Shown here one piece after another: positions 1-64,000 of a DNA stretch of 64,000 nt; the stretch's first letter is position 1; every line of letters begins with the position of its first letter. Position numbers and translations under genes: made by a program. The notes under the pieces are model-generated. The model worked only from the letters and a program-made list of their open reading frames with translations, searched no databases and was not told the DNA's origin. Source of the stretch: Blastocladiella emersonii ATCC 22665 (lineage: Eukaryota > Fungi > Blastocladiomycota); the NCBI GenBank assembly GCA_025594325.1, contig JANHCV010000015.1, positions 1 to 64,000 on the forward strand, written 5' to 3'.

Positions 1-480
1 TTTCTTTCGAGTATTACATGATTCGCAATCGATTCGTCCTGAAGCCCTCCATGCACTCAAGTTCGGGAGTGAGAGTGACGTCGACCGACGCGACGCGCCA
101 CATCCGTTTCATCGAGACGCACCGATGGCTGAGACATGGCGGCGGTGGCGGCGGCCGTCTGCTGACACGGCGCTCAGCCTTCGCCACACCACCGAATTCG
201 GTCGGCTGACCGCGTTCTGCGCGACTTCACGGCCGAGCCACTTGACAACGTTGCCCCTTGTTAGTGTCCTTGCTGCGCTCGCCATCGTCTTGCGGTAAGA
301 AGGATCAAGCGCGGAGTCCTTGGGCAGGCGCGCTCGTGCTCGCGAGCCCCATCCGGTGGTCCCGCCGTGCCCTCCGTTGCTCGCCTCGATCTCGGCACGC
401 GCTTGCTCTCTCCCTCCTTGCAGCTTGACGGAACGGACCCATGCATACCCCTGCAACGTAATCGACGACCACTTGACCAC

Positions 481-1450
481 ATGGCACCTGCACTCGCGCT
501 GTCCGCGGACGCGGTCATCGCGTCACCCGCATCCGCCACACCGCTTTCACTGTGGACGCTGGTTGCTCTGGACGATGCTCCCCTCGAGCCATCCGTGCTC
601 CCGTTGCTGGGCCAGGCCCTTCTTCGATGTTCGCTCGACACGACGCCAGGTGCGTTCCCGCTTCACGCAAGCGGGGGTACCGCGATGTGCTCACTTCCCC
701 CCCCCCCCCTCGCTACGCCGCCGTGTAGATCCCTGCCTCTCATCTTCGTCCGTCTGCTCTCCACTACCACGCGGGACCGGTCTCCGCGCATCCGACTCGC
801 CAGCCTCCGTCGCGCTTGGCGAGCGGGATGGCGTTTGCCTCGCGCCAGCGCCACGAAGCCCAACTCCGTCCCTGTCGTCGCCCGGCGCGACCACCACCGC
901 CGTGCCTCTCCCTGTAACCCGCACCTTCGTTGCGCTCGGCCAGACCACGGAACCCCTCCCGACTGCTCTCACCCTCACGCCGACGGCCTCGCCCATCTCG
1001 TCTGGCGGGAGCAGCCGGTCGAGCGGGTTCGACATCAACTGGTTCTTCGTCGCCGTGATGCTGCTCATCGGGCTGTCGGGTCCCATCTTCAACAACTGGC
1101 ACGTCCTGTCCGCGCGGTGGTCCATATGGCTGCGCAAGCGACTGACGCCGCAGGAGCGCGAGGTCGTGCTGCGGCCGTCGGATCGCCGCATGCTCGACCC
1201 GGCCGACGAGGCGAGCATCGACGGGCTGCCGCGGTACACTGCCGTGGACGAGGCTGCCGTGGACGAGGCTGGCGTTGCAGCAGCTGCGGGGGAAGCGGGG
1301 GCCGTCGAGTCCACCCTCTCGAGCGAGATGACGGTGTCGACGGTCGGCGAGACGGCGCTGCTGCCTATCCACAGACGGACAACGAGCGACGCACCCGCGT
1401 ACGAAGCAGTGGTCGTGCAAGATCAGACGCGACGAGACGCAACGACGTAG
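481..1450 (+). CDS. Hypothetical single-pass membrane protein with Ser/Thr/Pro-rich stalk; one intron (650-728)
   Basis: ATG at 481. GT..AG intron 650-728 joins MAPALALSA...LDTTP in frame to DPCLSSSSVC. Hydrophobic segment INWFFVAVMLLIGLSGPIF is followed by a basic stretch; stop at 1450. Confidence 0.5.
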
Positions 1451-1874
1451 AATAGAATGAGAGCGCGACGCACGCGCTTGTTCACTCAATCGGAAGGGAT
1501 ATAGAGATGGCCAAAGTAGCAACACATCAACGACGAGCGTTGGGCATTCGTGCGAGATAGGTTCAAAAATTCCCCGCGAGCACGGAGGCTCGCGAGAGGG
1601 ATTTCGGATCAGTTTGCAATTAGCAATTCCCCTGGTCAGTCGGAACTTCACTCCACGGGGTCCGTCCTAGCACAAGGATGGGGAGCAGAAGCGGGGGGCG
1701 GGGTGCCGCGGCGGATTTATACTCTCTTGCCCCGTTGCGTGCGTGATCACGGTTGTGGTTGCTACGGAGCCCGCGCGTCAGTCGCGTCACTTGCGGCGCA
1801 ACGCGTCACTCGGCTCCTCGCCTCACTGACTCGACCCAGCGCTCGAGCGTGCAAGTGGTTGACCTCTATTCCGT

Positions 1875-4834
1875 TCACACAAACCGTCGTCCCCGACCTT
1901 GCGCGTCCCATCCCGTCCCGCGACCAGCAGCGGTGCCTTCTGCGCGCCACGAAAAATGCTGCGTGACGACCGTCGCCGTAACGCCCACGGAGATGTGCGA
2001 CGACAGCTCGTCACGATCGCCGCCGGTCGGACCGTGTTGCGCCCGTCGGGCCCGCCGACGCTGTTGCTGCTGCGAGCCGCCCGCGCCGGACCCCGCCGCA
2101 CCCGCTTCTGGGACGGGTGGCCCGTTCGGCCACATGGCGCCTGGCCGTTCGCTGGGCGCGTTGGGTAGCGCGTCGTCGAAACAGCGCCAGAATCGGACGG
2201 CGCCGGCCTCGTCGGCGGTGGCGAGCACCTGGTCGTCGGGCGACACGGCCGAGTGGAGGATGCGGAGCGGGCCGTCGCCCGCGATCGTGCCCGTCTCGTC
2301 CGTGGGCCACGGGTGGTCGATGGTCCCCTTGAGCGCGAGCGCGCGCGGGTCCGCCGCGTCGTAGAATGCGACGGACGGGTGTGGGTACCCGTGCGACGAG
2401 ACGATTTCGCGACACGCGGCGTGCCAGCGGACGCTCGTGACCTGGGCGCCCGTATCGACGGCCGCGAGGAGCTGTGGGTCGCTCGCGGTGCCGTTCACGC
2501 GCCACGTGCGCAGGTGCCGGTCGACGGTGCCCGCGCCCGTCGCGAGCACGTCCGCGTCCCACGGGCACCACGCGAGGGCCTTGACGGCGGCCGTGTGCCG
2601 GCCGGGCGCAATGATCGCGAGCGGACCCGCGAGCCACCGTACATCCCACACGCGCACCGCGTCGTCGTTGCCGCCCGACGCGAGCCGCGTGCCCGCCGCA
2701 TCCCACGCGAGCCCGCAGATCTCGTGCGCGTGCGCCGCCGGCCACGTGTGGTACGCGCGCGATCCGCGGTCGGCGCGCAGGTCGATGAGCGCAAGTGTGC
2801 CCGCAGCGGTGCCCGCGGCGAGGCTGTCCGGGACCCCGGCGCCCCGCCACGCGACGGCCGCGACGCGGGCGTTCGGGTTGGACCCGACTGCGACGGCGTG
2901 CGTGCGCTGGTCGCCGCGCCACACCTCGACCGTCGCGCGCGACGTGCCGACGGCGAGGCGGTCGGCAAAGTGCGGGCACCAGCGGACGCTCGCAATCGAG
3001 GTCGGCGCGGGTCCCGCAATGGTGTCGTCGTCGTCGAGGACGACGGGCGTCCAGCTGCGCAGCTCGGCGCCGGCGCGGAACGAGGTGGCGTCGACGACGT
3101 GCACGGCCTTGTCGATGGCGAGCGCGACCGTGTTGGCGATGGGTGACCAGTCGAGCACGTTGCGATAGTAGTCGTCCATGGGCCCTGGCGCGTGAATCTC
3201 GAAGACGGGGGTCGCCGGGAGCGGGCGCATGGGCTGCACCGGGGCCGGCCGGCGCGCGTGCGCGGCGTGGGTGAAGGCGCGGGACGCGTGCGGGTCGATT
3301 GTGGACGAGAGCGAAGCGACGTAGTTGGCCATCTTCTGCCCGTGGCTTAGGACGGGCGCGGGTGGTGGCGGCGCGGGGGCGGACGCGAGGCGGGCCGCGT
3401 GTGCCGACGCCATGCCGAGGGCGTGCGTGACGAGCCCCACGACGGTCGCGTCGTCCTCTTCGGCATCGTCGTCACTGTCCACGTCCATGTAACCGCTGCT
3501 GGTGGGCGAGGAGTCGAGAACGCGGCGCTGATTGATCTTGGCTTTAGCCGAGGTGAGGTGCAGGGCCAGCGCCCCGGCGGCGAGTTTCTCGGCGCGGAAC
3601 GGCATAAAGAAACGGTCGTATGAGGGCAACTACGCGGAGTGGAGTGCAGTGGGTTAGCCGACTGTCAATGTAGAGACCGGTCGAGCCGATGTACCCGCTT
3701 GATAGCGAGCTTGTGCCCGCTACGCCTGGACGAGCGACGGCGGGTGATGCTGATACGCGTCTTGGTGCGGAGCAGCATGGCGACATCGAGGTTACCGGTG
3801 GCTGATGTCGGAAGCCGACGCGAGTATCCGCGCGCGGCCGCGAGCTGCGAGGGCCGGCGCGGGCGATACGGCTTTTCGGGCTCGGCGGCTCGCGGCGGAG
3901 GCGGTACGGACCCCTTGGTACCGGGCGTCGCCGGGTGCGGTTGCAGTGGCGGCGGCGGTGGTGGTGGAGCGCTGGACTTGCCGCTGCCGTCGACGGGCCG
4001 CTGCGCGCGGCGCGACCGCTTGCGGTCCTCGAGCGCGGGCGGCGGCGTCGCGACCACGGCCATGACAGGTTTCGCGTCCGGCGCACGGCGCGCGCTTGCG
4101 CTCGTGGTCGGGGTGATGATGCGGAGCTCGGGGACCGACTTGCGGCTGCGCACCGTGGACGCGGTCGAGACGACGGACCCGGCGCTCCGCGCGCTCTTCC
4201 GGCCGCCCAGGCTGACGCGCAGCGGGGTCATGGCCTTGCCCTTGCCCGCGGGGACGACCGAGTTCGGGTTCGGGTTCGGGATGCGCGAGGCGGCTGACGT
4301 CGCGCTCCTGCGGCGGCGCGAGTGGTGCAGGAACCACGGCGACTTGAGCCCGCTGCCGGCGCTCGCGGGCGACGTCGGGAGCGAGCGGAGCGCGGGGGCA
4401 GCGTCGACCTGGTCGGCGGGTGTAGCGGCGGCCGCAGTTGCAGACGCAGCAGTTGGAGGCACGACGGGCTTGGACGCCGACGCCGAGGCAGGGCGGATCG
4501 GGGTGCGGAACGCGTACGCGAGCAGGCCGAGCTTGGCGGCGGTCGACGGCGCGGGGAGCACGGGCGGGGTCCACTTGGAGCCGAGACGGGACGCAGCGGT
4601 CGCGACGGCGGTAGTGGTGGATCGTGCGGAAGTCGCGCCGCGCGGCTCCGTGTTCTCGGACACGGCGGTCGCGGGCGTCGCCGGGTGGTGGTGGTGCGTC
4701 GCGAGGCGCGGCGTGGACTCGGCGCGGCGGGCCACGTCCGCACGGCCAGTGGGCGTCGCCGGCAGCATGAAGCTGGGCGCCGCGGACGCGGGCGCGGGTA
4801 GCGGCCTCGCGGGCGGGGTGACGGGGAACAGCAT
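1875..4834 (-). CDS. CDC20: Cdc20/Fizzy-family APC/C activator (WD40) with a long low-complexity N-terminal extension; intron 3630-3694
   Basis: Motifs APGPMDDYYRNVLDWS, LASGGNDD, HTAAVKALAWCPW, DTGAQVTS and a C-box-like DRFFMPFR. The ORF-track start at 3629 is a TTG just after an acceptor AG. Intron 3694-3630 (GTACAT donor, CTAAC branch site) joins it in frame to ORF 3665-4834. Confidence 0.85.
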
Positions 4835-5152
4835 GGCGGCGGGGATCTCGCGTTGTTGCCTCGGCGTGTAGCGGGGTATGGTGGCGCAAGTGCAGCAAGA
4901 GCAAGGTATAGATGCGTATTTTACGAGTTCATTGGGTGGTCGTGGTCTTGGGAGTGCGGGGAAGCGGGGAGGGGAGAGGGAGAGCGCGACGCGACGGGCC
5001 GGCGCGGTCGGTCGGCGAACCTTGCCGCGCCTGTGTGATGGACGGCGGTCCCTCGCGCACTTGAAGCAACCAAAGTCTTCCCATTCCGCGGCTATACAAG
5101 GACACCACCTCCATTCCTGCTACTATGACAACACGTATCTCGTCTACTACGC

Positions 5153-6947
5153 CTACTGCGGCGGGTACAGCCCGCCGCCCTGCCCGGGCCGCGGCGGCGG
5201 GGGTGGCGGGCGGATCCCGGCCGACAGGTTGGACGGCGGGTAGCCTCCATTCTGCGGCGGGTAGCCCCCGCCCTGCGGAGGGTAGCCGCCCCCTTGCGGC
5301 GGGTACGGCGCCATGTTCGCTGGCGGGTACGGCGCGCCGCCGCCGCCGCCGCCCGAGTACTGGTTCTGCATCGGCGGGTACGGCGCGTTGTTGGCCGGCG
5401 GGTAGCCGCCCGAGTACTGGTTCGCGACGGGCGGGTACGGCGCGGGGCCGCCCGAGTACTGGTTGGCCATGGGAGGGTACGGCGCGGCCGGCGCGCCGCC
5501 AGAGTACTGCGTCTGCTGCATCGGCGGGTACGGCGCCGTGTTGCCGCCGGCCGGGGGAGGGTACACGCCGCCGCCGCCGATGCTGTTGCCCGAGTACTGC
5601 ATCGGGATCGCGGGCACGGGCGGGTACACGGACGGCGGCGGGTACATACCACCACCGCTGACAGCCGACCCGCCCGAGTGGTGGGACTGGACGGGGATCG
5701 AGCCGGCGTGCGGGGGCGGCGTCGGCGGGTACACGCCGGGACCAACCGTGTTGACGCGCTGTGGCGGCGTCGCCATGGGCGGGTACGGCGCGTTGGTCGG
5801 CGGGTACGGCGCAGCGGCACCGCCAGCGGGAGGCGGGTACACGCCACCACCACCGGCAGGAGGCGGGTACACGCCGCTGCCGCCCGTCGTCGACACGGAC
5901 ACGGCGCCAGGCGCGCCAGGCGGTGGGCAGATGGCGCTCGTGGGACGCGGTGGGGGCGCGGGCGACGTCGTTGGGCGCGGGTAGACGCCACCGACGGCCG
6001 CGGGGCCAGAGCACTGCGCCGGCACGCTACTCGGCGGGTACGCGCCCGGGACCGCGTTGCTGCTCGGCGGGTACACGCCGGGCACGGGTGTGGTCGTAGC
6101 GGGGCGCGGGGGAGGGCGGGCCTGGTCCGACGACGACGACGTGACGGGTGGCGCCATCGGGTAGTCGTGCGGGATCCGGTGCGGCGATGTGGGCGCAGCC
6201 GACGACGTGCGCTTCGGGAACGCCGTTGCCACGGCCACCGGTGCGGGGGCGGGGGCGGGCGCAGGCGCGGGCGACGGCGTAGGGCGAGGCGCCGGGGCGG
6301 GTGCAGGCGCCGGTGCCAGGGCAGCGGCGGCGGACGCCATGCTGCCGTTCTTGTGCGGGTTCCACACGGCGGGCTGCGACGACTGCTGCTGCTGGCCGTA
6401 ACCGCCGGGCTGCGTGAGCATCTCGAGCGAGAGGCCGGCGGGCTGCGTCGCGGCGACGTGGGCCGAGTCGGGCTCGAACCAGATGCGCAGCAGCACCTCG
6501 CCGCCAAAACCCTTGCCGATGGTCTTGAGCTTGACCCAGTTGTGGTGGGCGGGGCTCTGCTCGGTCGAGGCGGCGCGCATGAAGGGCGCAAACTCGAGCT
6601 CGCTGAACCCGATCTTGGTGTCGCCCGTCAGCGAGCCCTTGTGGATCACGTCGATCCACATCTTGCGCTGCACCTTGGGGTCGTTGGTCGCCGTCAGCGT
6701 GAAGACCATGGGCGGCTGGTTCTCCCACGTCGGCTTGGTGTGCGCGTCCTTGGCCGCCTTGGTCTCGTGCCGGTCGCTGCCAATGGTGATCTTGCAGTAC
6801 GGGTCCATCTTCTTGAGCGGCAGCTCGACGTTGAACAGCTCGCGGCCGCGCTCTGTAGGGCCTGAGTGTGAGCGTGCGACTTGAGGCGCATGGGCAGCGG
6901 CAAAGTGACGCACCGGCCTTGATGAAGAGCTTGCCAATGACCGACAT
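5153..6947 (-). CDS. C2-domain protein with a Pro/Gly/Tyr-rich (XYPPX repeat) C-terminal tail; intron 6853-6913
   Basis: Spliced start MSVIGKLFIKA-ERGRELF...KMDPYCKITIG...PTWEN...DTKIG is a C2 fold signature. The tail has many YPP motifs. Confidence 0.8.
5156..6080 (-). repeat. Coding XYPPX / GGYPP low-complexity repeats
   Basis: Recurrent PYPP(M/V)(A/Q)NQYSGG and GGVYPPPAGG units in the translation. Confidence 0.85.
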
Positions 6948-7387
6948 GGTGGTCTCAAGCAGCAGTCTGGCGGGCGTTGCGGGCAGTAGCAGGTCGATAC
7001 GTGTGAATGCGTTGCAAGGGTGGCGGGTTGTGGGGAGAGAGAGCGAGCGGGGAACGGCGACTCAAGAACGGCGCCTGCCACGTCTCTCAGGTCACGCCGA
7101 AACGCGTCTCCCGTCACGCCGCCCGCGAGAGACGAGACGCGTCTCGCACCGCGTCCTTCGCCGCCGTATCAACCCGCGCGGGAGACCTTTTCGCGCTCAT
7201 TTGCAGTGCCGGGCAAAGAACACGGTCCCGCGGACGGGACCAATCTGCCTGCCCGCCGCCCCAACTCCGCGTTCCGCGCGTTCCGATCAAGCTCCCACGA
7301 CGTCCTCCTGACCCGCACCGCTCCCCTATTCCCGTCGCATCCGCGCTCCCCAAGATCAACCAGTGCATACATATCACCACGTGCACG

Positions 7388-10300
7388 ATGCATAGAATGG
7401 CACCCGACGCGCCACCCACACGCCGGCCCTGGCGCGGGCACTCGGTTGCCGCGCTCGGCCTCGTCGCGCTGCTCAGCATCGCAATCCAGTCGGTCCACGG
7501 CCAGACCGTGCGCGCACTGCCCAACTGCCTCGACGCCGCCACCACGCGTCCCTTCGGATGGACCAACCAGATCATCCCGCCGGGCGTCCAGTCCGTCCAG
7601 CAGCCCGCGCCCACGGTCAAGCTCGAGTACAATGCGTGGGGAAGGTGCGTACTCGACCGAGATGGATCCGGCCCCCCGCTTATGCCGACTGACGACCCGC
7701 TCGTTCGCGTAGTGCCAACCTCACGGGCTACATCTCGGCCATCCTGCTGCGCGAGGTCATGGGCGTCAACGTCTCGCTGCTCGAGTACTCGAGTTCGAGC
7801 GGTACCTTCCCCCGTCTCGCCTCGGGCAACATCTCGGCCAACGTCGAGCTGTGGGCCGCCAACAAGGTGGCTCTCTACAACACCTACGTGACCCAGCAGG
7901 GCACGGTCGAGGATCGTACGTCTTGCCGCTGCAGTCGCCTCGATGCCGTACACTCACACGCGTAACTTCTAGTCGGCTTCGTAGGCTACGCGGCCAAGAC
8001 CTCACTCTTCATCAACACGGCCGTGGCCGACGCCAACCCGGGGCTCATCTTCGACAGCTGGCGCTCGTACCAGCAGCAGTCGGTGCTCTCCTACCTGCTC
8101 CCGGTCGGCACAACGCCGCCCGCGCGCAACGCCGACGGCTCGTACATCTGCAACCCGGCCAAGTACTCGTTCTGCAGCACCGAGGGCACCTTCATCCCGC
8201 CGCAGTGCCAGGGCGCCAACCGCGCGTCGTGCCGCGAGCTGTGGCACATCTCGCCCAGCTACTCGTCGGGCCAGACCGAGCAACTGATCATCAGCCTCAA
8301 CCTCAAGCTCGTCGTCGTCTACCTCGGCAGCAGCTTCACGGCCAAGGTCACCGAGTGCGCGCGCCAGGGCAACTACGGCTGCATCTTTTATTACTGGGTT
8401 CCCGAAGTCATCCCCGCCACCAACAACCTGACCGCCGTCAACCTCCCGCCCTACTCGTCGACGTGCTACGCTAAGTTCAACGCGACCAACGTCGGCGGCG
8501 CTGGCCAGTCGCTCACCTGCGACTGGGGCGCTGGTACGTCTTCGTATCAGCTTCTGTCCCGTGGCCACGACTCATTTTCGTGACGCGACGCGTGTAGAGC
8601 TCCTCATGAAGGTCGGTTCCGCGACGATGCGCACCACGGCGCCCTACGTCTCCGCGTTCATGCGCCTGCTCAAGCTACGCGACGTCGACATCAACGGGCT
8701 CCTGCTCCAGTTCGCGTCCAACAGCCAGGCCGATGTGGTACGTCACTCGCTGCGGGTCTACTTCTCATGGTCCTCGTAATAACTCGCGATTGCGACCGTA
8801 GCCCGCGTGCGACTGGATTCGCAACAACAAGAACCTGTGGTCGTCATGGATTCCGGCCCCGCCCACCGACTACAGTACGCTCTTGCTCGTCCATGACTCT
8901 GCCTCCGGCACTCGCTGACACAACGACCATCTATCTAGTCCGCTACCTCGACGAGCTGCAGGTGAGCGAGGGCGTGACCGTGGCCGTGCTGATCCTGACG
9001 GCGCTCGTGCTCTTCTCGGCCCCGGCGTTCCTCGGGCTCCTCTACTACTACCGCAAGCAGCCGGCCGTGCGCTCGCAGTCGCCGCCGTTCATGGGCCTGA
9101 TCACCATGGGTGTGGGCATTGTCGGTATCTCGGTTGCTCTCGAGGTCACCACCCCATCGGCATCGACGTGCGCGGCGCGCACCTGGCTGCTAGCTCTCGG
9201 TGCCGCCGTGGTCCTCAGCAGCATCATCGTCAAGACGTGGCGCATCTTTACCATCTTCGGCAACCGGCAGATGCAGCGCATGAAGCTCGGCAACGCCAAG
9301 CTGATGATGTACGTCGGCACGCTGGTCCTGCTCGACATTGTGGTTCTGGCCGTGTACAACGGGGTCGCGATGCCGCAGCCGATCATGGCGCAGGTCACGC
9401 TCACCACGTACACGTACGTGTGCGGGACGCCGGCGACCGACGGCGCCATGGCCATGACGGCGATCCTCGGCGTGTACCACGCGCTGCTGCTCGTCGCGGC
9501 CGTGTGGCTCAGCTTCAAGATCCGCAAGGTGGCCAGCACGTACAACGAATCCAAGTTCATCGGCATGGCGTCGTACCAGATCCTGGTCGCGTGCGCGATC
9601 GTGATCCCCGTCGTGTTCCTGCCCATCAACTTCCGCGCCCAGTTCGTCATCAAGTCCATCATCATCCTGCTCGCGTGCTTCGGCGTGCTCGGCCTGCTCG
9701 TCGCGCGGCCCGTCATCGAGGCCATGACGGCCGACGCCAACGCGCCCGTCAGCTCCATGCTGCAGTCCGGGATCGGCGCCACGGCGGGGAACAACAACGG
9801 GACCGTGTCGCGCGCCGTGTCGGGCAAGGCGCCGCTCGTTGCGACCAACGCGCGCACGGGCAACAGCTCGGGCGCCACCGGCGACGCGCCGAGCCAGAAC
9901 GTGCGGTACGGGCTCAACTTCAGCATGCAGAAGGTCGCGGGTCTCGTGCGCCGGTGGACCGAGGTGCAGATGGTCCTGCTGCTCGGCACGCACCCGTCGC
10001 TGCAGATCAGCGACCCCGAGGGGATCCGCGGCACGGTGCACACGGCCGCGGTGTACGCGCAGGCGCTCGCGCCGACCGACGCCGCGTCGCTGCCCGGGTG
10101 TTTCATGCTCACGCTGCACACCAAGACGTGGCTCGTACAGACCAAGGACCCGGTCGAGGCCGACGCGTGGGTCAACGATATCACCAACGCGTTCGCCGCC
10201 GTCAACGCGACGCTGAGCGGCAGCCGTCGTGGCCGGTCGCCGCGCAACAGTATCGCGGGTCAGTCGCAACAGTCGGCCGACAACAAGACGGGCGCGACCA

Positions 10301-10404
10301 CGGGCGCGACGACGGGCGCGACGACGGGCACGTCGGGCGGCAAGCAGGTTGGCGGCACGCCGACGCCCGTCAAGTCGGTCAAGACGGCGCCGCTGTCCGA
10401 TTAG
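7388..10404 (+). CDS. Class C (GABA-B-like, 7tm_3) GPCR with a periplasmic-binding-protein-like ectodomain and a C-terminal PH-like domain; five introns
   Basis: Signal peptide, then introns 7645-7712, 7916-7972, 8534-8597, 8739-8801 and 8875-8938, which all splice in frame. 7TM motifs: QSPPFMGLI, C-AARTWLLALG, VKTWRIFTIF, IRKVASTYNESKFIG. Ectodomain ends ACDWIRNNKNLWSSWIP. Tail contains CFMLTLHTKTWLVQTKDPVEADAWVNDITNAF. Confidence 0.8.
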
Positions 10405-10509
10405 GATGTGAATCTGCGAGAGTCGGATGGTGCCGATGCGTATATCCGTTTGCGTTTATAAAGACCTTGTGTGTGTCAAAATGGTACAAGCGATCCCCAC
10501 GACGCGCGC

Positions 10510-11571
10510 TCACTGAGCCGCCACGCCGACGAGCTCCTGGAAGTCGCCGCCGGCGACCATCTCCTTGACAATGTCGAGCCCGCCAATGAGCTCGCCCTTG
10601 ACGTAGACCTGCGGGAAGGTGGGCCAGTTGGAGAAGACCTTGAGGCCCTGGCGCACGTCGTCGTCGGAGAGGATGTCAAAGTAGTCGAAGTTGACCTTGA
10701 GGTCGGCGAGGATGGCGACGAGCTGCTTGGAGAAGCCGCAGCGCGGCTGTGAGGGGGTGCCCTTGATGAAGACCATGAGGTCGGCGCGCTTGGTCAGCTT
10801 GGCGAGGCGGGTGTTGAGGTCCTCCTCCTTGGGAATCAGGTCGGCGAGCTCGCCCGAGGCGTCGAGCTCCTTGAGGATGTCGAGTCCGCCGACCAGCTCG
10901 CCGTTGATGTACTGCTGCGGGTACGTTGGCCAGTTGGAGAAGACCTTGAGGGCCTGGCGCACCTGCTCGTCGGCGAGGATGTTGAAGGTCGAGTACCGCG
11001 CCTCGTACTTGGTCAGCAGCTCGATGGTCTGGCGCGAGAAGCCGCACCGCGGCTGCTGCGGCGTGCCCTTCATGAACAGCACCATGGGCGCCATGTTGAT
11101 CAGCTGCTTGAGCCGCGCCTCCATGGCCGCCGGCGTCAGCGCGGGCGCGTCGGGTGCACCACCGGCGGCGGCGGCAGTGCCCGCGGGCGCGGTGCCGGCC
11201 GCGACGCCGTTGACGAGCAGCTTGGCGTTCTTGGCGTGCTTCTCGACCACGTTGGTCAGCTCGAGCGCGTCGGCGCCGTTGACGCGGTCGACGGGCTTGC
11301 CGGCGCGCAGCACGACAAACGACGGCACGGCGGCAATGTCGAGGGCCTCGGACGTGTCGGCGAGCTCCTCGGCCTCGACCATGATGAAGTCGACGTTGGC
11401 GTGCAGGCGCGCGAGCTCGGTGAAGACCTCGTTCATCTGCACGCATTGTGGCGCCCAGTCGGCGTGGAAGTTGGCCACGGCGACCGACGACTTGGCGCCC
11501 GCGCCGACGAGCTGCGCAAAGTGGGCGTCGTCGGTCGCGACGTGCAGGTTGCTGGGGGTCGTTGATGCCAT
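10510..11571 (-). CDS. GRX4: Monothiol glutaredoxin (Trx-like domain + 2 Grx domains; Grx3/4/PICOT type)
   Basis: N-terminal FHADWAPQC. Two Grx domains, each with KGTP.QPRCGFS and FSNWPT(Y/F)PQ. Probable ATG at 11571. Confidence 0.93.
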   Translation of the reverse strand: MASTTPSNLHVATDDAHFAQLVGAGAKSSVAVANFHADWAPQCVQMNEVFTELARLHANVDFIMVEAEELADTSEALDIAAVPSFVVLRAGKPVDRVNGADALELTNVVEKHAKNAKLLVNGVAAGTAPAGTAAAAGGAPDAPALTPAAMEARLKQLINMAPMVLFMKGTPQQPRCGFSRQTIELLTKYEARYSTFNILADEQVRQALKVFSNWPTYPQQYINGELVGGLDILKELDASGELADLIPKEEDLNTRLAKLTKRADLMVFIKGTPSQPRCGFSKQLVAILADLKVNFDYFDILSDDDVRQGLKVFSNWPTFPQVYVKGELIGGLDIVKEMVAGGDFQELVGVAAQ

Positions 11572-11877
11572 TGGTAATACGTTGCGTTGCGTTGCGCTGC
11601 GTCCACTTGGGAGCGTGGAGAGAGCGAAGCCGGCTGACACACTCGCGGCGGCGCCGGTTTCGCGCGCGCGGTATCGTTCTGACTCGAGTCAGGTGACGCT
11701 CGGCAAAATCAGGAAATCTGCACGGGACCGGTTTTCTGATTTAGCGCGCCGGTTTCGCTCCGCCCCGCGGGCCTTGACCGCCGCCGCCGCCCTCTCCCTC
11801 CTCCTCGGACCAGTGTTGGTCAGTGAGCTCCTCTTCGTCGGGACCTCCACGTATCTTCCTTTGCACAAGCCGTCACC

Positions 11878-14800
11878 ATGGCGACCACCGAGCACAAGGT
11901 ACACACGGACCGCTCGCCTCGAGGGACGGCGGATCAGCGCGTCCGCCCGCTGGCCGAATCCGCGCCACCGTCCCTCCCCGCTCGCCAGCGCGCCGTTGCT
12001 CACTCAACCGTGAACCCGCGCCCTAGTCCACGGCCAAGCGCGACGCCCTCACGGCCACCGAGGCCGAGATGCAGGCGTTCTGGGCCAGCGAGAAGCTGTT
12101 CGAGACGGACGCGCCGGCCGACCGGTCCAAGCCCAAGTTCTTCTCCACCTTCCCGTACCCGTACATGAACGGCCGCCTGCACCTGGGCCACTTCTTCTCC
12201 TTCTCCAAGGTCGAGTTCGCCAGCGGCTACGAGCGCCTGCAGGGCAAGCAGGTCCTGCTGCCCTTCGGCTTCCACGTCACGGGCATGCCCATCAAGGCGT
12301 GCGCCGACAAGCTCAAGCGCGAGGTCGAGCTGTTCGGCCAGAACTTCGAGAACTTCGAGGCGGTCGCCGCCGAGCTCGCCCGCGAGGAGGAGGCCAAGAA
12401 GCTCGCCGAGTCGACCCAGGAGCTGTCCGTCGACCCGACCAAGATCGTCAAGAAGCACTCCAAGGCCGCCGCCAAGGCCGGCACCCAGAAGTACCAGTGG
12501 GAGATCATGGAGGCCATGGGCATGCCGCGCGAGGAGATCTACAAGTTCGCCGACTCGCTGCACTGGCTCAAGTACTTCCCGCCCTACGCCATGCAGGACC
12601 TCAACAAGTTCGGCTGCAAGATCGACTGGCGCCGCTCCTTCATCACCACCGACGTGAACTCCTTCTACGACTCGTTTGTGCGCTGGCAGTTCAACAAGCT
12701 GCACGCCCTGTCCAAGGTCAAGTTCGGCGAGCGCCACACCATCTGGTCCGTCAAGGACGGCCAGGCCTGCATGGACCACGACCGCGCCTCGGGCGAGGGC
12801 GTCGGCCCACAGGAGTACGTCGGCGTCAAGCTCGAGGTCGTCGCCGGCAAGGTCCACTCGCCCGCCTTCCAGAAGGTGCTCGCCGCCCCCACCCTCAAGG
12901 GCAAGAAGATCTTCCTCGTTGCCGCCACCCTGCGCCCCGAGACCATGTACGGCCAGACCAACTGCTTTGTCGGCAAGGACCTCGAGTACGGCCTGTGGGA
13001 GATCAACGACACGGACGTGTTCGTCTCGACCGAGCGCGCCGCCCGCAACATGTCGTTCCAGGGCTTCGCCAAGACCAAGGGCACCCCGGTCCGCCTCGCC
13101 ACCATCTCGGGCGCCGACATTATCGGCACCGCCGTGCGCGCCCCGCTCGCCAAGTACGACCACGTCTACGTGCTGCCGCTCGACCACGTCGTCGCCAACA
13201 AGGGCACCGGTATCGTCACCTCGGTCCCCTCGGACTCGCCCGACGACTACGCCATGGTCCGCGACCTCAAGAAGAAGCCCGAGTTCTACGGCATCCAGCC
13301 CGAGTGGATCCAGCCCTTCGAGGTCGTCCCCGTGCTGTCGACGCCCACCTTCGGCGAGGTCTCGGCCGCCACCGCGTGCGACCAGCTCAAGATCTCGTCG
13401 CCCAAGGACCGCGTCCAGCTCGACAAGGCCAAGGAGCTCCTGTACAAGGAGTCCTTCTACTCGGGCACCATGACCGCGGGCGAGTACGCCGGCCGCCCCG
13501 TGGCCGAGGCCAAGCCGCTCATCCGCCAGGCCATGGTCGACGCCGGCCAGGCCATGGTCTACTCGGAGCCCGAGAAGGACGTGATCTCGCGGTCGGGCGA
13601 CGAGTGCGTCGTCAACCTGTGCGACCAGTGGTACCTCGACTACGGCGAGACTGAGTGGCAGGCGCAGACCCAGCGCGTCGTCGACGGCCTCAACACGTTC
13701 CACAACGACACGCGCAACGCCTTCAACCAGACGCTCAACTGGCTCAACAAGTGGGCGTGCGCGCGCTCGTTCGGTCTCGGCACCCGCCTCCCCTGGGACC
13801 CGCAGTTCCTCATCGAGTCGCTGTCCGACTCGACCATCTACATGGCCTACTACACGGTCGCGCACATGCTGCACGCCGACCTCGAGGGCAAGGTCGCCGG
13901 CACCCTCAACATTGCGCCCGAGGCTATGACCGACGCCGAGTGGGAGTACATCTTCAACGAGTCGGCCGCGTACCCCAAGGGCTCCAAGGTGGCGCAGGCC
14001 GCGCTCGACAAGATGCGCGCCGAGTTCACCTACTTCTACCCGGTCGACCTGCGCGTGTCGGGCAAGGACCTGATCGGCAACCACCTGACCTTCTTTCTCT
14101 ACAACCACGCGTGCCTGTTCCCCGAGCACCACTGGCCGCGTGCCGTGCGCGTCAACGGCCACCTGCTGTTCAACTCGGAGAAGATGTCCAAGTCGACGGG
14201 CACCTTCGTGACCATGGGCGACGCCCTCGAGCGGTACGGCGCCGACGCGACGCGTCTCGCGATCGCCGATGCCGGCGACTCGGTCGAGGACGCCAACTTT
14301 GCCGAGACCACGGCCGTCACCGCCATCCTGCGCCTGTTCACGCAGCGCGAGTGGATCACCGACACGCTCGCCTCGGCCACGTCGCTGCGCACGGGCGCGT
14401 ACACGTTCGCGGACCGCGTGTTCCGGTCGCGCATGATCACGCTGGTGCGCGCGGCCGACGCGCAGTACGCGACCATGAACTACCGCGAGGCGCTCAAGAA
14501 CGCCTTCTTCGAGTTCCAGGACGCGCGCGACGCGTACCGCGAGGCCACGGCGCTCGTCGGCGAGGGCATGCACAAGGACGTGATTGTCGAGTTCATGCGC
14601 CTGCAGGCGGTGATCCTGTCGCCCATCACGCCGCACTGGTCCGAGTGGGTGTGGCGCACGGCCCTCGGCAACGCCACGTCGGTGCTCAACGCGGCGTGGC
14701 CCACGTTCAACGAGGACCCCGAGGCCGACGTGCTCGCGGCGTCGGCGTACCTCCAGGACGTGACCTACTCGATCCGCACGTCCGAGGCCACGCTCATGAA

Positions 14801-15227
14801 GAAGCGCAAGGGTCCCGCGCCCACGGTCAAGAAGTGCACCGTGCTCGTCGCCGACAAGTACCCGGCGTGGCAGGAGGACCTGCTCGTCGTGCTCAAGAAG
14901 GTGTACGCCGAGACGGGCAACAACTGGGCCGGCAAGGACCTGGCCGCGCTCAAGGAGGCGGGTCTGCTCAAGAACAAGAAGGCCATGCCGTTCGTCAACG
15001 AGATCAAGAAGCAGCTCGCCGTCGTCGGCGAGACCGCCTTCCACCGCACGCTCGCCTTCGACGAGGAGGCCATCCTCCGCAACAACCTCACGCTCATCAC
15101 CAAGTCGGTCGCCTACACCGAGGTCCTGATCAAGCGCACCGACGCGGCCGACCTCGACGCCGAGGAGGCCAAGAAGGTCGAGAACGCCCTGCCCGGCAAC
15201 CCCGCCCTCAAGATCACCCTCGAGTAA
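11878..15227 (+). CDS. CDC60: Cytosolic leucyl-tRNA synthetase; intron 11899-12026
   Basis: FPYPYMNGRLHLGH (HIGH) and KMSKS motifs; editing domain KGTGIVTSVPSDSPDD. Short first exon MATTEHK splices to STAKRDAL. Confidence 0.97.
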
Positions 15228-15339
15228 GCTCGCTCATTTGTTCCCCTCCCTCTAGTTTGTTGCGCATAATTGCTCTCCCATACAGTCTATTCATCATCAT
15301 CATCATCATCCATCTCGTCTCGCTCCTGCTCAAATCTAT

Positions 15340-16685
15340 CTACACGGCGGCCACGGTTGCTGCCTCCGCGGACTGCTGTTGCTGCGTGGCCGACGACGGC
15401 TCGCCAGCGTCACGCTCCCGCATCTCGCGCTGCGCGGGCGGCGACTTGGCGCGCTTGCTGTCGTTGCCGTTGCTCGCGGCGGCGGCGGCGGTCGGGATCT
15501 CGGGTAGCGTCGACTCGCGCGACCCGGGACGGGCGGGGGTCGCGGCGCCCGCGCGGTGCAGGTCGGCCATCTCGCGGACGTACTTGCTCCTGTGGTCGGC
15601 CACGTTGACGAGGTAGTGCAGGTTCTGCAGGCGCTGCACGTTCCACGTTGCGACGCGGTATGTCGGGGCCTTGTTCTCGAGGCGCTGCAGCAGGGTCTAC
15701 GTTTGCGGGAAAGGCGTGAGTGTGGGGTGTGAGGGAGCGGGCAGGTGATGGCGGAGCCGTACGCGGTTCTCGTGGTCGATGATGCGCAGCTGCTTGAGCC
15801 GCTTGTTGGTGACGCGCTCCGAGAGCACGTTGCGCAGGGCGGTGCCCTGGCCGTCGGTCGCGTACTCCTTGGCCGTGGCGATGGCGACCTGGTGGAACTT
15901 GGTGAGGAGCAGGCGGTTGCGGTGGTCGATGTGGTCCTGGCGGTCTACGGACGTTTCGGGGGGAGGTGAGCAATGGTCGCGTCGACACACTCGCGAGCGA
16001 AGCACGTACCCTTCTCGATCTGGACCTTCTTGGGGTTGACCTTGCGCCACTCGCCGAAGCTGACGGGGCAGTTGTCGTCAACCGTGGTCGAGGCGTCGTG
16101 CACAGCCTTGCGGTGCAGCTCGAACCGCTTCTTGTCCCAGCGCTCGGCGAGGATCCGGTTCGAGACGGGCTGGATGGTCGGGAAGTCCTCGATGCTCATG
16201 AGCCGCTTGGGCAGCTTGGCGCCGCCCGCCGACTCGCTAGGCGTCGGGTCGATGGCCTGCCGCGGCGCGGCGGGCGCGGCCTGCTTCTTGGGAGACGACG
16301 ACTTGGGCGCGCGGTGGCCGCTTGAGTAGCCGGCCGCCGGGGTCGACTTTTTCTTGGTCGGCGACGGTGCGGCGGCAGCAGCGGGTTTCGGCGCGGGCTC
16401 CTGCGGCTTCGGCTGCCGTTCGTGGGCCGCCGAGGTGGGCTTCGGAACAGCGCCCGCGGAACTGGCCCGCGCCTGCGCGGGTGGCGCCGAGGTCGGCTCT
16501 GCAGCAGCAGACTGGGCCGGCTGCTCCTGCTTCGGCGCGGCAGTCTCTGGAGCGGGAGCAGGCTCGCTGACGCCGGCGTCGGACCCGTCGGGCTGGCCCG
16601 ACGACGGGTCGCTCGCGGACTCGAAGGCGTCGTCGTCGTAGGCGTTGCTGGCTGGTCCAGCGTCGGGTTTCGGTTCGTCGCTCAT
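15340..16685 (-). CDS. CFAP97/KIAA1430 (Hemingway)-domain flagellar-associated protein; introns 15945-16009 and 15697-15760
   Basis: PVSNRILAERWDKKRFELHRKAVHDASTTVDDNCP...NPKKVQIEK-DRQDHIDHRNRLLLTKF resembles the KIAA1430 domain pattern. Both introns splice in frame. Confidence 0.65.
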
Positions 16686-17390
16686 GGTGGTGGTGGTGGT
16701 GCGGTTGCTCGGTTTCGTAGAGTTGGAGCGCAAGAGCACAATGATGATTCATTCGGAGTGCGTGGAGTAGCTACGCGATCATAGTGCGAGACATGTCTCG
16801 CGCGCGACGGGGACGGAGAAACGCGTCGCGAAACGCGGTCAGCTGATGCCCTCACTCAGCTGCGCCACACCTCCAGCGAGGGGAACCGGCCCTTGCGAAG
16901 TCCGCAACACGTTTTTGATGCACACGTCCATGGAGCACTACACCACTCGATGCAGCGCGATGATGCGGCCCGTGCAGCAGCGGTGCTTCCAGAACCGCCA
17001 CGCGGCGGCGCGCGTCACGTCACCGGCACGCCGAGCTGTGCCGCGTCGCTGCGTTGGGGGCGTGATTTCGTTCACACCGTGAGCGAACGAGCGCTGGCGG
17101 CCCAACCGGTGGAGCGTCGGAAGAGGGATCCGCTGCTGGCGGAAACGTGGTCGCGCACGCTCGCAGTGATGCAGTCGGGGAGCACGACGAGTAGTACCGC
17201 GGCCGTGATTGGCCCGCGCTGCGCCACGGACGCGCGTGGGCCCATGGCCGGCCGTCAACGAAACGTGGTGTCTATCGCGGCCGCGCTCGATCATCGAGGA
17301 GGACGAGGACAAGGAGGATTTGTATCGCGAGAGGCCCGCTTCGCGGTTTGGCTGCTTCTCCTCCTCTGCTCTACTACCGCCATCACCATC

Positions 17391-18016
17391 ATGTCGCTCG
17401 TCGCGCTCGCCCGGGTGTTGCAGAGCGTGGCGCTCTTCTACGTGCTCTTCCACGCCGTGGCCTCGGCCAATGTCGGACTCCTGGTCCTTGCCGCTGCCCG
17501 TACGACACACGAGGACACCGATGCGTAGACGCAGTGCTCACTCCGCTCCTGTCCGTAGAGAACCCAACAGCGAGCCGGCTCTCGCTCGTCGCGTCGCTAA
17601 AGCCAACTCAGCGCGAAACGATGATCAACGAGCTGATGCGCGTCGGGGCCGTGATCCTGACGGGGACCGTGGTCGACGTGCTGGCGTGCGTGTCGCTGTT
17701 CCACGCGCGCCACCGGCGGATCTGGCTGTTCACGTCCATGGGTGCGACCCTGATGCAGCTCGCGCGCACGGCGTACCTCCTGCTCGCGTACGTGGAGATG
17801 GCGTCGGCGCCCGGGTGGACGGTGCAGTGGACCGAGGCGGCCATCGCGCTGTTCGTGCTCGAGGCGCTCCAGCTGATCGGGACCGTGACCATGGGGATCG
17901 CGGCCGAGGACCGGTCTGCGGCGTCTCCGCTCGGCGGCGCCGAGAAGGCCGCGTCGTACAAGAAGTCGGGCGGCGCGCTCAGCAGCTCGGTCGGCGTGTC
18001 CTCGGTCAACTTCTAG
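17391..18016 (+). CDS. Hypothetical multi-pass membrane protein (spliced; exon structure uncertain)
   Basis: Several hydrophobic segments with host-like codon usage. Probable intron from about 17499. Confidence 0.45.
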
Positions 18017-18468
18017 GCCCCTCCGCGCTCTGAGCTCTCTGTACATATACGTTCTCTTTGGTGTGACAATGGACGGAGCCGCGTCGTGTCGCGTGGGAGG
18101 GTTGCAACTCTAAGCAAGGCAACCGACATTCCGGGCAAGTCGGCCTGCAGGTCGCCGCCGCCGCGGGTGAAACGGGCGCCCTTGCGTCTGGCCCGCGCCC
18201 TGAGCGGGGCCGAGCCGGAGCGCGACGCGGCGGCCGCACCGACGCGCCCGCCCGCGTGGCCGCCGGCGCAGACACCCGTTTGGGGGCGGCGGCGGTGGCG
18301 GCCGCAGGAAGCGAGGAGAGGAGTGTGCGCGTTTCGCGGCGTCGCAACGCGTTGGCATCGAAAACGGTCAGCGCGCGCCCGGCCATCGCTGCGGGCCACG
18401 ACCCCCATGGATCCATGTAAACCGGCCCCCTCTCCGCCGCGGCCACTTGTTGCACCGGGCTCGCGCGT

Positions 18469-20844
18469 GTGATACTTGCCCTTCCTGGCCCTAAGCGTCG
18501 CCTAGACTTGCGCGCCTGTGATCGCGACCCCCGCCGCTCCGTTCGACCTCGCGCGCCCCGACCATCGACCTCCTCTCGCCCTCCACACAACCACTCCATG
18601 TGTACGCACACTCGTGCCACCAACCGAAGCGCTCTCACTCACCCTGAGCCTGACGGGAACCACCATCTAGGGCGGCCCGCGCACCCCCAACCGTGCCGGT
18701 GCTCCGAGTGCGAGCCGCGATCGCCGCCGCGCCGCCACGCCTCGTTCCCGCAGCACCAGCAGCACCAGCAGCCGCACCAGCAGCCGTACTACGACCGCGA
18801 CCATGCTCGGGACCCGTGTGAGTACCCTCCTGCGCACCGCGCGGAGCGGCCCTCGAGCCGCGTCGGCGACATTGACATGAACCGGCTCGCCGAGGCGCTG
18901 TACCTCGTCTCCGAGGGTCGCCCGCCGTCCGAGATCGCCGAGCGGCTCGCGCCTGCTGCTACCGAAACTCGGCGGCCGCGGCATGACGGTAACCGCGCTC
19001 GTGGTGAGCCCGCGGCGTACCCGCACCGCGGCGATACGGGTCCGTCCTCGCCGTACCACGGCTACGCCGACGACGACGCCGACTCGCTCGGGTACCTCGG
19101 CAGCGGGTCGTCTCGCAGCAGTGGTAGCCGCTCGCGGCACTCGTGGGCAAGCGGCTCGGACCATGCTGATGGTGCTGGGCGGCGAGACTCCAACGGCGCG
19201 CATCATCACCGTCGCGCCGTCCCCTCGCCCACGTTTACCAACCAGCAGCCGCACGCGTATCAGCACCCGCCCAGCGCACCTCGTGATCGCGTATCCTCGA
19301 CGTCGAGCCGTGCCTACGAGCCGCCGTCGGTCCCGTCGCCTCCCCGCCAGCGCCCCCACTACCGCCCTCCATCCCTCCACCTCGACTCGGCGCGAACCGA
19401 GCCGCACTCGGCCGCACCCGTGTCGCCCGCCCGCTACCCTTGCGAGGACCATCGCCGTCCTACTCGCCGTCCTTCGCCTCCACCAACACCGATTCGATCG
19501 TCTGCAGCTCCGCCGACCCCCGCCGCACCACTACGGCCAGCAACGCCGCCCTCACCTCGCCCTGCACCAACCAGCGACCGCACCGCCCGCGTGCACGCCG
19601 AACTCGTCGCCGCCCTCGCCGACCGTGAGGCGACCATCGCAGGCCTTCGCGACGAGCTGAGCGCGCAGTCGACCGAGTGCACCGAGCTCCGCGACGCGCT
19701 CGATGCAGAGCAGGCCGCCGCCGCCGACCTCCGCGCCGCCCTCGACTCAGAGCGCGCAACCTCGGGCCAGCTGCGCGCCGAGCTCGCGGCCGCACACGAG
19801 ACGCTCGACACGCGGACCGCCTCGCTCGACGCTGCCACGGCCGAGATCGACGTCCTGCGCGCGCGTAACATCGAGCTCGAGGACATGCTCGAGCGCGCGC
19901 GGACCGAGGCCGCTGACGCGATCCGCGCCGCTGAGGTTGCGTCCGCAGCCGCGCGCGAAGCGGGTGCTGCGTGTGAGACGGCACGCGAGGCTCTCGCGGC
20001 GTGTGTCGATGCACTCCGTGCGCGTAACGCGCGCGTCGTCGAGCTCACGGCGCTGCTCGACATGACGCAGCGCGAGGTCGAGGCGCGGACCGCCGAGAAC
20101 GCGCGGCTCGGGTCACGGCTCGAGGTGCTCGAGAACGCCGTCATGGCGCTCCAGGGCGCCGCGGTCGCTGCTGCTGCCGCGCAAGCCGCGGTGCCGGCAC
20201 CTGTACTAGAGCCAGAGCCTGAACCAGATTCTGAACCAGCGGTCCCTCCACCAAGCGAGACGCTCGAAGTCGGCGTGCAGACGGTCCAGCCTGAGCTCGT
20301 CTCGACTGCAACCTCGACCTCGCCCATGTGCGCCCTCGTGTCGACCGCCACGTCGCCCATGCTCGCTCCGGCCTCGCCACCACCACGCGCACCCGCATCG
20401 CCGCCCGTTCTCAGTCTCGACGCGTCACGGCCTGCGAGCCCGCTGGCCCTCGACACGCCTGCGCCCTCGCCGTCGTCCGCTGCTGCCCGCGCGCTCCCGC
20501 TACCCATACCTCCCACCCCCGCACCCTCGGCACGCCCCGAGGAGCCCAAGGCCGGACCTCTCCCGCATCATCACCTCCTCTCCCAACCCGTTTTGAACCC
20601 ATTTACCCCTCCACAATCGCCGCGACCCGCTCGCCTCCTTTCATCCCTTGCTACCCCATTGCACCACCCGCCCGTCCCAGCGTGTCCGTACCACCGCTCG
20701 CCATCACGCCGGCCAGCGTCCGCCACGCCCGCGTCCCTCGTCCTCGTCGGCGCCGCGGTCCTCGCGCAGCTCGCGGCCATGGCGAACGGCACAGCGGCGG
20801 CCGTCGCGCGACACTGTAACACCGCCCACTCTCCCCACTTGTGA
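18469..20844 (+). CDS. Hypothetical protein with a central coiled coil and Pro-rich flanks (start uncertain)
   Basis: 791-codon ORF. Heptad-like Ala/Glu/Leu region at about 19600-20160. Confidence 0.6.
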   Translation: MILALPGPKRRLDLRACDRDPRRSVRPRAPRPSTSSRPPHNHSMCTHTRATNRSALTHPEPDGNHHLGRPAHPQPCRCSECEPRSPPRRHASFPQHQQHQQPHQQPYYDRDHARDPCEYPPAHRAERPSSRVGDIDMNRLAEALYLVSEGRPPSEIAERLAPAATETRRPRHDGNRARGEPAAYPHRGDTGPSSPYHGYADDDADSLGYLGSGSSRSSGSRSRHSWASGSDHADGAGRRDSNGAHHHRRAVPSPTFTNQQPHAYQHPPSAPRDRVSSTSSRAYEPPSVPSPPRQRPHYRPPSLHLDSARTEPHSAAPVSPARYPCEDHRRPTRRPSPPPTPIRSSAAPPTPAAPLRPATPPSPRPAPTSDRTARVHAELVAALADREATIAGLRDELSAQSTECTELRDALDAEQAAAADLRAALDSERATSGQLRAELAAAHETLDTRTASLDAATAEIDVLRARNIELEDMLERARTEAADAIRAAEVASAAAREAGAACETAREALAACVDALRARNARVVELTALLDMTQREVEARTAENARLGSRLEVLENAVMALQGAAVAAAAAQAAVPAPVLEPEPEPDSEPAVPPPSETLEVGVQTVQPELVSTATSTSPMCALVSTATSPMLAPASPPPRAPASPPVLSLDASRPASPLALDTPAPSPSSAAARALPLPIPPTPAPSARPEEPKAGPLPHHHLLSQPVLNPFTPPQSPRPARLLSSLATPLHHPPVPACPYHRSPSRRPASATPASLVLVGAAVLAQLAAMANGTAAAVARHCNTAHSPHL

Positions 20845-21120
20845 CGTTTTTGAACCTTTGCTCGGTTGCGCGCGGGCTTCGTGGCCCTGCCTTGTAGAAT
20901 ATACGACGTGCCCAATCAGCGTGACCCGATCGACGGCAGGCCGCGGCGGTTCCGCCGTGTTGTTGATCGACGCGGCCGCGCTCCCTCGGCCGCCGCCAAC
21001 TCCTCCCCGCTTAGAGAAGGCATTTTTGACACTAACCGCAATGTAACTACTTTGAATCCATGAATCACGGCGCACGCACTCATCGCGCCGATCCCGTCGC
21101 CGCTCCTAGCCCGCAGCGCC

Positions 21121-22240
21121 ATGTCCGCCCTCGCGACCCGCCTGCGCACCGCGGCCACGGCCGTGCACCGGCGCACGCTGCCGTACCAGCAGCTCGCGCG
21201 CCTCGACAAGCCCGCGGGGACGTACCTACTGTACCTGCCGTGTACGTGGTCGATCCTCATGGCCGCGAACCAGACGGGCCACCTTCTGCCGGCGCTCGCC
21301 ACGGCCAAGATGCTCGCGCTGTTTGGGACCGGCGCCTTTGTTATGCGCGGCGCCGGGTGCACCATCAACGACCTGTGGGACCGCGACTTTGACAAGCGCG
21401 TCGAGCGCACCAAGGACCGCCCGCTCGCGTCCGGCGCGGTCACGGTCCCGCAGGCCGTCGGGTTCCTCGGCGTGCAGCTCAGTGCGGGGCTCGCCGTGCT
21501 CACGCAGCTCAACCTGACGAGGTGCGTTCGAGCTCTCGTTGCTGTGGCCGATGTGGGCGGGTACTGACGTCCGTGCGACTAGTATCGCGCTCGGCGCGTC
21601 TTCGCTCGTCCTCGTTGCGGCGTACCCGGCCATGAAGCGGATCACCTACTATCCGCAGTTTGTACTCGGTACGAACGGCACCCTTCAACTCACTCGCCCA
21701 TACTCACACGCTTCCTCCCGCGTAGGCCTGACGTTCAACTGGGGCGCGCTGCTCGGGTTCACAGCCATGACCGAGACGCTCCCGCTCGCGCAAGCGCTGC
21801 CGCTGTACGGCGCGGGCGTGTGCTGGACACTGGTATACGACACGCTGTACGCGCACCAGGACAAGGCCGACGACGTGCACGTGGGCGTCAAGTCGACGGC
21901 GCTGGCGTTCGGCGAGCAGGGGACCAAGCCGATCCTGACGGCGCTCGCCGTCGCCTCGGGCGGCCTGCTGTGCGCGTCGGGCGTCGCCGCGGGCGTCGGG
22001 CCCGCGTACTTTGCGGGCGCGGCCGCAGGCGTCGGCAACATGCTGTACACGACGTGGAAGGCGGACCTCGCGAACCCCGCGTCGTGCGGGTGGGCGTTCC
22101 GCAAGAGCGCGTGGGCTGGCGTGTTCGTCGCGGGCGGGCTCGCTGTCGACTATGCGTGGCGGTTGATGCACGCCGAAGCGGACCAGGACGAGAACAAGGT
22201 CGCCGAGGAGGACGAAGCTGCGTCGTCGGCGGTTGCGTGA
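21121..22240 (+). CDS. COQ2: 4-hydroxybenzoate polyprenyltransferase (UbiA family); introns 21522-21582 and 21669-21725
   Basis: [66 protein letters not shown]...GVKSTAL. Confidence 0.96.
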
Positions 22241-23543
22241 GACTCGTGGATACATTACTAGCTAGATCAGCCCGTCGGATGTTGCCTGTCTGTTGTTGCT
22301 GCGAAGCAACGATCATGCCCAGATGCAACGGCCTGTGCAACGGCCGGCACGCGCTATGCTCGCGGTACGTGGTGAACTGGCACGGCGGCTGCGGGGGCAA
22401 GAAAGGATTCTGACCGAGGACGACGTGAAACAGAGTCGTCTGATGAGTCGTTTGAACGATAAAATGGGCGGACATAGTTAACCTAATCAAGCTCTGAAGT
22501 TGGCGAGCAGACTTAAGGGCAGGGCTCGAGTCGAAGACAGGCCAAAGTAGCAACTCGATCCCGTCGAGGGGACGATAGAGTGTATCTCTCACTTGTATGC
22601 CAGAAGGCCACGTAAATGGGCTCAACCGACGACCGTTTCGGAGATGTAATGCGCTGTTGGCATACGTTTTGACCACTATCGGCGACGGACCAAGACCCTC
22701 AAATGAGTCGAGGCATACACACGATGATGGCTTCGAACGTGCCGGGTTTGCCATAAGGCTAGCAAGTCGTGTCGAGGTTGATGAGTGTAGGCGAGCCCTC
22801 GAGCGCTCCACGCGCTCCTCGGCACCCCGCAGGGGAGGTCGCCGAGGCCCCGGTCGCTGCAACACGCCGGATGGAGATCGAGCCCGCCAGGTGCGGTCTG
22901 CTCTTGTCGCTCGTGTGTAGGGGAGAGCCGCGTGGGGGAGTCATGCCCTCCCACAATATCGGGACGAGAAATGAGTAGGGAGCAAAGTCAGGGAGTGGGG
23001 CTGGGCGGTGTTTTAAGCTCGCTTCGAGGTGGGCTGGGGCCACGTGACTGGTTGCTAGGCGTCGATCGCCGCCCCCAGTGAAGCTTCCGCCGCGAGTTGG
23101 CACACTTAAGCGGTAGATTCATGGAGGAAACTCAAGTTGAACGGCTGGAGTCATAAGAGTCGGTACAGCGGTGGAGCTGGAGACGATCAGGTGCGAGGGG
23201 CCGCCGCCCCGCGTGAGGCGACGCGACCCGCTTCAGCCTTGGTGCAGCCGTCGAAACACTCCCGCGTGCACGAACGTTCTACGAATTGCTTTCGAAGCCC
23301 TATAAAGGCGAGTTACCCCTTAATTTACATCAACGGCCAGGAGTGCTTGCTTGAGGTCCACCCTGGGCCGCACCTGGCCGCTCTCACTGTCACGGCCGCG
23401 AGCGTCCAAACGTGCATACTTGCTTGTTGGATGTGGGACGGTTGCGTGTGGACAAAATCCAGAGCGGCCGTCCGCGACGCGTCGCGCCACACCTCGAGGA
23501 CCTGTCAGGGCAATCGGCCGAGCTGGGAACCTGAGAGCGGGTC

Positions 23544-23598
23544 TCACGCGCGGTCCGCTCTCGCTCCCGCGGCGCAACTCGATGCAACGAATGGAAAA
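23544..23598 (+). promoter_or_regulatory. Conserved upstream motif of the F-box-like family, copy 1
   Basis: cgctctcgctcc...ATGcaacgaATGgaaaa|ATG; matches the motif before copies 2-5. Confidence 0.65.
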
Positions 23599-26473
23599 AT
23601 GGATCAACCACTCAACTTTGCCTCGCTTCCCATCGAACTTGCCGCAACTGTCGCGGTCCTGTGCACGCCCTCGTCTCGGATCGCGAGCGCTGCACGCGTC
23701 CTCGCGGATGCTGTGCTCAATCAACGGTTGCTCCTTCTTTCTTGGTTCAATCGCTCCAGCCTGCCTCTCTCCGCTATTCTCGGAGAAGCCGCGCGCTCTG
23801 ATGGCTTCGATCTCTCTCCCGAAGCCTTGCAACGGCTGTCCCCCGTTGCGCGGTGCGCTATCCCAGCGATCGCACTTGGCGGCCGTTTCGATGGGCTTCC
23901 GCGCCCACCCCTTCACTTTAAGCTCTTTCACGCGCTCTTGAAGTCATCCCGCCGACTTCCAACCGCTCAACAACGCACGCTCCTGACTCGCGCCTGTGCT
24001 CGTTCTGGGCCCACGATCGATTGCGAGGCCGATGCCAAGGAAAGCTTCGTTATGGACACTATTGTTCTCACAATGTTCTTTGAAGCAACCGGAGACGTGG
24101 AAGCCTTTGACTGCGCGCTCGCAGCTTTGGCTCGCTCGTTTCCTACTATCATGACTGAGACCCGCGCGCCACTGCAGCAAATGCGCTTCGGTATAACGGA
24201 GCGTGCGTAGCAGAGCGAACGGGAGACGGCCGTGTGTCGACCCAGAAGCCGCCTCGTCCGCCGCGCGGCGCCACAGCGGTTGTCGGTGCCCCGCCGCACG
24301 CTGTGGCGCCGCGCCACTTCCCTCCTCGCCTTTACGTCATCCAGCGGCCCACGTGACGACCTGCGCCACCATCCTTCCCTCTTCTCCGCGGTCGCCCCTC
24401 GGCCGATGCTCGCTCCCTTGTGACCGCCACCGTCTACCACACGTTTGTCTTCGCTTCCCGCCCAACCCACTCCTGCTCTTCCTGTCACGTCTGGGCCGCT
24501 GGCGTCCCCTCCCCTAGCCGTGGGATCGCTGCTCCTCGTGGCCCTCCCTCGCCCCGCGCCGCGCGCTTGGCGAGGTCGACGCGGCCCGCGGTCGCACGCA
24601 CCCTGGGGACCGAGCCTCACCTCGGTACGGCGAGTCCGCCGTTCCTCGGCGGGCGCTACTCAGCTTTTCGCTGGTCCCCAACGCGCGCGTAGCGGATCTA
24701 CGCATCACCTCCTTCACCTTCACCTTCACCGCCTGCCCCCGCTCCTCGATCCTCTCGCCGGCCGGCACCTAATCTCCGTCACCATCTTTCCGCTCTCCCA
24801 CTCCTCTCCTTCGCCTTCGCTCGCATCACACCCTCGCCTCCTGCCCGCTTTCCTCCGCACACCCTCTCGTTCGCCTGCCATCGTCTGCTTTCATATATCG
24901 GATTCTGTTTCTCCCAAGCGGCTTCGCCAGGGCGATACTCAAGTGGATTCCCAATCACACCCACAGCTTCCTCTCTGATTTTGATCGCCTCTGGGACGGA
25001 CTGGAACATCCATCGTTCACGACCGCCGAGGTAACGAGCGCCAACGTGTTTTCTCGCTTCTCCATCGCTGCCGTGATGCACATGAACGGCGAAGCGCTCG
25101 AGATCATCTTGCGACACCATCCTCGCCCAGGTTCGGCTGTCGACTTCCTGGCGTCACCTAACGTGTACCCCGCGTTCTTTGGGCGCATCGACGACTATCC
25201 GGTCGGGGCCGCAATCAACACGCTTGACTGGCTAGTACGTCATGGCTGGGCACCGCAAGTCGCGTCAACGGGCCCCTTGCACATGATGGTACCTTGCGTC
25301 GCCATCAGCTCGTACCTTGACCCGCGACGCTTGGACTCCGCGACCCTCCTGCGCTTTTTCAAGACTTACGACCTGTCTCGCCTCAGTGGGGCACCCGACG
25401 CGATGCAGCGCGAACTCTTTTCCGACGGCTTGGCCCAGTGGGCTGCTGCGGGCCACGCTGGCGCTGTCATCGAGATTACGCACTTGTTGCCTTGGCTCAA
25501 CCAAATCCAATACTCGCCGCGTCTCGCGACCGGTATGGTTGAGGCCGAGTACCCCGAAACGGCGGATTTCATGAAGTCTCTTGATTGCATGCAGAGCGAA
25601 GACGTGCAACGGTTCTTTCAGCTTATGCTGCGCTCAGCAAACGAGTTGACCGGCGGATTGTACTCGGCGGCACCAGGGCTCTTCGCACGGATCATTCAAA
25701 TGGCGATCGGGCGGCTTGGTCAGTTGAAAACTATTGATCGCGTCTTTGCAGAACTCGACGTGATTGCTGACCGCGCTTTTGGGCACGATCTCGACTTGCT
25801 CGGGATTGGCGGTCTCGAAAACCGGATCAGGTTTGCAGCCGAGTTGAACTTTGATCCATCGAAAACGGATTGTCTCGAAGCACTCGCAACTACCCTGGTA
25901 CCAGTCCTTGCCGAGCCCAATGCCAAGGCTCTCATCGCGACAGTGATCCCCGAGGGGGCAGCTGGCCGCGAGTCGTGGTCAAGCATTTATGCGGGATTCT
26001 TCCTCGCCCTTTCAAACGAGTGCACGTGGGGGACTTGGCATTTTGCTATCGGTCAAAACTACACGCATCCGAGGTGTGTGCTGATGCACCACGATCAGCT
26101 GCTCCCCGCGTGGCGCGCGTTCCTTGCCATGTGCCCTCTCGAAGCCGTCAACATGAATTACGAGGACGACAACAACCTTGACGAGCAGCTCATGTTCGCG
26201 CCAACTTCCATTCATCGCTCCATGATGGGGAGTGGGATTCGAGTTCCACTGCCTCAAGACTGGGATACGGAGCGAGAGAAGGAGGGGTGTGGCGAGATGC
26301 TTCACGCAGCTGCGGCTCATGCGCCTGATCGGTTCGCCGAACACATGCTCGCTCAGTGCAACTACGACCCCGATTGTATCGAGAACCTCCCAAACGTCTT
26401 TCTCGACGGATCGCTCGATTGGTACATTGCCGGATCTTCCCTTGAAGGGCCCTTGGAGGAGGATTGGTCGTAG
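23599..26473 (+). pseudogene. F-box-like family copy 1, interrupted by a ~754 bp insertion (about 24184-24937)
   Basis: N-half MDQPLNFASLPIELAATV...LPRPPL...TMFFEAT...PLQQM. The C-half resumes in frame at LKWIPNH...HMNGEALEIILRHHPRPGS and runs to 26473. Together they reconstruct a full-length copy. Confidence 0.75.
24184..24937. other. Insertion of unknown origin within family copy 1
   Basis: Absent from the homologous position in the other copies. GC-rich left part and CT-rich right part; no TIR or exact TSD seen. Confidence 0.65.
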
Positions 26474-26824
26474 CGGCCTACACCAGCTGCGTCAGTTTGG
26501 TGCTGTATTGCCTGGGTGGACAATGGGCAGAATATTTTTATTACTAGGACCTCCACGAGAGAAGAGAGCCAGAACCCTCCTGGCGCACCGCGACACGCAG
26601 CGCTCCGCACTCATCCACTTCAACTCGTGATCGCGACCGCAAACCTGGTTGGAAGAGGTTCGGAGAGACAAGTCCTTGCTCTTGATTGAAACAATCCACG
26701 CATGAGGTGAGCGCAGCAGTTCTCGAAGCTAGTTATCCTGCCCTGAAAGCGCGTTGGTCATGCGAGCGTGACACCCACGTGAAACGCTTCGGCGTGGCGC
26801 AGGGGCTTGCGCAGCCGAAAACAA

Positions 26825-26887
26825 CGGCGGCGCACCGTGAAACGCTCTCTCTCTCGTACCGCGCCACCCCATGTATCAAATGAAAAA
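26825..26887 (+). promoter_or_regulatory. Conserved upstream motif of the family, copy 2
   Basis: cggcggcgcaccg...cgctctctctctc...ATGtatcaaATGaaaaa|ATG. Confidence 0.7.
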
Positions 26888-28939
26888 ATGAATCAACCGC
26901 TTACTCTACACTTGCTCCCCGATCAACTTGTTGCCCGCGTTCTTGCCTGTGCAACACCTGCGCTTCGGACCGTTTGCGCGTCTCAAGTTCTGGCCGACAT
27001 TGCATGCGGCGACGGTGTCCTTTCGCTGGTCTGGTTCAACCGTGTCGGCTTGCAGCTGTCGAAAATCTTGCTAGCGGCTGTGCCTTCTGATGGCTTTGCT
27101 CCCGATCGCGTTGCTGTCCACCACTCGGCGCTTACTCAGTGCGCGATCGCCGACATTTCCTTGCGCGCTTGCGGAATCGACGCCCTTCCTCGTCCCCCGC
27201 TACACTCCAATCTGCTTCAAGCGCTACTCAAGACCTGTCGGAAGCTCTCCGGGTTTTTGGAGTGGGCCGCGGTCTTGACCGCCGCTCCAGACACGACCAA
27301 CGAACCCTCTACTGGACTTCTGGTCGACGCAATCACACTTATCTTGTACCTCGAAGCAGCCCACGAAGCAAGCGAGCTCGACTCGGCGCTCTCCGCCCTG
27401 ATCCACCGGCTTCCTGAGCTAGCTCTCGAAGCACATGCCCCGCTTCACGACCTGGTCAACCTGATGCCTGACCACACCGGCGCCTCGCAGATCGGTCTCG
27501 AACCGCTCTGGCTCGCCTTCTACAACTCGCAGCAGCAGATTTCTGACATGGTTTCGACCGACCTTTTGTCGCTTGTTGCGATCTCGGCAGCGCTTCACAT
27601 GAACCGCGAGTCTCTCGAAGTCGTCATCAAGCACCACCCGCGCCCCGACTCGATTTTCAGGTTTCTTTCCTTGCCGAGCGTCCATGTCGGCTTCCTCCGG
27701 TGTGTCAACAACTACTCGCTCGATAATGTGTCTTGCTTCCTGAATTACCTGCTTGGCCATGGCTGGGCGCCGCATGAAGTCGCCGATGGAGATTCCTTCC
27801 TTTCGTCCGCGGTGATTTCCAGTCACGTCAAGCCGGAACCTTCCAACGCCGAGCTATTTCTCCACCTCTTCGAAAAGTACGACAACCCTCGGCTTGGCAG
27901 CTTAAGCAACGAGAGTCAGCGGACCCGCTTCTGTAACGCACTTGGCGGGTGGATGATCGCGGGCCAGCTCGACCCCGTTCTTGCGGTTGCAAGCGAGTGG
28001 CCATGGCTCGTTGATCCTGCGCACCAGTACTGGGACTCGCTTGTGATCCAGCTCCTTGGTGCCAATGCGCCCGATGTAGATGTTGGTCGGCTCCTTCTTG
28101 ACAAGCAGGGCGGTGAACTGCGCCGATTCCTGGAGCTCATGTTCAGCGAAGTTGGCGTTTATTACTCGGTGCGACCGGACCTCTACGCAAAGCTCATTTC
28201 ACTCGCGGTCGAGCGGTGCGGCAAGGCTTCCGCCGTTGAGCTCGTCGCAAGTTACACTTTCATCATCGTTAATGCCAAGCTTGGCCTCGACCTCGAACTT
28301 TTGGGGATCGGCGGCCTTGATGCCCGTGTCACGTTCGCGGGCCGTCTCATCAGACTGCAATCGGCCAGGGACGTTGATTTTAGCGACGAAATCCTTAATG
28401 CGATCGCGACCTGTCTCATTCCTGTCCTTCGTTCCGAAGATGCCGACGCTCGCATTGCATCGCTGATTCAGACTGGCCCTGGGAGCGGCACTCGATGGAC
28501 GATCGTATACGCTGCATTTCTTTCTGCCGCGGCGAACGAGTGCGCTGACCGGCCTTGGGTGCGAACCAAGCGTCTTTTCCTTGACACAAACGAGCTCGTC
28601 TCGGCGTGGCGCAGATTTCTTGCCATGTGTCCTCCCAAAGCCATCTACCCGACCCATGACTTGCTCGTCCTCCAGCAATTCAGGGACTTGCTTGGCGCAC
28701 TCAAACGTGTTCTGATTCCGCCACCCATGAGACGTGGGGCAGACATTTCAGCGGAGGCGAAGGCCCTTGCAACTCAAATGCTCCACGCGGCAGCAGCTCA
28801 CGCGCCAGACGGGCTGGCTAAGTTCTTGGCCAACAACATTTTTGGCGACGCACAGGAGCTGACGTGCCTGCGCGACATCTTTCCCAACGGTTTTCTCGAG
28901 AAACAGCTGGCGACGAAGCGCGGCAGATCCTTCAAGTAA
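26888..28939 (+). CDS. F-box-like family copy 2 (intact, intronless, about 683 aa)
   Basis: MNQPLTLHLLPDQLVARVL is F-box-like. Family motifs: WFN, LPRPPL, DAITLILYLEAA, HMN.ESL....HHPRPDS, GW.P, LGIGG, AWRRFLAMCP, LHAAAAHAP, FPNG. Confidence 0.85.
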   Translation: MNQPLTLHLLPDQLVARVLACATPALRTVCASQVLADIACGDGVLSLVWFNRVGLQLSKILLAAVPSDGFAPDRVAVHHSALTQCAIADISLRACGIDALPRPPLHSNLLQALLKTCRKLSGFLEWAAVLTAAPDTTNEPSTGLLVDAITLILYLEAAHEASELDSALSALIHRLPELALEAHAPLHDLVNLMPDHTGASQIGLEPLWLAFYNSQQQISDMVSTDLLSLVAISAALHMNRESLEVVIKHHPRPDSIFRFLSLPSVHVGFLRCVNNYSLDNVSCFLNYLLGHGWAPHEVADGDSFLSSAVISSHVKPEPSNAELFLHLFEKYDNPRLGSLSNESQRTRFCNALGGWMIAGQLDPVLAVASEWPWLVDPAHQYWDSLVIQLLGANAPDVDVGRLLLDKQGGELRRFLELMFSEVGVYYSVRPDLYAKLISLAVERCGKASAVELVASYTFIIVNAKLGLDLELLGIGGLDARVTFAGRLIRLQSARDVDFSDEILNAIATCLIPVLRSEDADARIASLIQTGPGSGTRWTIVYAAFLSAAANECADRPWVRTKRLFLDTNELVSAWRRFLAMCPPKAIYPTHDLLVLQQFRDLLGALKRVLIPPPMRRGADISAEAKALATQMLHAAAAHAPDGLAKFLANNIFGDAQELTCLRDIFPNGFLEKQLATKRGRSFK

Positions 28940-29127
28940 GCTCTCCTTTGCTCTCAGCCAAACTGGCGCCAAGCTGACACCGGCCCACTAGCTCCTTCAC
29001 AGTCCACAGAATACATGTTTTACATTCTAATGCATCAAGTTACAGGGTAGAGTTTGCAACACCCAAACGAGGTGGCGGTGCAAGAGGGTCGCAGAAGACA
29101 GCGAGGCGTCTGAAAACAGCTACCACG

Positions 29128-29185
29128 CGTCGCGGAGCGCTCTCTCTCCCGCAACGCGACACCACTGAATGAATCGAATGAAAAA
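29128..29185 (+). promoter_or_regulatory. Conserved upstream motif of the family, copy 3
   Basis: gcgctctctctccc...ATGaatcgaATGaaaaa|ATG. Confidence 0.7.
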
Positions 29186-31273
29186 ATGCATCCGCTTGAT
29201 CTGGACTCGCTGCCTCACGAAATACTCGAGCGTGTCTTAACACTGGCTCGTCCCTCGCTACGAGTCGTCAACGCCTCGCGCGTACTTGCACAAGCTTCAT
29301 TCAACTCCCGCATACTCGTGCTTGGTTGGTTCAACGACGTTGCCGACCATCTCGCGGATTTCCTTGTCAACAATGTGTTGAAGCGATTCAATGGTCACTA
29401 CTGTACTCACGGGACTGCCCTTGCCCGGTGCGCATGCGCCGCGATTACTTTAAAGAATTACTTTGGCAGTCTCCCGCGCCCGCCGCTCAACGCGAAGCTA
29501 TTTCGCGCCTATCTCCGGTCGTGCACTCCGATCTCTCCAAAGCGGCAGCGCGATATTCTTTCCTTCTACAACGAAGGCGGTGTTTTGCCGCTGAAATTCG
29601 AGGAATCAGCGTTTGTCATCATCGACGCGCTGAGTCTCATCGTGTACTTCGAAGCAACAGAGAACTTAACCGATCTCAAGCTCGCGCTTCATGATCTGGC
29701 TCACTCGCTGCCCGTGTTCACGCTTGAGAACCCAATTTCCCTGCACACGATGCTGGAATGGGTCCCAGATTGCACGCCGCGCGTAAGGAATGCCCTCAAT
29801 CAACTCCGGCGCAGCATTCCTATCCGTGCACCGAGCTCCATGCAGTTTGCGAGGCTCGATTTCCTAACCTTCCTTGCCCTCTTGGCCGCTACCCACATGA
29901 ACCTCGAGACGCTCAAGGCCCTTGTCGAGCACCACCCGCGACCTGATTCCGTTATCGAAGCCCTTATGGTGCCTAACGCGTACGGAACATTTCTACAATG
30001 CGTAAACAACCACCCACTTGAAATGGTCACGCGCTTGCTCGACTGGCTGATCGAGCGCGGTTGGGTCCCCAAAGACCCAATGTCGGAAAAGACGTACCCC
30101 TCATGCGTTGCCGTCAGTAGCTACCTTGAACCAGAGGTTACCGATCCCGATGCTTTCCTGCACCTTTTTCGAACTTACGATAGCGCTCGCCTCAATGGTG
30201 CACTAAGCGACGCGCAACGGATGTCCTTTTGTCGGGCTTTGGGGAAATGGATCGACAAGCGCCACTTTGACCCCGTTCTCGCGATTGCTCGCGAGTGTCC
30301 CTGGATCGCGGGACCCGAGCACTGGGGGTCTCTTGTCATGCAAGCCATCGAGTTGGACCCACCGGTCGCCGACCTTGGCTGCTTCTTCCTCGACAAGGAG
30401 GGCGATCAGTTGCAGCAGCTCTTCGCTGCGTTGCTTCACGAGATTCGAGTGCAATCAGGCGGGACTTACGCCGAAAACTCAGAGCAGTACTCTCGCATTA
30501 TTGCTCTTGCGGTTGAGCGTTGTGGCTCAGCTGCAGCCGCTGCGGCTGTCATGGAACACCTTGGTTCAATCGCTGACACCAAGTTTGGCCTTGAGTTCGA
30601 CTCGCTAGGGATCGGTGGCATGGAGGCCCGGCTCACATTTGCAGCCCGTCTCATTAAGCTGCTACGCGAGGCTGCTTCCAGCGACTCTCAATCCTTGCTC
30701 AACGCGCTTGCGACACTCTTGATTCCTGTCCTCGAAGCGCAAAACGCCGAAAGTCACTTCGCGACGCTCCTTCCTGTAAGCAACGCGAGCTGCTCACATT
30801 ACCCGACCGTTTACGCAGCGTTTCTTGTGACTGCTGCCGACGAGTGTTTGCTCCGGATCCGAACGTTATCCCAACGAGGCAGTTCGGAGCCGTCCTTCGA
30901 TGACAGGATGGTCCGCGCTTGGACAGCGTTTCTCGCCTTCTGCCCGCCCGAGGCTGTCAATCAGACAGATGAGCTCGTCCTCGGGTGGACGCGTGATGCG
31001 ATCCGCTCCATTCAGCGCGCTGCGATTAAAGGTCAGATCCGCGGTCTGAAATCTCATGTCAAAGCGCCCGGGTATGCAGCGGCGGCCAGCTTCATTCGCG
31101 CAGCGGCAGCCCACGCTCCGCTCCGGTTTGCGGAGCTTGTGATTGTGCAATGCGAGGAGGGCTTGCCGGCCCTCGTGGACATGAAGAAACTCTTCCCCAA
31201 ACGCTCCATCGACAGCTACCTGGATCAGCTCTACAACGACATGGAGGACGAGACCCTTGATATTGGCGAGTAG
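29186..31273 (+). CDS. F-box-like family copy 3 (intact, intronless, 695 aa)
   Basis: MHPLDLDSLPHEILERVLTL followed by the same ordered family motifs as copy 2. Confidence 0.87.
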   Translation: MHPLDLDSLPHEILERVLTLARPSLRVVNASRVLAQASFNSRILVLGWFNDVADHLADFLVNNVLKRFNGHYCTHGTALARCACAAITLKNYFGSLPRPPLNAKLFRAYLRSCTPISPKRQRDILSFYNEGGVLPLKFEESAFVIIDALSLIVYFEATENLTDLKLALHDLAHSLPVFTLENPISLHTMLEWVPDCTPRVRNALNQLRRSIPIRAPSSMQFARLDFLTFLALLAATHMNLETLKALVEHHPRPDSVIEALMVPNAYGTFLQCVNNHPLEMVTRLLDWLIERGWVPKDPMSEKTYPSCVAVSSYLEPEVTDPDAFLHLFRTYDSARLNGALSDAQRMSFCRALGKWIDKRHFDPVLAIARECPWIAGPEHWGSLVMQAIELDPPVADLGCFFLDKEGDQLQQLFAALLHEIRVQSGGTYAENSEQYSRIIALAVERCGSAAAAAAVMEHLGSIADTKFGLEFDSLGIGGMEARLTFAARLIKLLREAASSDSQSLLNALATLLIPVLEAQNAESHFATLLPVSNASCSHYPTVYAAFLVTAADECLLRIRTLSQRGSSEPSFDDRMVRAWTAFLAFCPPEAVNQTDELVLGWTRDAIRSIQRAAIKGQIRGLKSHVKAPGYAAAASFIRAAAAHAPLRFAELVIVQCEEGLPALVDMKKLFPKRSIDSYLDQLYNDMEDETLDIGE

Positions 31274-31576
31274 CCGACGCGGTTCGCGAATCTAGTTGCC
31301 GGGTTTTTTTTCTCCGAATAAATCTTATGTAAAAAATGCCGTGATGAGGACGCAAATTGGTCGGCGACCCTTTTGTTCCGTCCTGGTCCACCTCGTCGTG
31401 CATCATCGCGATGAACTATAAAACTAGCCTCACTATACCTCAAGGCTTTCAATGCGCGTTGCATGGGCGCGCGGAGGCAGGGGTGAGGAGGTCGCGCGAG
31501 TCGCGTTGCGCCACAGTCTGACCGAGCTGCCACGGGCATCACCCCAGCGTCACCGGCTGAGTCGCGGTCAAGGCAC

Positions 31577-31639
31577 GGCGGCGCACCGCAAACCGCTCTC
31601 GCTCTCCCACACCCGCGATCCGATGTATCACATGAAAAT
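31577..31639 (+). promoter_or_regulatory. Conserved upstream motif of the family, copy 4
   Basis: cggcggcgcaccgcaaaccgctctcgctctccc...ATGtatcacATGaaaat|ATG. Confidence 0.7.
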
Positions 31640-33611
31640 ATGACCCTTGCTTCTCTACCCGACGATATACTTGCGCTTCGTCACCGCACTCTGCGTGCCC
31701 TCGTCTCGGACCGCACGCGCTTCGCGAATCCTGGCGAACGCTACAGTCGACCGCCCGGCCATCCTGCTCGCTTGTTCAACTGCGCTGGGGGTACCCTCGC
31801 CAGCCAAATTCGCAGGGCTATACCCGAGCGTCGCCAGTCGTATGATTACATCCCCGAGTTCGGATCGGTCGTTGCCCGATGCGCGAGTGCATCGCTTGCG
31901 CTGCAGGAACATGGTGTCGAATACCACATCTCCTCCCACTCAACACCAAACTTTTTGACGCACTCATGCGGCCTTATCGGTGCATCTCTGCTGCGCGCTA
32001 GCGCGCGCTCTCGGACCGCATCGCAGCTTCAGTGGGCGAGTGGAAGGATACCGCGGTGGGTCACGTCATCGACGCTGTTACCCTTGCTCTGTACTTCGAA
32101 GCAACCGAGAACCTGTCCGAACTCAACCACGCGCTGGCAGCGCTGATCTGCGCACTTCCTGTGCTTGCCATCGAGGCGAGCATTCCGCTACAGACGATGC
32201 TGGGGAGGATTCCGGAACATGAGTCCCGGTAAGCTGAGGCGTGCGCTTGACCAGCATACCACGATCGCAGGCAAACCGCTTCTCGCCGATGTGCTCACGC
32301 TTGTCGCAATTTCGGCGGCCTTCACATGAAAGTCGGGGTACTCGAGACCGTCTTCAAACATCACCAGCGTCCTGACTCAATCATTTCAACCCTAGAGGTC
32401 CCTTGCGTTTATTACACCTTCCTTGCGTCCATCGATCTGTGCAATTTCGACGAATCCCGCGACGTCCTCGACTGGCTTTTCAGCAGCGGTTGGACACCGC
32501 AAGTTGCCTTGGTCGCCGTTGAGGTTGACGGGCACGTCCCTTGTGCCGCGATGTGCGCCTACTTCAAGCCGGATTTCTTAACCGACGACGAACTGCTCGA
32601 CATGTTCGAGAATTACGACCGTGCTCGCCTCGCTGGGCTGGCCGACGAGAATCAACGCGAGATGATTCGCGACATGCTCCTGCGCTGGATCGGCACGGGA
32701 CGCTTCACGTCTGTCCTCACGATTCTCCAACCGTGGCCGTGGCTAGTCGAGCCGCGTACTTGATCCTGTTCACGACCCAAATGATCAAGTCGGGATGTCC
32801 CAAGTCGGTTTTGGACGAACTTGTTCTTTTCGCTCCGGATCGCTACGCGTTACAGGTTCTGCTTGGTTTCGCGCTGCAATCGGTACCGAACCTCTACAAA
32901 CCCGCTTTGTGAGTCTATTCGCGCCTTCTTTCGCACGCCATGGATCGGTGCGGCTGGGATGCGACGCTCGAACTTGTTCTGGAGCACCTCCATCACTTCG
33001 CAGATCACACCTTTGCCTTGGACCGAGACTCGCTTGGGTTTGGTGCGACCAATGTTCGCCTTGTCATCGCGAGTCGGCTTGTCGAGTGCTTGTGTGGCGA
33101 AGGAGGCGCTTACAGAGAAGCCCCCCTCAGCGCGCTCGGAACAATCCTGATTCCTGTTGTGATGGAGCCGAACGGCGTCGAGTTGCTTGCCCAGCTGATC
33201 CACGCAGACGACGAAATCCTTTTTCAATGGTTGTTCTTGTACGCGGCCTTCATCACGGCCGTCCGAGACTCTGAATTCCACTTCTCCACGCGTGGTCCCC
33301 GTGGCCACGCTGCCCCCGCATGGTACAAGTTCTTAGCCGTGTGTGCCCGCCCGAAGTCGCCAATGTCGAGGACCCAGAGTTTGTCAAGGTGGTGTCAAAA
33401 CCACTCGGCACCATTTCAACTATGTTCTCATGAACACGGAGCCCGAAAGCAGTTACCTGGCGCTTGCCAAACAGTTGCTTCGCGCAGCGATCAACCATTC
33501 TCCTGCTGGCTTCGTTGCGCTCCTCAATCACCTGTGCAAGGGCGACGCACGCACCTTATTTTGCACTGTCTGTTTCCTGATGGCTCCATGGACTGGACCC
33601 TGTACGACTGA
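31640..33611 (+). pseudogene. F-box-like family copy 4, multiply frameshifted
   Basis: Family motifs are spread over different frames: MTLASLPDDIL; VPSSRTARASRILA; DAVTLALYFEAT; FKHHQRPDS; LLRAAINHSP; LFPDGSMDW. Internal stops near 32230 and 32761. Confidence 0.85.
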
Positions 33612-33795
33612 TGCATTTGATATAAAACGGTTTGCGGGTCTGCGGTGATGGACGTAGTGATCGCGTGTGGGTGGTACTCGCGATCGTTATGGAGCGAGTA
33701 ATAGGTTTACATTGATGGTGCGAGATTGCACACGAGAGCGCCGCGCGCGGGAGCTATCAAAACGGGCGGCTGCGAAGCGAGTGGGAGGGGAGCGT

Positions 33796-35125
33796 CTATG
33801 GCCAGTACTTGGACTGCATCTTGCGGACCTGCTCGAGGAACACGAATGTGAGGATCGTGTGCGGGCTACAAGTCACAGAGGCGCGCGTCAGTCATCTCGT
33901 CCCACCCGAGTTGGCCACACCAAACGCGAAACGTACCCGACACGGAGGTAGTGCGCCGAGAGGCCCTTGTACAGCGCGCTGATCCCCTCGGCGCGCAGCG
34001 TCTTGGCGAAGCAGTCGATGGGTCCGCGGTACAGCGCGCCGGTGCCGTCGGGCAGCACCTTCTGGTTGTAGAGTCGCGTCGAGACGACGTCGAACGGGTT
34101 CATGGACACGGCGACGAGCAGGCCCGTGATCATGGACGCGCAGAAGTGCAGGCCGACGCCCTCGGTGAAGACGGGCGACCGCTCGCCCGTGGCGCGGTCG
34201 ACGGACTGGAACAGGTCGTGCGTCAGCAAAAAGTCCTTGATGGTGTCGTACGACGAGAGCTGGACGGCCGAGCCGACTAGAAACACGCGTGCGCGAGTGA
34301 GTGGAGTCGTCGCGCGAAGCGCGAAAGCGAGAGTAGCGTACCGCCGGTTCGCATCATGCTAGCCGTGACGCCGCGCCACAAGTTCATGACGCCGCCCTCG
34401 CGCACGACCTCGGCGAGCGCGTGGCCCGTGTGGCGGTACTTGTGCTGCGCGCCGACGCCCATGAGCCGCGGGTCGGTCGAGTACGACTGCATGCGGGTCT
34501 TGACGAGGAACAGCGGGCTGCCGAGGAGCGCGGCGGCGATGCCGCACAGAAAGCCTGAGAGGACGGGAATTACCTTAGGCTCGGCCGAGCGGACGGCGCC
34601 CGTCCAGGCTTCCGGGAACCACGGCGCCGAGGTCGCGGCTGCGGACGCCGTGTACAGGACGCGCTTGGCAGGGTCGTACCCGCCAAGCCGCGTGCCGTTC
34701 ATGACAGCCTGATACAGGTAGGCGGGGAACAGGCCGCGCTGCAGGCCACGGAGGCCCTCGGCGCGCGCAATCACCATGAAGGCCTGCGGCGCCGACGTGT
34801 ACACGCGCGTCACTGTCGCGGCGCCGTCTGCCGCGGCGGATTTGGACGACCGGATCAGCTCGCCCTGCAGCTGTAGCCGCGTCTTGACGACCTCCCTACG
34901 CGCGGGTTTCGGGTGTGTAAGGGTCAGCACGCGCGATTCGCTGGAAGATCACAAGATCACAACGCACCACGGGTTCGTGAAGGTGGCCGCCATGCACGCG
35001 GCGGTCGCGCCGGTGGCGAACCCCTTGAACAGGGAGCGCTGCTGCGGGTGGAGCGCGGGCGCGGGCGCCGTCGTGAGGTGGTGCGCTGCGGGTAGTAGCG
35101 CGGGTGGAGATGCGCTGCTCGACAT
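33796..35125 (-). CDS. OAC1: Mitochondrial carrier, OAC1/SLC25A34-35 type; three introns
   Basis: Three carrier repeats with signature motifs NPW-EVVKTRLQLQGE, SPLFLVKTRMQ and NPFDVVSTRLYNQ. Ends LRVG-PHTILTFVFLEQ. Confidence 0.88.
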
Positions 35126-36534
35126 GGTGGTGGCGGGTGCGGCGTGTGCTTCGGTGCAAGGCTACACGGAGCCCGGAGAGTCGCAGCGGCGGAGCGTGAG
35201 TCGCGGTCGACGCGAGAGTACCGGAGCGAGTCGAGCGATAGCATCGAGAAGAGCGGTCTGTACGGAATGGGGGTAGGTGGAGAGGGGAAGGGCGTAGCGA
35301 GTCGCGCCGCGCCGCACACCACACTCGTCGTGACGTTGGTTTCTTTCTTCTTCTCGTTCGTTCGGGATCAAGACCGAGGGGGAACCGGAACGCGGTCTCC
35401 TCGTCTTCGTATCAAGTTACATCCAGAGCGCGGATGAAGGGAGCGAGAGCGGCGGGCGGCACAGTGCGGCGCGAAGAGCGGGCGAGTCGGGCGGGCGAGG
35501 TGAGGCAGCCGCGCCACCACAGGGCGCAGGGCGCAGCCGGTGCCGCAACGGCGTCGCCCACATGGGCGTCGGCAGCAGCGGCGGCGGCGAGCTCGAAGAA
35601 CTCGCACGCGCACTCGCGTCATGCAGCTGCAGGTCGCGTGGTGGTGGTGGCGTCCAAAATTGGCGCAGATTCATAGAGAGCTTCATGAAGGGAGACACGG
35701 ACGTGCTCAGTTGCAGGAGGAGAGAAGCAGCCGATCCGTGTGGGAGAGCGAGGGAAGCGAGCGAAGGAGAGGGGAGGAAACGCGGAGCAGAGCAGGCAGG
35801 GACAGCGGTCCGTGGTTGGGGGACTCGGCCGCCGCCACGCACGCCCGTTTCCCAAAGTAGACGCGTGGTCGGACTCAGCGATCACTCGGCCATCACGCCG
35901 CGAAGCTGACATGACACACGCGCGAGCAGAAGGATGATGAGAAGAGTTTCTGATGTTTATTCGGGTTCCACTTTTTCTACGTTGGCGATGACCGAGGGCT
36001 GCTAGGGCATGTTCCACTTTGCTGCGTTCGATGGAGAGAGAGGAGGGAGGGAGGGCGTCGCGAGGGCCTGATCCTCGCCTGATGGACGTGTCGATGCGGC
36101 CACGGCAGCGAGGGACTGTCGGATGAGAGCGAGTCTGACGATGGCGGTGGTGGATCGAGGCGAGCACTGACGGGACTGACGAGGAGCGAGGCGACTGAGA
36201 GAGACTGAGATGAGAGCGACTGAGATGGCTGAGTGAGGATGGAATGGGTGGTGGGGTGTCATGATTCATTCAAGACGGCAAGAGAGCGAGAGGGAGGGAG
36301 CGTTGATGACGCTTGTTGGGTACAGTGATGAGGCGAGGCGGAGGAGGACAGTGAGGGGAGGTTCCAGCAAGGGGGATGATGGTGACAGGTCGGTCATGAG
36401 TGGTTGGTTGTTGTTGCTGTTGTTGTTGAGGTCACGCGAGAGGGAGAGGAGGGGGGGGAGATGGGTTGCTTGGGGAGAAGGTCGGTATGTCGGAGGAGGA
36501 GGAGGCCGATGCGGCGGCGTCGAGATGCGCGAGC

Positions 36535-36824
36535 TTACTGGTCGTTGGACTCGTTGGTGCCCTGGTTCTGCATCATGGCGACGCGCTCTTGCCAGGTGAT
36601 GTGGCCGTGGTTGGGGCGGATGCGCAGGTCCTGGTCCGACACGATCTTGTGCACGGTCGAGTAGACGGCGACTGGAGGAAGAGCGGGCGAGGGGCAGCGT
36701 GAGCGAGGGCGATCACGGCGGCGGTCGAGTGGCGAGGGCGAGGCGTACACGAGGCGACGACGGAGACGAAGCCGATGAGGGGGACGATCTCGGGGGTCTT
36801 GCGGAAGTAGGCGGCGAGGGTCAT
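36535..36824 (-). CDS. B12D/NDUFA4 (MLRQ)-like small mitochondrial membrane protein, about 72 aa; one intron
   Basis: Spliced product MTLAAYFRKTPEIVPLIGFVSVVASFAVYSTVHKIVSDQDLRIRPN... fits the PE(L/I)xPL-TM pattern of this family. Confidence 0.7.
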
Positions 36825-36986
36825 CTTGGTGGTGTGTGTAAGGAAGGCTCTTTTGGTTGCGAAGGCGATGGTTTGGTCGACGAGGGACGCGGGGGAGCGC
36901 GGGCTTTTAACGCCGGCCGGGCAGGCCCAGGTCGGCGGCGACCGATCGCAGAGAGTTTGCTGTCGCTGGTCGCGCGGATCCGGGAC

Positions 36987-37034
36987 GCCGCTGCCCGATG
37001 GCCGGCCGCCGCTGCCCGATGGCCGGCCGCCGCT
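36987..37034. repeat. 21-bp direct tandem repeat (2.3 copies)
   Basis: gccgctgcccgatggccggcc twice, plus gccgct. Confidence 0.9.
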
Positions 37035-37738
37035 CCAGGCCCCTGCTGCGGCCGCGGTCACGCGTCATGCTGATTCACGATGACGGCGGCCGCGCGGGCC
37101 TTGAACCTTGAACGGGCGATTGCGCGGCCGAGCGTCACAACGCGTACGGGGTTGTGTCAGTGTGCGTGCATAAAGATCGAAGGGGTGCGGTGGCGGAAAC
37201 CTTGCATGAATGTGGCGCTGCACGCACACGTGACGCAGCGGCTCCAGGGACGCGCGCGGCGGCCGCCTCATCCTGAGTCATCCTGCGTCAGCCTCCCCGC
37301 GCGAACGTTAGCGCTCGGCCTTGTCTCCCTCTGTCTCCCACCCTGTTGGAGCAGGTGCAGGGCGGCCCTGCTGGTCCCTTGCAGCCCTGACTTGGGCAGG
37401 ACAGCGAGATGGACGAGGTGCAACTCGAGGTCGGCGACTGGCGCCTCAACTTCGACATGCGGTCGAGCGTCCACGAGTGCTTCCCGCGCGCGTGCCTGGA
37501 GCGCAACGCGGCCATGTCGATCATCCGCTGCGTCCGCCGTGGGCGGCGTCGCGGGCGAGTTCGCGCTCTCGGCGTCACTGATACCGCCGCGGTCGGCTGG
37601 TGCCGCCGACACGTCGCCCACGAGCCGTGAGCCGAGGCCAATCTGGTCGTGCCGCGCAAGCGCGCCGACGATCTGCAGGTTGTAGCTAGTACTATAGTGT
37701 ATGGGCATCTCACGGCTAACGACGGCGCCGGCAAGCTC

Positions 37739-38389
37739 TCACACCCGCGGGAGCGCCTCCGACCCGGGGCCCATGCACGGGACACGCTTGCCAGGCACGT
37801 ACGGCTTCTTGACCTCGTTGTTGTCGTTGAGCTCGTGGCGTGCGGGGTCGATCTGGAGGTCTACATGCAGTTGGAATGGGTGAGGACGCGGCGTCGTTGC
37901 GTCGAGCGCGCGAGAGCGTACCGAACACGCCGTCGTCCTTCTGGATGCCCTGCACGATGTTGCGCTCGAGGTACTGGGCGACGTCCTGCGCCTTTTGCAG
38001 CAGCTATACGCGGCCGATGGATGGATGAAGTGAGCGTCGGTTGCGATTGGTGGCGTCAGGTTGTGCATACCTCCTTGATCTCGGCCTCGTCCGTGACATT
38101 GCGTGCCTCGCTGTACTGTTTCCGCGTCTCGGCGTGCGCCGCTACACGCAGGGACCGGCGGGTCAGTCGTCTGCCCGCCTTACCGCGGCAGCGATGGCCG
38201 CGTACCCAGTAGAGTGCGGTTATCGCCTGCGCCGGGAGGAAACCATGCGAGATACACGGGTTGGCCGCGTCAGTCGACGACGTTCATCGTGGAGCAGTCC
38301 ATCGACGGGTCTCACTGACCCTTAAACGTGATGTTATGGACGCGGAGCAGTCGCTTGTACGACGCCAGAACTTGTGCACGGAGTGACAT
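37739..38389 (-). CDS. MZM1: LYR-motif complex III assembly factor (Mzm1/LYRM7); four introns, not captured by the ORF track
   Basis: Manual splicing gives MSLRAQVLASYKRLLRVHNITFKGDNRTLLAAHAETRKQYSEARNVTDEAEIKELLQKAQDVAQYLERNIVQGIQKDDGVFDLQIDPARHELNDNNEVKK... Confidence 0.85.
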
Positions 38390-38630
38390 GATTTACAGGG
38401 TGTTGATTCGTCGCGTACAAGCGTGTCTCGCGGGGCCTATACACCGGTGATGAAGATCGGCGGGGAACAACAGCGGAACCAGTGAACCAGTGAGGCGTAA
38501 ATTCCCGTCACGCCTGTCACGCCGGCCTCAACGCTTCAACGCTTGCTCCTCTTTTCTTCCTTCGCGCTGATCTATCCCTGCCAGTCTGTCTCCCCGACGG
38601 CCTCCTTGCAACGTAGCACCGCCACGAAAC

Positions 38631-39705
38631 ATGATGCACTCCATGATCCGGACAGCCCAGCGCGCGGCCCACGCCTCGGTCCGCCGCGCCGCGGCCACGC
38701 GCGGCCTCTCCGCGACGGCGGCCCGCCTCGACGTCACGCCCAGTATGTCTCTGCCGTGTTCGCGCCCTTGGTCCTCGTACTAGGACTTACGGGAAGCGCT
38801 TGTCTAGCCGTCGAGAAGAAGCCCGAGATCAAGAAGTTCTGGCGCGCCGTGACGCTGCAGGAGAACACGGGTACGCTCGCCGCCCGCCGCACTAGTGCAC
38901 CAGCTGCTCGATCTCATCACGGACTCTCGCATTAGACGACTACCAGGTCCTCCTCGACGGCCGCACCGTCAAGTCGCCCAAGGGCACCCCGCTGTCGATC
39001 CCCAAGACCCACCCGCACCTCGCCCACCTCGTATCCGCCGAGTGGGAGAGCCAGAAGAATCTGCTCAAGGCCTACTCGCTCCCTCTGGTACGCGTGCTCT
39101 TTTTATTGAGCAAAGATTGGAACGCGCTGACGCGCCGTGTAGACCTCGATGATCGTCCGCTCGCGCGACGACCTCGCCGATGAGGTGACCCGCAAGGACG
39201 CCATCGACAAGCTCATGAAGTTCCTGCAGACCGACGCGACCTGGTATGCTCGCCCTCGCTCTCTCCCTCGGAGTACCCCACTCACCCGCTTCTCGCGTCT
39301 AGCTACCACCAGGAGTTCCCCGACGAGCTCGTGAACCTGCAGAACGCGCACTGGGTTCCCGTGATCGAGTGGGCGCGTTCGCGGTTCGGCGTCGAGATCC
39401 TGACGACGCAGTCGCTGCTGGGCGTGCGGCAACCCGCCGAGACCGTGGCGACGCTGCGCGCGCACGTCGAGACGTACACGCCGCTGCAGCTCGCGGCCTT
39501 TGAGCGCGCGGTCCTGACGTCCAAGTCGTTCCTCGTCGGGCTCGCCCTCCTCGAGCGCGCCATCACGGCCAAGCAGGCCAGCGCCGCCGCCAGCGTCGAG
39601 GTCGAGGCCCAGATCGCCCGGTGGGGCGAGGTCGAGGACGCGCACGACGTCGACCGCGAGGATCTCCAGCGCCTTCTCGCGTCCGTCGCCCTGTCGCAGG
39701 TCTGA
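38631..39705 (+). CDS. ATP12: F1-ATPase assembly chaperone Atp12/ATPAF2; four introns
   Basis: KKFWRAVT, VLLDGRTVKSP, AEWESQ, LQTDAT-CY, LTSKSFLVGLAL, QIARWGEVEDAHDVD. Confidence 0.93.
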
Positions 39706-39809
39706 GTCTTTCTCATGCAGCGAGCGCGCGGGGTCGAGTGGGATGTACGTGATATATAATGTACTTACTAGTGAAACCTAAAGCCAAAACTGCAGCATAT
39801 GTCGGGAAC

Positions 39810-40986
39810 TTACTGGCGCTTGTGACGCTCCTCGGGGGTCTCCTCTACGGGGATCGACGTGACGAGCGTGGCCTCGCTGCCCGTGGCGCCGGCGGCCGTG
39901 AAGATGTCGCGCCAGCCCTTGGGGTCAAAGTTGAAGACGAACAGGCCCGTGACGGTGCACGCGAAGCCGAGGAGGTACCACCCCGTGATGGACGCGGCGC
40001 GCAGGACGACCGTCGACCCGAGCAGGACCCAGAAGTCGGAGGTGAGCAAGCTGACGTTGAAGAGCGTGGCGGACCCGATGCGGAAGAAGTAGGGCGCCGT
40101 CGTGTACAGGATGAACATGCACGCGACAAACCCGGCGGTCGTCCAAGCGAGCCCGCTGACGACGGCGGGCGACGCGTTGAGCAGGAAGGTCACCTCCTCG
40201 CGCTCGAACAGCGCCATGTGCAGCGCCGACACCACCGTGCCGAAGAAGCCGACCATCAGGCACAGCTCGTTGGGCCCGTTGAGACGCTTGACGGCCCACT
40301 CCTGTGTCAGGTTCGACAGCGCAAAGCCCAGACCGGAGGCGAGACCCAGAATGTTGCCGATGATCACGCGGCCCGGGTCCGACGGCTCCAGCGTCAGGCG
40401 CGACGTCGCCGTCACGTCCTGCCAGATCACGATCCCAAGACCCGCCACGGCAAGCACCAGCGCGCCGTAGTGCGTCCGCGTGTACCGCGCCTTGAACACG
40501 ACCATGGAGATGAGCACCGTGAAGGGCGTCGACGACGTGTTCTACGATCGCATAGATGCGAGGTCAGTGGGAGGTGATCGCGAGCAGGCAAGGAAGCCGC
40601 GGGCGTACCAGCAGGAAGGCCGAGAGCGGGCTCGTGAACGCGTAGGCCTTGGTGACGGCGTAGTTGGCGTAAAAGTCGAAGACCGAGAAGACGAGGTAGA
40701 CCCACCACACGCGGGGCAGGTTGCTGACGATATCCCACTTGCGGTCGGCCGGGGCCACGCCGCTCGACCGCTCGCGCGCGCCGTTCACGACGTGCAGCAC
40801 GGCGAACACGGCGAACAGGAACATGTAGTGGATCGACAGCTGCGAGAAGGCCAAGTAGAAGGGCGGGTCCGACGTGTTGGCCCACTGGTTCAGGCCCGTG
40901 TTGAACAGCTGCGACCCGGACACGAGCAGCGACATGGCCTGCCCGAAGGCCACGACCGTGATGGCCTTCTTGTAGTCAAACGGCAT
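39810..40986 (-). CDS. SLC35F1/F2-like (DMT superfamily) transporter; one intron at about 40546-40605
   Basis: About 10 hydrophobic segments. GQAMSLLVSG, FDFYANYAVTKAY.FTS, GNILGL.S...FALSN..QE and FNVSLLTSDFW match the SLC35F pattern. Confidence 0.85.
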
Positions 40987-41687
40987 GGTGTTGATCTCGT
41001 TGCAAGAGAGGTCCTCGATGACGCAGAGGAGAGGAAGTGGAGTCAAGGCGCAGCAGGAGTCGGTACCGAGGCAGCGGGCGGGGCATGCGCCACACAGACC
41101 AGCGATCGGCCAAAGTTTGCGTGTGGCTGTGGCGCGGGCGTGACGCCGTTGCCATGCGTTTTCTACGCGCGCTCCTCTTCGCGCTCCTCGTCAACTCACA
41201 CGATACGATGGCAAGGGAGCGAATGAAGCTTGTAGTTGATGCAACGTAGCTCAGTCTATCCATCCATCTGCTTGCTCTCGAGACGAACCGAGCTCCAAAC
41301 AACTCCCCTCGCAGGCGAGATGTCACGAATGCCTGCTCGCAGTGAGCCTAGTTGGTGATCCGCCTCGTGCTGCATGATGAACCACATGGCAGCGAACTGA
41401 GAGAGGGGAGGGAAGGCCTTAACGACTCGCATCTGTGGCAATGGCGGCCGCGAGCTCATGGATCCCTCGCCATGGGTGCCCTCGCAGCGACAACACCTCG
41501 CTGCCTGCGAACCGCAAGGTTACCGGTTACGTGCGGCTGCAAGCTCGTGCTGCCCACCTTGCGCGAGTGGGATTCTCGGAGCGAGAAGTCGACAGGGTCG
41601 GCGAGCTCGCCGGTAGGCTGACGACACGGCCGCACTCCTGCCCCGCCTGCTGCGCCACCAACCACTCTTGCGCAACACCGTTCTAAC

Positions 41688-41933
41688 ATGCGGCAAACGC
41701 TTCGCGTGCTCTTCGTCACTGGCATGGCTGTCGGCGGCGGGCTCGTCGGCTTCTACCTCCAGGACCGCGCCAAGCAGCGTATGCTCGTACGCTCCGCCTC
41801 CATCGCTCGCCCTGGACCTGAACGCCGACTCACCCACACGCTCGCACATTGGTAGGAAAAGTACGCGGCCAGCTTCACGGACGAGGAGCTCAAGCAGACG
41901 GTCCGCGACATTCGCGGCTCGCGCGAGGCCTGA
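41688..41933 (+). CDS. Small single-TM protein (58 aa; intron 41787-41855), left-arm copy
   Basis: MRQTLRVLFVTGMAVGGGLVGFYLQDRAKQRML-EKYAASFTDEELKQTVRDIRGSREA*, with a canonical GTACGC..TAG intron and host-like codons. Confidence 0.65.
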
Positions 41934-42600
41934 CCCTGAATATAGTACGCCTGCCTTGAGACGCCTCCTCGGCCCGCGACCGCAGCGACTACGACCATGA
42001 GCGGCGCGCGTCCCGACCTGCTTGCATCTGTGCGGGCCATCGTCGCAGAGACAACGTGCTCCGTTCGCGAACGGGGCGCGCGTCATCGCGTCAGGGATCC
42101 ATGACGCCGCGTCGGCACGACCACCCGCATTCTCGGCACCTCCCTGGCCGTGCACAAGCGAACCATAGCGGCGACACGGGCGGCGCCTCGCGACCGCGTG
42201 CGCGCGTCAGTGCGGGGTGAGCGGTCCAGGGACGGCGAGTCATGAATCCGGCGGTGGCTGGGTGCCTTGTCGCGCTCCTCGGCCGCGCGTGTCAGAGTCA
42301 GCGCCGCCGCCGTTCACAGCTCGGCCATGGTTTTCGCACTTCGGCCCGCGTCGTACACCTGTCCGCGTGTTGAGCGTGTGCGAGCGCGGGGAGAGGGGCA
42401 CTAGGCGAGCGACGGAGCCCTCAAAAGCGGGCGGGTCCCCGCGCTCACCCTCACTCGATCACAGCACCCATCACCTCCCACCCTCCCTACGGCGCTAGAC
42501 GTTGCCTGTACACCTGTCGGCCGGCTCGACAGCTCTACACCCGCATCACCTCCGACTAGACGTCTGGACCACCATCTCCCCCAAAACTACAACCACCAAC

Positions 42601-44223
42601 ATGTCGCGTCGCTCAACCCGCTCGACCAAGCCGCGCCGCTGGACCGTGGCGTCGCTCGTGACGCTGCTCGCGCTCGTGCTGCTGGGCACGCAGGCCGTCA
42701 CCGCGGCTCCCGCCAGCTCGGGCTCGTGGATCGTCGAGCTCAAGACCGACAAGGACCTCAAGGCCGCGCAGCAGGCCGTCGTCGAGTTCTACCAGAAGCA
42801 GGGGCTCGCCAACGCCGCCGACAAGGCCAAGCTGATCCAGGTCGGCACGGGCTACCGCGCGCTCGCCATGCCCGCGGGCGCGCCCGAGCTGCAGGCCAAG
42901 CTCGCGTCGCTGTCGACCGTGAAAAAGGTCGAGAAGGAGATCGAGTGGAAGATCTTCGAGACGCAGCGCAACCCGCCGGCGGGCCTCGACCGCATCGACG
43001 CCAAGAACGGGCTCGACGGCGCCTTCACGTTCCCCGCCAACGCGGGCGAGGGCGTCAACGTCTACGTGATCGACACGGGCATCAACACGCAGCACCCGGA
43101 CTTCCAGGGCCGCGCCAAGTTCCTGCAGGACTTTACGGGCGAGGGCGCCAACGACCTGCAGGGCCACGGGTCGCACTGCGCGGGCACCATCGGCGGCGGC
43201 ACGTTCGGCGTCGCCAAGAAGGCCAACCTGATCGCGCTCAAGGTGTTTGACCGCTCGGGCCGCGGGTCCAACGTGGCCATCCTGCAGGCGCTCGAGGCGG
43301 TCGCGCGCGACGTGCAGCAGTCGCGCAAGCCGTCGGTCGTGTCCATGTCGCTCGGCGGGCCGCGCGCGCCGGGGCAGGACGACACGACGACGCAGCGCGC
43401 GATCCAGTCGCTGGTCCAGCTCGGCGTCAACGTGATCGTGGCAGCGGGCAACGAGTCGCAGGACGCGTGCGGCGTGTCGCCGGCCTTCATCCCGGACGCC
43501 ATCACCGTGGCGGCGTCGGACCCGCGCAACGACGTGATCGCCGATTTCTCGAACGTCGGCCGGTGCGTCGACATCATCGCCCCCGGCGTCAACATCCAGT
43601 CGGTCGACGCGGCCAGCGGCGGGTCCAAGGTGCTGTCGGGCACGTCCATGGCGACGCCGCACGTGGCCGGCGTCGTGGCCGCGCTCCGGTCGCAGGGCAT
43701 GAGCGCGCAGCAGGCGCAGCAGGAGCTGCTCGGTAAGGCCACGCCCAACGTCGTCAAGGGCAACCTGCGCGGCACGCCCAACAAGTTCCTGTTCATCGAC
43801 CCCGCGCTCGGCGGCGGCAACAACGGCGGCGGCGGCGGTAACGGTGGTCGCCAGCCGCCCACGCAGCCTCCGACCCAGCCTCCGACCCAGCCGCCCACGC
43901 AGCCGCCCCAGCAGCCCCAGCTCCCGCCCGGCTTCCCGCCCGGTTTCCCGTTCCCCGGCCAGCCCGGCTTCCCCGGTGACGATCTCGGCGGCAGCGACGG
44001 CGACGACGGCCAGGGCCAGTTCCCGCCCGGCTTCCCCGGCTTCCCCGGTGGTGACGACGGTCAAGGCCAGTTCCCGCCCGGCTTCCCCGGCTTCCCCGGC
44101 GGCGGCGACGACGGCCAGTTCCCGCCTGGGTTCGGTGGCGACGATGGCCAGGGCTTCCCCGGCTTTGGCGATGACGGCCAGGGCTTCCCCGGCTTTGGCG
44201 GCGGCTTCCCCTTCAAGCAGTAA
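42601..44223 (+). CDS. Secreted subtilisin (S8A, proteinase K-like) with I9 prodomain and a Gly/Pro/Phe/Asp repeat tail, left-arm copy
   Basis: Signal peptide, then catalytic motifs VYVIDTG (Asp), HGSHCAG (His), AAGN (oxyanion) and GTSMATPHVAG (Ser). Probable ATG at 42601. Confidence 0.96.
   Translation: MSRRSTRSTKPRRWTVASLVTLLALVLLGTQAVTAAPASSGSWIVELKTDKDLKAAQQAVVEFYQKQGLANAADKAKLIQVGTGYRALAMPAGAPELQAKLASLSTVKKVEKEIEWKIFETQRNPPAGLDRIDAKNGLDGAFTFPANAGEGVNVYVIDTGINTQHPDFQGRAKFLQDFTGEGANDLQGHGSHCAGTIGGGTFGVAKKANLIALKVFDRSGRGSNVAILQALEAVARDVQQSRKPSVVSMSLGGPRAPGQDDTTTQRAIQSLVQLGVNVIVAAGNESQDACGVSPAFIPDAITVAASDPRNDVIADFSNVGRCVDIIAPGVNIQSVDAASGGSKVLSGTSMATPHVAGVVAALRSQGMSAQQAQQELLGKATPNVVKGNLRGTPNKFLFIDPALGGGNNGGGGGNGGRQPPTQPPTQPPTQPPTQPPQQPQLPPGFPPGFPFPGQPGFPGDDLGGSDGDDGQGQFPPGFPGFPGGDDGQGQFPPGFPGFPGGGDDGQFPPGFGGDDGQGFPGFGDDGQGFPGFGGGFPFKQ
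43855..44215 (+). repeat. Coding repeats in the subtilisin tail: (PPTQ)4 and PPGFPGFPGGDDGQGQF-type units
   Basis: Visible at both DNA and protein level; mirrored at 49240-49600. Confidence 0.9.
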
Positions 44224-45319
44224 GTAGGCGGCGGCGGCACCGAGGGTCGTTCGCGCTCGCGCCGGTCGCGACGGCGAGCTCTCCGGTCCACCTTTATCCA
44301 CGGTTATGGCATGTTTGCATCTAGTCTATGAATGAATCCATGTTGCTCTCCATCTGTTCCTTGTGTTGTCGAGAGAGAGCGAGAGTCAGGAGAGCGAGCC
44401 GAGTCGCTGGCCGAGTCGGTCAGTCGGTCGCTGCGCCACACCTTGAGCACGCTCGCCGACCGTCCTCTCTCCCCCGCATCGCCGACCTCGCACATGTACT
44501 GTAAGCCATGGATCAAATGCATCGATACTTGCGGCAACTAAGTCGAACCGCAAACACTTGCTGATTTTGGACCACCGGCAAGCGACGTCGCGTCGCTTCG
44601 TGTGCGTGAGGCCGCTGCTTCGCGTGCGGGAGAGCTCCTGCGGCTTCCACGCGGCCCGACCGTCAGTGCTTTGAGAGGTCCTCTCCATGTTCTCTTTGGG
44701 TGCTCAGTGTCGAGTTCAACTGTGCCCCGCAGTGGGCGCGCGCCGGGATGCGGCAGGGAAGCGTTCGCTCGCGAAGGCACACGGCTCAGCTCTGCTGCTA
44801 GACCTTCCCCTGCTGCAGCTCAGCCTGCCTTTCAAACCATTATCTTGCTGAGATTATCGTCAAGGGGTCGCTGTGACTTGCGCCGCGGCGACGCCGTTGA
44901 GAACGGATGCGGCCCGGTCCGTTCGCGGTCCGTTCGTGGCCCTCTCGCCTGCCCAATGCGGCCTGCTTCGCGCACGCATAGGTGTTTATCAAATCACTCA
45001 GCTCACATGGCTTGGCATCATCGAGAGCGACGTTGGTCTCGGTTCAGGTCTTGGCCGCGTTCCTCCGCTGTCGCCCTCGTGGAGGACGACGGCCTTATTC
45101 GGTCTTGTCCTTGATCGCCGGCCCGACCGCTTTGACACGTCACGCGCGTTTGAGTATCGCGAGGGAGGCGCGTCCACATCAATCGGATCCTGCCAGACAG
45201 CCTCAGTTGCAAGCTGCTCAAGGGCATCAAGTCCGCGTCAGTCAGGCTTCGTCGCGCTAAACCTCATCTCCTCTCGTGCTCCGTGGCAATGAAAACGCAA
45301 ATATGTTACAAAACGTTCG

Positions 45320-47313
45320 TCAGTTGCTCGCAGGCTTCTCCAGGACACCTTCGGGGAACACACGGGGAATAGCGCTTGCGTCACCTTGAACGTTGAGCAG
45401 AAGCGCGGCGAAACGGTCGGGGGCATGGTCCGCCGCAGCGCGAAGCAAATCCTCCATCACCACGGCCTCGAGTTTGGCTTGGCGTCTTGTCAAAGCCGCA
45501 TTACCAAGCACAGCGCGACAAAGAATCCCAAGGGGATCGGTGAGTTGCCCCATCAAGTCTTCATCGTCCTTGTTAACGATCGCGGGCGGGCACATGGAAA
45601 GAAAGCTGCGCCAAGCTGGGATTAGGTTCTTGTTGTGGAATAGCTTCTTGCTCCCGGAGGGCACTTCACCTCCCGCCCAGCAGCTTTCATATGACACAGC
45701 GACAAAGTAAGCTTCGTATATGGTTGTCCAGTCAAGGTGACTTGCGTCGTCAGAGATCAGGCGCACGAGTTTGGCGCTGCTGTCAGGATCCGTCAGGACT
45801 GGGATCAGAGTCGTTGCGAGCGCGCTGAACCACTCGTTGTAATATTCAACCTCATCTTCGAAAAGCAGCGCAAGGCGTTCCGCAATACGGATGCGAACGT
45901 CCGTTCCGCCAAGTTTGAGGGACTCGAGTTGAAGACCAAAGGCACAATCGGCGAATAGCCCAAGTTGCTGGACAATGAGGTCGACTGTTGTCGCGTGCCC
46001 GCACCGCTTCATGATGAGCGAAACGACGCTTGAAATTGTTTTCGATCCCACGAGCGCGCCAAACATGCGGCCAAGGAGCCCGTGCGGCTCGTCGTCGCCC
46101 TGTTCGCCAATGAGGAGTCGATTGACCACGGTTAAGCGAGCTGTTTTCAAGACTTGGGTCGCGACCGTGGCCAAGTACTCGAAGTCAGCAATCCAGGGCC
46201 AAGCTTGAGCAATCGCAAGCATAGGCTCGACGGAGCCTTTGCCAATCCAGCCAAGTAGCGGCATGCGGATCGCAATTTGCTGGAATTCGCTGGCCAAATC
46301 GACCAGGCGGTCACGATCGTACATTTCGAACACGTGAAGCAAATCGTCCAAGTCATGGACTGTTGGGCGGAGGTAAGCACTGAGAGCGACACATGGGGTT
46401 AGCCTCCGACGGTGCGACGTTCCGATGCGTCGCGTCCACCCGCGGTCCATGAGCCAGTCGAGCATGCGATATGCGCGCTCGAGTCCATAGGTGTCGATAC
46501 GCGCGAAAAAGGTCCAATAAACCCAAGGCATCTCGAGCACGGAAATGATGGTGTTAGGACGCGGGTGGTGCTCGAAAACGTACTTGAGAGTCTCGACATT
46601 CATGTGCGTAGCAGCAGATATCGCAATAAGGGTGAAAAAGTCCGCGCGAAGCACTTCGCCGGTGTTACCTTCCTGTTCTCGAAGCTGGTGCCGAAGCTCC
46701 CCGAGTTGTTCATGCGCGTCACTTGAAAAATCTGGGATCCACACGAGGAGCCGCTCCAGGGCTCCAAATGCCTCGAACGCGAGCAGCGGAAACGAGTGAG
46801 CGAGAACTTGGAGCGCATGGTCGAGGCTGCGAAAATCTTTGGTTGCCTCAAAATAGAGAGCAAGGGTCATAGCGTCCACGGCGCGGACTGCGGTGATAGC
46901 GGTACGACCATGATGAGGCGGAGCGACGATCGCGTCCAGAAGTGCACGCTGCTCCACAACAGTGTAGCGTCGAAAGGGCCGCATCAGTGCGTCAAAAAAG
47001 AGATGCCAAGCGGAGGACGCGGAAGATCACCGAAATTACCTTTGAACAAGAGTGAGGCGATCGTGCATTGGGCAATGGCAGAGCTGCGCCGGGGGGCGCG
47101 AATGTCTATGTAGCTGTTTGCGGGTGCAGCGTCGCGAAGCAGACATGCAAGCTGGTCGCCAACGCGATTGAACCACGTGAGCAAGAGCGACGGGCGGTCA
47201 ACGGCAGCGGCAGCAAAGGTTCGAGACGCGCTGACGACCCGAGACGAGGGCGCGCTGAGAGTAGCGACGAGCGCCACCGTGTCTTCCGGGAGAAGCGCAA
47301 AGTTGAAATCCAT
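45320..47313 (-). pseudogene. F-box-like family copy 5, full length with a single apparent frameshift near 46995
   Basis: MDFNFALLPEDTVALV...LPRPPL (46984-47313) continues in another frame as LFDALMRPF...DAMTLALYFEAT...HHPRPNT...LLRAAADHAPDRFA...FPEG. One base is missing in a T6 run relative to copy 4. Confidence 0.8.
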
Positions 47314-47392
47314 CGTCAGTTCATTCGATGCATTAAGTCGCTGTCGCGGTTGCTGGGAGACAGAACACGGTCAGCGGCGCGGCCGCCGTTTT
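47314..47392 (-). promoter_or_regulatory. Conserved upstream motif of the family, copy 5
   Basis: Minus strand reads aaaacggcggccgcgccgc...tctgtctccc...ATGcatcgaATGaactgacg|ATG. Confidence 0.65.
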
Positions 47393-47724
47393 CACCCCTG
47401 GGGCGAAGGCTCGACCCGTGGGAACTCGGCTCTGACAGATTTGACAGCTGCGAGGGTGCGTGGCGCAACGCGCTTCCGCATCACACGCACCATGGACGGA
47501 GCAGAGCGTTCAAAGACCAGATGCTGCCAAACGCTGGAAATAATAATATGTTGATCTGGAGGTAGACACGTACCAAACAGATATTTTCAAGTAAGCACAG
47601 GCGTGTGTGCTCCTCAGCAACTCAGCGGAGGCTTGTTCCCGCCTGATCACTCCCGCGGGCCGCGAGTGCGTTCAGCACGAGATAAACGATCATATATACT
47701 CGACAATCGCGAGAAAACTAGCAG

Positions 47725-48808
47725 TCAGCTGTCGGTCGAGCTCTCGTCATCGCCATGGTTGAGAGACGAATCGTCCCCGCCCGACTCACTTTCACTGTTG
47801 CCTGGGAGCGGACCATCAACTCCAAGGTACTTGTCGAGTGCCCCATCGGGAAAGATGTAATAGAGATCCAGGTTCAAGGTATCGCCATAAACTTCGAAAA
47901 TCATGAACTCGGCGAGAAGCTCGGGCGCGTGGGCCGCTGCAGCGCGAAGGATGTCAGAGGTCAATGCCACCTCTCGCGCAGAGTCCGCGTCGTCACGATT
48001 GCGAGGCACGATCCCCGTGCGATTGATTGCAAAGAGTGCCGCGCTGAGAGGGCTGAAGCGAGTCGGTCGGATCAACGGCCTTGGGCGGACAAACGGCAAG
48101 AAACTCGCGCCAAGCAGGGATGACTCGGTTGTCGTGAAGCAGAAGGTAGTTCTGTCTCCGCGTTGTCCGCGCCCAAGGTTCGCGTGAGAACTCCACAGAC
48201 ACGACCGCGAGGAAGGCCGCGTAAATGATCTCCCAGTGAACGCGGCCCTCTTCGCCAGAGGGTATCAGAGTCGCATGGTGATCCTTGGCATCTCGATCCA
48301 TTAGCAAGGGGACCAGGCACGTAGCAAGCGCACCCAGTAGCTCTGCAGAAAAGTTGGGGCATTCGAGCAGCATTTCAAAGAGGCGGGCCGCGACGGTCAT
48401 GCGGGCTTCAGGACTGCCGATTCCCAAGAGCTCAAGATCAAGCCCGAATTTACTGTCGGCGATTTCCCCCAAGTGCTCTGCAACCAATTCAGCTGCAGCT
48501 GCCGGTCCACAACGATCACCCACAAGAGTGATGACGCTAGCGTAAAGGTCCGGTCGCTTCGAGTAATAATCACCAACCTCGCCTAGCATAAAGCCAAGGA
48601 ATCGAGTGAGCTCGTCGCCTTGCTTGCCGAGCAGTAGTCAGCCGAGGTCGGGCACAACATGGCCAGCGTTCATGAGCTGGCCGAAGGTCCATTGTTCGCG
48701 AGTAGAATCAACCAGCCATGACCATGCGTGAGCAATAGTAAGGACAGGGTCGACGAGGCCTTTCGCCGTCCGGTCGCATATGGCGTAGCATATACTGCTT
48801 TCCTGTGA
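47725..48808 (-). pseudogene. F-box-like family copy 6: C-terminal half only, frameshifted, 5' part lost at or near the right IR arm
   Basis: DPVLTIAHAWSWLVDS; EVGDYYSKRPDLYA; FGLDLELLGIG; AWREFLAVCPPKAV; ILRAAAAHAP; IFPDGAL, spread across three frames. Confidence 0.85.
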
Positions 48809-49231
48809 AAGCCGCAGGAGCTCTCCCGCACGCGAAGCAGCGGCCTCACGCACACGAAGCGACGCGACGTCGCTTGCCGGTGGTCCAAAATCAGCAAGTG
48901 TTTGCGGTTCGACTTAGTTGCCGCAAGTATCGATGCATTTGATCCATGGCTTACAGTACATGTGCGAGGTCGGCGATGCGGGGGAGAGAGGACGGTCGGC
49001 GAGCGTGCTCAAGGTGTGGCGCAGCGACCGACTGACCGACTCGGCCAGCGACTCGGCTCGCTCTCCTGACTCTCGCTCTCTCTCGACAACACAAGGAACA
49101 GATGGAGAGCAACATGGATTCATTCATAGACTAGATGCAAACATGCCATAACCGTGGATAAAGGTGGACCGGAGAGCTCGCCGTCGCGACCGGCGCGAGC
49201 GCGAACGACCCTCGGTGCCGCCGCCGCCTAC

Positions 49232-50854
49232 TTACTGCTTGAAGGGGAAGCCGCCGCCAAAGCCGGGGAAGCCCTGGCCGTCATCGCCAAAGCCGGGGAA
49301 GCCCTGGCCATCGTCGCCACCGAACCCAGGCGGGAACTGGCCGTCGTCGCCGCCGCCGGGGAAGCCGGGGAAGCCGGGCGGGAACTGGCCTTGACCGTCG
49401 TCACCACCGGGGAAGCCGGGGAAGCCGGGCGGGAACTGGCCCTGGCCGTCGTCGCCGTCGCTGCCGCCGAGATCGTCACCGGGGAAGCCGGGCTGGCCGG
49501 GGAACGGGAAACCGGGCGGGAAGCCGGGCGGGAGCTGGGGCTGCTGGGGCGGCTGCGTGGGCGGCTGGGTCGGAGGCTGGGTCGGAGGCTGCGTGGGCGG
49601 CTGGCGACCACCGTTACCGCCGCCGCCGCCGTTGTTGCCGCCGCCGAGCGCGGGGTCGATGAACAGGAACTTGTTGGGCGTGCCGCGCAGGTTGCCCTTG
49701 ACGACGTTGGGCGTGGCCTTACCGAGCAGCTCCTGCTGCGCCTGCTGCGCGCTCATGCCCTGCGACCGGAGCGCGGCCACGACGCCGGCCACGTGCGGCG
49801 TCGCCATGGACGTGCCCGACAGCACCTTGGACCCGCCGCTGGCCGCGTCGACCGACTGGATGTTGACGCCGGGGGCGATGATGTCGACGCACCGGCCGAC
49901 GTTCGAGAAATCGGCGATCACGTCGTTGCGCGGGTCCGACGCCGCCACGGTGATGGCGTCCGGGATGAAGGCCGGCGACACGCCGCACGCGTCCTGCGAC
50001 TCGTTGCCCGCTGCCACGATCACGTTGACGCCGAGCTGGACCAGCGACTGGATCGCGCGCTGCGTCGTCGTGTCGTCCTGCCCCGGCGCGCGCGGCCCGC
50101 CGAGCGACATGGACACGACCGACGGCTTGCGCGACTGCTGCACGTCGCGCGCGACCGCCTCGAGCGCCTGCAGGATGGCCACGTTGGACCCGCGGCCCGA
50201 GCGGTCAAACACCTTGAGCGCGATCAGGTTGGCCTTCTTGGCGACGCCGAACGTGCCGCCGCCGATGGTGCCCGCGCAGTGCGACCCGTGGCCCTGCAGG
50301 TCGTTGGCGCCCTCGCCCGTAAAGTCCTGCAGGAACTTGGCGCGGCCCTGGAAGTCCGGGTGCTGCGTGTTGATGCCCGTGTCGATCACGTAGACGTTGA
50401 CGCCCTCGCCCGCGTTGGCGGGGAACGTGAAGGCGCCGTCGAGCCCGTTCTTGGCGTCGATGCGGTCGAGGCCCGCCGGCGGGTTGCGCTGCGTCTCGAA
50501 GATCTTCCACTCGATCTCCTTCTCGACCTTTTTCACGGTCGACAGCGACGCGAGCTTGGCCTGCAGCTCGGGCGCGCCCGCGGGCATGGCGAGCGCGCGG
50601 TAGCCCGTGCCGACCTGGATCAGCTTGGCCTTGTCGGCGGCGTTGGCGAGCCCCTGCTTCTGGTAGAACTCGACGACGGCCTGCTGCGCGGCCTTGAGGT
50701 CCTTGTCGGTCTTGAGCTCGACGATCCACGAGCCCGAGCTGGCGGGAGCCGCGGTGACGGCCTGCGTGCCCAGCAGCACGAGCGCGAGCAGCGTCACGAG
50801 CGACGCCACGGTCCAGCGGCGCGGCTTGGTCGAGCGGGTTGAGCGACGCGACAT
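49232..50854 (-). CDS. Secreted subtilisin, right-arm copy (translation identical to the left copy)
   Basis: ORF 49232-50953 translates identically to 42502-44223. Confidence 0.96.
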   Translation of the reverse strand: MSRRSTRSTKPRRWTVASLVTLLALVLLGTQAVTAAPASSGSWIVELKTDKDLKAAQQAVVEFYQKQGLANAADKAKLIQVGTGYRALAMPAGAPELQAKLASLSTVKKVEKEIEWKIFETQRNPPAGLDRIDAKNGLDGAFTFPANAGEGVNVYVIDTGINTQHPDFQGRAKFLQDFTGEGANDLQGHGSHCAGTIGGGTFGVAKKANLIALKVFDRSGRGSNVAILQALEAVARDVQQSRKPSVVSMSLGGPRAPGQDDTTTQRAIQSLVQLGVNVIVAAGNESQDACGVSPAFIPDAITVAASDPRNDVIADFSNVGRCVDIIAPGVNIQSVDAASGGSKVLSGTSMATPHVAGVVAALRSQGMSAQQAQQELLGKATPNVVKGNLRGTPNKFLFIDPALGGGNNGGGGGNGGRQPPTQPPTQPPTQPPTQPPQQPQLPPGFPPGFPFPGQPGFPGDDLGGSDGDDGQGQFPPGFPGFPGGDDGQGQFPPGFPGFPGGGDDGQFPPGFGGDDGQGFPGFGDDGQGFPGFGGGFPFKQ

Positions 50855-51521
50855 GTTGGTGGTTGTAGTTTTGGGGGAGATGGTGGTCCAGACGTCTAGT
50901 CGGAGGTGATGCGGGTGTAGAGCTGTCGAGCCGGCCGACAGGTGTACAGGCAACGTCTAGCGCCGTAGGGAGGGTGGGAGGTGATGGGTGCTGTGATCGA
51001 GTGAGGGTGAGCGCGGGGACCCGCCCGCTTTTGAGGGCTCCGTCGCTCGCCTAGTGCCCCTCTCCCCGCGCTCGCACACGCTCAACACGCGGACAGGTGT
51101 ACGACGCGGGCCGAAGTGCGAAAACCATGGCCGAGCTGTGAACGGCGGCGGCGCTGACTCTGACACGCGCGGCCGAGGAGCGCGACAAGGCACCCAGCCA
51201 CCGCCGGATTCATGACTCGCCGTCCCTGGACCGCTCACCCCGCACTGACGCGCGCACGCGGTCGCGAGGCGCCGCCCGTGTCGCCGCTATGGTTCGCTTG
51301 TGCACGGCCAGGGAGGTGCCGAGAATGCGGGTGGTCGTGCCGACGCGGCGTCATGGATCCCTGACGCGATGACGCGCGCCCCGTTCGCGAACGGAGCACG
51401 TTGTCTCTGCGACGATGGCCCGCACAGATGCAAGCAGGTCGGGACGCGCGCCGCTCATGGTCGTAGTCGCTGCGGTCGCGGGCCGAGGAGGCGTCTCAAG
51501 GCAGGCGTACTATATTCAGGG

Positions 51522-51767
51522 TCAGGCCTCGCGCGAGCCGCGAATGTCGCGGACCGTCTGCTTGAGCTCCTCGTCCGTGAAGCTGGCCGCGTACTTTTCC
51601 TACCAATGTGCGAGCGTGTGGGTGAGTCGGCGTTCAGGTCCAGGGCGAGCGATGGAGGCGGAGCGTACGAGCATACGCTGCTTGGCGCGGTCCTGGAGGT
51701 AGAAGCCGACGAGCCCGCCGCCGACAGCCATGCCAGTGACGAAGAGCACGCGAAGCGTTTGCCGCAT
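51522..51767 (-). CDS. Small single-TM protein, right-arm copy
   Basis: Mirror of 41688-41933. Confidence 0.65.
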
Positions 51768-52797
51768 GTTAGAACGGTGTTGCGCAAGAGTGGTTGGTGG
51801 CGCAGCAGGCGGGACAGGAGTGCGGAGCGGCCGCGACCGACTCGCCTGCCAGGCCGTTGCCCAGGCCGGACTCATCGGAGTCGCTCGCGAGCGAGATCGG
51901 CGTCTCGGTAGTCGTGCGGGAGCCTCAAGTATCGCGAACCATCCTAGAAGGGAGCGGTGCCGTCGCGGCGAGGCCACGGTCATCGATCGCGGCCATCGTC
52001 GCGGACGAAGCGCGTCGCCGCCAACTGCACACCTGGGTCTCTGCCGTGTACTTTCCTGTGCAACACAAGGCGGTCTCTCCTGACGGGACTACACCGAGCA
52101 GACATGCGACGATGCCCCGTCCGCGAGAGCTGGCCGCCCGGATCGGTCGCCACCGTCGTTGAGTCCCGGCTCGGCCTGGCCTTCCACCCGTGGAGCCGCT
52201 CGCGTCACGGTGCCGCTCAGACCGGTGCCCACGGTGGCAGCGGCCCACCTGCTCGGCCAGCTCGCGTGAGATGTGGTAGCCGCGGCGCGCGACGCTGGGC
52301 AAGTCGCGATGCTGGGCACGGCATGAGCTCGAGTGTCGCCGCGCACGCGGAAGCCGAGCGAACAGTAACAAGCGCGGGGTTCCTGGCGTGGACGCGCCGG
52401 CGCGAAGGGAAGCGAAGCGCGTCGCCGGGGCGCGAGACACGGCGGAGACACGCTCGGAAGCGAGGCGACGCACAAACACGTGACACGGGAAAGCGTGAGA
52501 AGCGCGGGCGGCGGCGGGTGCGATGGGGGTGGCAGGCGGCGGAACCCGGGCGATCGTTCCTTCGCGGTCGCCCGACTCGACGTGCTTCGCTTCGCCGCGG
52601 CGCTGTGCTGGCAGCTGTGCTGGCCAGCCAGGGCACACGCGCCGCGCATCGGGGTCCGGCCCGCGGCCACAGAGGGACCGCGGTACAAATACCCTCGGGC
52701 CCCTCGCGCACCCTGCCCGCTCCCGCCGAACCACTCCCGATAGCTTTCACCGTCCCCTCGCTGGATACTCTCGCGGACCCGTCCCACCATCGCCACC

Positions 52798-53996
52798 ATG
52801 TCGCAGCCCGAGACCTTTGCCTTCCAGGCCGAGCTGGCCCAGCTCATGGGCCTCATCATCAACAGTATGTGATCGACAACCACCCGCGAGCGCGCTCGGC
52901 TCGGCGGCAACGCGGCGACGGCGCGGACGTGCTCGATCGCGTCGCTGCCGTCGTCCGCGTCGCCCGACGTCGCCGTTCGCGCCCTGCACAACCTCCGTGT
53001 CCCGCCCGAGCTCGCGCGCTCACACGCCCTCCCCCCGCTCGCCCCTAGCCTTCTACTCGAACAAGGATGTCTTCCTGCGTGAGCTGGTCTCCAACGCGTC
53101 GGACGCGCTCGACAAGATCCGCTACGAGTCGCTGACGGACCCGTCCAAGCTCGACTCGGAGAAGGACCTGTTCATCCGCATCAAGGCCGACAAGGAGAAC
53201 AAGGTGCTCGAGATCCGCGACTCGGGCATCGGCATGACCAAGGCCGACCTCGTCAACAACCTCGGCACCATTGCCCGCTCGGGCACCAAGGCCTTCATGG
53301 AGCAGCTGACTTCGGGCGGCGGCGACATTTCGATGATCGGCCAGTTCGGTGTCGGTTTCTACGCTGCCTACCTCGTCGCCGAGACGGTCCAGGTCGTGAC
53401 CAAGCACAACGACGACGAGCAGTACCTGTGGGAGTCGGCCGCCGGCGGCACCTTCACCATCAAGCGCGACACCGAGGGCGAGCAGATCGGCCGCGGTACC
53501 GTGATCCGCCTCTTCATGAAGGAGGACCAGCTCGAGTACCTCGAGGAGGCCAAGATCAAGGAGATCATCAAGAAGCACTCCGAGTTCATCGGCTACCCGA
53601 TCCAGCTCGTCGTGACCAAGGAGGTGGAGAAGGAGGTCGAGGACGAGGAGGCGGCCGAGGACGATGCCGACAAGAAGGAGGACGAGGCCAAGATCGAGGA
53701 GATCGACGAGGACGAGGAGGCGGCCGACAAGGCCAAGAAGACCAAGAAGGTCAAGGAGACGACGACCGAGATCGAGGAGCTCAACAAGACCAAGCCCATC
53801 TGGACCCGCAACCCCGAGGACATCACCAACGAGGAGTACGCGGCCTTCTACAAGTCCATCTCCAACGACTGGGAGGACCACCTCGCCGTCAAGCACTTCT
53901 CGGTCGAGGGCCAGCTCGAGTTCCGCGCCATCCTCTTCATCCCGCGCCGCGCGCCCTTCGACATGTTCGAGCAGAAGAAGAAGCGCAACAACATCA

Positions 53997-54028
<32 letters not shown>

Positions 54029-55114
54029 AACTGCGAGGAGCTCATCCCCGAGTGGCTCAGCTTCGTCAAGGGCATCGTCGACTCGGAGGACCTGCCCCTC
54101 AACATCTCGCGCGAGACGCTGCAGCAGAACAAGATCCTCAAGGTGATCCGCAAGAACCTGGTCAAGAAGGTGATCGACATGTTCACGGAGATTGCCGAGG
54201 ACAAGGAGAACTTCAACAAGCTGTACGAGGCCTTCGCCAAGAACATCAAGCTCGGCGTGCACGAGGACTCGCAGAACCGCGCCAAGCTCGCCGAGTTCCT
54301 GCGCTACCACTCGACCAAGTCGGGCGAAGAGATGACGTCGCTCAAGGACTACGTGACCCGCATGCCCGAGTCGCAGAAGGACATCTACTACATCTCGGGC
54401 GAGTCCAAGGCCGCGGTCGAGAACGCGCCCTTCCTCGAGGCGCTCAAGAAGCGCGGCTACGAGGTGCTGTACCTCGTGGACCCCATCGACGAGTACGCCG
54501 TGCAGCAGCTTAAGGAGTACGACGGCAAGAAGCTCGTGTCGGTGACCAAGGAGGGCCTCGAGCTCGACGACACCGAGGAGGAGAAGAAGCTGCAGGAGGA
54601 GGAGAAGGCCGCCTTCGAGCCCCTGTGCAAGGAGATCAAGTCGATCCTCGGCGACAAGGTCGAGAAGGTGACCATCTCGCACCGCATCGTCGACTCGCCC
54701 TGCGTGCTCGTGACGGGCCAGTACGGCTGGTCGGCCAACATGGAGCGCATCATGCGCGCCCAGGCCCTGCGCGACTCGTCCATGTCGGCGTACATGGCGT
54801 CCAAGAAGACCATGGAGATCAACCCGCGCAACTCGATTGTCAAGTCGCTCAAGGCCAAGTTCGACGCGGACGCGTCGGACAAGACGGTCAAGGACCTGAC
54901 GCAGCTCCTGTTCGAGACGTCGCTGCTCGCCTCGGGCTTCTCGCTCGACGACCCCGCCATCTTCGCCAAGCGCATCCACCGCATGATCAAGCTCGGTCTC
55001 TCGATCGACGACGACGCGGCCGACGCCGACGTTGCCGCGCCCGTGGCCGAGGACGACCTGCCCCCTCTCGAGGAGGTCGACACGTCGGCCTCGCGCATGG
55101 AGGAGGTCGACTAA
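52798..55114 (+). CDS. HSP90: Cytosolic Hsp90; intron 52865-53048
   Basis: [12 protein letters not shown]...[48 protein letters not shown]-terminal MEEVD. Confidence 0.99.
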
Positions 55115-55358
55115 GAGTGTGCGCCCCCGACCTCGATGATGATTGCGTGTATCTCGTTTTTGATAAAAATGTATCCAAGATTCCACACGAAAAACTTGTC
55201 TCTCGTCCCTTGCCTCTCACCTAGCAGCCGCTCTTGTGAGCTCAGCTGTTCCGAGTCAACACGCCCTTGCGCCACGATCGCCTCGGCGCGCCGCTGCCGC
55301 CACCCGGAACGACTTCGACTGCGACTGCTGCTCAACCCGCAACGAAAAACGTAACACC

Positions 55359-56649
55359 ATGGACGGCATCCAAGTGCAGTGGATCAGCGACCACAAGGAG
55401 CGCGGCGTGCTGGCGGCGCGCGACTTTGCCGAGGGCGACGTGATCTTCGAGGAGGCGCCGCAGGTGTCGGCGCAGTACCTGTACAACTCGCAGTTCTTCC
55501 CGGCGTGCGAGTACTGTCAGGCGTCCCTCGAGGCGCCCGTCGACATGGCGCGCCGCCTCGCCGGCACCGACGAGATCCCCGCGCTGTGGGGCGCCGACGA
55601 GCTGCCGGGGCTCCCGCGGCTGCCGTGCCAGCGTACGCTTCGTTGACCTCGTAGATGGTGGTATCCGTGGCTGACCTGCATGTGTAGACGGCTGCGAGGA
55701 CGTCGTGTACTGCTCCGAGACGTGCCGCTCGCGCGCGTGGGACGAGTACCACCGGATCCTGTGCGTTGGCGTGAACCCGGTGGGCGACGCGTCGGACCCG
55801 CGTCCGGTGCTGCACCAGATCTACGACGAGTGGCGGTCGTTCCACTTCCCGCCCGAGACGGCGACGATCGGGCTGGTGGTTAAGATGGTGGCCATGATGG
55901 CGGCGACGGGCGACGACGACCTGTGGCGCCACTACAAGGCCGACCACACCAACGACGCGCTGCAGGTGGCCGCCAAGTTCCTCGACGCGCAGTTTGCCGA
56001 CCGCATCGACACGTTCCTGTGTCTGTTCCAGCGCCAGTTCGCGGGGCACGTCGACGTCACGCGCGACCTGTTCCTGCGCCTGCTCACGGCGGTCGCGCTC
56101 AACGGGCAGGGCGTCGGGACGTCCGCGTTCGAGGCGTACGAGCGCACGCTGCGCGACATGGCCGAGGCGGCTGAGACGAACGCGGACGCGGATTCCGCGG
56201 CGATGGTCGAGGCGGCGCTCGACCAGGTCGACGTGGTGCGCGCTATGGTCGACGACTTCTCGGCCGAGTTCACCCACGCCGAGGGCACCGGCCTGTACCG
56301 CGTCCACGCCATGCTCAACCACGCGTGCGACGCTAACGCCCAGATCGAGTTCCTCCACAACCGCAGCACCCTCGCGGTTCGCGCTACCCGCCCGATCCGC
56401 ATGGGCGAGGAGGTGACGATCAGCTACATGCACTTCCACGGCGACGACGAGGAGGAGGCGGACGAGGAGGAGGAGGCCGGCGCGTCGTCGTCCAGCCATC
56501 ACCATGGCCACGACCACGACCACGACGAGGACGACGGCTGCTGCGACAGCGAGGTCGATGTCAGCCAGCGCCGCGCTGCGCTGCGCGAGTACTACCTCTT
56601 CGAGTGCCAGTGTGCCAAGTGCGTTGCCGAGGAGCAGGCGCAGCACTAA
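55359..56649 (+). CDS. SMYD5: SET-MYND lysine methyltransferase, SMYD5-like; intron at about 55634-55688
   Basis: RGVLAARDF..GDVIFEEAPQV, CEYC...YCSETC, GTGLY...AMLNHAC..NA, EEVTISY, post-SET YLFECQCAKC. Confidence 0.8.
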
Positions 56650-56782
56650 GGCCCGACATAATATACACCCAACACGTAGGAGTAGTTCTTCTGTACCCCA
56701 CACGCCTCGTCCCTTTCTCAACCAGCGCGATCACCGCTCATGTATCTCCGCTCCTGACCAACCACCACTACATGCAACGGCC

Positions 56783-57879
56783 ATGGACGCACTCGTGCAG
56801 GGGTTCCGGCACCTGCTGTTTGCGCTGTACCGCGCCGTCGACAAGAACAACGAGTCGAGCGCCGTGCTCAACGAGCGCAAGCTGCTGTACTCGCGCAAGA
56901 TCGCCGAGGGCGGGTTCGGCACCGTCTACCTCGTGCGCGACCTGAGCGTGCCCGGCGAGCGGCTCTGGGCGCTCAAGAAGGTCGCTGCGGGCGACTCGGA
57001 GTCGCGCGATGTACGGACGGACGGCGTGGCAGACAGCGAAGCGACGCTGACGCACGTTGCGGGGACCGGTAGGCGTTCCACCATGAGGTCCAGGCACACA
57101 ACGCCGTCGGCATGCACCCGAACGTGATGCGCGTCATCGCGTCGGGGCTCGCGGCCGGCGCGACGGGGCCGCAGGGGTTCATCCTGATGCCCTTCTACCG
57201 CGTAAGCGCTTCCCCGCCGGCCCGCTCACGGGTCGCCGACCACGGCTGACCCCCACCTCGCGCCCGCCGCGTAGAATGGGAACCTGCAAGACTTCGTCGA
57301 GCTGCGCACGGCGCGCAACCAGCCGCTGTCGGCAGAGCTCATCACGTCGTTCCTCAAGTCCATGTGCCAGGGCCTGCTGGCGTTCCACTCGCAGGACCCG
57401 CCGCTCGCGCTGCGCGACATCAAGCCGGCGAACATGCTGATTGGCGATGACGGGCAGTCGATTGTGCTGACGGACCTGGGCAGCGTGGGTCCCGCCGTGG
57501 TCGTGGTCGCGAACCGCGCGCAGGCTAACGCGAAGCAGGACGAGTTTGCGACGACGATCACGGCGCCGTTCCGCGCGCCCGAGTGCTTCTCGGTGCCGTC
57601 GGCGTGCACGCTCGACATGCGCACGGATATCTGGAGCCTCGGGTGCGTGCTCTACTTCATGCTGTTCGGCAAGCCCGCGTTCGACGGGACCGAGTCGTCG
57701 GCGCGGTCGACCGTCAACTACTTTGATCGGTACGTTCGGGCGGGCTGGGAACGAGGCTGCGCTGGGACTGACACGTCCGTGTGTGTAGCGACGACAACCT
57801 CACGAAGCTGGCCCGCGCCATGCTGCAGGTCGACATGGACAAGCGGCCGCTCCTGCGCGATATCATACAGCAGCTCTAG
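56783..57879 (+). CDS. Ser/Thr kinase, NAK family (STK16/Env7-like); three introns
   Basis: IAEGGFGTVYLV, ALKK, HPNV, ILMPFYR-NGNL, RDIKPAN, LTDLGS, APFRAPE, DIWSLGC. Confidence 0.85.
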
Positions 57880-57935
57880 CGTTGTGCCCACGCGTGTATA
57901 TATCTCGTCCTCATTACACAACACCGCCTCGTCCG

Positions 57936-60900
57936 TCACGGAAGCAGCTGGTGCCCCGGGTGCGTGAGCCGCACCGCCTTGATCACCAGTCCCGCCGCCG
58001 CGGACGACGACGTCGCGCGCTCGTCCTCGCTGCCGAGCTTGTCGCTGGACCCCGCCACCGTCTTGCCTGGGCTCGTGACGACGCCGGGCGCGTCGCCGAG
58101 CACGCCCATGACGAGCGAGTTGATCCGGTCCGCGACCATGGGCGCGGATTCAGCGATCGGCGCGTCATCGGGCAGCGGGTGCGCGGTGCCCCCCACCGCC
58201 GCCACCTCAGTGAGCGCGGGCGACGGCGGACGGCCGTGCATCGACGTTGGCAGCACGCCGAGCGCGCTCTCCTCGACGTCGCTGACGTCGTCGACGGCGA
58301 GCAGCTGGACCACGGGCGCGTGCAGCGCGGCCTTCTCGGCGGGCGACATGGGCGACCACCCGAGCTTCGGGGACTGCACGGACGCGGACCCGGCGCGGAG
58401 CGGCGTCGATGGCATCGCGACGCCCCCACCGCTGCTCTCGGGCGCGTCGGCGGGGATCTGACGATGGACGGGCCGGACGAGCGTGACGACAGCGGCCGGC
58501 TCAGCGCCGCCGTTCTCAGCGAGGACGAGCGCGTAGTCGATGGCGGCGATATACGCGGTGGCCATCGCGGTCTCGACAGCGAGCGCGCGGAGCCGCTGCG
58601 CGAGGCCCGAACACATCCCGACGATCCGCTGGCGCATCGCGCGCTGCAGGGGCGCGAGCGACGCGAGCTGGCGGTACGTCATGGACAGCGACGCCTGCGT
58701 CGACCGCACGTTCGCCAGCTGCGTGTGCAGGTCGCGCCGCTTGCGCTCGAGGAGCATCCGGTGCCCGCTGCCCGGCGCATCGTCGCCCGAGGAGGGGTCG
58801 CCGATCAGCGGCGCGTGGTGCGACTCGAGCGTCACGGAGCTCGCGCCGGGGGTTTTGTTGGCGGTGGTGGTGCCGGCGCTCGCGGGCCGCTTGGACGCGT
58901 GGCTCGCGGACGCCGACGTCGCGCCGGACTGTGTCGTCGCGGACCCCTGGCGCGACCGGCGCCCGTGGTGGTGGTGGTGGTTGGTCGCGGGGAGCGCGCC
59001 GAGGTACCACGCGCCGTCCGTCGACGCGCGGGACTCGGACCCAGTCGCTGGCGCGCTGCCCGGCCGCTGCTGCTTGGTCGGGCTCGCGGCCGGCGTAGGG
59101 ACTGTGGACGTCGGCGACCCGGCTGCGCCGGAGACGTTTCGCGGGATGGCGCCGGCGGTGCGCAGGGCGGCGGCGTAGTTGAACTTGGTGACCCAGTCCC
59201 AGACCTCGCCCTCGGAGTGCGACTGGAATATGTACTCGACGTTGGGCGGGGTGCCGGCGACCGCGGGCGCGGCGGCCACGTCGCTCACGCCGTGCACGGG
59301 GCGGTCGCGGACCTGCGGGACGTTGGCGACGATGCGGAACGTGTTGGGGACGCTGACGCTGTGGTCGACGACGGCCACGGCGTCGCGCGTCGAGATGATG
59401 AGCGTCGGCGCGGGTGCTTCGGCTTTCGGGTCGTTCCACGCGAACGTCGACGTCCACGCCGCCGCTCGCCCGCGCCAGCACAGCACCTGGCAGTGCGTCA
59501 GGACGAGGTACCACTCCTCGCCGTCAGTCACGCGGCGGCCGCGCTCCTCGAGCCGGCGCACGGGCCCGCGCTTGACGAGGCCGACGGGGACACGGCGGCC
59601 GGACGGCGTGGGCGCTCCGCTTCCGCTCAGGGTCCCGGTACTCATCTCCTGGACCTCGGTGCCGCGCGTGGACGCGCGGCGGAGCAGCTTGCGCGGCTTG
59701 TACCCGACGACGATGGTAGCGAGGTTCCCGCCGTGCGGCGGGGTTGTGTGGACGTCGGCGGGCTGGATGCACTGGAACGCGTCCGGGTGCAGGTACGGGT
59801 GGTCGAGGAGCTCGCGGATGCTGGATTTGGCGCCGTCACGCACCATGCGGTACATTTCGCGCGACGCGGCCGTCTTGAACAGCTTGCGCCGGTGCACGTC
59901 CTCGCCACGCACCTCGCCCTGCACCAGGCCGTCCGTGTCGACGCACAGGACAAGTTCCGCGGCTTGGTTGTTGTCGTAAAAGACCTAAGCGCGACGAGTC
60001 AGTCTCGAGGCCATGGCCACCGATGAGACCGCGTACCGCGAACATCTCGATGGGCAGCTTGTAGTCGTTGGCGCAGTCGCGGATCCACTTTTCGCGGCTC
60101 GGGCGGTTCTTGTCCTTCTTGGCCTTGGGGTTGTACATGAACGTGTTGTTCATGAGCAGCACGTACGCGATGCGCTCGGGCAGCTCGGCGCCCGCGGGGA
60201 AGAGGTCCGGGTTCTGCGCCTCGTAGTGCGTCCCAAAGCACTCGACGATGCGCGCGTTGGCCTGCGTCTCGCGCGGGAGCGACGTCTCGAAGACGAACTT
60301 GCTACACGCGGCATGGTCAGTCAGCGGTGGTCGCCGCCACGAGTGACAAAGCGACATACCGGAACGCGAGGTCAATGGCCACGCCTCGGAAATCGAACCG
60401 CTGGACAAAGTACGCGCGGGCCTCGGCAAAGAACGACCCGGGACACGCCAGCATCTCGCCCCACTCGGTGCGCGCCACCTGCAGCTGCAGCCGGTCGACG
60501 TACTCGCGCGGCGTCTCGCGGCCCGGCGGCCGGTCGCGCGCGCGGCTCGAGCTGCCGTGCGTCGCGTCACCCCCAGTGTTGTCGCGCAGGGACGAGTTGG
60601 ACTTGGTACCCACCGCCGCGGTGGCCGGGGCGGGCGCCGACCCGTCGACCTGAGGCATCGACACCTTGGCCGCCGCGAACGCGAACGGCGACGCGGCGGC
60701 GGCAGGGACGACCGTGGCGTGGTGGTAGTCGGGCGGCGGGTCGTCGGCGTGGTTCGGCGTCGATGGACGCGGGCCGGACATGGACACGGGCCACAGCGGC
60801 GTGATGAGGTCCTCTGTCGCTGCCGGTGCGGCGGGGGTCATGACCGAGCCCGACGCCGTGGCCGCGCTCGCGAGCACCGGTGTCGCTGCAGACCGCGCGC

Positions 60901-61825
60901 CCGGCGGGACTGGCGCGCGGAACGGCGTGCCGAGCGAGTGCGCGCGGACGTGCCGGCCGCCGCCGCCGCCGCTGTGGCTGCTGCTCTTGGTCCCGCGGCG
61001 CGAGTGGGCCTGCGGTGGGTTCGCGGTCGCCGGGTGGACTGCGAGTGTGGCCTCGAGCTGAGTCACGGACCGCCCGTGCTGCGCGATCCCCGCGGGCGTG
61101 GGCGTCGGTGACGTGTCGATGAGGAGCGGCTGCACCGGGACGGCCGTGTCGGAGCGCGCGGGCGGGACCGCGAACCGCCACGAGCCCGAGTTGGTGCTGG
61201 CGCTAGGAGGAGCGGCGTTGGCCGGGTTGCTGCCCCACACGAGCGCACCGGCGCTGTTGCCGCGGAAGTTGTTGGGCCGGGGCCGGTCTCGGTCGCGCCG
61301 CGGGATCGCGCTCGATGACTCGCTGTCGTCGTGGCTCGTGTCGTCATCGCTGCTGGTCTCATCGTCGGTCGTCGCGCTCGTCGCCGACGTGTCCTCAGAC
61401 CGTCCGCGGCCGCGGCCGTGGCCGCCGCGCGGGAGACCGATGTCGAGCAGGTTCGCGGCGCTGCCCGTCGGGTCGCGCGTGGGTGTCGGTCCGAACGCGG
61501 CTGCCGGTCCGAACGCGGCGGACGGAGTTGCCGACGCCGAAGGCTGCGCGCCGCCCGAGAAGAAGCGCGGGCGCGGGAGCGACGGGTGCTGGATCGCGGC
61601 GGCGGGGAACACGGTAGCGGGCGGCGGTGCGGGGACGGCGCCGAGCGGGAACGACGGCGCGAAGCTCGAGATGGTGAGCGGCGAGCTGGGCGGTTCCGGG
61701 CTCTGCGTGCGGTTGCCCGGATCCGTGTCGCCCGTGTGGTCGGTGGTCACATCGAGCAGGTTACCCGTGGAGCCCTCATGGTGGCGCTCCAAGTCGCTGC
61801 CGCGCGGGAGGGAGGAGGGGAGCAT
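57936..61825 (-). CDS. Sec7-domain Arf guanine nucleotide exchange factor with PH domain and coiled coil (Syt1/Yel1-like); two introns
   Basis: FDFRGVAIDLAFR-KFVFETSLPRETQ (Glu finger), AYVLLMNNTFMYNP, and PH-like WYLVLTHCQVL...FQSHSEGEVWDWVTKFNYAAA. Confidence 0.8.
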
Positions 61826-62558
61826 GGTGGGGTAGTGCAGCGGGCGCGCGTTGTCGTCTATGTCTATGTCGATGTCTATGACTCGGTCGATTCGTCTAGT
61901 CTATCTATTGCAAGTGCATGGTGTGGTTGCCCGCCAAGAGAAGAGAGGAGAGGGGGGCGGCGGGGTCGAGCGCGGGTCCAAGGGCACACCCAACGCGCGC
62001 GGAGAGCGCCTGGGCGACATTTTGCTTCGAGACACGCGTTCAGGGCGACGCGTCGAGCACGTCGAGCATCACGGCGAGCAGCGAGTCGCGTGGGTGTCTC
62101 CCCTGCGAGACATCACGTGTGAGGCGATCAAATTCAGGAGAAGCCCTGAGCTGTTCCCTACCTACACGCGGTGGTGCGGGTCAGCGCCAGCTTCTGACGG
62201 GTCGACGCCAGAGGCGCGTACCAGGCGCGCAACGTCGTGCTCGACGCGGTCGGGGGCGCCGTCGTTGGTGTCGATCACGTCGGTGGGGCTGGTCTGGGTC
62301 TGCACTCATCGAGAACCGCATCGTCAGCGAGCCACACTCGACGAGGCGCATGGTTGCACGGGAGACGCACCGCCTTGTCCACGCCGCGAGCCGCCCGAGA
62401 ACGGTGCAGAGGTAGGCATGATGTTGAGGTGAGCGGTGATGGGTTTCCTGGGGAGCGTGTTGCAGCGGCCGCTCGTCGAGTCGGACACTCCTCTCGTCCT
62501 CCCTCTCCCTCCCTGCCGCCCTGAGGGCTCTCATGTATCGCAACTAGACGCACCAACC

Positions 62559-63703
62559 ATGCCAACGACGCCCGCCACGCTGCAAGCCATCGACACCGAG
62601 TACTCGGCCGACTCGGTCGAGACGTGCCCGTCGCGGCCGACGACCGTCGCCGTGGGCACGTACCAGCTGCGCAAGAAGCCGGGCGACGACGGGTCCGTCG
62701 AGAAGGCGCTGCCGCCCGACCGCCTCGGCCGCCTGTACATGCACACGCTGGGCGGCGAGGACGAGGACACGCTGACCAAGGTGCAGCGCATCGAGATGCC
62801 CGCGATCCTTGACATGAAGTGGGGATCGTGGACCGCCGATGCCGGCCGTGAGGGCGCCGACACGCTGGCGGTCGCCAACTCGGTCGGCCAGGTCCAGTTC
62901 TGGCGGCTCGACGAGTGCGGGACCAAGGTCAGCCACCAGGCGACGTACGCGCTCGACGACGACAGCGTGCTGTGCCTGTCTCTCGAGTGGAACAACCGCA
63001 TGCCCGGGTACGCGCTGTTCTATCGTGGAAGCCTCAACCTCGCGCCTGACAACCGGGCCCATGTAGCCGCACCGCGACGCCGCAGGTCGCCGTGTCGCAG
63101 AGCGACGGCGGTCTCACGATCCTCGAAGCAACGCCAGCGGGCCTCACCGCGACACATGCGTGGACGGCGCACACGCTCGAGGCGTGGATCGCCGCGTTCG
63201 ACCCGTGGCACCCGACGACGCTGCTGAGCGGCGCCGACGACCTGGCGTTCAGCATGTGGGACCTGCGCAGCGGCGAGACCCCGACCACGCCGACCTTCCG
63301 CAACACGCGGACGCACGGCGCGGGCGTGTGCAGCATCCAGGGCAGCACGCACCGCGAGCACCTGGTGGCGACGGGCAGCTACGACGAGTACGTGCGGACG
63401 TGGGACGTGCGGTCGCTCGCGCGCCCGGTGTCCGAGGTGCACGTTGGCGGCGGCGCGTGGCGCATCAAGTGGCACCCGAGCGCTGACCGCGCGGGCGAGC
63501 TGCTGGCCGCCGGCATGCACGCCGGGTTCTTTGTCGTGGACACGGACAAGGGCGAGATCGTGACCGAGTACACGGCGCACTCGAGTCTCGCGTACGGCGT
63601 CGACTGGTGCGGCAGCGCGCTCGACCGTGTCGCGAGCTGCTCGTTCTACGACCACGCGCTGCACCTGTGGAAGGCCGAGGCCGAGGCCGAGTCGACGGCG
63701 TGA
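62559..63703 (+). CDS. DPH7: Diphthine methyl esterase (WD40; Dph7/Rrt2/WDR85); intron at about 63009-63085
   Basis: DTEYSADSVE.CP, VGTYQL, AILDMKW, EAWIAAFD, SGADD, ATGSYDE, GGGAWRIKWHP, HSSLAYGVDW, SCSFYDH. Confidence 0.92.
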
Positions 63704-63784
63704 CAGGGGAATAGAGAAGCCTGTTTGATTGGTTTCGCAGTGGGCTAGAAAGTTGGAGGGGCATCTATAGGACAGCATCGCGGC

Positions 63785-64000
63785 CTAGGCGGACACGGAC
63801 GACGGCTTGAGGAAGGCGTCGTTGCGCAACGCCGCGTACGCGGGCCGCACGAGCGACGTCTCGGCGACCTTGATGTCGGTCTTGATATCGAGGATCAGGT
63901 CGTCTGCGTGTGCGCGCACTGAGGTCAGCTACGGTTCACGTAATGAGAATGCGCGAGAACGTACCGAGCGACGTGTAGTTCTTCTCGTCGCGAATGTACC
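63785..64000 (-). CDS. FMN1: Riboflavin kinase, 3' end only (runs off the window); one intron visible
   Basis: Spliced [35 protein letters not shown] matches the fungal riboflavin kinase C-terminus. Confidence 0.85.

What the first reader, a model, noticed from the sequence alone, without database searches (positions are those of the whole stretch)
23599..33611. Tandem array of a family I cannot name: F-box-like N-terminus plus a ~620-aa conserved body
Seen: four head-to-tail copies starting at 23599, 26888, 29186 and 31640 (unit about 2.3-2.5 kb once the insertion is removed), plus two more at 45320-48808. The proteins are strongly diverged but keep an ordered motif series: LP..(L/I)...V; WFN; LPRPPL; DA.TL.LYFEAT; HMN.E.L....HHPRP; GW.P; YD..RL; FGL.L..LGIGG; LAT.LIPVL; AWR.FLA.CP; LRAAA.HAP; FP.G. 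Established: F-box motifs recruit Skp1-Cullin1 ligases, and rapidly turning-over F-box arrays occur in host-pathogen conflict settings and in large DNA viruses. Inference: this is the best candidate here for an undescribed system, a diversifying set of SCF substrate adaptors (immunity, effector or selfish-element role). The function is not demonstrable from sequence.
Basis: partly seen in the sequence, partly recalled or inferred. Interest (0 to 1): 0.8.

Follow-up and report, generated by a model that had tools for sequence, protein, structure and literature searches.

The report
Orphan tandem gene family in Blastocladiella
The repeated genes are real: they belong to an unannotated family of soluble all-helical proteins that I found only in the water mould-like fungus Blastocladiella emersonii, but no test here supported the proposed F-box (ubiquitin-ligase adaptor) identity, so the function remains inferred.

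Summary
The window is the first 64 kb of Blastocladiella emersonii ATCC 22665 contig JANHCV010000015.1. It holds six paralogous copies. Two are intact (c2 683 aa, c3 695 aa), one is interrupted by 751 nt (c1), one has a single frame break (c5), one lacks its 5' third to half (c6), and one is degraded (c4).

A profile search of 1.84 billion representative proteins found relatives only in this one genome. There they also sit in tandem pairs and arrays. Pfam, PDB sequence profiles, and Foldseek against PDB and viral structures give no family. The AlphaFold model is an all-helical solenoid.

The F-box reading rests on an LPxE(L/I) first helix only. Pfam F-box models, a PDB profile search, hhalign against the Skp2 F-box (probability 2%) and Foldseek all failed to support it.

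New findings:
- The window copies belong to a derived clade with GC3 of 0.60-0.68, against 0.85-0.98 for host genes. None of the six is in the public gene set.
- This clade shares a conserved 5' leader.
- Pairwise dN/dS is 0.27-0.49 with dS saturated.
- The family loci carry near-perfect inverted duplications and insertions of a Polinton/Maverick-like element.

Verdict: a real, undescribed, lineage-restricted family. An SCF role is not shown. Interest is moderate to low.

The parts
23599..24183 (+). Copy c1, N-terminal part (195 open codons; LP helix, WFN, LPRPPL, FFEAT motifs)
   Evidence: tblastn; translation; alignment
24184..24934 (.). 751-nt GC-rich (0.68) insert that splits c1. It is unique in all sequence held. 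Whether it is an intron or an insertion is undecided.
   Evidence: Frame-compatible GT..AG pairs exist (donor 24207; acceptors 24919 or 24931), but the donor GTAGCA is poor.
24935..26473 (+). Copy c1, C-terminal part (512 open codons)
26888..28939 (+). Copy c2, intact ORF of 683 aa
29186..31273 (+). Copy c3, intact ORF of 695 aa. The AlphaFold model is all-helical with pLDDT 75.5.
31640..33611 (+). Copy c4, a pseudogene with at least three frame changes and three in-frame stops
45320..47313 (-). Copy c5. It has one frame change at the T6 run 46994-46999 and is otherwise open (109 + 554 codons).
47821..48850 (-). Copy c6. It lacks codons 1 to about 330 and has one frame change and one stop. Its 5' leader is retained directly upstream.
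23477..23598 (+). Conserved 5' leader of c1 (ACGCGTCGCGCCAC block, CT run, and an ATG-rich block next to the start)
26760..26887 (+). Conserved 5' leader of c2, including ATGTATCAAATGAA at 26871-26884
29060..29185 (+). Conserved 5' leader of c3, including ATGAATCGAATGAA at 29169-29182
31501..31639 (+). Conserved 5' leader of c4 (TCGCGTTGCGCCAC at 31501-31514; ATGTATCACATGAA at 31623-31636)
47314..47473 (-). Conserved 5' leader of c5 (GCGCGTTGCGCCAC at 47460-47473; ATGCATCGAATGAA at 47320-47333)
48851..49045 (-). Leader of the 5'-deleted c6 (ATGGATCAAATGCA at 48934-48947). It lies inside the inverted-repeat arm, so it is duplicated at 44508-44521 on the plus strand.
41630..44650 (+). Left arm of a perfect 3021-nt inverted repeat. 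It carries a subtilase gene (42601-44223) and a copy of the c6 leader.
48805..51825 (-). Right arm of the inverted repeat. The two arms bracket c5 and c6.

Best explanation
The array is part of an undescribed multigene family that I could find only in Blastocladiella emersonii. It encodes soluble, Leu/Ala-rich, all-helical (alpha-solenoid-like) proteins of about 680-860 aa. The family grows and decays by tandem duplication, block duplication of whole arrays, inverted duplication, internal deletion and pseudogenisation. The six window copies belong to a derived clade with three features: no host-type codon bias, a shared conserved promoter/5' leader, and absence from the public gene set. Intact copies are kept open by purifying selection. 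The proposed mechanism is inferred, not shown. The proteins would act as scaffolds or adaptors. The N-terminal ~110 residues (LP helix, WFN helix, LPRPPL), among the better-conserved stretches, would be a possible constant docking end. The faster-evolving solenoid would be the binding end. The clade would be co-regulated through its shared leader. Whether the docking partner is Skp1 is open.
For: Shown by tool results. (1) Six copies are homologous and share ordered motifs. (2) The window equals positions 1-64000 of JANHCV010000015.1, from exact-protein look-ups; the species comes. (3) An exhaustive profile search gave only six true hits, all from this genome. IMG/VR and JGI metagenome contigs gave nothing. 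(4) Other loci of the same genome carry tandem pairs and arrays. (5) In the tree, the low-GC3 copies form one clade with 100/99 support. Window copies pair with copies of the 262-309 kb array: c3 with L002a, c4 and c5 with L002b, and c2 with c6. (6) The AlphaFold model has 40 helices, no strands and pLDDT 75.5. Foldseek returns only generic solenoids at TM 0.1-0.25. (7) There is no transmembrane segment. (8) ORFs of 683-709 codons stay open at 57% GC, and dN/dS is 0.27-0.49. (9) The 5' blocks have mean pairwise identity 0.48-0.65, against 0.32 in the distal flank and 0.35 at fourfold sites. The motif ATGNATCRAATGAA occurs 6 times in the window against 0.03 expected, always at copy 5' ends. (10) GC3 is 0.60-0.68 in the window copies against 0.85-0.98 in host genes.
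Against: There is no direct evidence of transcription or protein. None of the six window copies is called in the public annotation, though that annotation came from gene predictors run through funannotate. Four of the six window copies are damaged. The scaffold/adaptor role rests only on the fold class and the conservation pattern, and conservation is spread along the protein rather than sharply modular. Absence from other Blastocladiomycota is judged from predicted proteomes, which would miss low-GC3 genes just as this one did.
Confidence: 0.55

Rival explanations
1. The proteins are true but highly divergent F-box proteins. The N-terminal LP helix region would bind Skp1, and the helical body would recruit substrates to an SCF ubiquitin ligase. 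The family would then be a lineage-specific expansion of substrate adaptors.
For: L9 and P10 are invariant in all 16 members. The pattern LPxE(L/I)xxx(V/I)xxLxxP, followed by a basic/hydrophobic helix (ASRVLA) and L.WF, resembles the first helices of an F-box. The position at the extreme N-terminus ahead of a large non-catalytic domain is typical of F-box proteins. Many genuine F-boxes escape Pfam. Lineage-specific F-box expansions are common (background knowledge).
Against: No Pfam F-box family matches any of 12 N-termini at E<=10. The N-terminal profile finds no PDB F-box protein at E<=10. hhalign against the Skp2 F-box aligns only 20 columns at probability 2%. The spacing from LP to the helix-3 position is 1-2 residues short, and the conserved Trp of helix 3 is replaced by Val or Leu (from the sequence). 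AlphaFold predicts helices of 10, 16 and 27 residues at low confidence rather than the compact three-helix F-box, and Foldseek finds no F-box.
Confidence: 0.17
2. The low-GC3 copies are foreign or selfish DNA: remnants of an integrated virus, or cargo or companions of the Polinton/Maverick-like element found beside family genes. Their odd composition would reflect that origin.
For: GC3 of 0.60-0.68 is far from the host value. The copies are unannotated and restricted to one genome. An element of at least about 14-15 kb, with an A32-like packaging ATPase (E 1.5e-11), a weak rve integrase and terminal inverted repeats, lies inside the contig-15 family array. It also abuts P0002 on contig 10.
Against: The family genes lie outside the element's terminal repeats. 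The element's own genes have GC3 of 0.70-0.86, closer to the host than the family is. There is no homologue in IMG/VR contigs or BFVD structures. Older paralogues (P0004, P0005, P0006, P0038) have host-like GC3 near 0.9 and sit among ordinary host genes. The low-GC3 clade nests within them on a midpoint-rooted tree. The window arrays are flanked directly by host genes with no element. Two element copies chosen blind have no family gene in the flank examined.
Confidence: 0.1
3. The window arrays are a decaying repeat graveyard. The copies no longer function, and the intact ORFs are simply the most recent survivors.
For: Four of six window copies are damaged. There is no codon bias. None of the six is called in the annotation. 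dN/dS of 0.3-0.5 is high for working genes.
Against: c2, c3, L002a, L002b and L008a are open over 683-709 codons, even though branch lengths are 0.4-1.2 changes per site. At 57% GC a random frame would carry about 25 stops over that length (my estimate). dN stays well below dS. The 5' leader is conserved above the neutral level.
Confidence: 0.13

Closest known systems
F-box proteins (SCF substrate adaptors; Pfam F-box PF00646 and F-box-like PF12937)
   Same: Both have an N-terminal LPxE(L/I) helix followed by hydrophobic heptad-like spacing and a proline about 13 residues on. Both have a large non-catalytic C-terminal domain. Both expand in lineage-specific tandem arrays.
   Different: There is no profile match by Pfam, by a PDB profile or by hhalign. 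The helix-3 Trp is missing and the spacing is shorter. The predicted helices do not form a compact 40-residue three-helix unit. Skp1 binding was not tested.
Alpha-solenoid scaffolds (ARM/HEAT/TPR-type proteins such as importin-beta, SYS-1/beta-catenin, condensin CAP-G, CBP80)
   Same: Both are all-helical, elongated and soluble, with no catalytic signature. These proteins are the only kind of structure Foldseek returns.
   Different: TM-scores are only 0.1-0.25 and identity is 10-14%. No repeat family is detected by Pfam. The resemblance is in fold class only.
Lineage-specific tandem multigene families that evolve by birth and death (for example expanded F-box, ankyrin or MGF families in fungi and large DNA viruses)
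   Same: All show head-to-tail arrays, deep divergence between neighbours, a mix of intact and broken copies, and block and inverted duplications.
   Different: There is no sequence or structural relationship to any of them. ASFV MGF 505 appears only at E 0.027 and TM 0.24-0.34. The family has a shared conserved 5' leader and a clade-wide lack of host codon bias.
Polinton/Maverick elements (this applies to the neighbouring element, not to the family)
   Same: The element beside family genes has an A32-like ATPase, an rve-type integrase signal, terminal inverted repeats, a length of at least about 14-15 kb and at least 17 copies.
   Different: No protein-primed polymerase, capsid or protease domain was recognised by Pfam or PDB sequence search. 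The family genes lie outside its termini.

Membership tests
F-box proteins | Significant match to an F-box sequence profile (Pfam PF00646, PF12937 and relatives) | tested here: not met
   hmmscan of full-length copies at E<=1 and of 12 N-termini at E<=10 gave no F-box family. The N-terminal profile against PDB at E<=10 gave no hit.
F-box proteins | Profile-level similarity to a solved F-box (Skp2) | tested here: not met
   hhalign of A3 against the Skp2 F-box (sequence verified against 1FQV/1FS1) aligned 20 columns with probability 2%. The template was a single sequence, so power was low.
F-box proteins | Compact three-helix fold of about 40-50 residues at the N-terminus | tested here: inconclusive
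   AlphaFold predicts helices 11-20, 23-38 and 42-68. pLDDT is about 50-56 in the full model and 63 in the N-terminal model. Foldseek gave no F-box hit, but the model is too weak to judge.
F-box proteins | Conserved LP motif and hydrophobic pattern of helix 1 | tested here: met
   L9 and P10 are invariant in 16 members, and the LPxE(L/I)xxx(V/I) pattern is present.
F-box proteins | Binding to Skp1 | not testable with these tools
   No complex prediction or experiment was available.
ARM/HEAT/TPR-type alpha-solenoid repeat families | Match to a repeat profile, or a structural superposition with TM above about 0.5 | tested here: not met
   No Pfam repeat family was found. The best Foldseek TM-scores are 0.1-0.25.
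Giant-virus (NCLDV) multigene families | Sequence or structural homologue in viral collections | tested here: not met
   The IMG/VR pattern scan with tblastn found none. The best BFVD Foldseek hit has E 2.4e-3 and TM 0.17 and is a generic repeat protein.
Cargo of the neighbouring Polinton/Maverick-like element | Gene located between the element's terminal inverted repeats | tested here: not met
   The terminal repeats end at L002 6250 and L008 17022, and the family copies start or end 137-211 nt outside them. In L001 the repeat abuts a truncated family copy. The window holds no element sequence.

The most novel reading that the evidence does not exclude
The family marks a host-element conflict zone. 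Its members would be adaptors (possibly SCF-linked) aimed at, or exploited by, the Polinton/Maverick-like virus element. That element has at least 17 copies in this genome and sits within about 350 nt of family genes at two of roughly six family loci, once exactly at the breakpoint of a 3.6-kb inverted duplication of a family gene. The clade's shared leader would then be a common induction switch.
Probability: 0.07. Interest if true: 0.7.

Novelty: new member of a known kind. Interest (0 to 1): 0.35.

Why it matters
This is a concrete case of a sizeable gene family that is almost invisible in a published fungal genome, probably because its codon composition differs from the genes that gene predictors learn from. 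At least 18 copies or fragments were seen, and at least five low-GC3 ORFs are intact. For Blastocladiella, a model organism for phototaxis and zoospore biology, it adds unannotated genes and a shared regulatory leader that can be tested directly. More generally, proteome-based claims of orphan status or of gene absence in early-diverging fungi can be distorted by composition-biased annotation. If the N-terminus proved to bind Skp1, the family would be a very divergent F-box class; the present evidence does not support that.

Tried and rejected
- The search for homologous proteins returned nothing in three runs: c3 alone, the family alignment, and c2 residues 1-135. It did not return even the B. 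emersonii relatives that the listing of cluster members shows to be in the collection. I therefore treat these blanks as uninformative.
- The first exhaustive profile kept only 352 positions, covering the C-terminal body. The N-terminal module was never searched exhaustively.
With the narrower one it found nothing in viral or metagenome contigs.
- RIP or methylation-driven decay as the cause of low GC is rejected. CpG observed/expected is 1.19, TpA/ApT is 0.47 and (CpA+TpG)/(ApC+GpT) is 1.2.
- Subtelomeric location is not shown. The window is a contig end but carries no AAACCT-type repeat.
- An enzyme reading is rejected. The His residues of HMN/HHPRP are not conserved in P0004-P0006, and the invariant columns are mostly L, P, A and G.
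- A membrane or secreted protein is rejected.
- Target-site preference of the mobile element for family genes is not confirmed. Two element copies chosen blind have no family gene in the flank examined.
- The c1 insert as an intron: only poor donor sites fit the frame, so this is left open.
- Site-level tests of positive selection were not attempted because dS is saturated.
- A literature search for Blastocladiella plus F-box, Polinton or Maverick found nothing relevant.


Full report
**What is there.**
The window has 65-73% GC except for two islands of 56-61% GC, at about 22-34 kb and 44.6-48.8 kb. A tblastn search with the two long ORFs of the first island finds six homologous units, with E-values of 1e-15 to 1e-124 and 25-47% amino-acid identity.
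- c1: 23599-24183 plus 24935-26431
- c2: 26888-28936
- c3: 29186-31270
- c4: from 31640, with the recognisable part at 31936-33383
- c5: 47319-45335 on the minus strand
- c6: 48850-47821 on the minus strand

**State of the copies.**
- c2 (683 aa) and c3 (695 aa) are intact.
- c1 is split by 751 nt of GC-rich sequence (24184-24934) that is unique in all sequence I hold. Both halves are open, at 195 and 512 codons. Frame-compatible GT..AG pairs exist, but the donor is poor, so intron versus insertion is undecided.
- c4 changes frame at least three times and has three in-frame stops.
- In c5 the two frames meet at a T6 run at 46994-46999.
- c6 lacks codons 1 to about 330, yet its 5' leader sits directly upstream, so the loss is an internal deletion.

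**Whose genome.**
The flanking genes are eukaryotic and fungal in style: cytosolic LeuRS, an Hsp90 ending in MEEVD, a 7tm_3 receptor, a subtilase and a mitochondrial carrier. Exact-protein look-ups of the subtilase (42601-44220) and of a thioredoxin-like gene place the window at positions 1-64000 of contig JANHCV010000015.1 of assembly GCA_025594325.1. That assembly is Blastocladiella emersonii ATCC 22665. The window is a contig end but shows no telomere-type repeat.

**How far the family reaches.**
- Pfam finds nothing in any member.
- PDB sequence profiles find nothing.
- An exhaustive HMMER profile search of 1.84 billion representative proteins gave seven hits. One is a spurious repeat protein. 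The other six all come from this same genome.
- IMG/VR and JGI metagenome contigs hold no relative.

The three word-index searches were blank even for proteins known to be in that collection, so I do not count them.

Two caveats apply. The exhaustive profile covered only the C-terminal body (352 positions). And absence elsewhere is judged from predicted proteomes.

**Family layout in the genome.**
- On the same contig at 262-309 kb there is a second array: L008a (annotated as P0003), L008b, a fragment, L008c, then L002a, a fragment, and L002b (annotated in truncated form as P0001).
- Contigs 1 and 4 carry tandem pairs.
- Contig 10 carries P0038 and its partial copy P0002.

Several of these copies are unannotated or mis-modelled. 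None of the six window copies is in the public gene set: no gene is called between the two subtilase copies, and c2 and c3 are absent from the protein collections. The annotation came from gene predictors run through funannotate, and the methods mention no transcript evidence.

**Composition.**
| Sequence class | GC3 or GC |
|---|---|
| Host genes in the window | GC3 0.85-0.98 |
| Window family copies | GC3 0.60-0.68 |
| Family spacers | GC 0.53-0.60 |
| Host intergenic DNA | GC 0.63-0.68 |
| Long-form paralogues on other contigs | GC3 about 0.86-0.92 |

There is no CpG depletion and no RIP-like dinucleotide signature.

**Phylogeny.**
In a maximum-likelihood tree the low-GC3 copies form one clade with 100/99 support. 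That clade nests beside P0002/P0038, then L008a, then the long forms (the root is only a midpoint).

Window copies pair with copies of the other array, which indicates that whole arrays were duplicated as blocks:
- c3 with L002a (98/96)
- c4 and c5 with L002b (98/99)
- c2 with c6 (99/98)

**Selection.**
Pairwise NG86 dN/dS is 0.27-0.49, with dS of 1.4-2.1, which is saturated. This shows relaxed but real purifying selection across the gene. It does not show diversifying selection, and site tests are not feasible at this divergence. ORFs of 683-709 codons stay open on branches of 0.4-1.2 changes per site at 57% GC, which argues for function in the intact copies.

**A shared 5' leader.**
The 5' flanks of nine low-GC3 copies align. 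They share these blocks:
- ACGCGTTGCGCCAC, about 120 nt upstream
- GCTGTCAA
- AAAAC..CGGCGGCGC
- a CT run
- ATGNATCRAATGAA, abutting the start codon

Mean pairwise identity in these blocks is 0.48-0.65. It is 0.32 in the distal flank and 0.35 at fourfold sites of identical codons.

The last motif occurs six times in the window against 0.03 expected, always at the 5' end of a copy. This count includes the c6 leader and its duplicate in the other arm of the inverted repeat. In the other loci it occurs only at low-GC3 copies. Its frame relative to the ORF differs between copies: it is in frame in L002a and L002b, and at +1 in c2 and c3. It is therefore conserved as a nucleotide element. I infer a common promoter/leader and co-regulation. 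This is not shown.

**Protein features.**
- The AlphaFold model of c3 has 40 helices, no strands, pLDDT 75.5 and pTM 0.64. The core (residues about 230-530) is at 85-92, and the first 40 residues are at about 50-56.
- Foldseek against PDB and BFVD returns only generic helical-repeat proteins at TM 0.1-0.25.
- There is no transmembrane segment, and the proteins are acidic and rich in Leu and Ala.
- Invariant columns are mostly L, P, A and G, plus D147, R482, C586 and H643. The His residues of HMN/HHPRP are not conserved in the long forms. This does not look like an enzyme.

**The F-box question.**
L9 and P10 are invariant, and the first helix follows LPxE(L/I)xxx(V/I). Beyond that, nothing supports an F-box:
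- No F-box Pfam model matches any of 12 N-termini at E<=10.
- The N-terminal profile finds no PDB hit at E<=10.
- hhalign against the verified Skp2 F-box aligns 20 columns at probability 2%.
- The N-terminal model has pLDDT 63 and gives no F-box match.

The helix-3 Trp is absent and the spacing is 1-2 residues short, as the sequence shows. Many true F-boxes are hard to detect, so I leave the idea at about 17% rather than excluding it.

**Rearrangements around the family.**
- A perfect 3021-nt inverted repeat (41630-44650 and 48805-51825), carrying a subtilase gene and the c6 leader, brackets c5 and c6.
- On contig 10 a 3608-nt block containing a family gene is duplicated in inverted orientation at 99.9% identity. 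The copy, P0002, begins at nt 70 of the coding sequence, directly against the terminal repeat of a mobile element. Its annotated first codons are read from that repeat.
- That element is at least about 14-15 kb long. It has terminal inverted repeats of at least about 650-800 nt ending in a palindrome, an A32-like ATPase and a weak rve integrase signal. The ATPase cluster shows at least 17 copies in the genome.
- A second copy of the element is inserted in a spacer of the contig-15 array.
- The family genes lie outside the element's termini.
- Two element copies chosen blind have no family gene in the flank I could see.

The adjacency is therefore noted but not explained.

**Verdict.**
The array is real. 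It belongs to an undescribed family that I could find only in B. emersonii, made of soluble helical proteins that evolve by birth and death. The SCF/F-box interpretation and the claim of diversification are not supported by the tests available. A viral origin is not supported either. The most useful new facts are the clade-wide lack of host codon bias, which plausibly explains why the genes are unannotated, and the conserved shared leader. Both can be tested directly with existing expression data.

Noticed in passing
window 41630-44650 and 48805-51825: A perfect (100%) 3021-nt inverted repeat. It duplicates a subtilase gene (both copies are annotated) plus the 5' leader of c6, and it brackets c5 and c6 with 4154 nt between the arms. 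It is either a very recent inverted duplication, ongoing gene conversion or an assembly artefact.
   Followed up: partly
L001 1-10027; L008 17022-21880 continuing to L002 1-6250; L010; L011: A Polinton/Maverick-like element of at least about 14-15 kb. It has an A32-like packaging ATPase (Pfam E 1.5e-11), a weak rve integrase signal and terminal inverted repeats of at least about 650-800 nt ending in a perfect palindrome. Copies are 96-98% identical, and the genome holds at least 17 (15 distinct ATPase sequences). No polymerase, capsid or protease domain was recognised.
   Followed up: partly
L001 10001-10027 and L009 10001-13677: The annotated protein P0002 (KAI9168350) starts inside the element's terminal repeat. 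It is a 99.9% inverted partial copy of P0038 (KAI9168343) from nt 70 of the coding sequence onward, within a 3608-nt duplicated block. It has lost the LP helix.
   Followed up: yes
window 23599-33611 and 45320-48850; L002 6387-8513; L008 12307-16820: The public annotation misses every low-GC3 family copy in the window and several elsewhere. It also mis-models P0001 (N-terminally truncated) and P0003 (a spurious intron; the ORF is open for 703 codons). Gene predictors trained on GC3-rich genes are the probable cause.
   Followed up: partly
window 26871-26890 and 29169-29190; L002 6387 and 9413: The conserved ATGNATCRAATGAA block puts two upstream ATGs just before the main start. In c2 they open a 6-codon upstream ORF whose TGA stop overlaps the main ATG. 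In L002a and L002b they are in frame and would extend the protein. This may be a translational control element.
   Followed up: partly
L009 14000-19000: A 5-kb island of 56-60% GC with no called gene. It lies next to P0038 and holds neither family nor element homology. Its content is unknown.
   Followed up: no
window 10544-10987: A 138-nt direct repeat (80% identical, 306 nt apart) at the 3' end of the thioredoxin/glutaredoxin-like gene on the minus strand (the first copy spans its stop).
   Followed up: no
P0005/P0039 on contig JANHCV010000004.1: A long-form member (P0005) has a paralogue at 90% identity or more (P0039, 827 aa) about 15 genes away. Recent dispersed duplication therefore also affects the host-like subfamily.
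   Followed up: no
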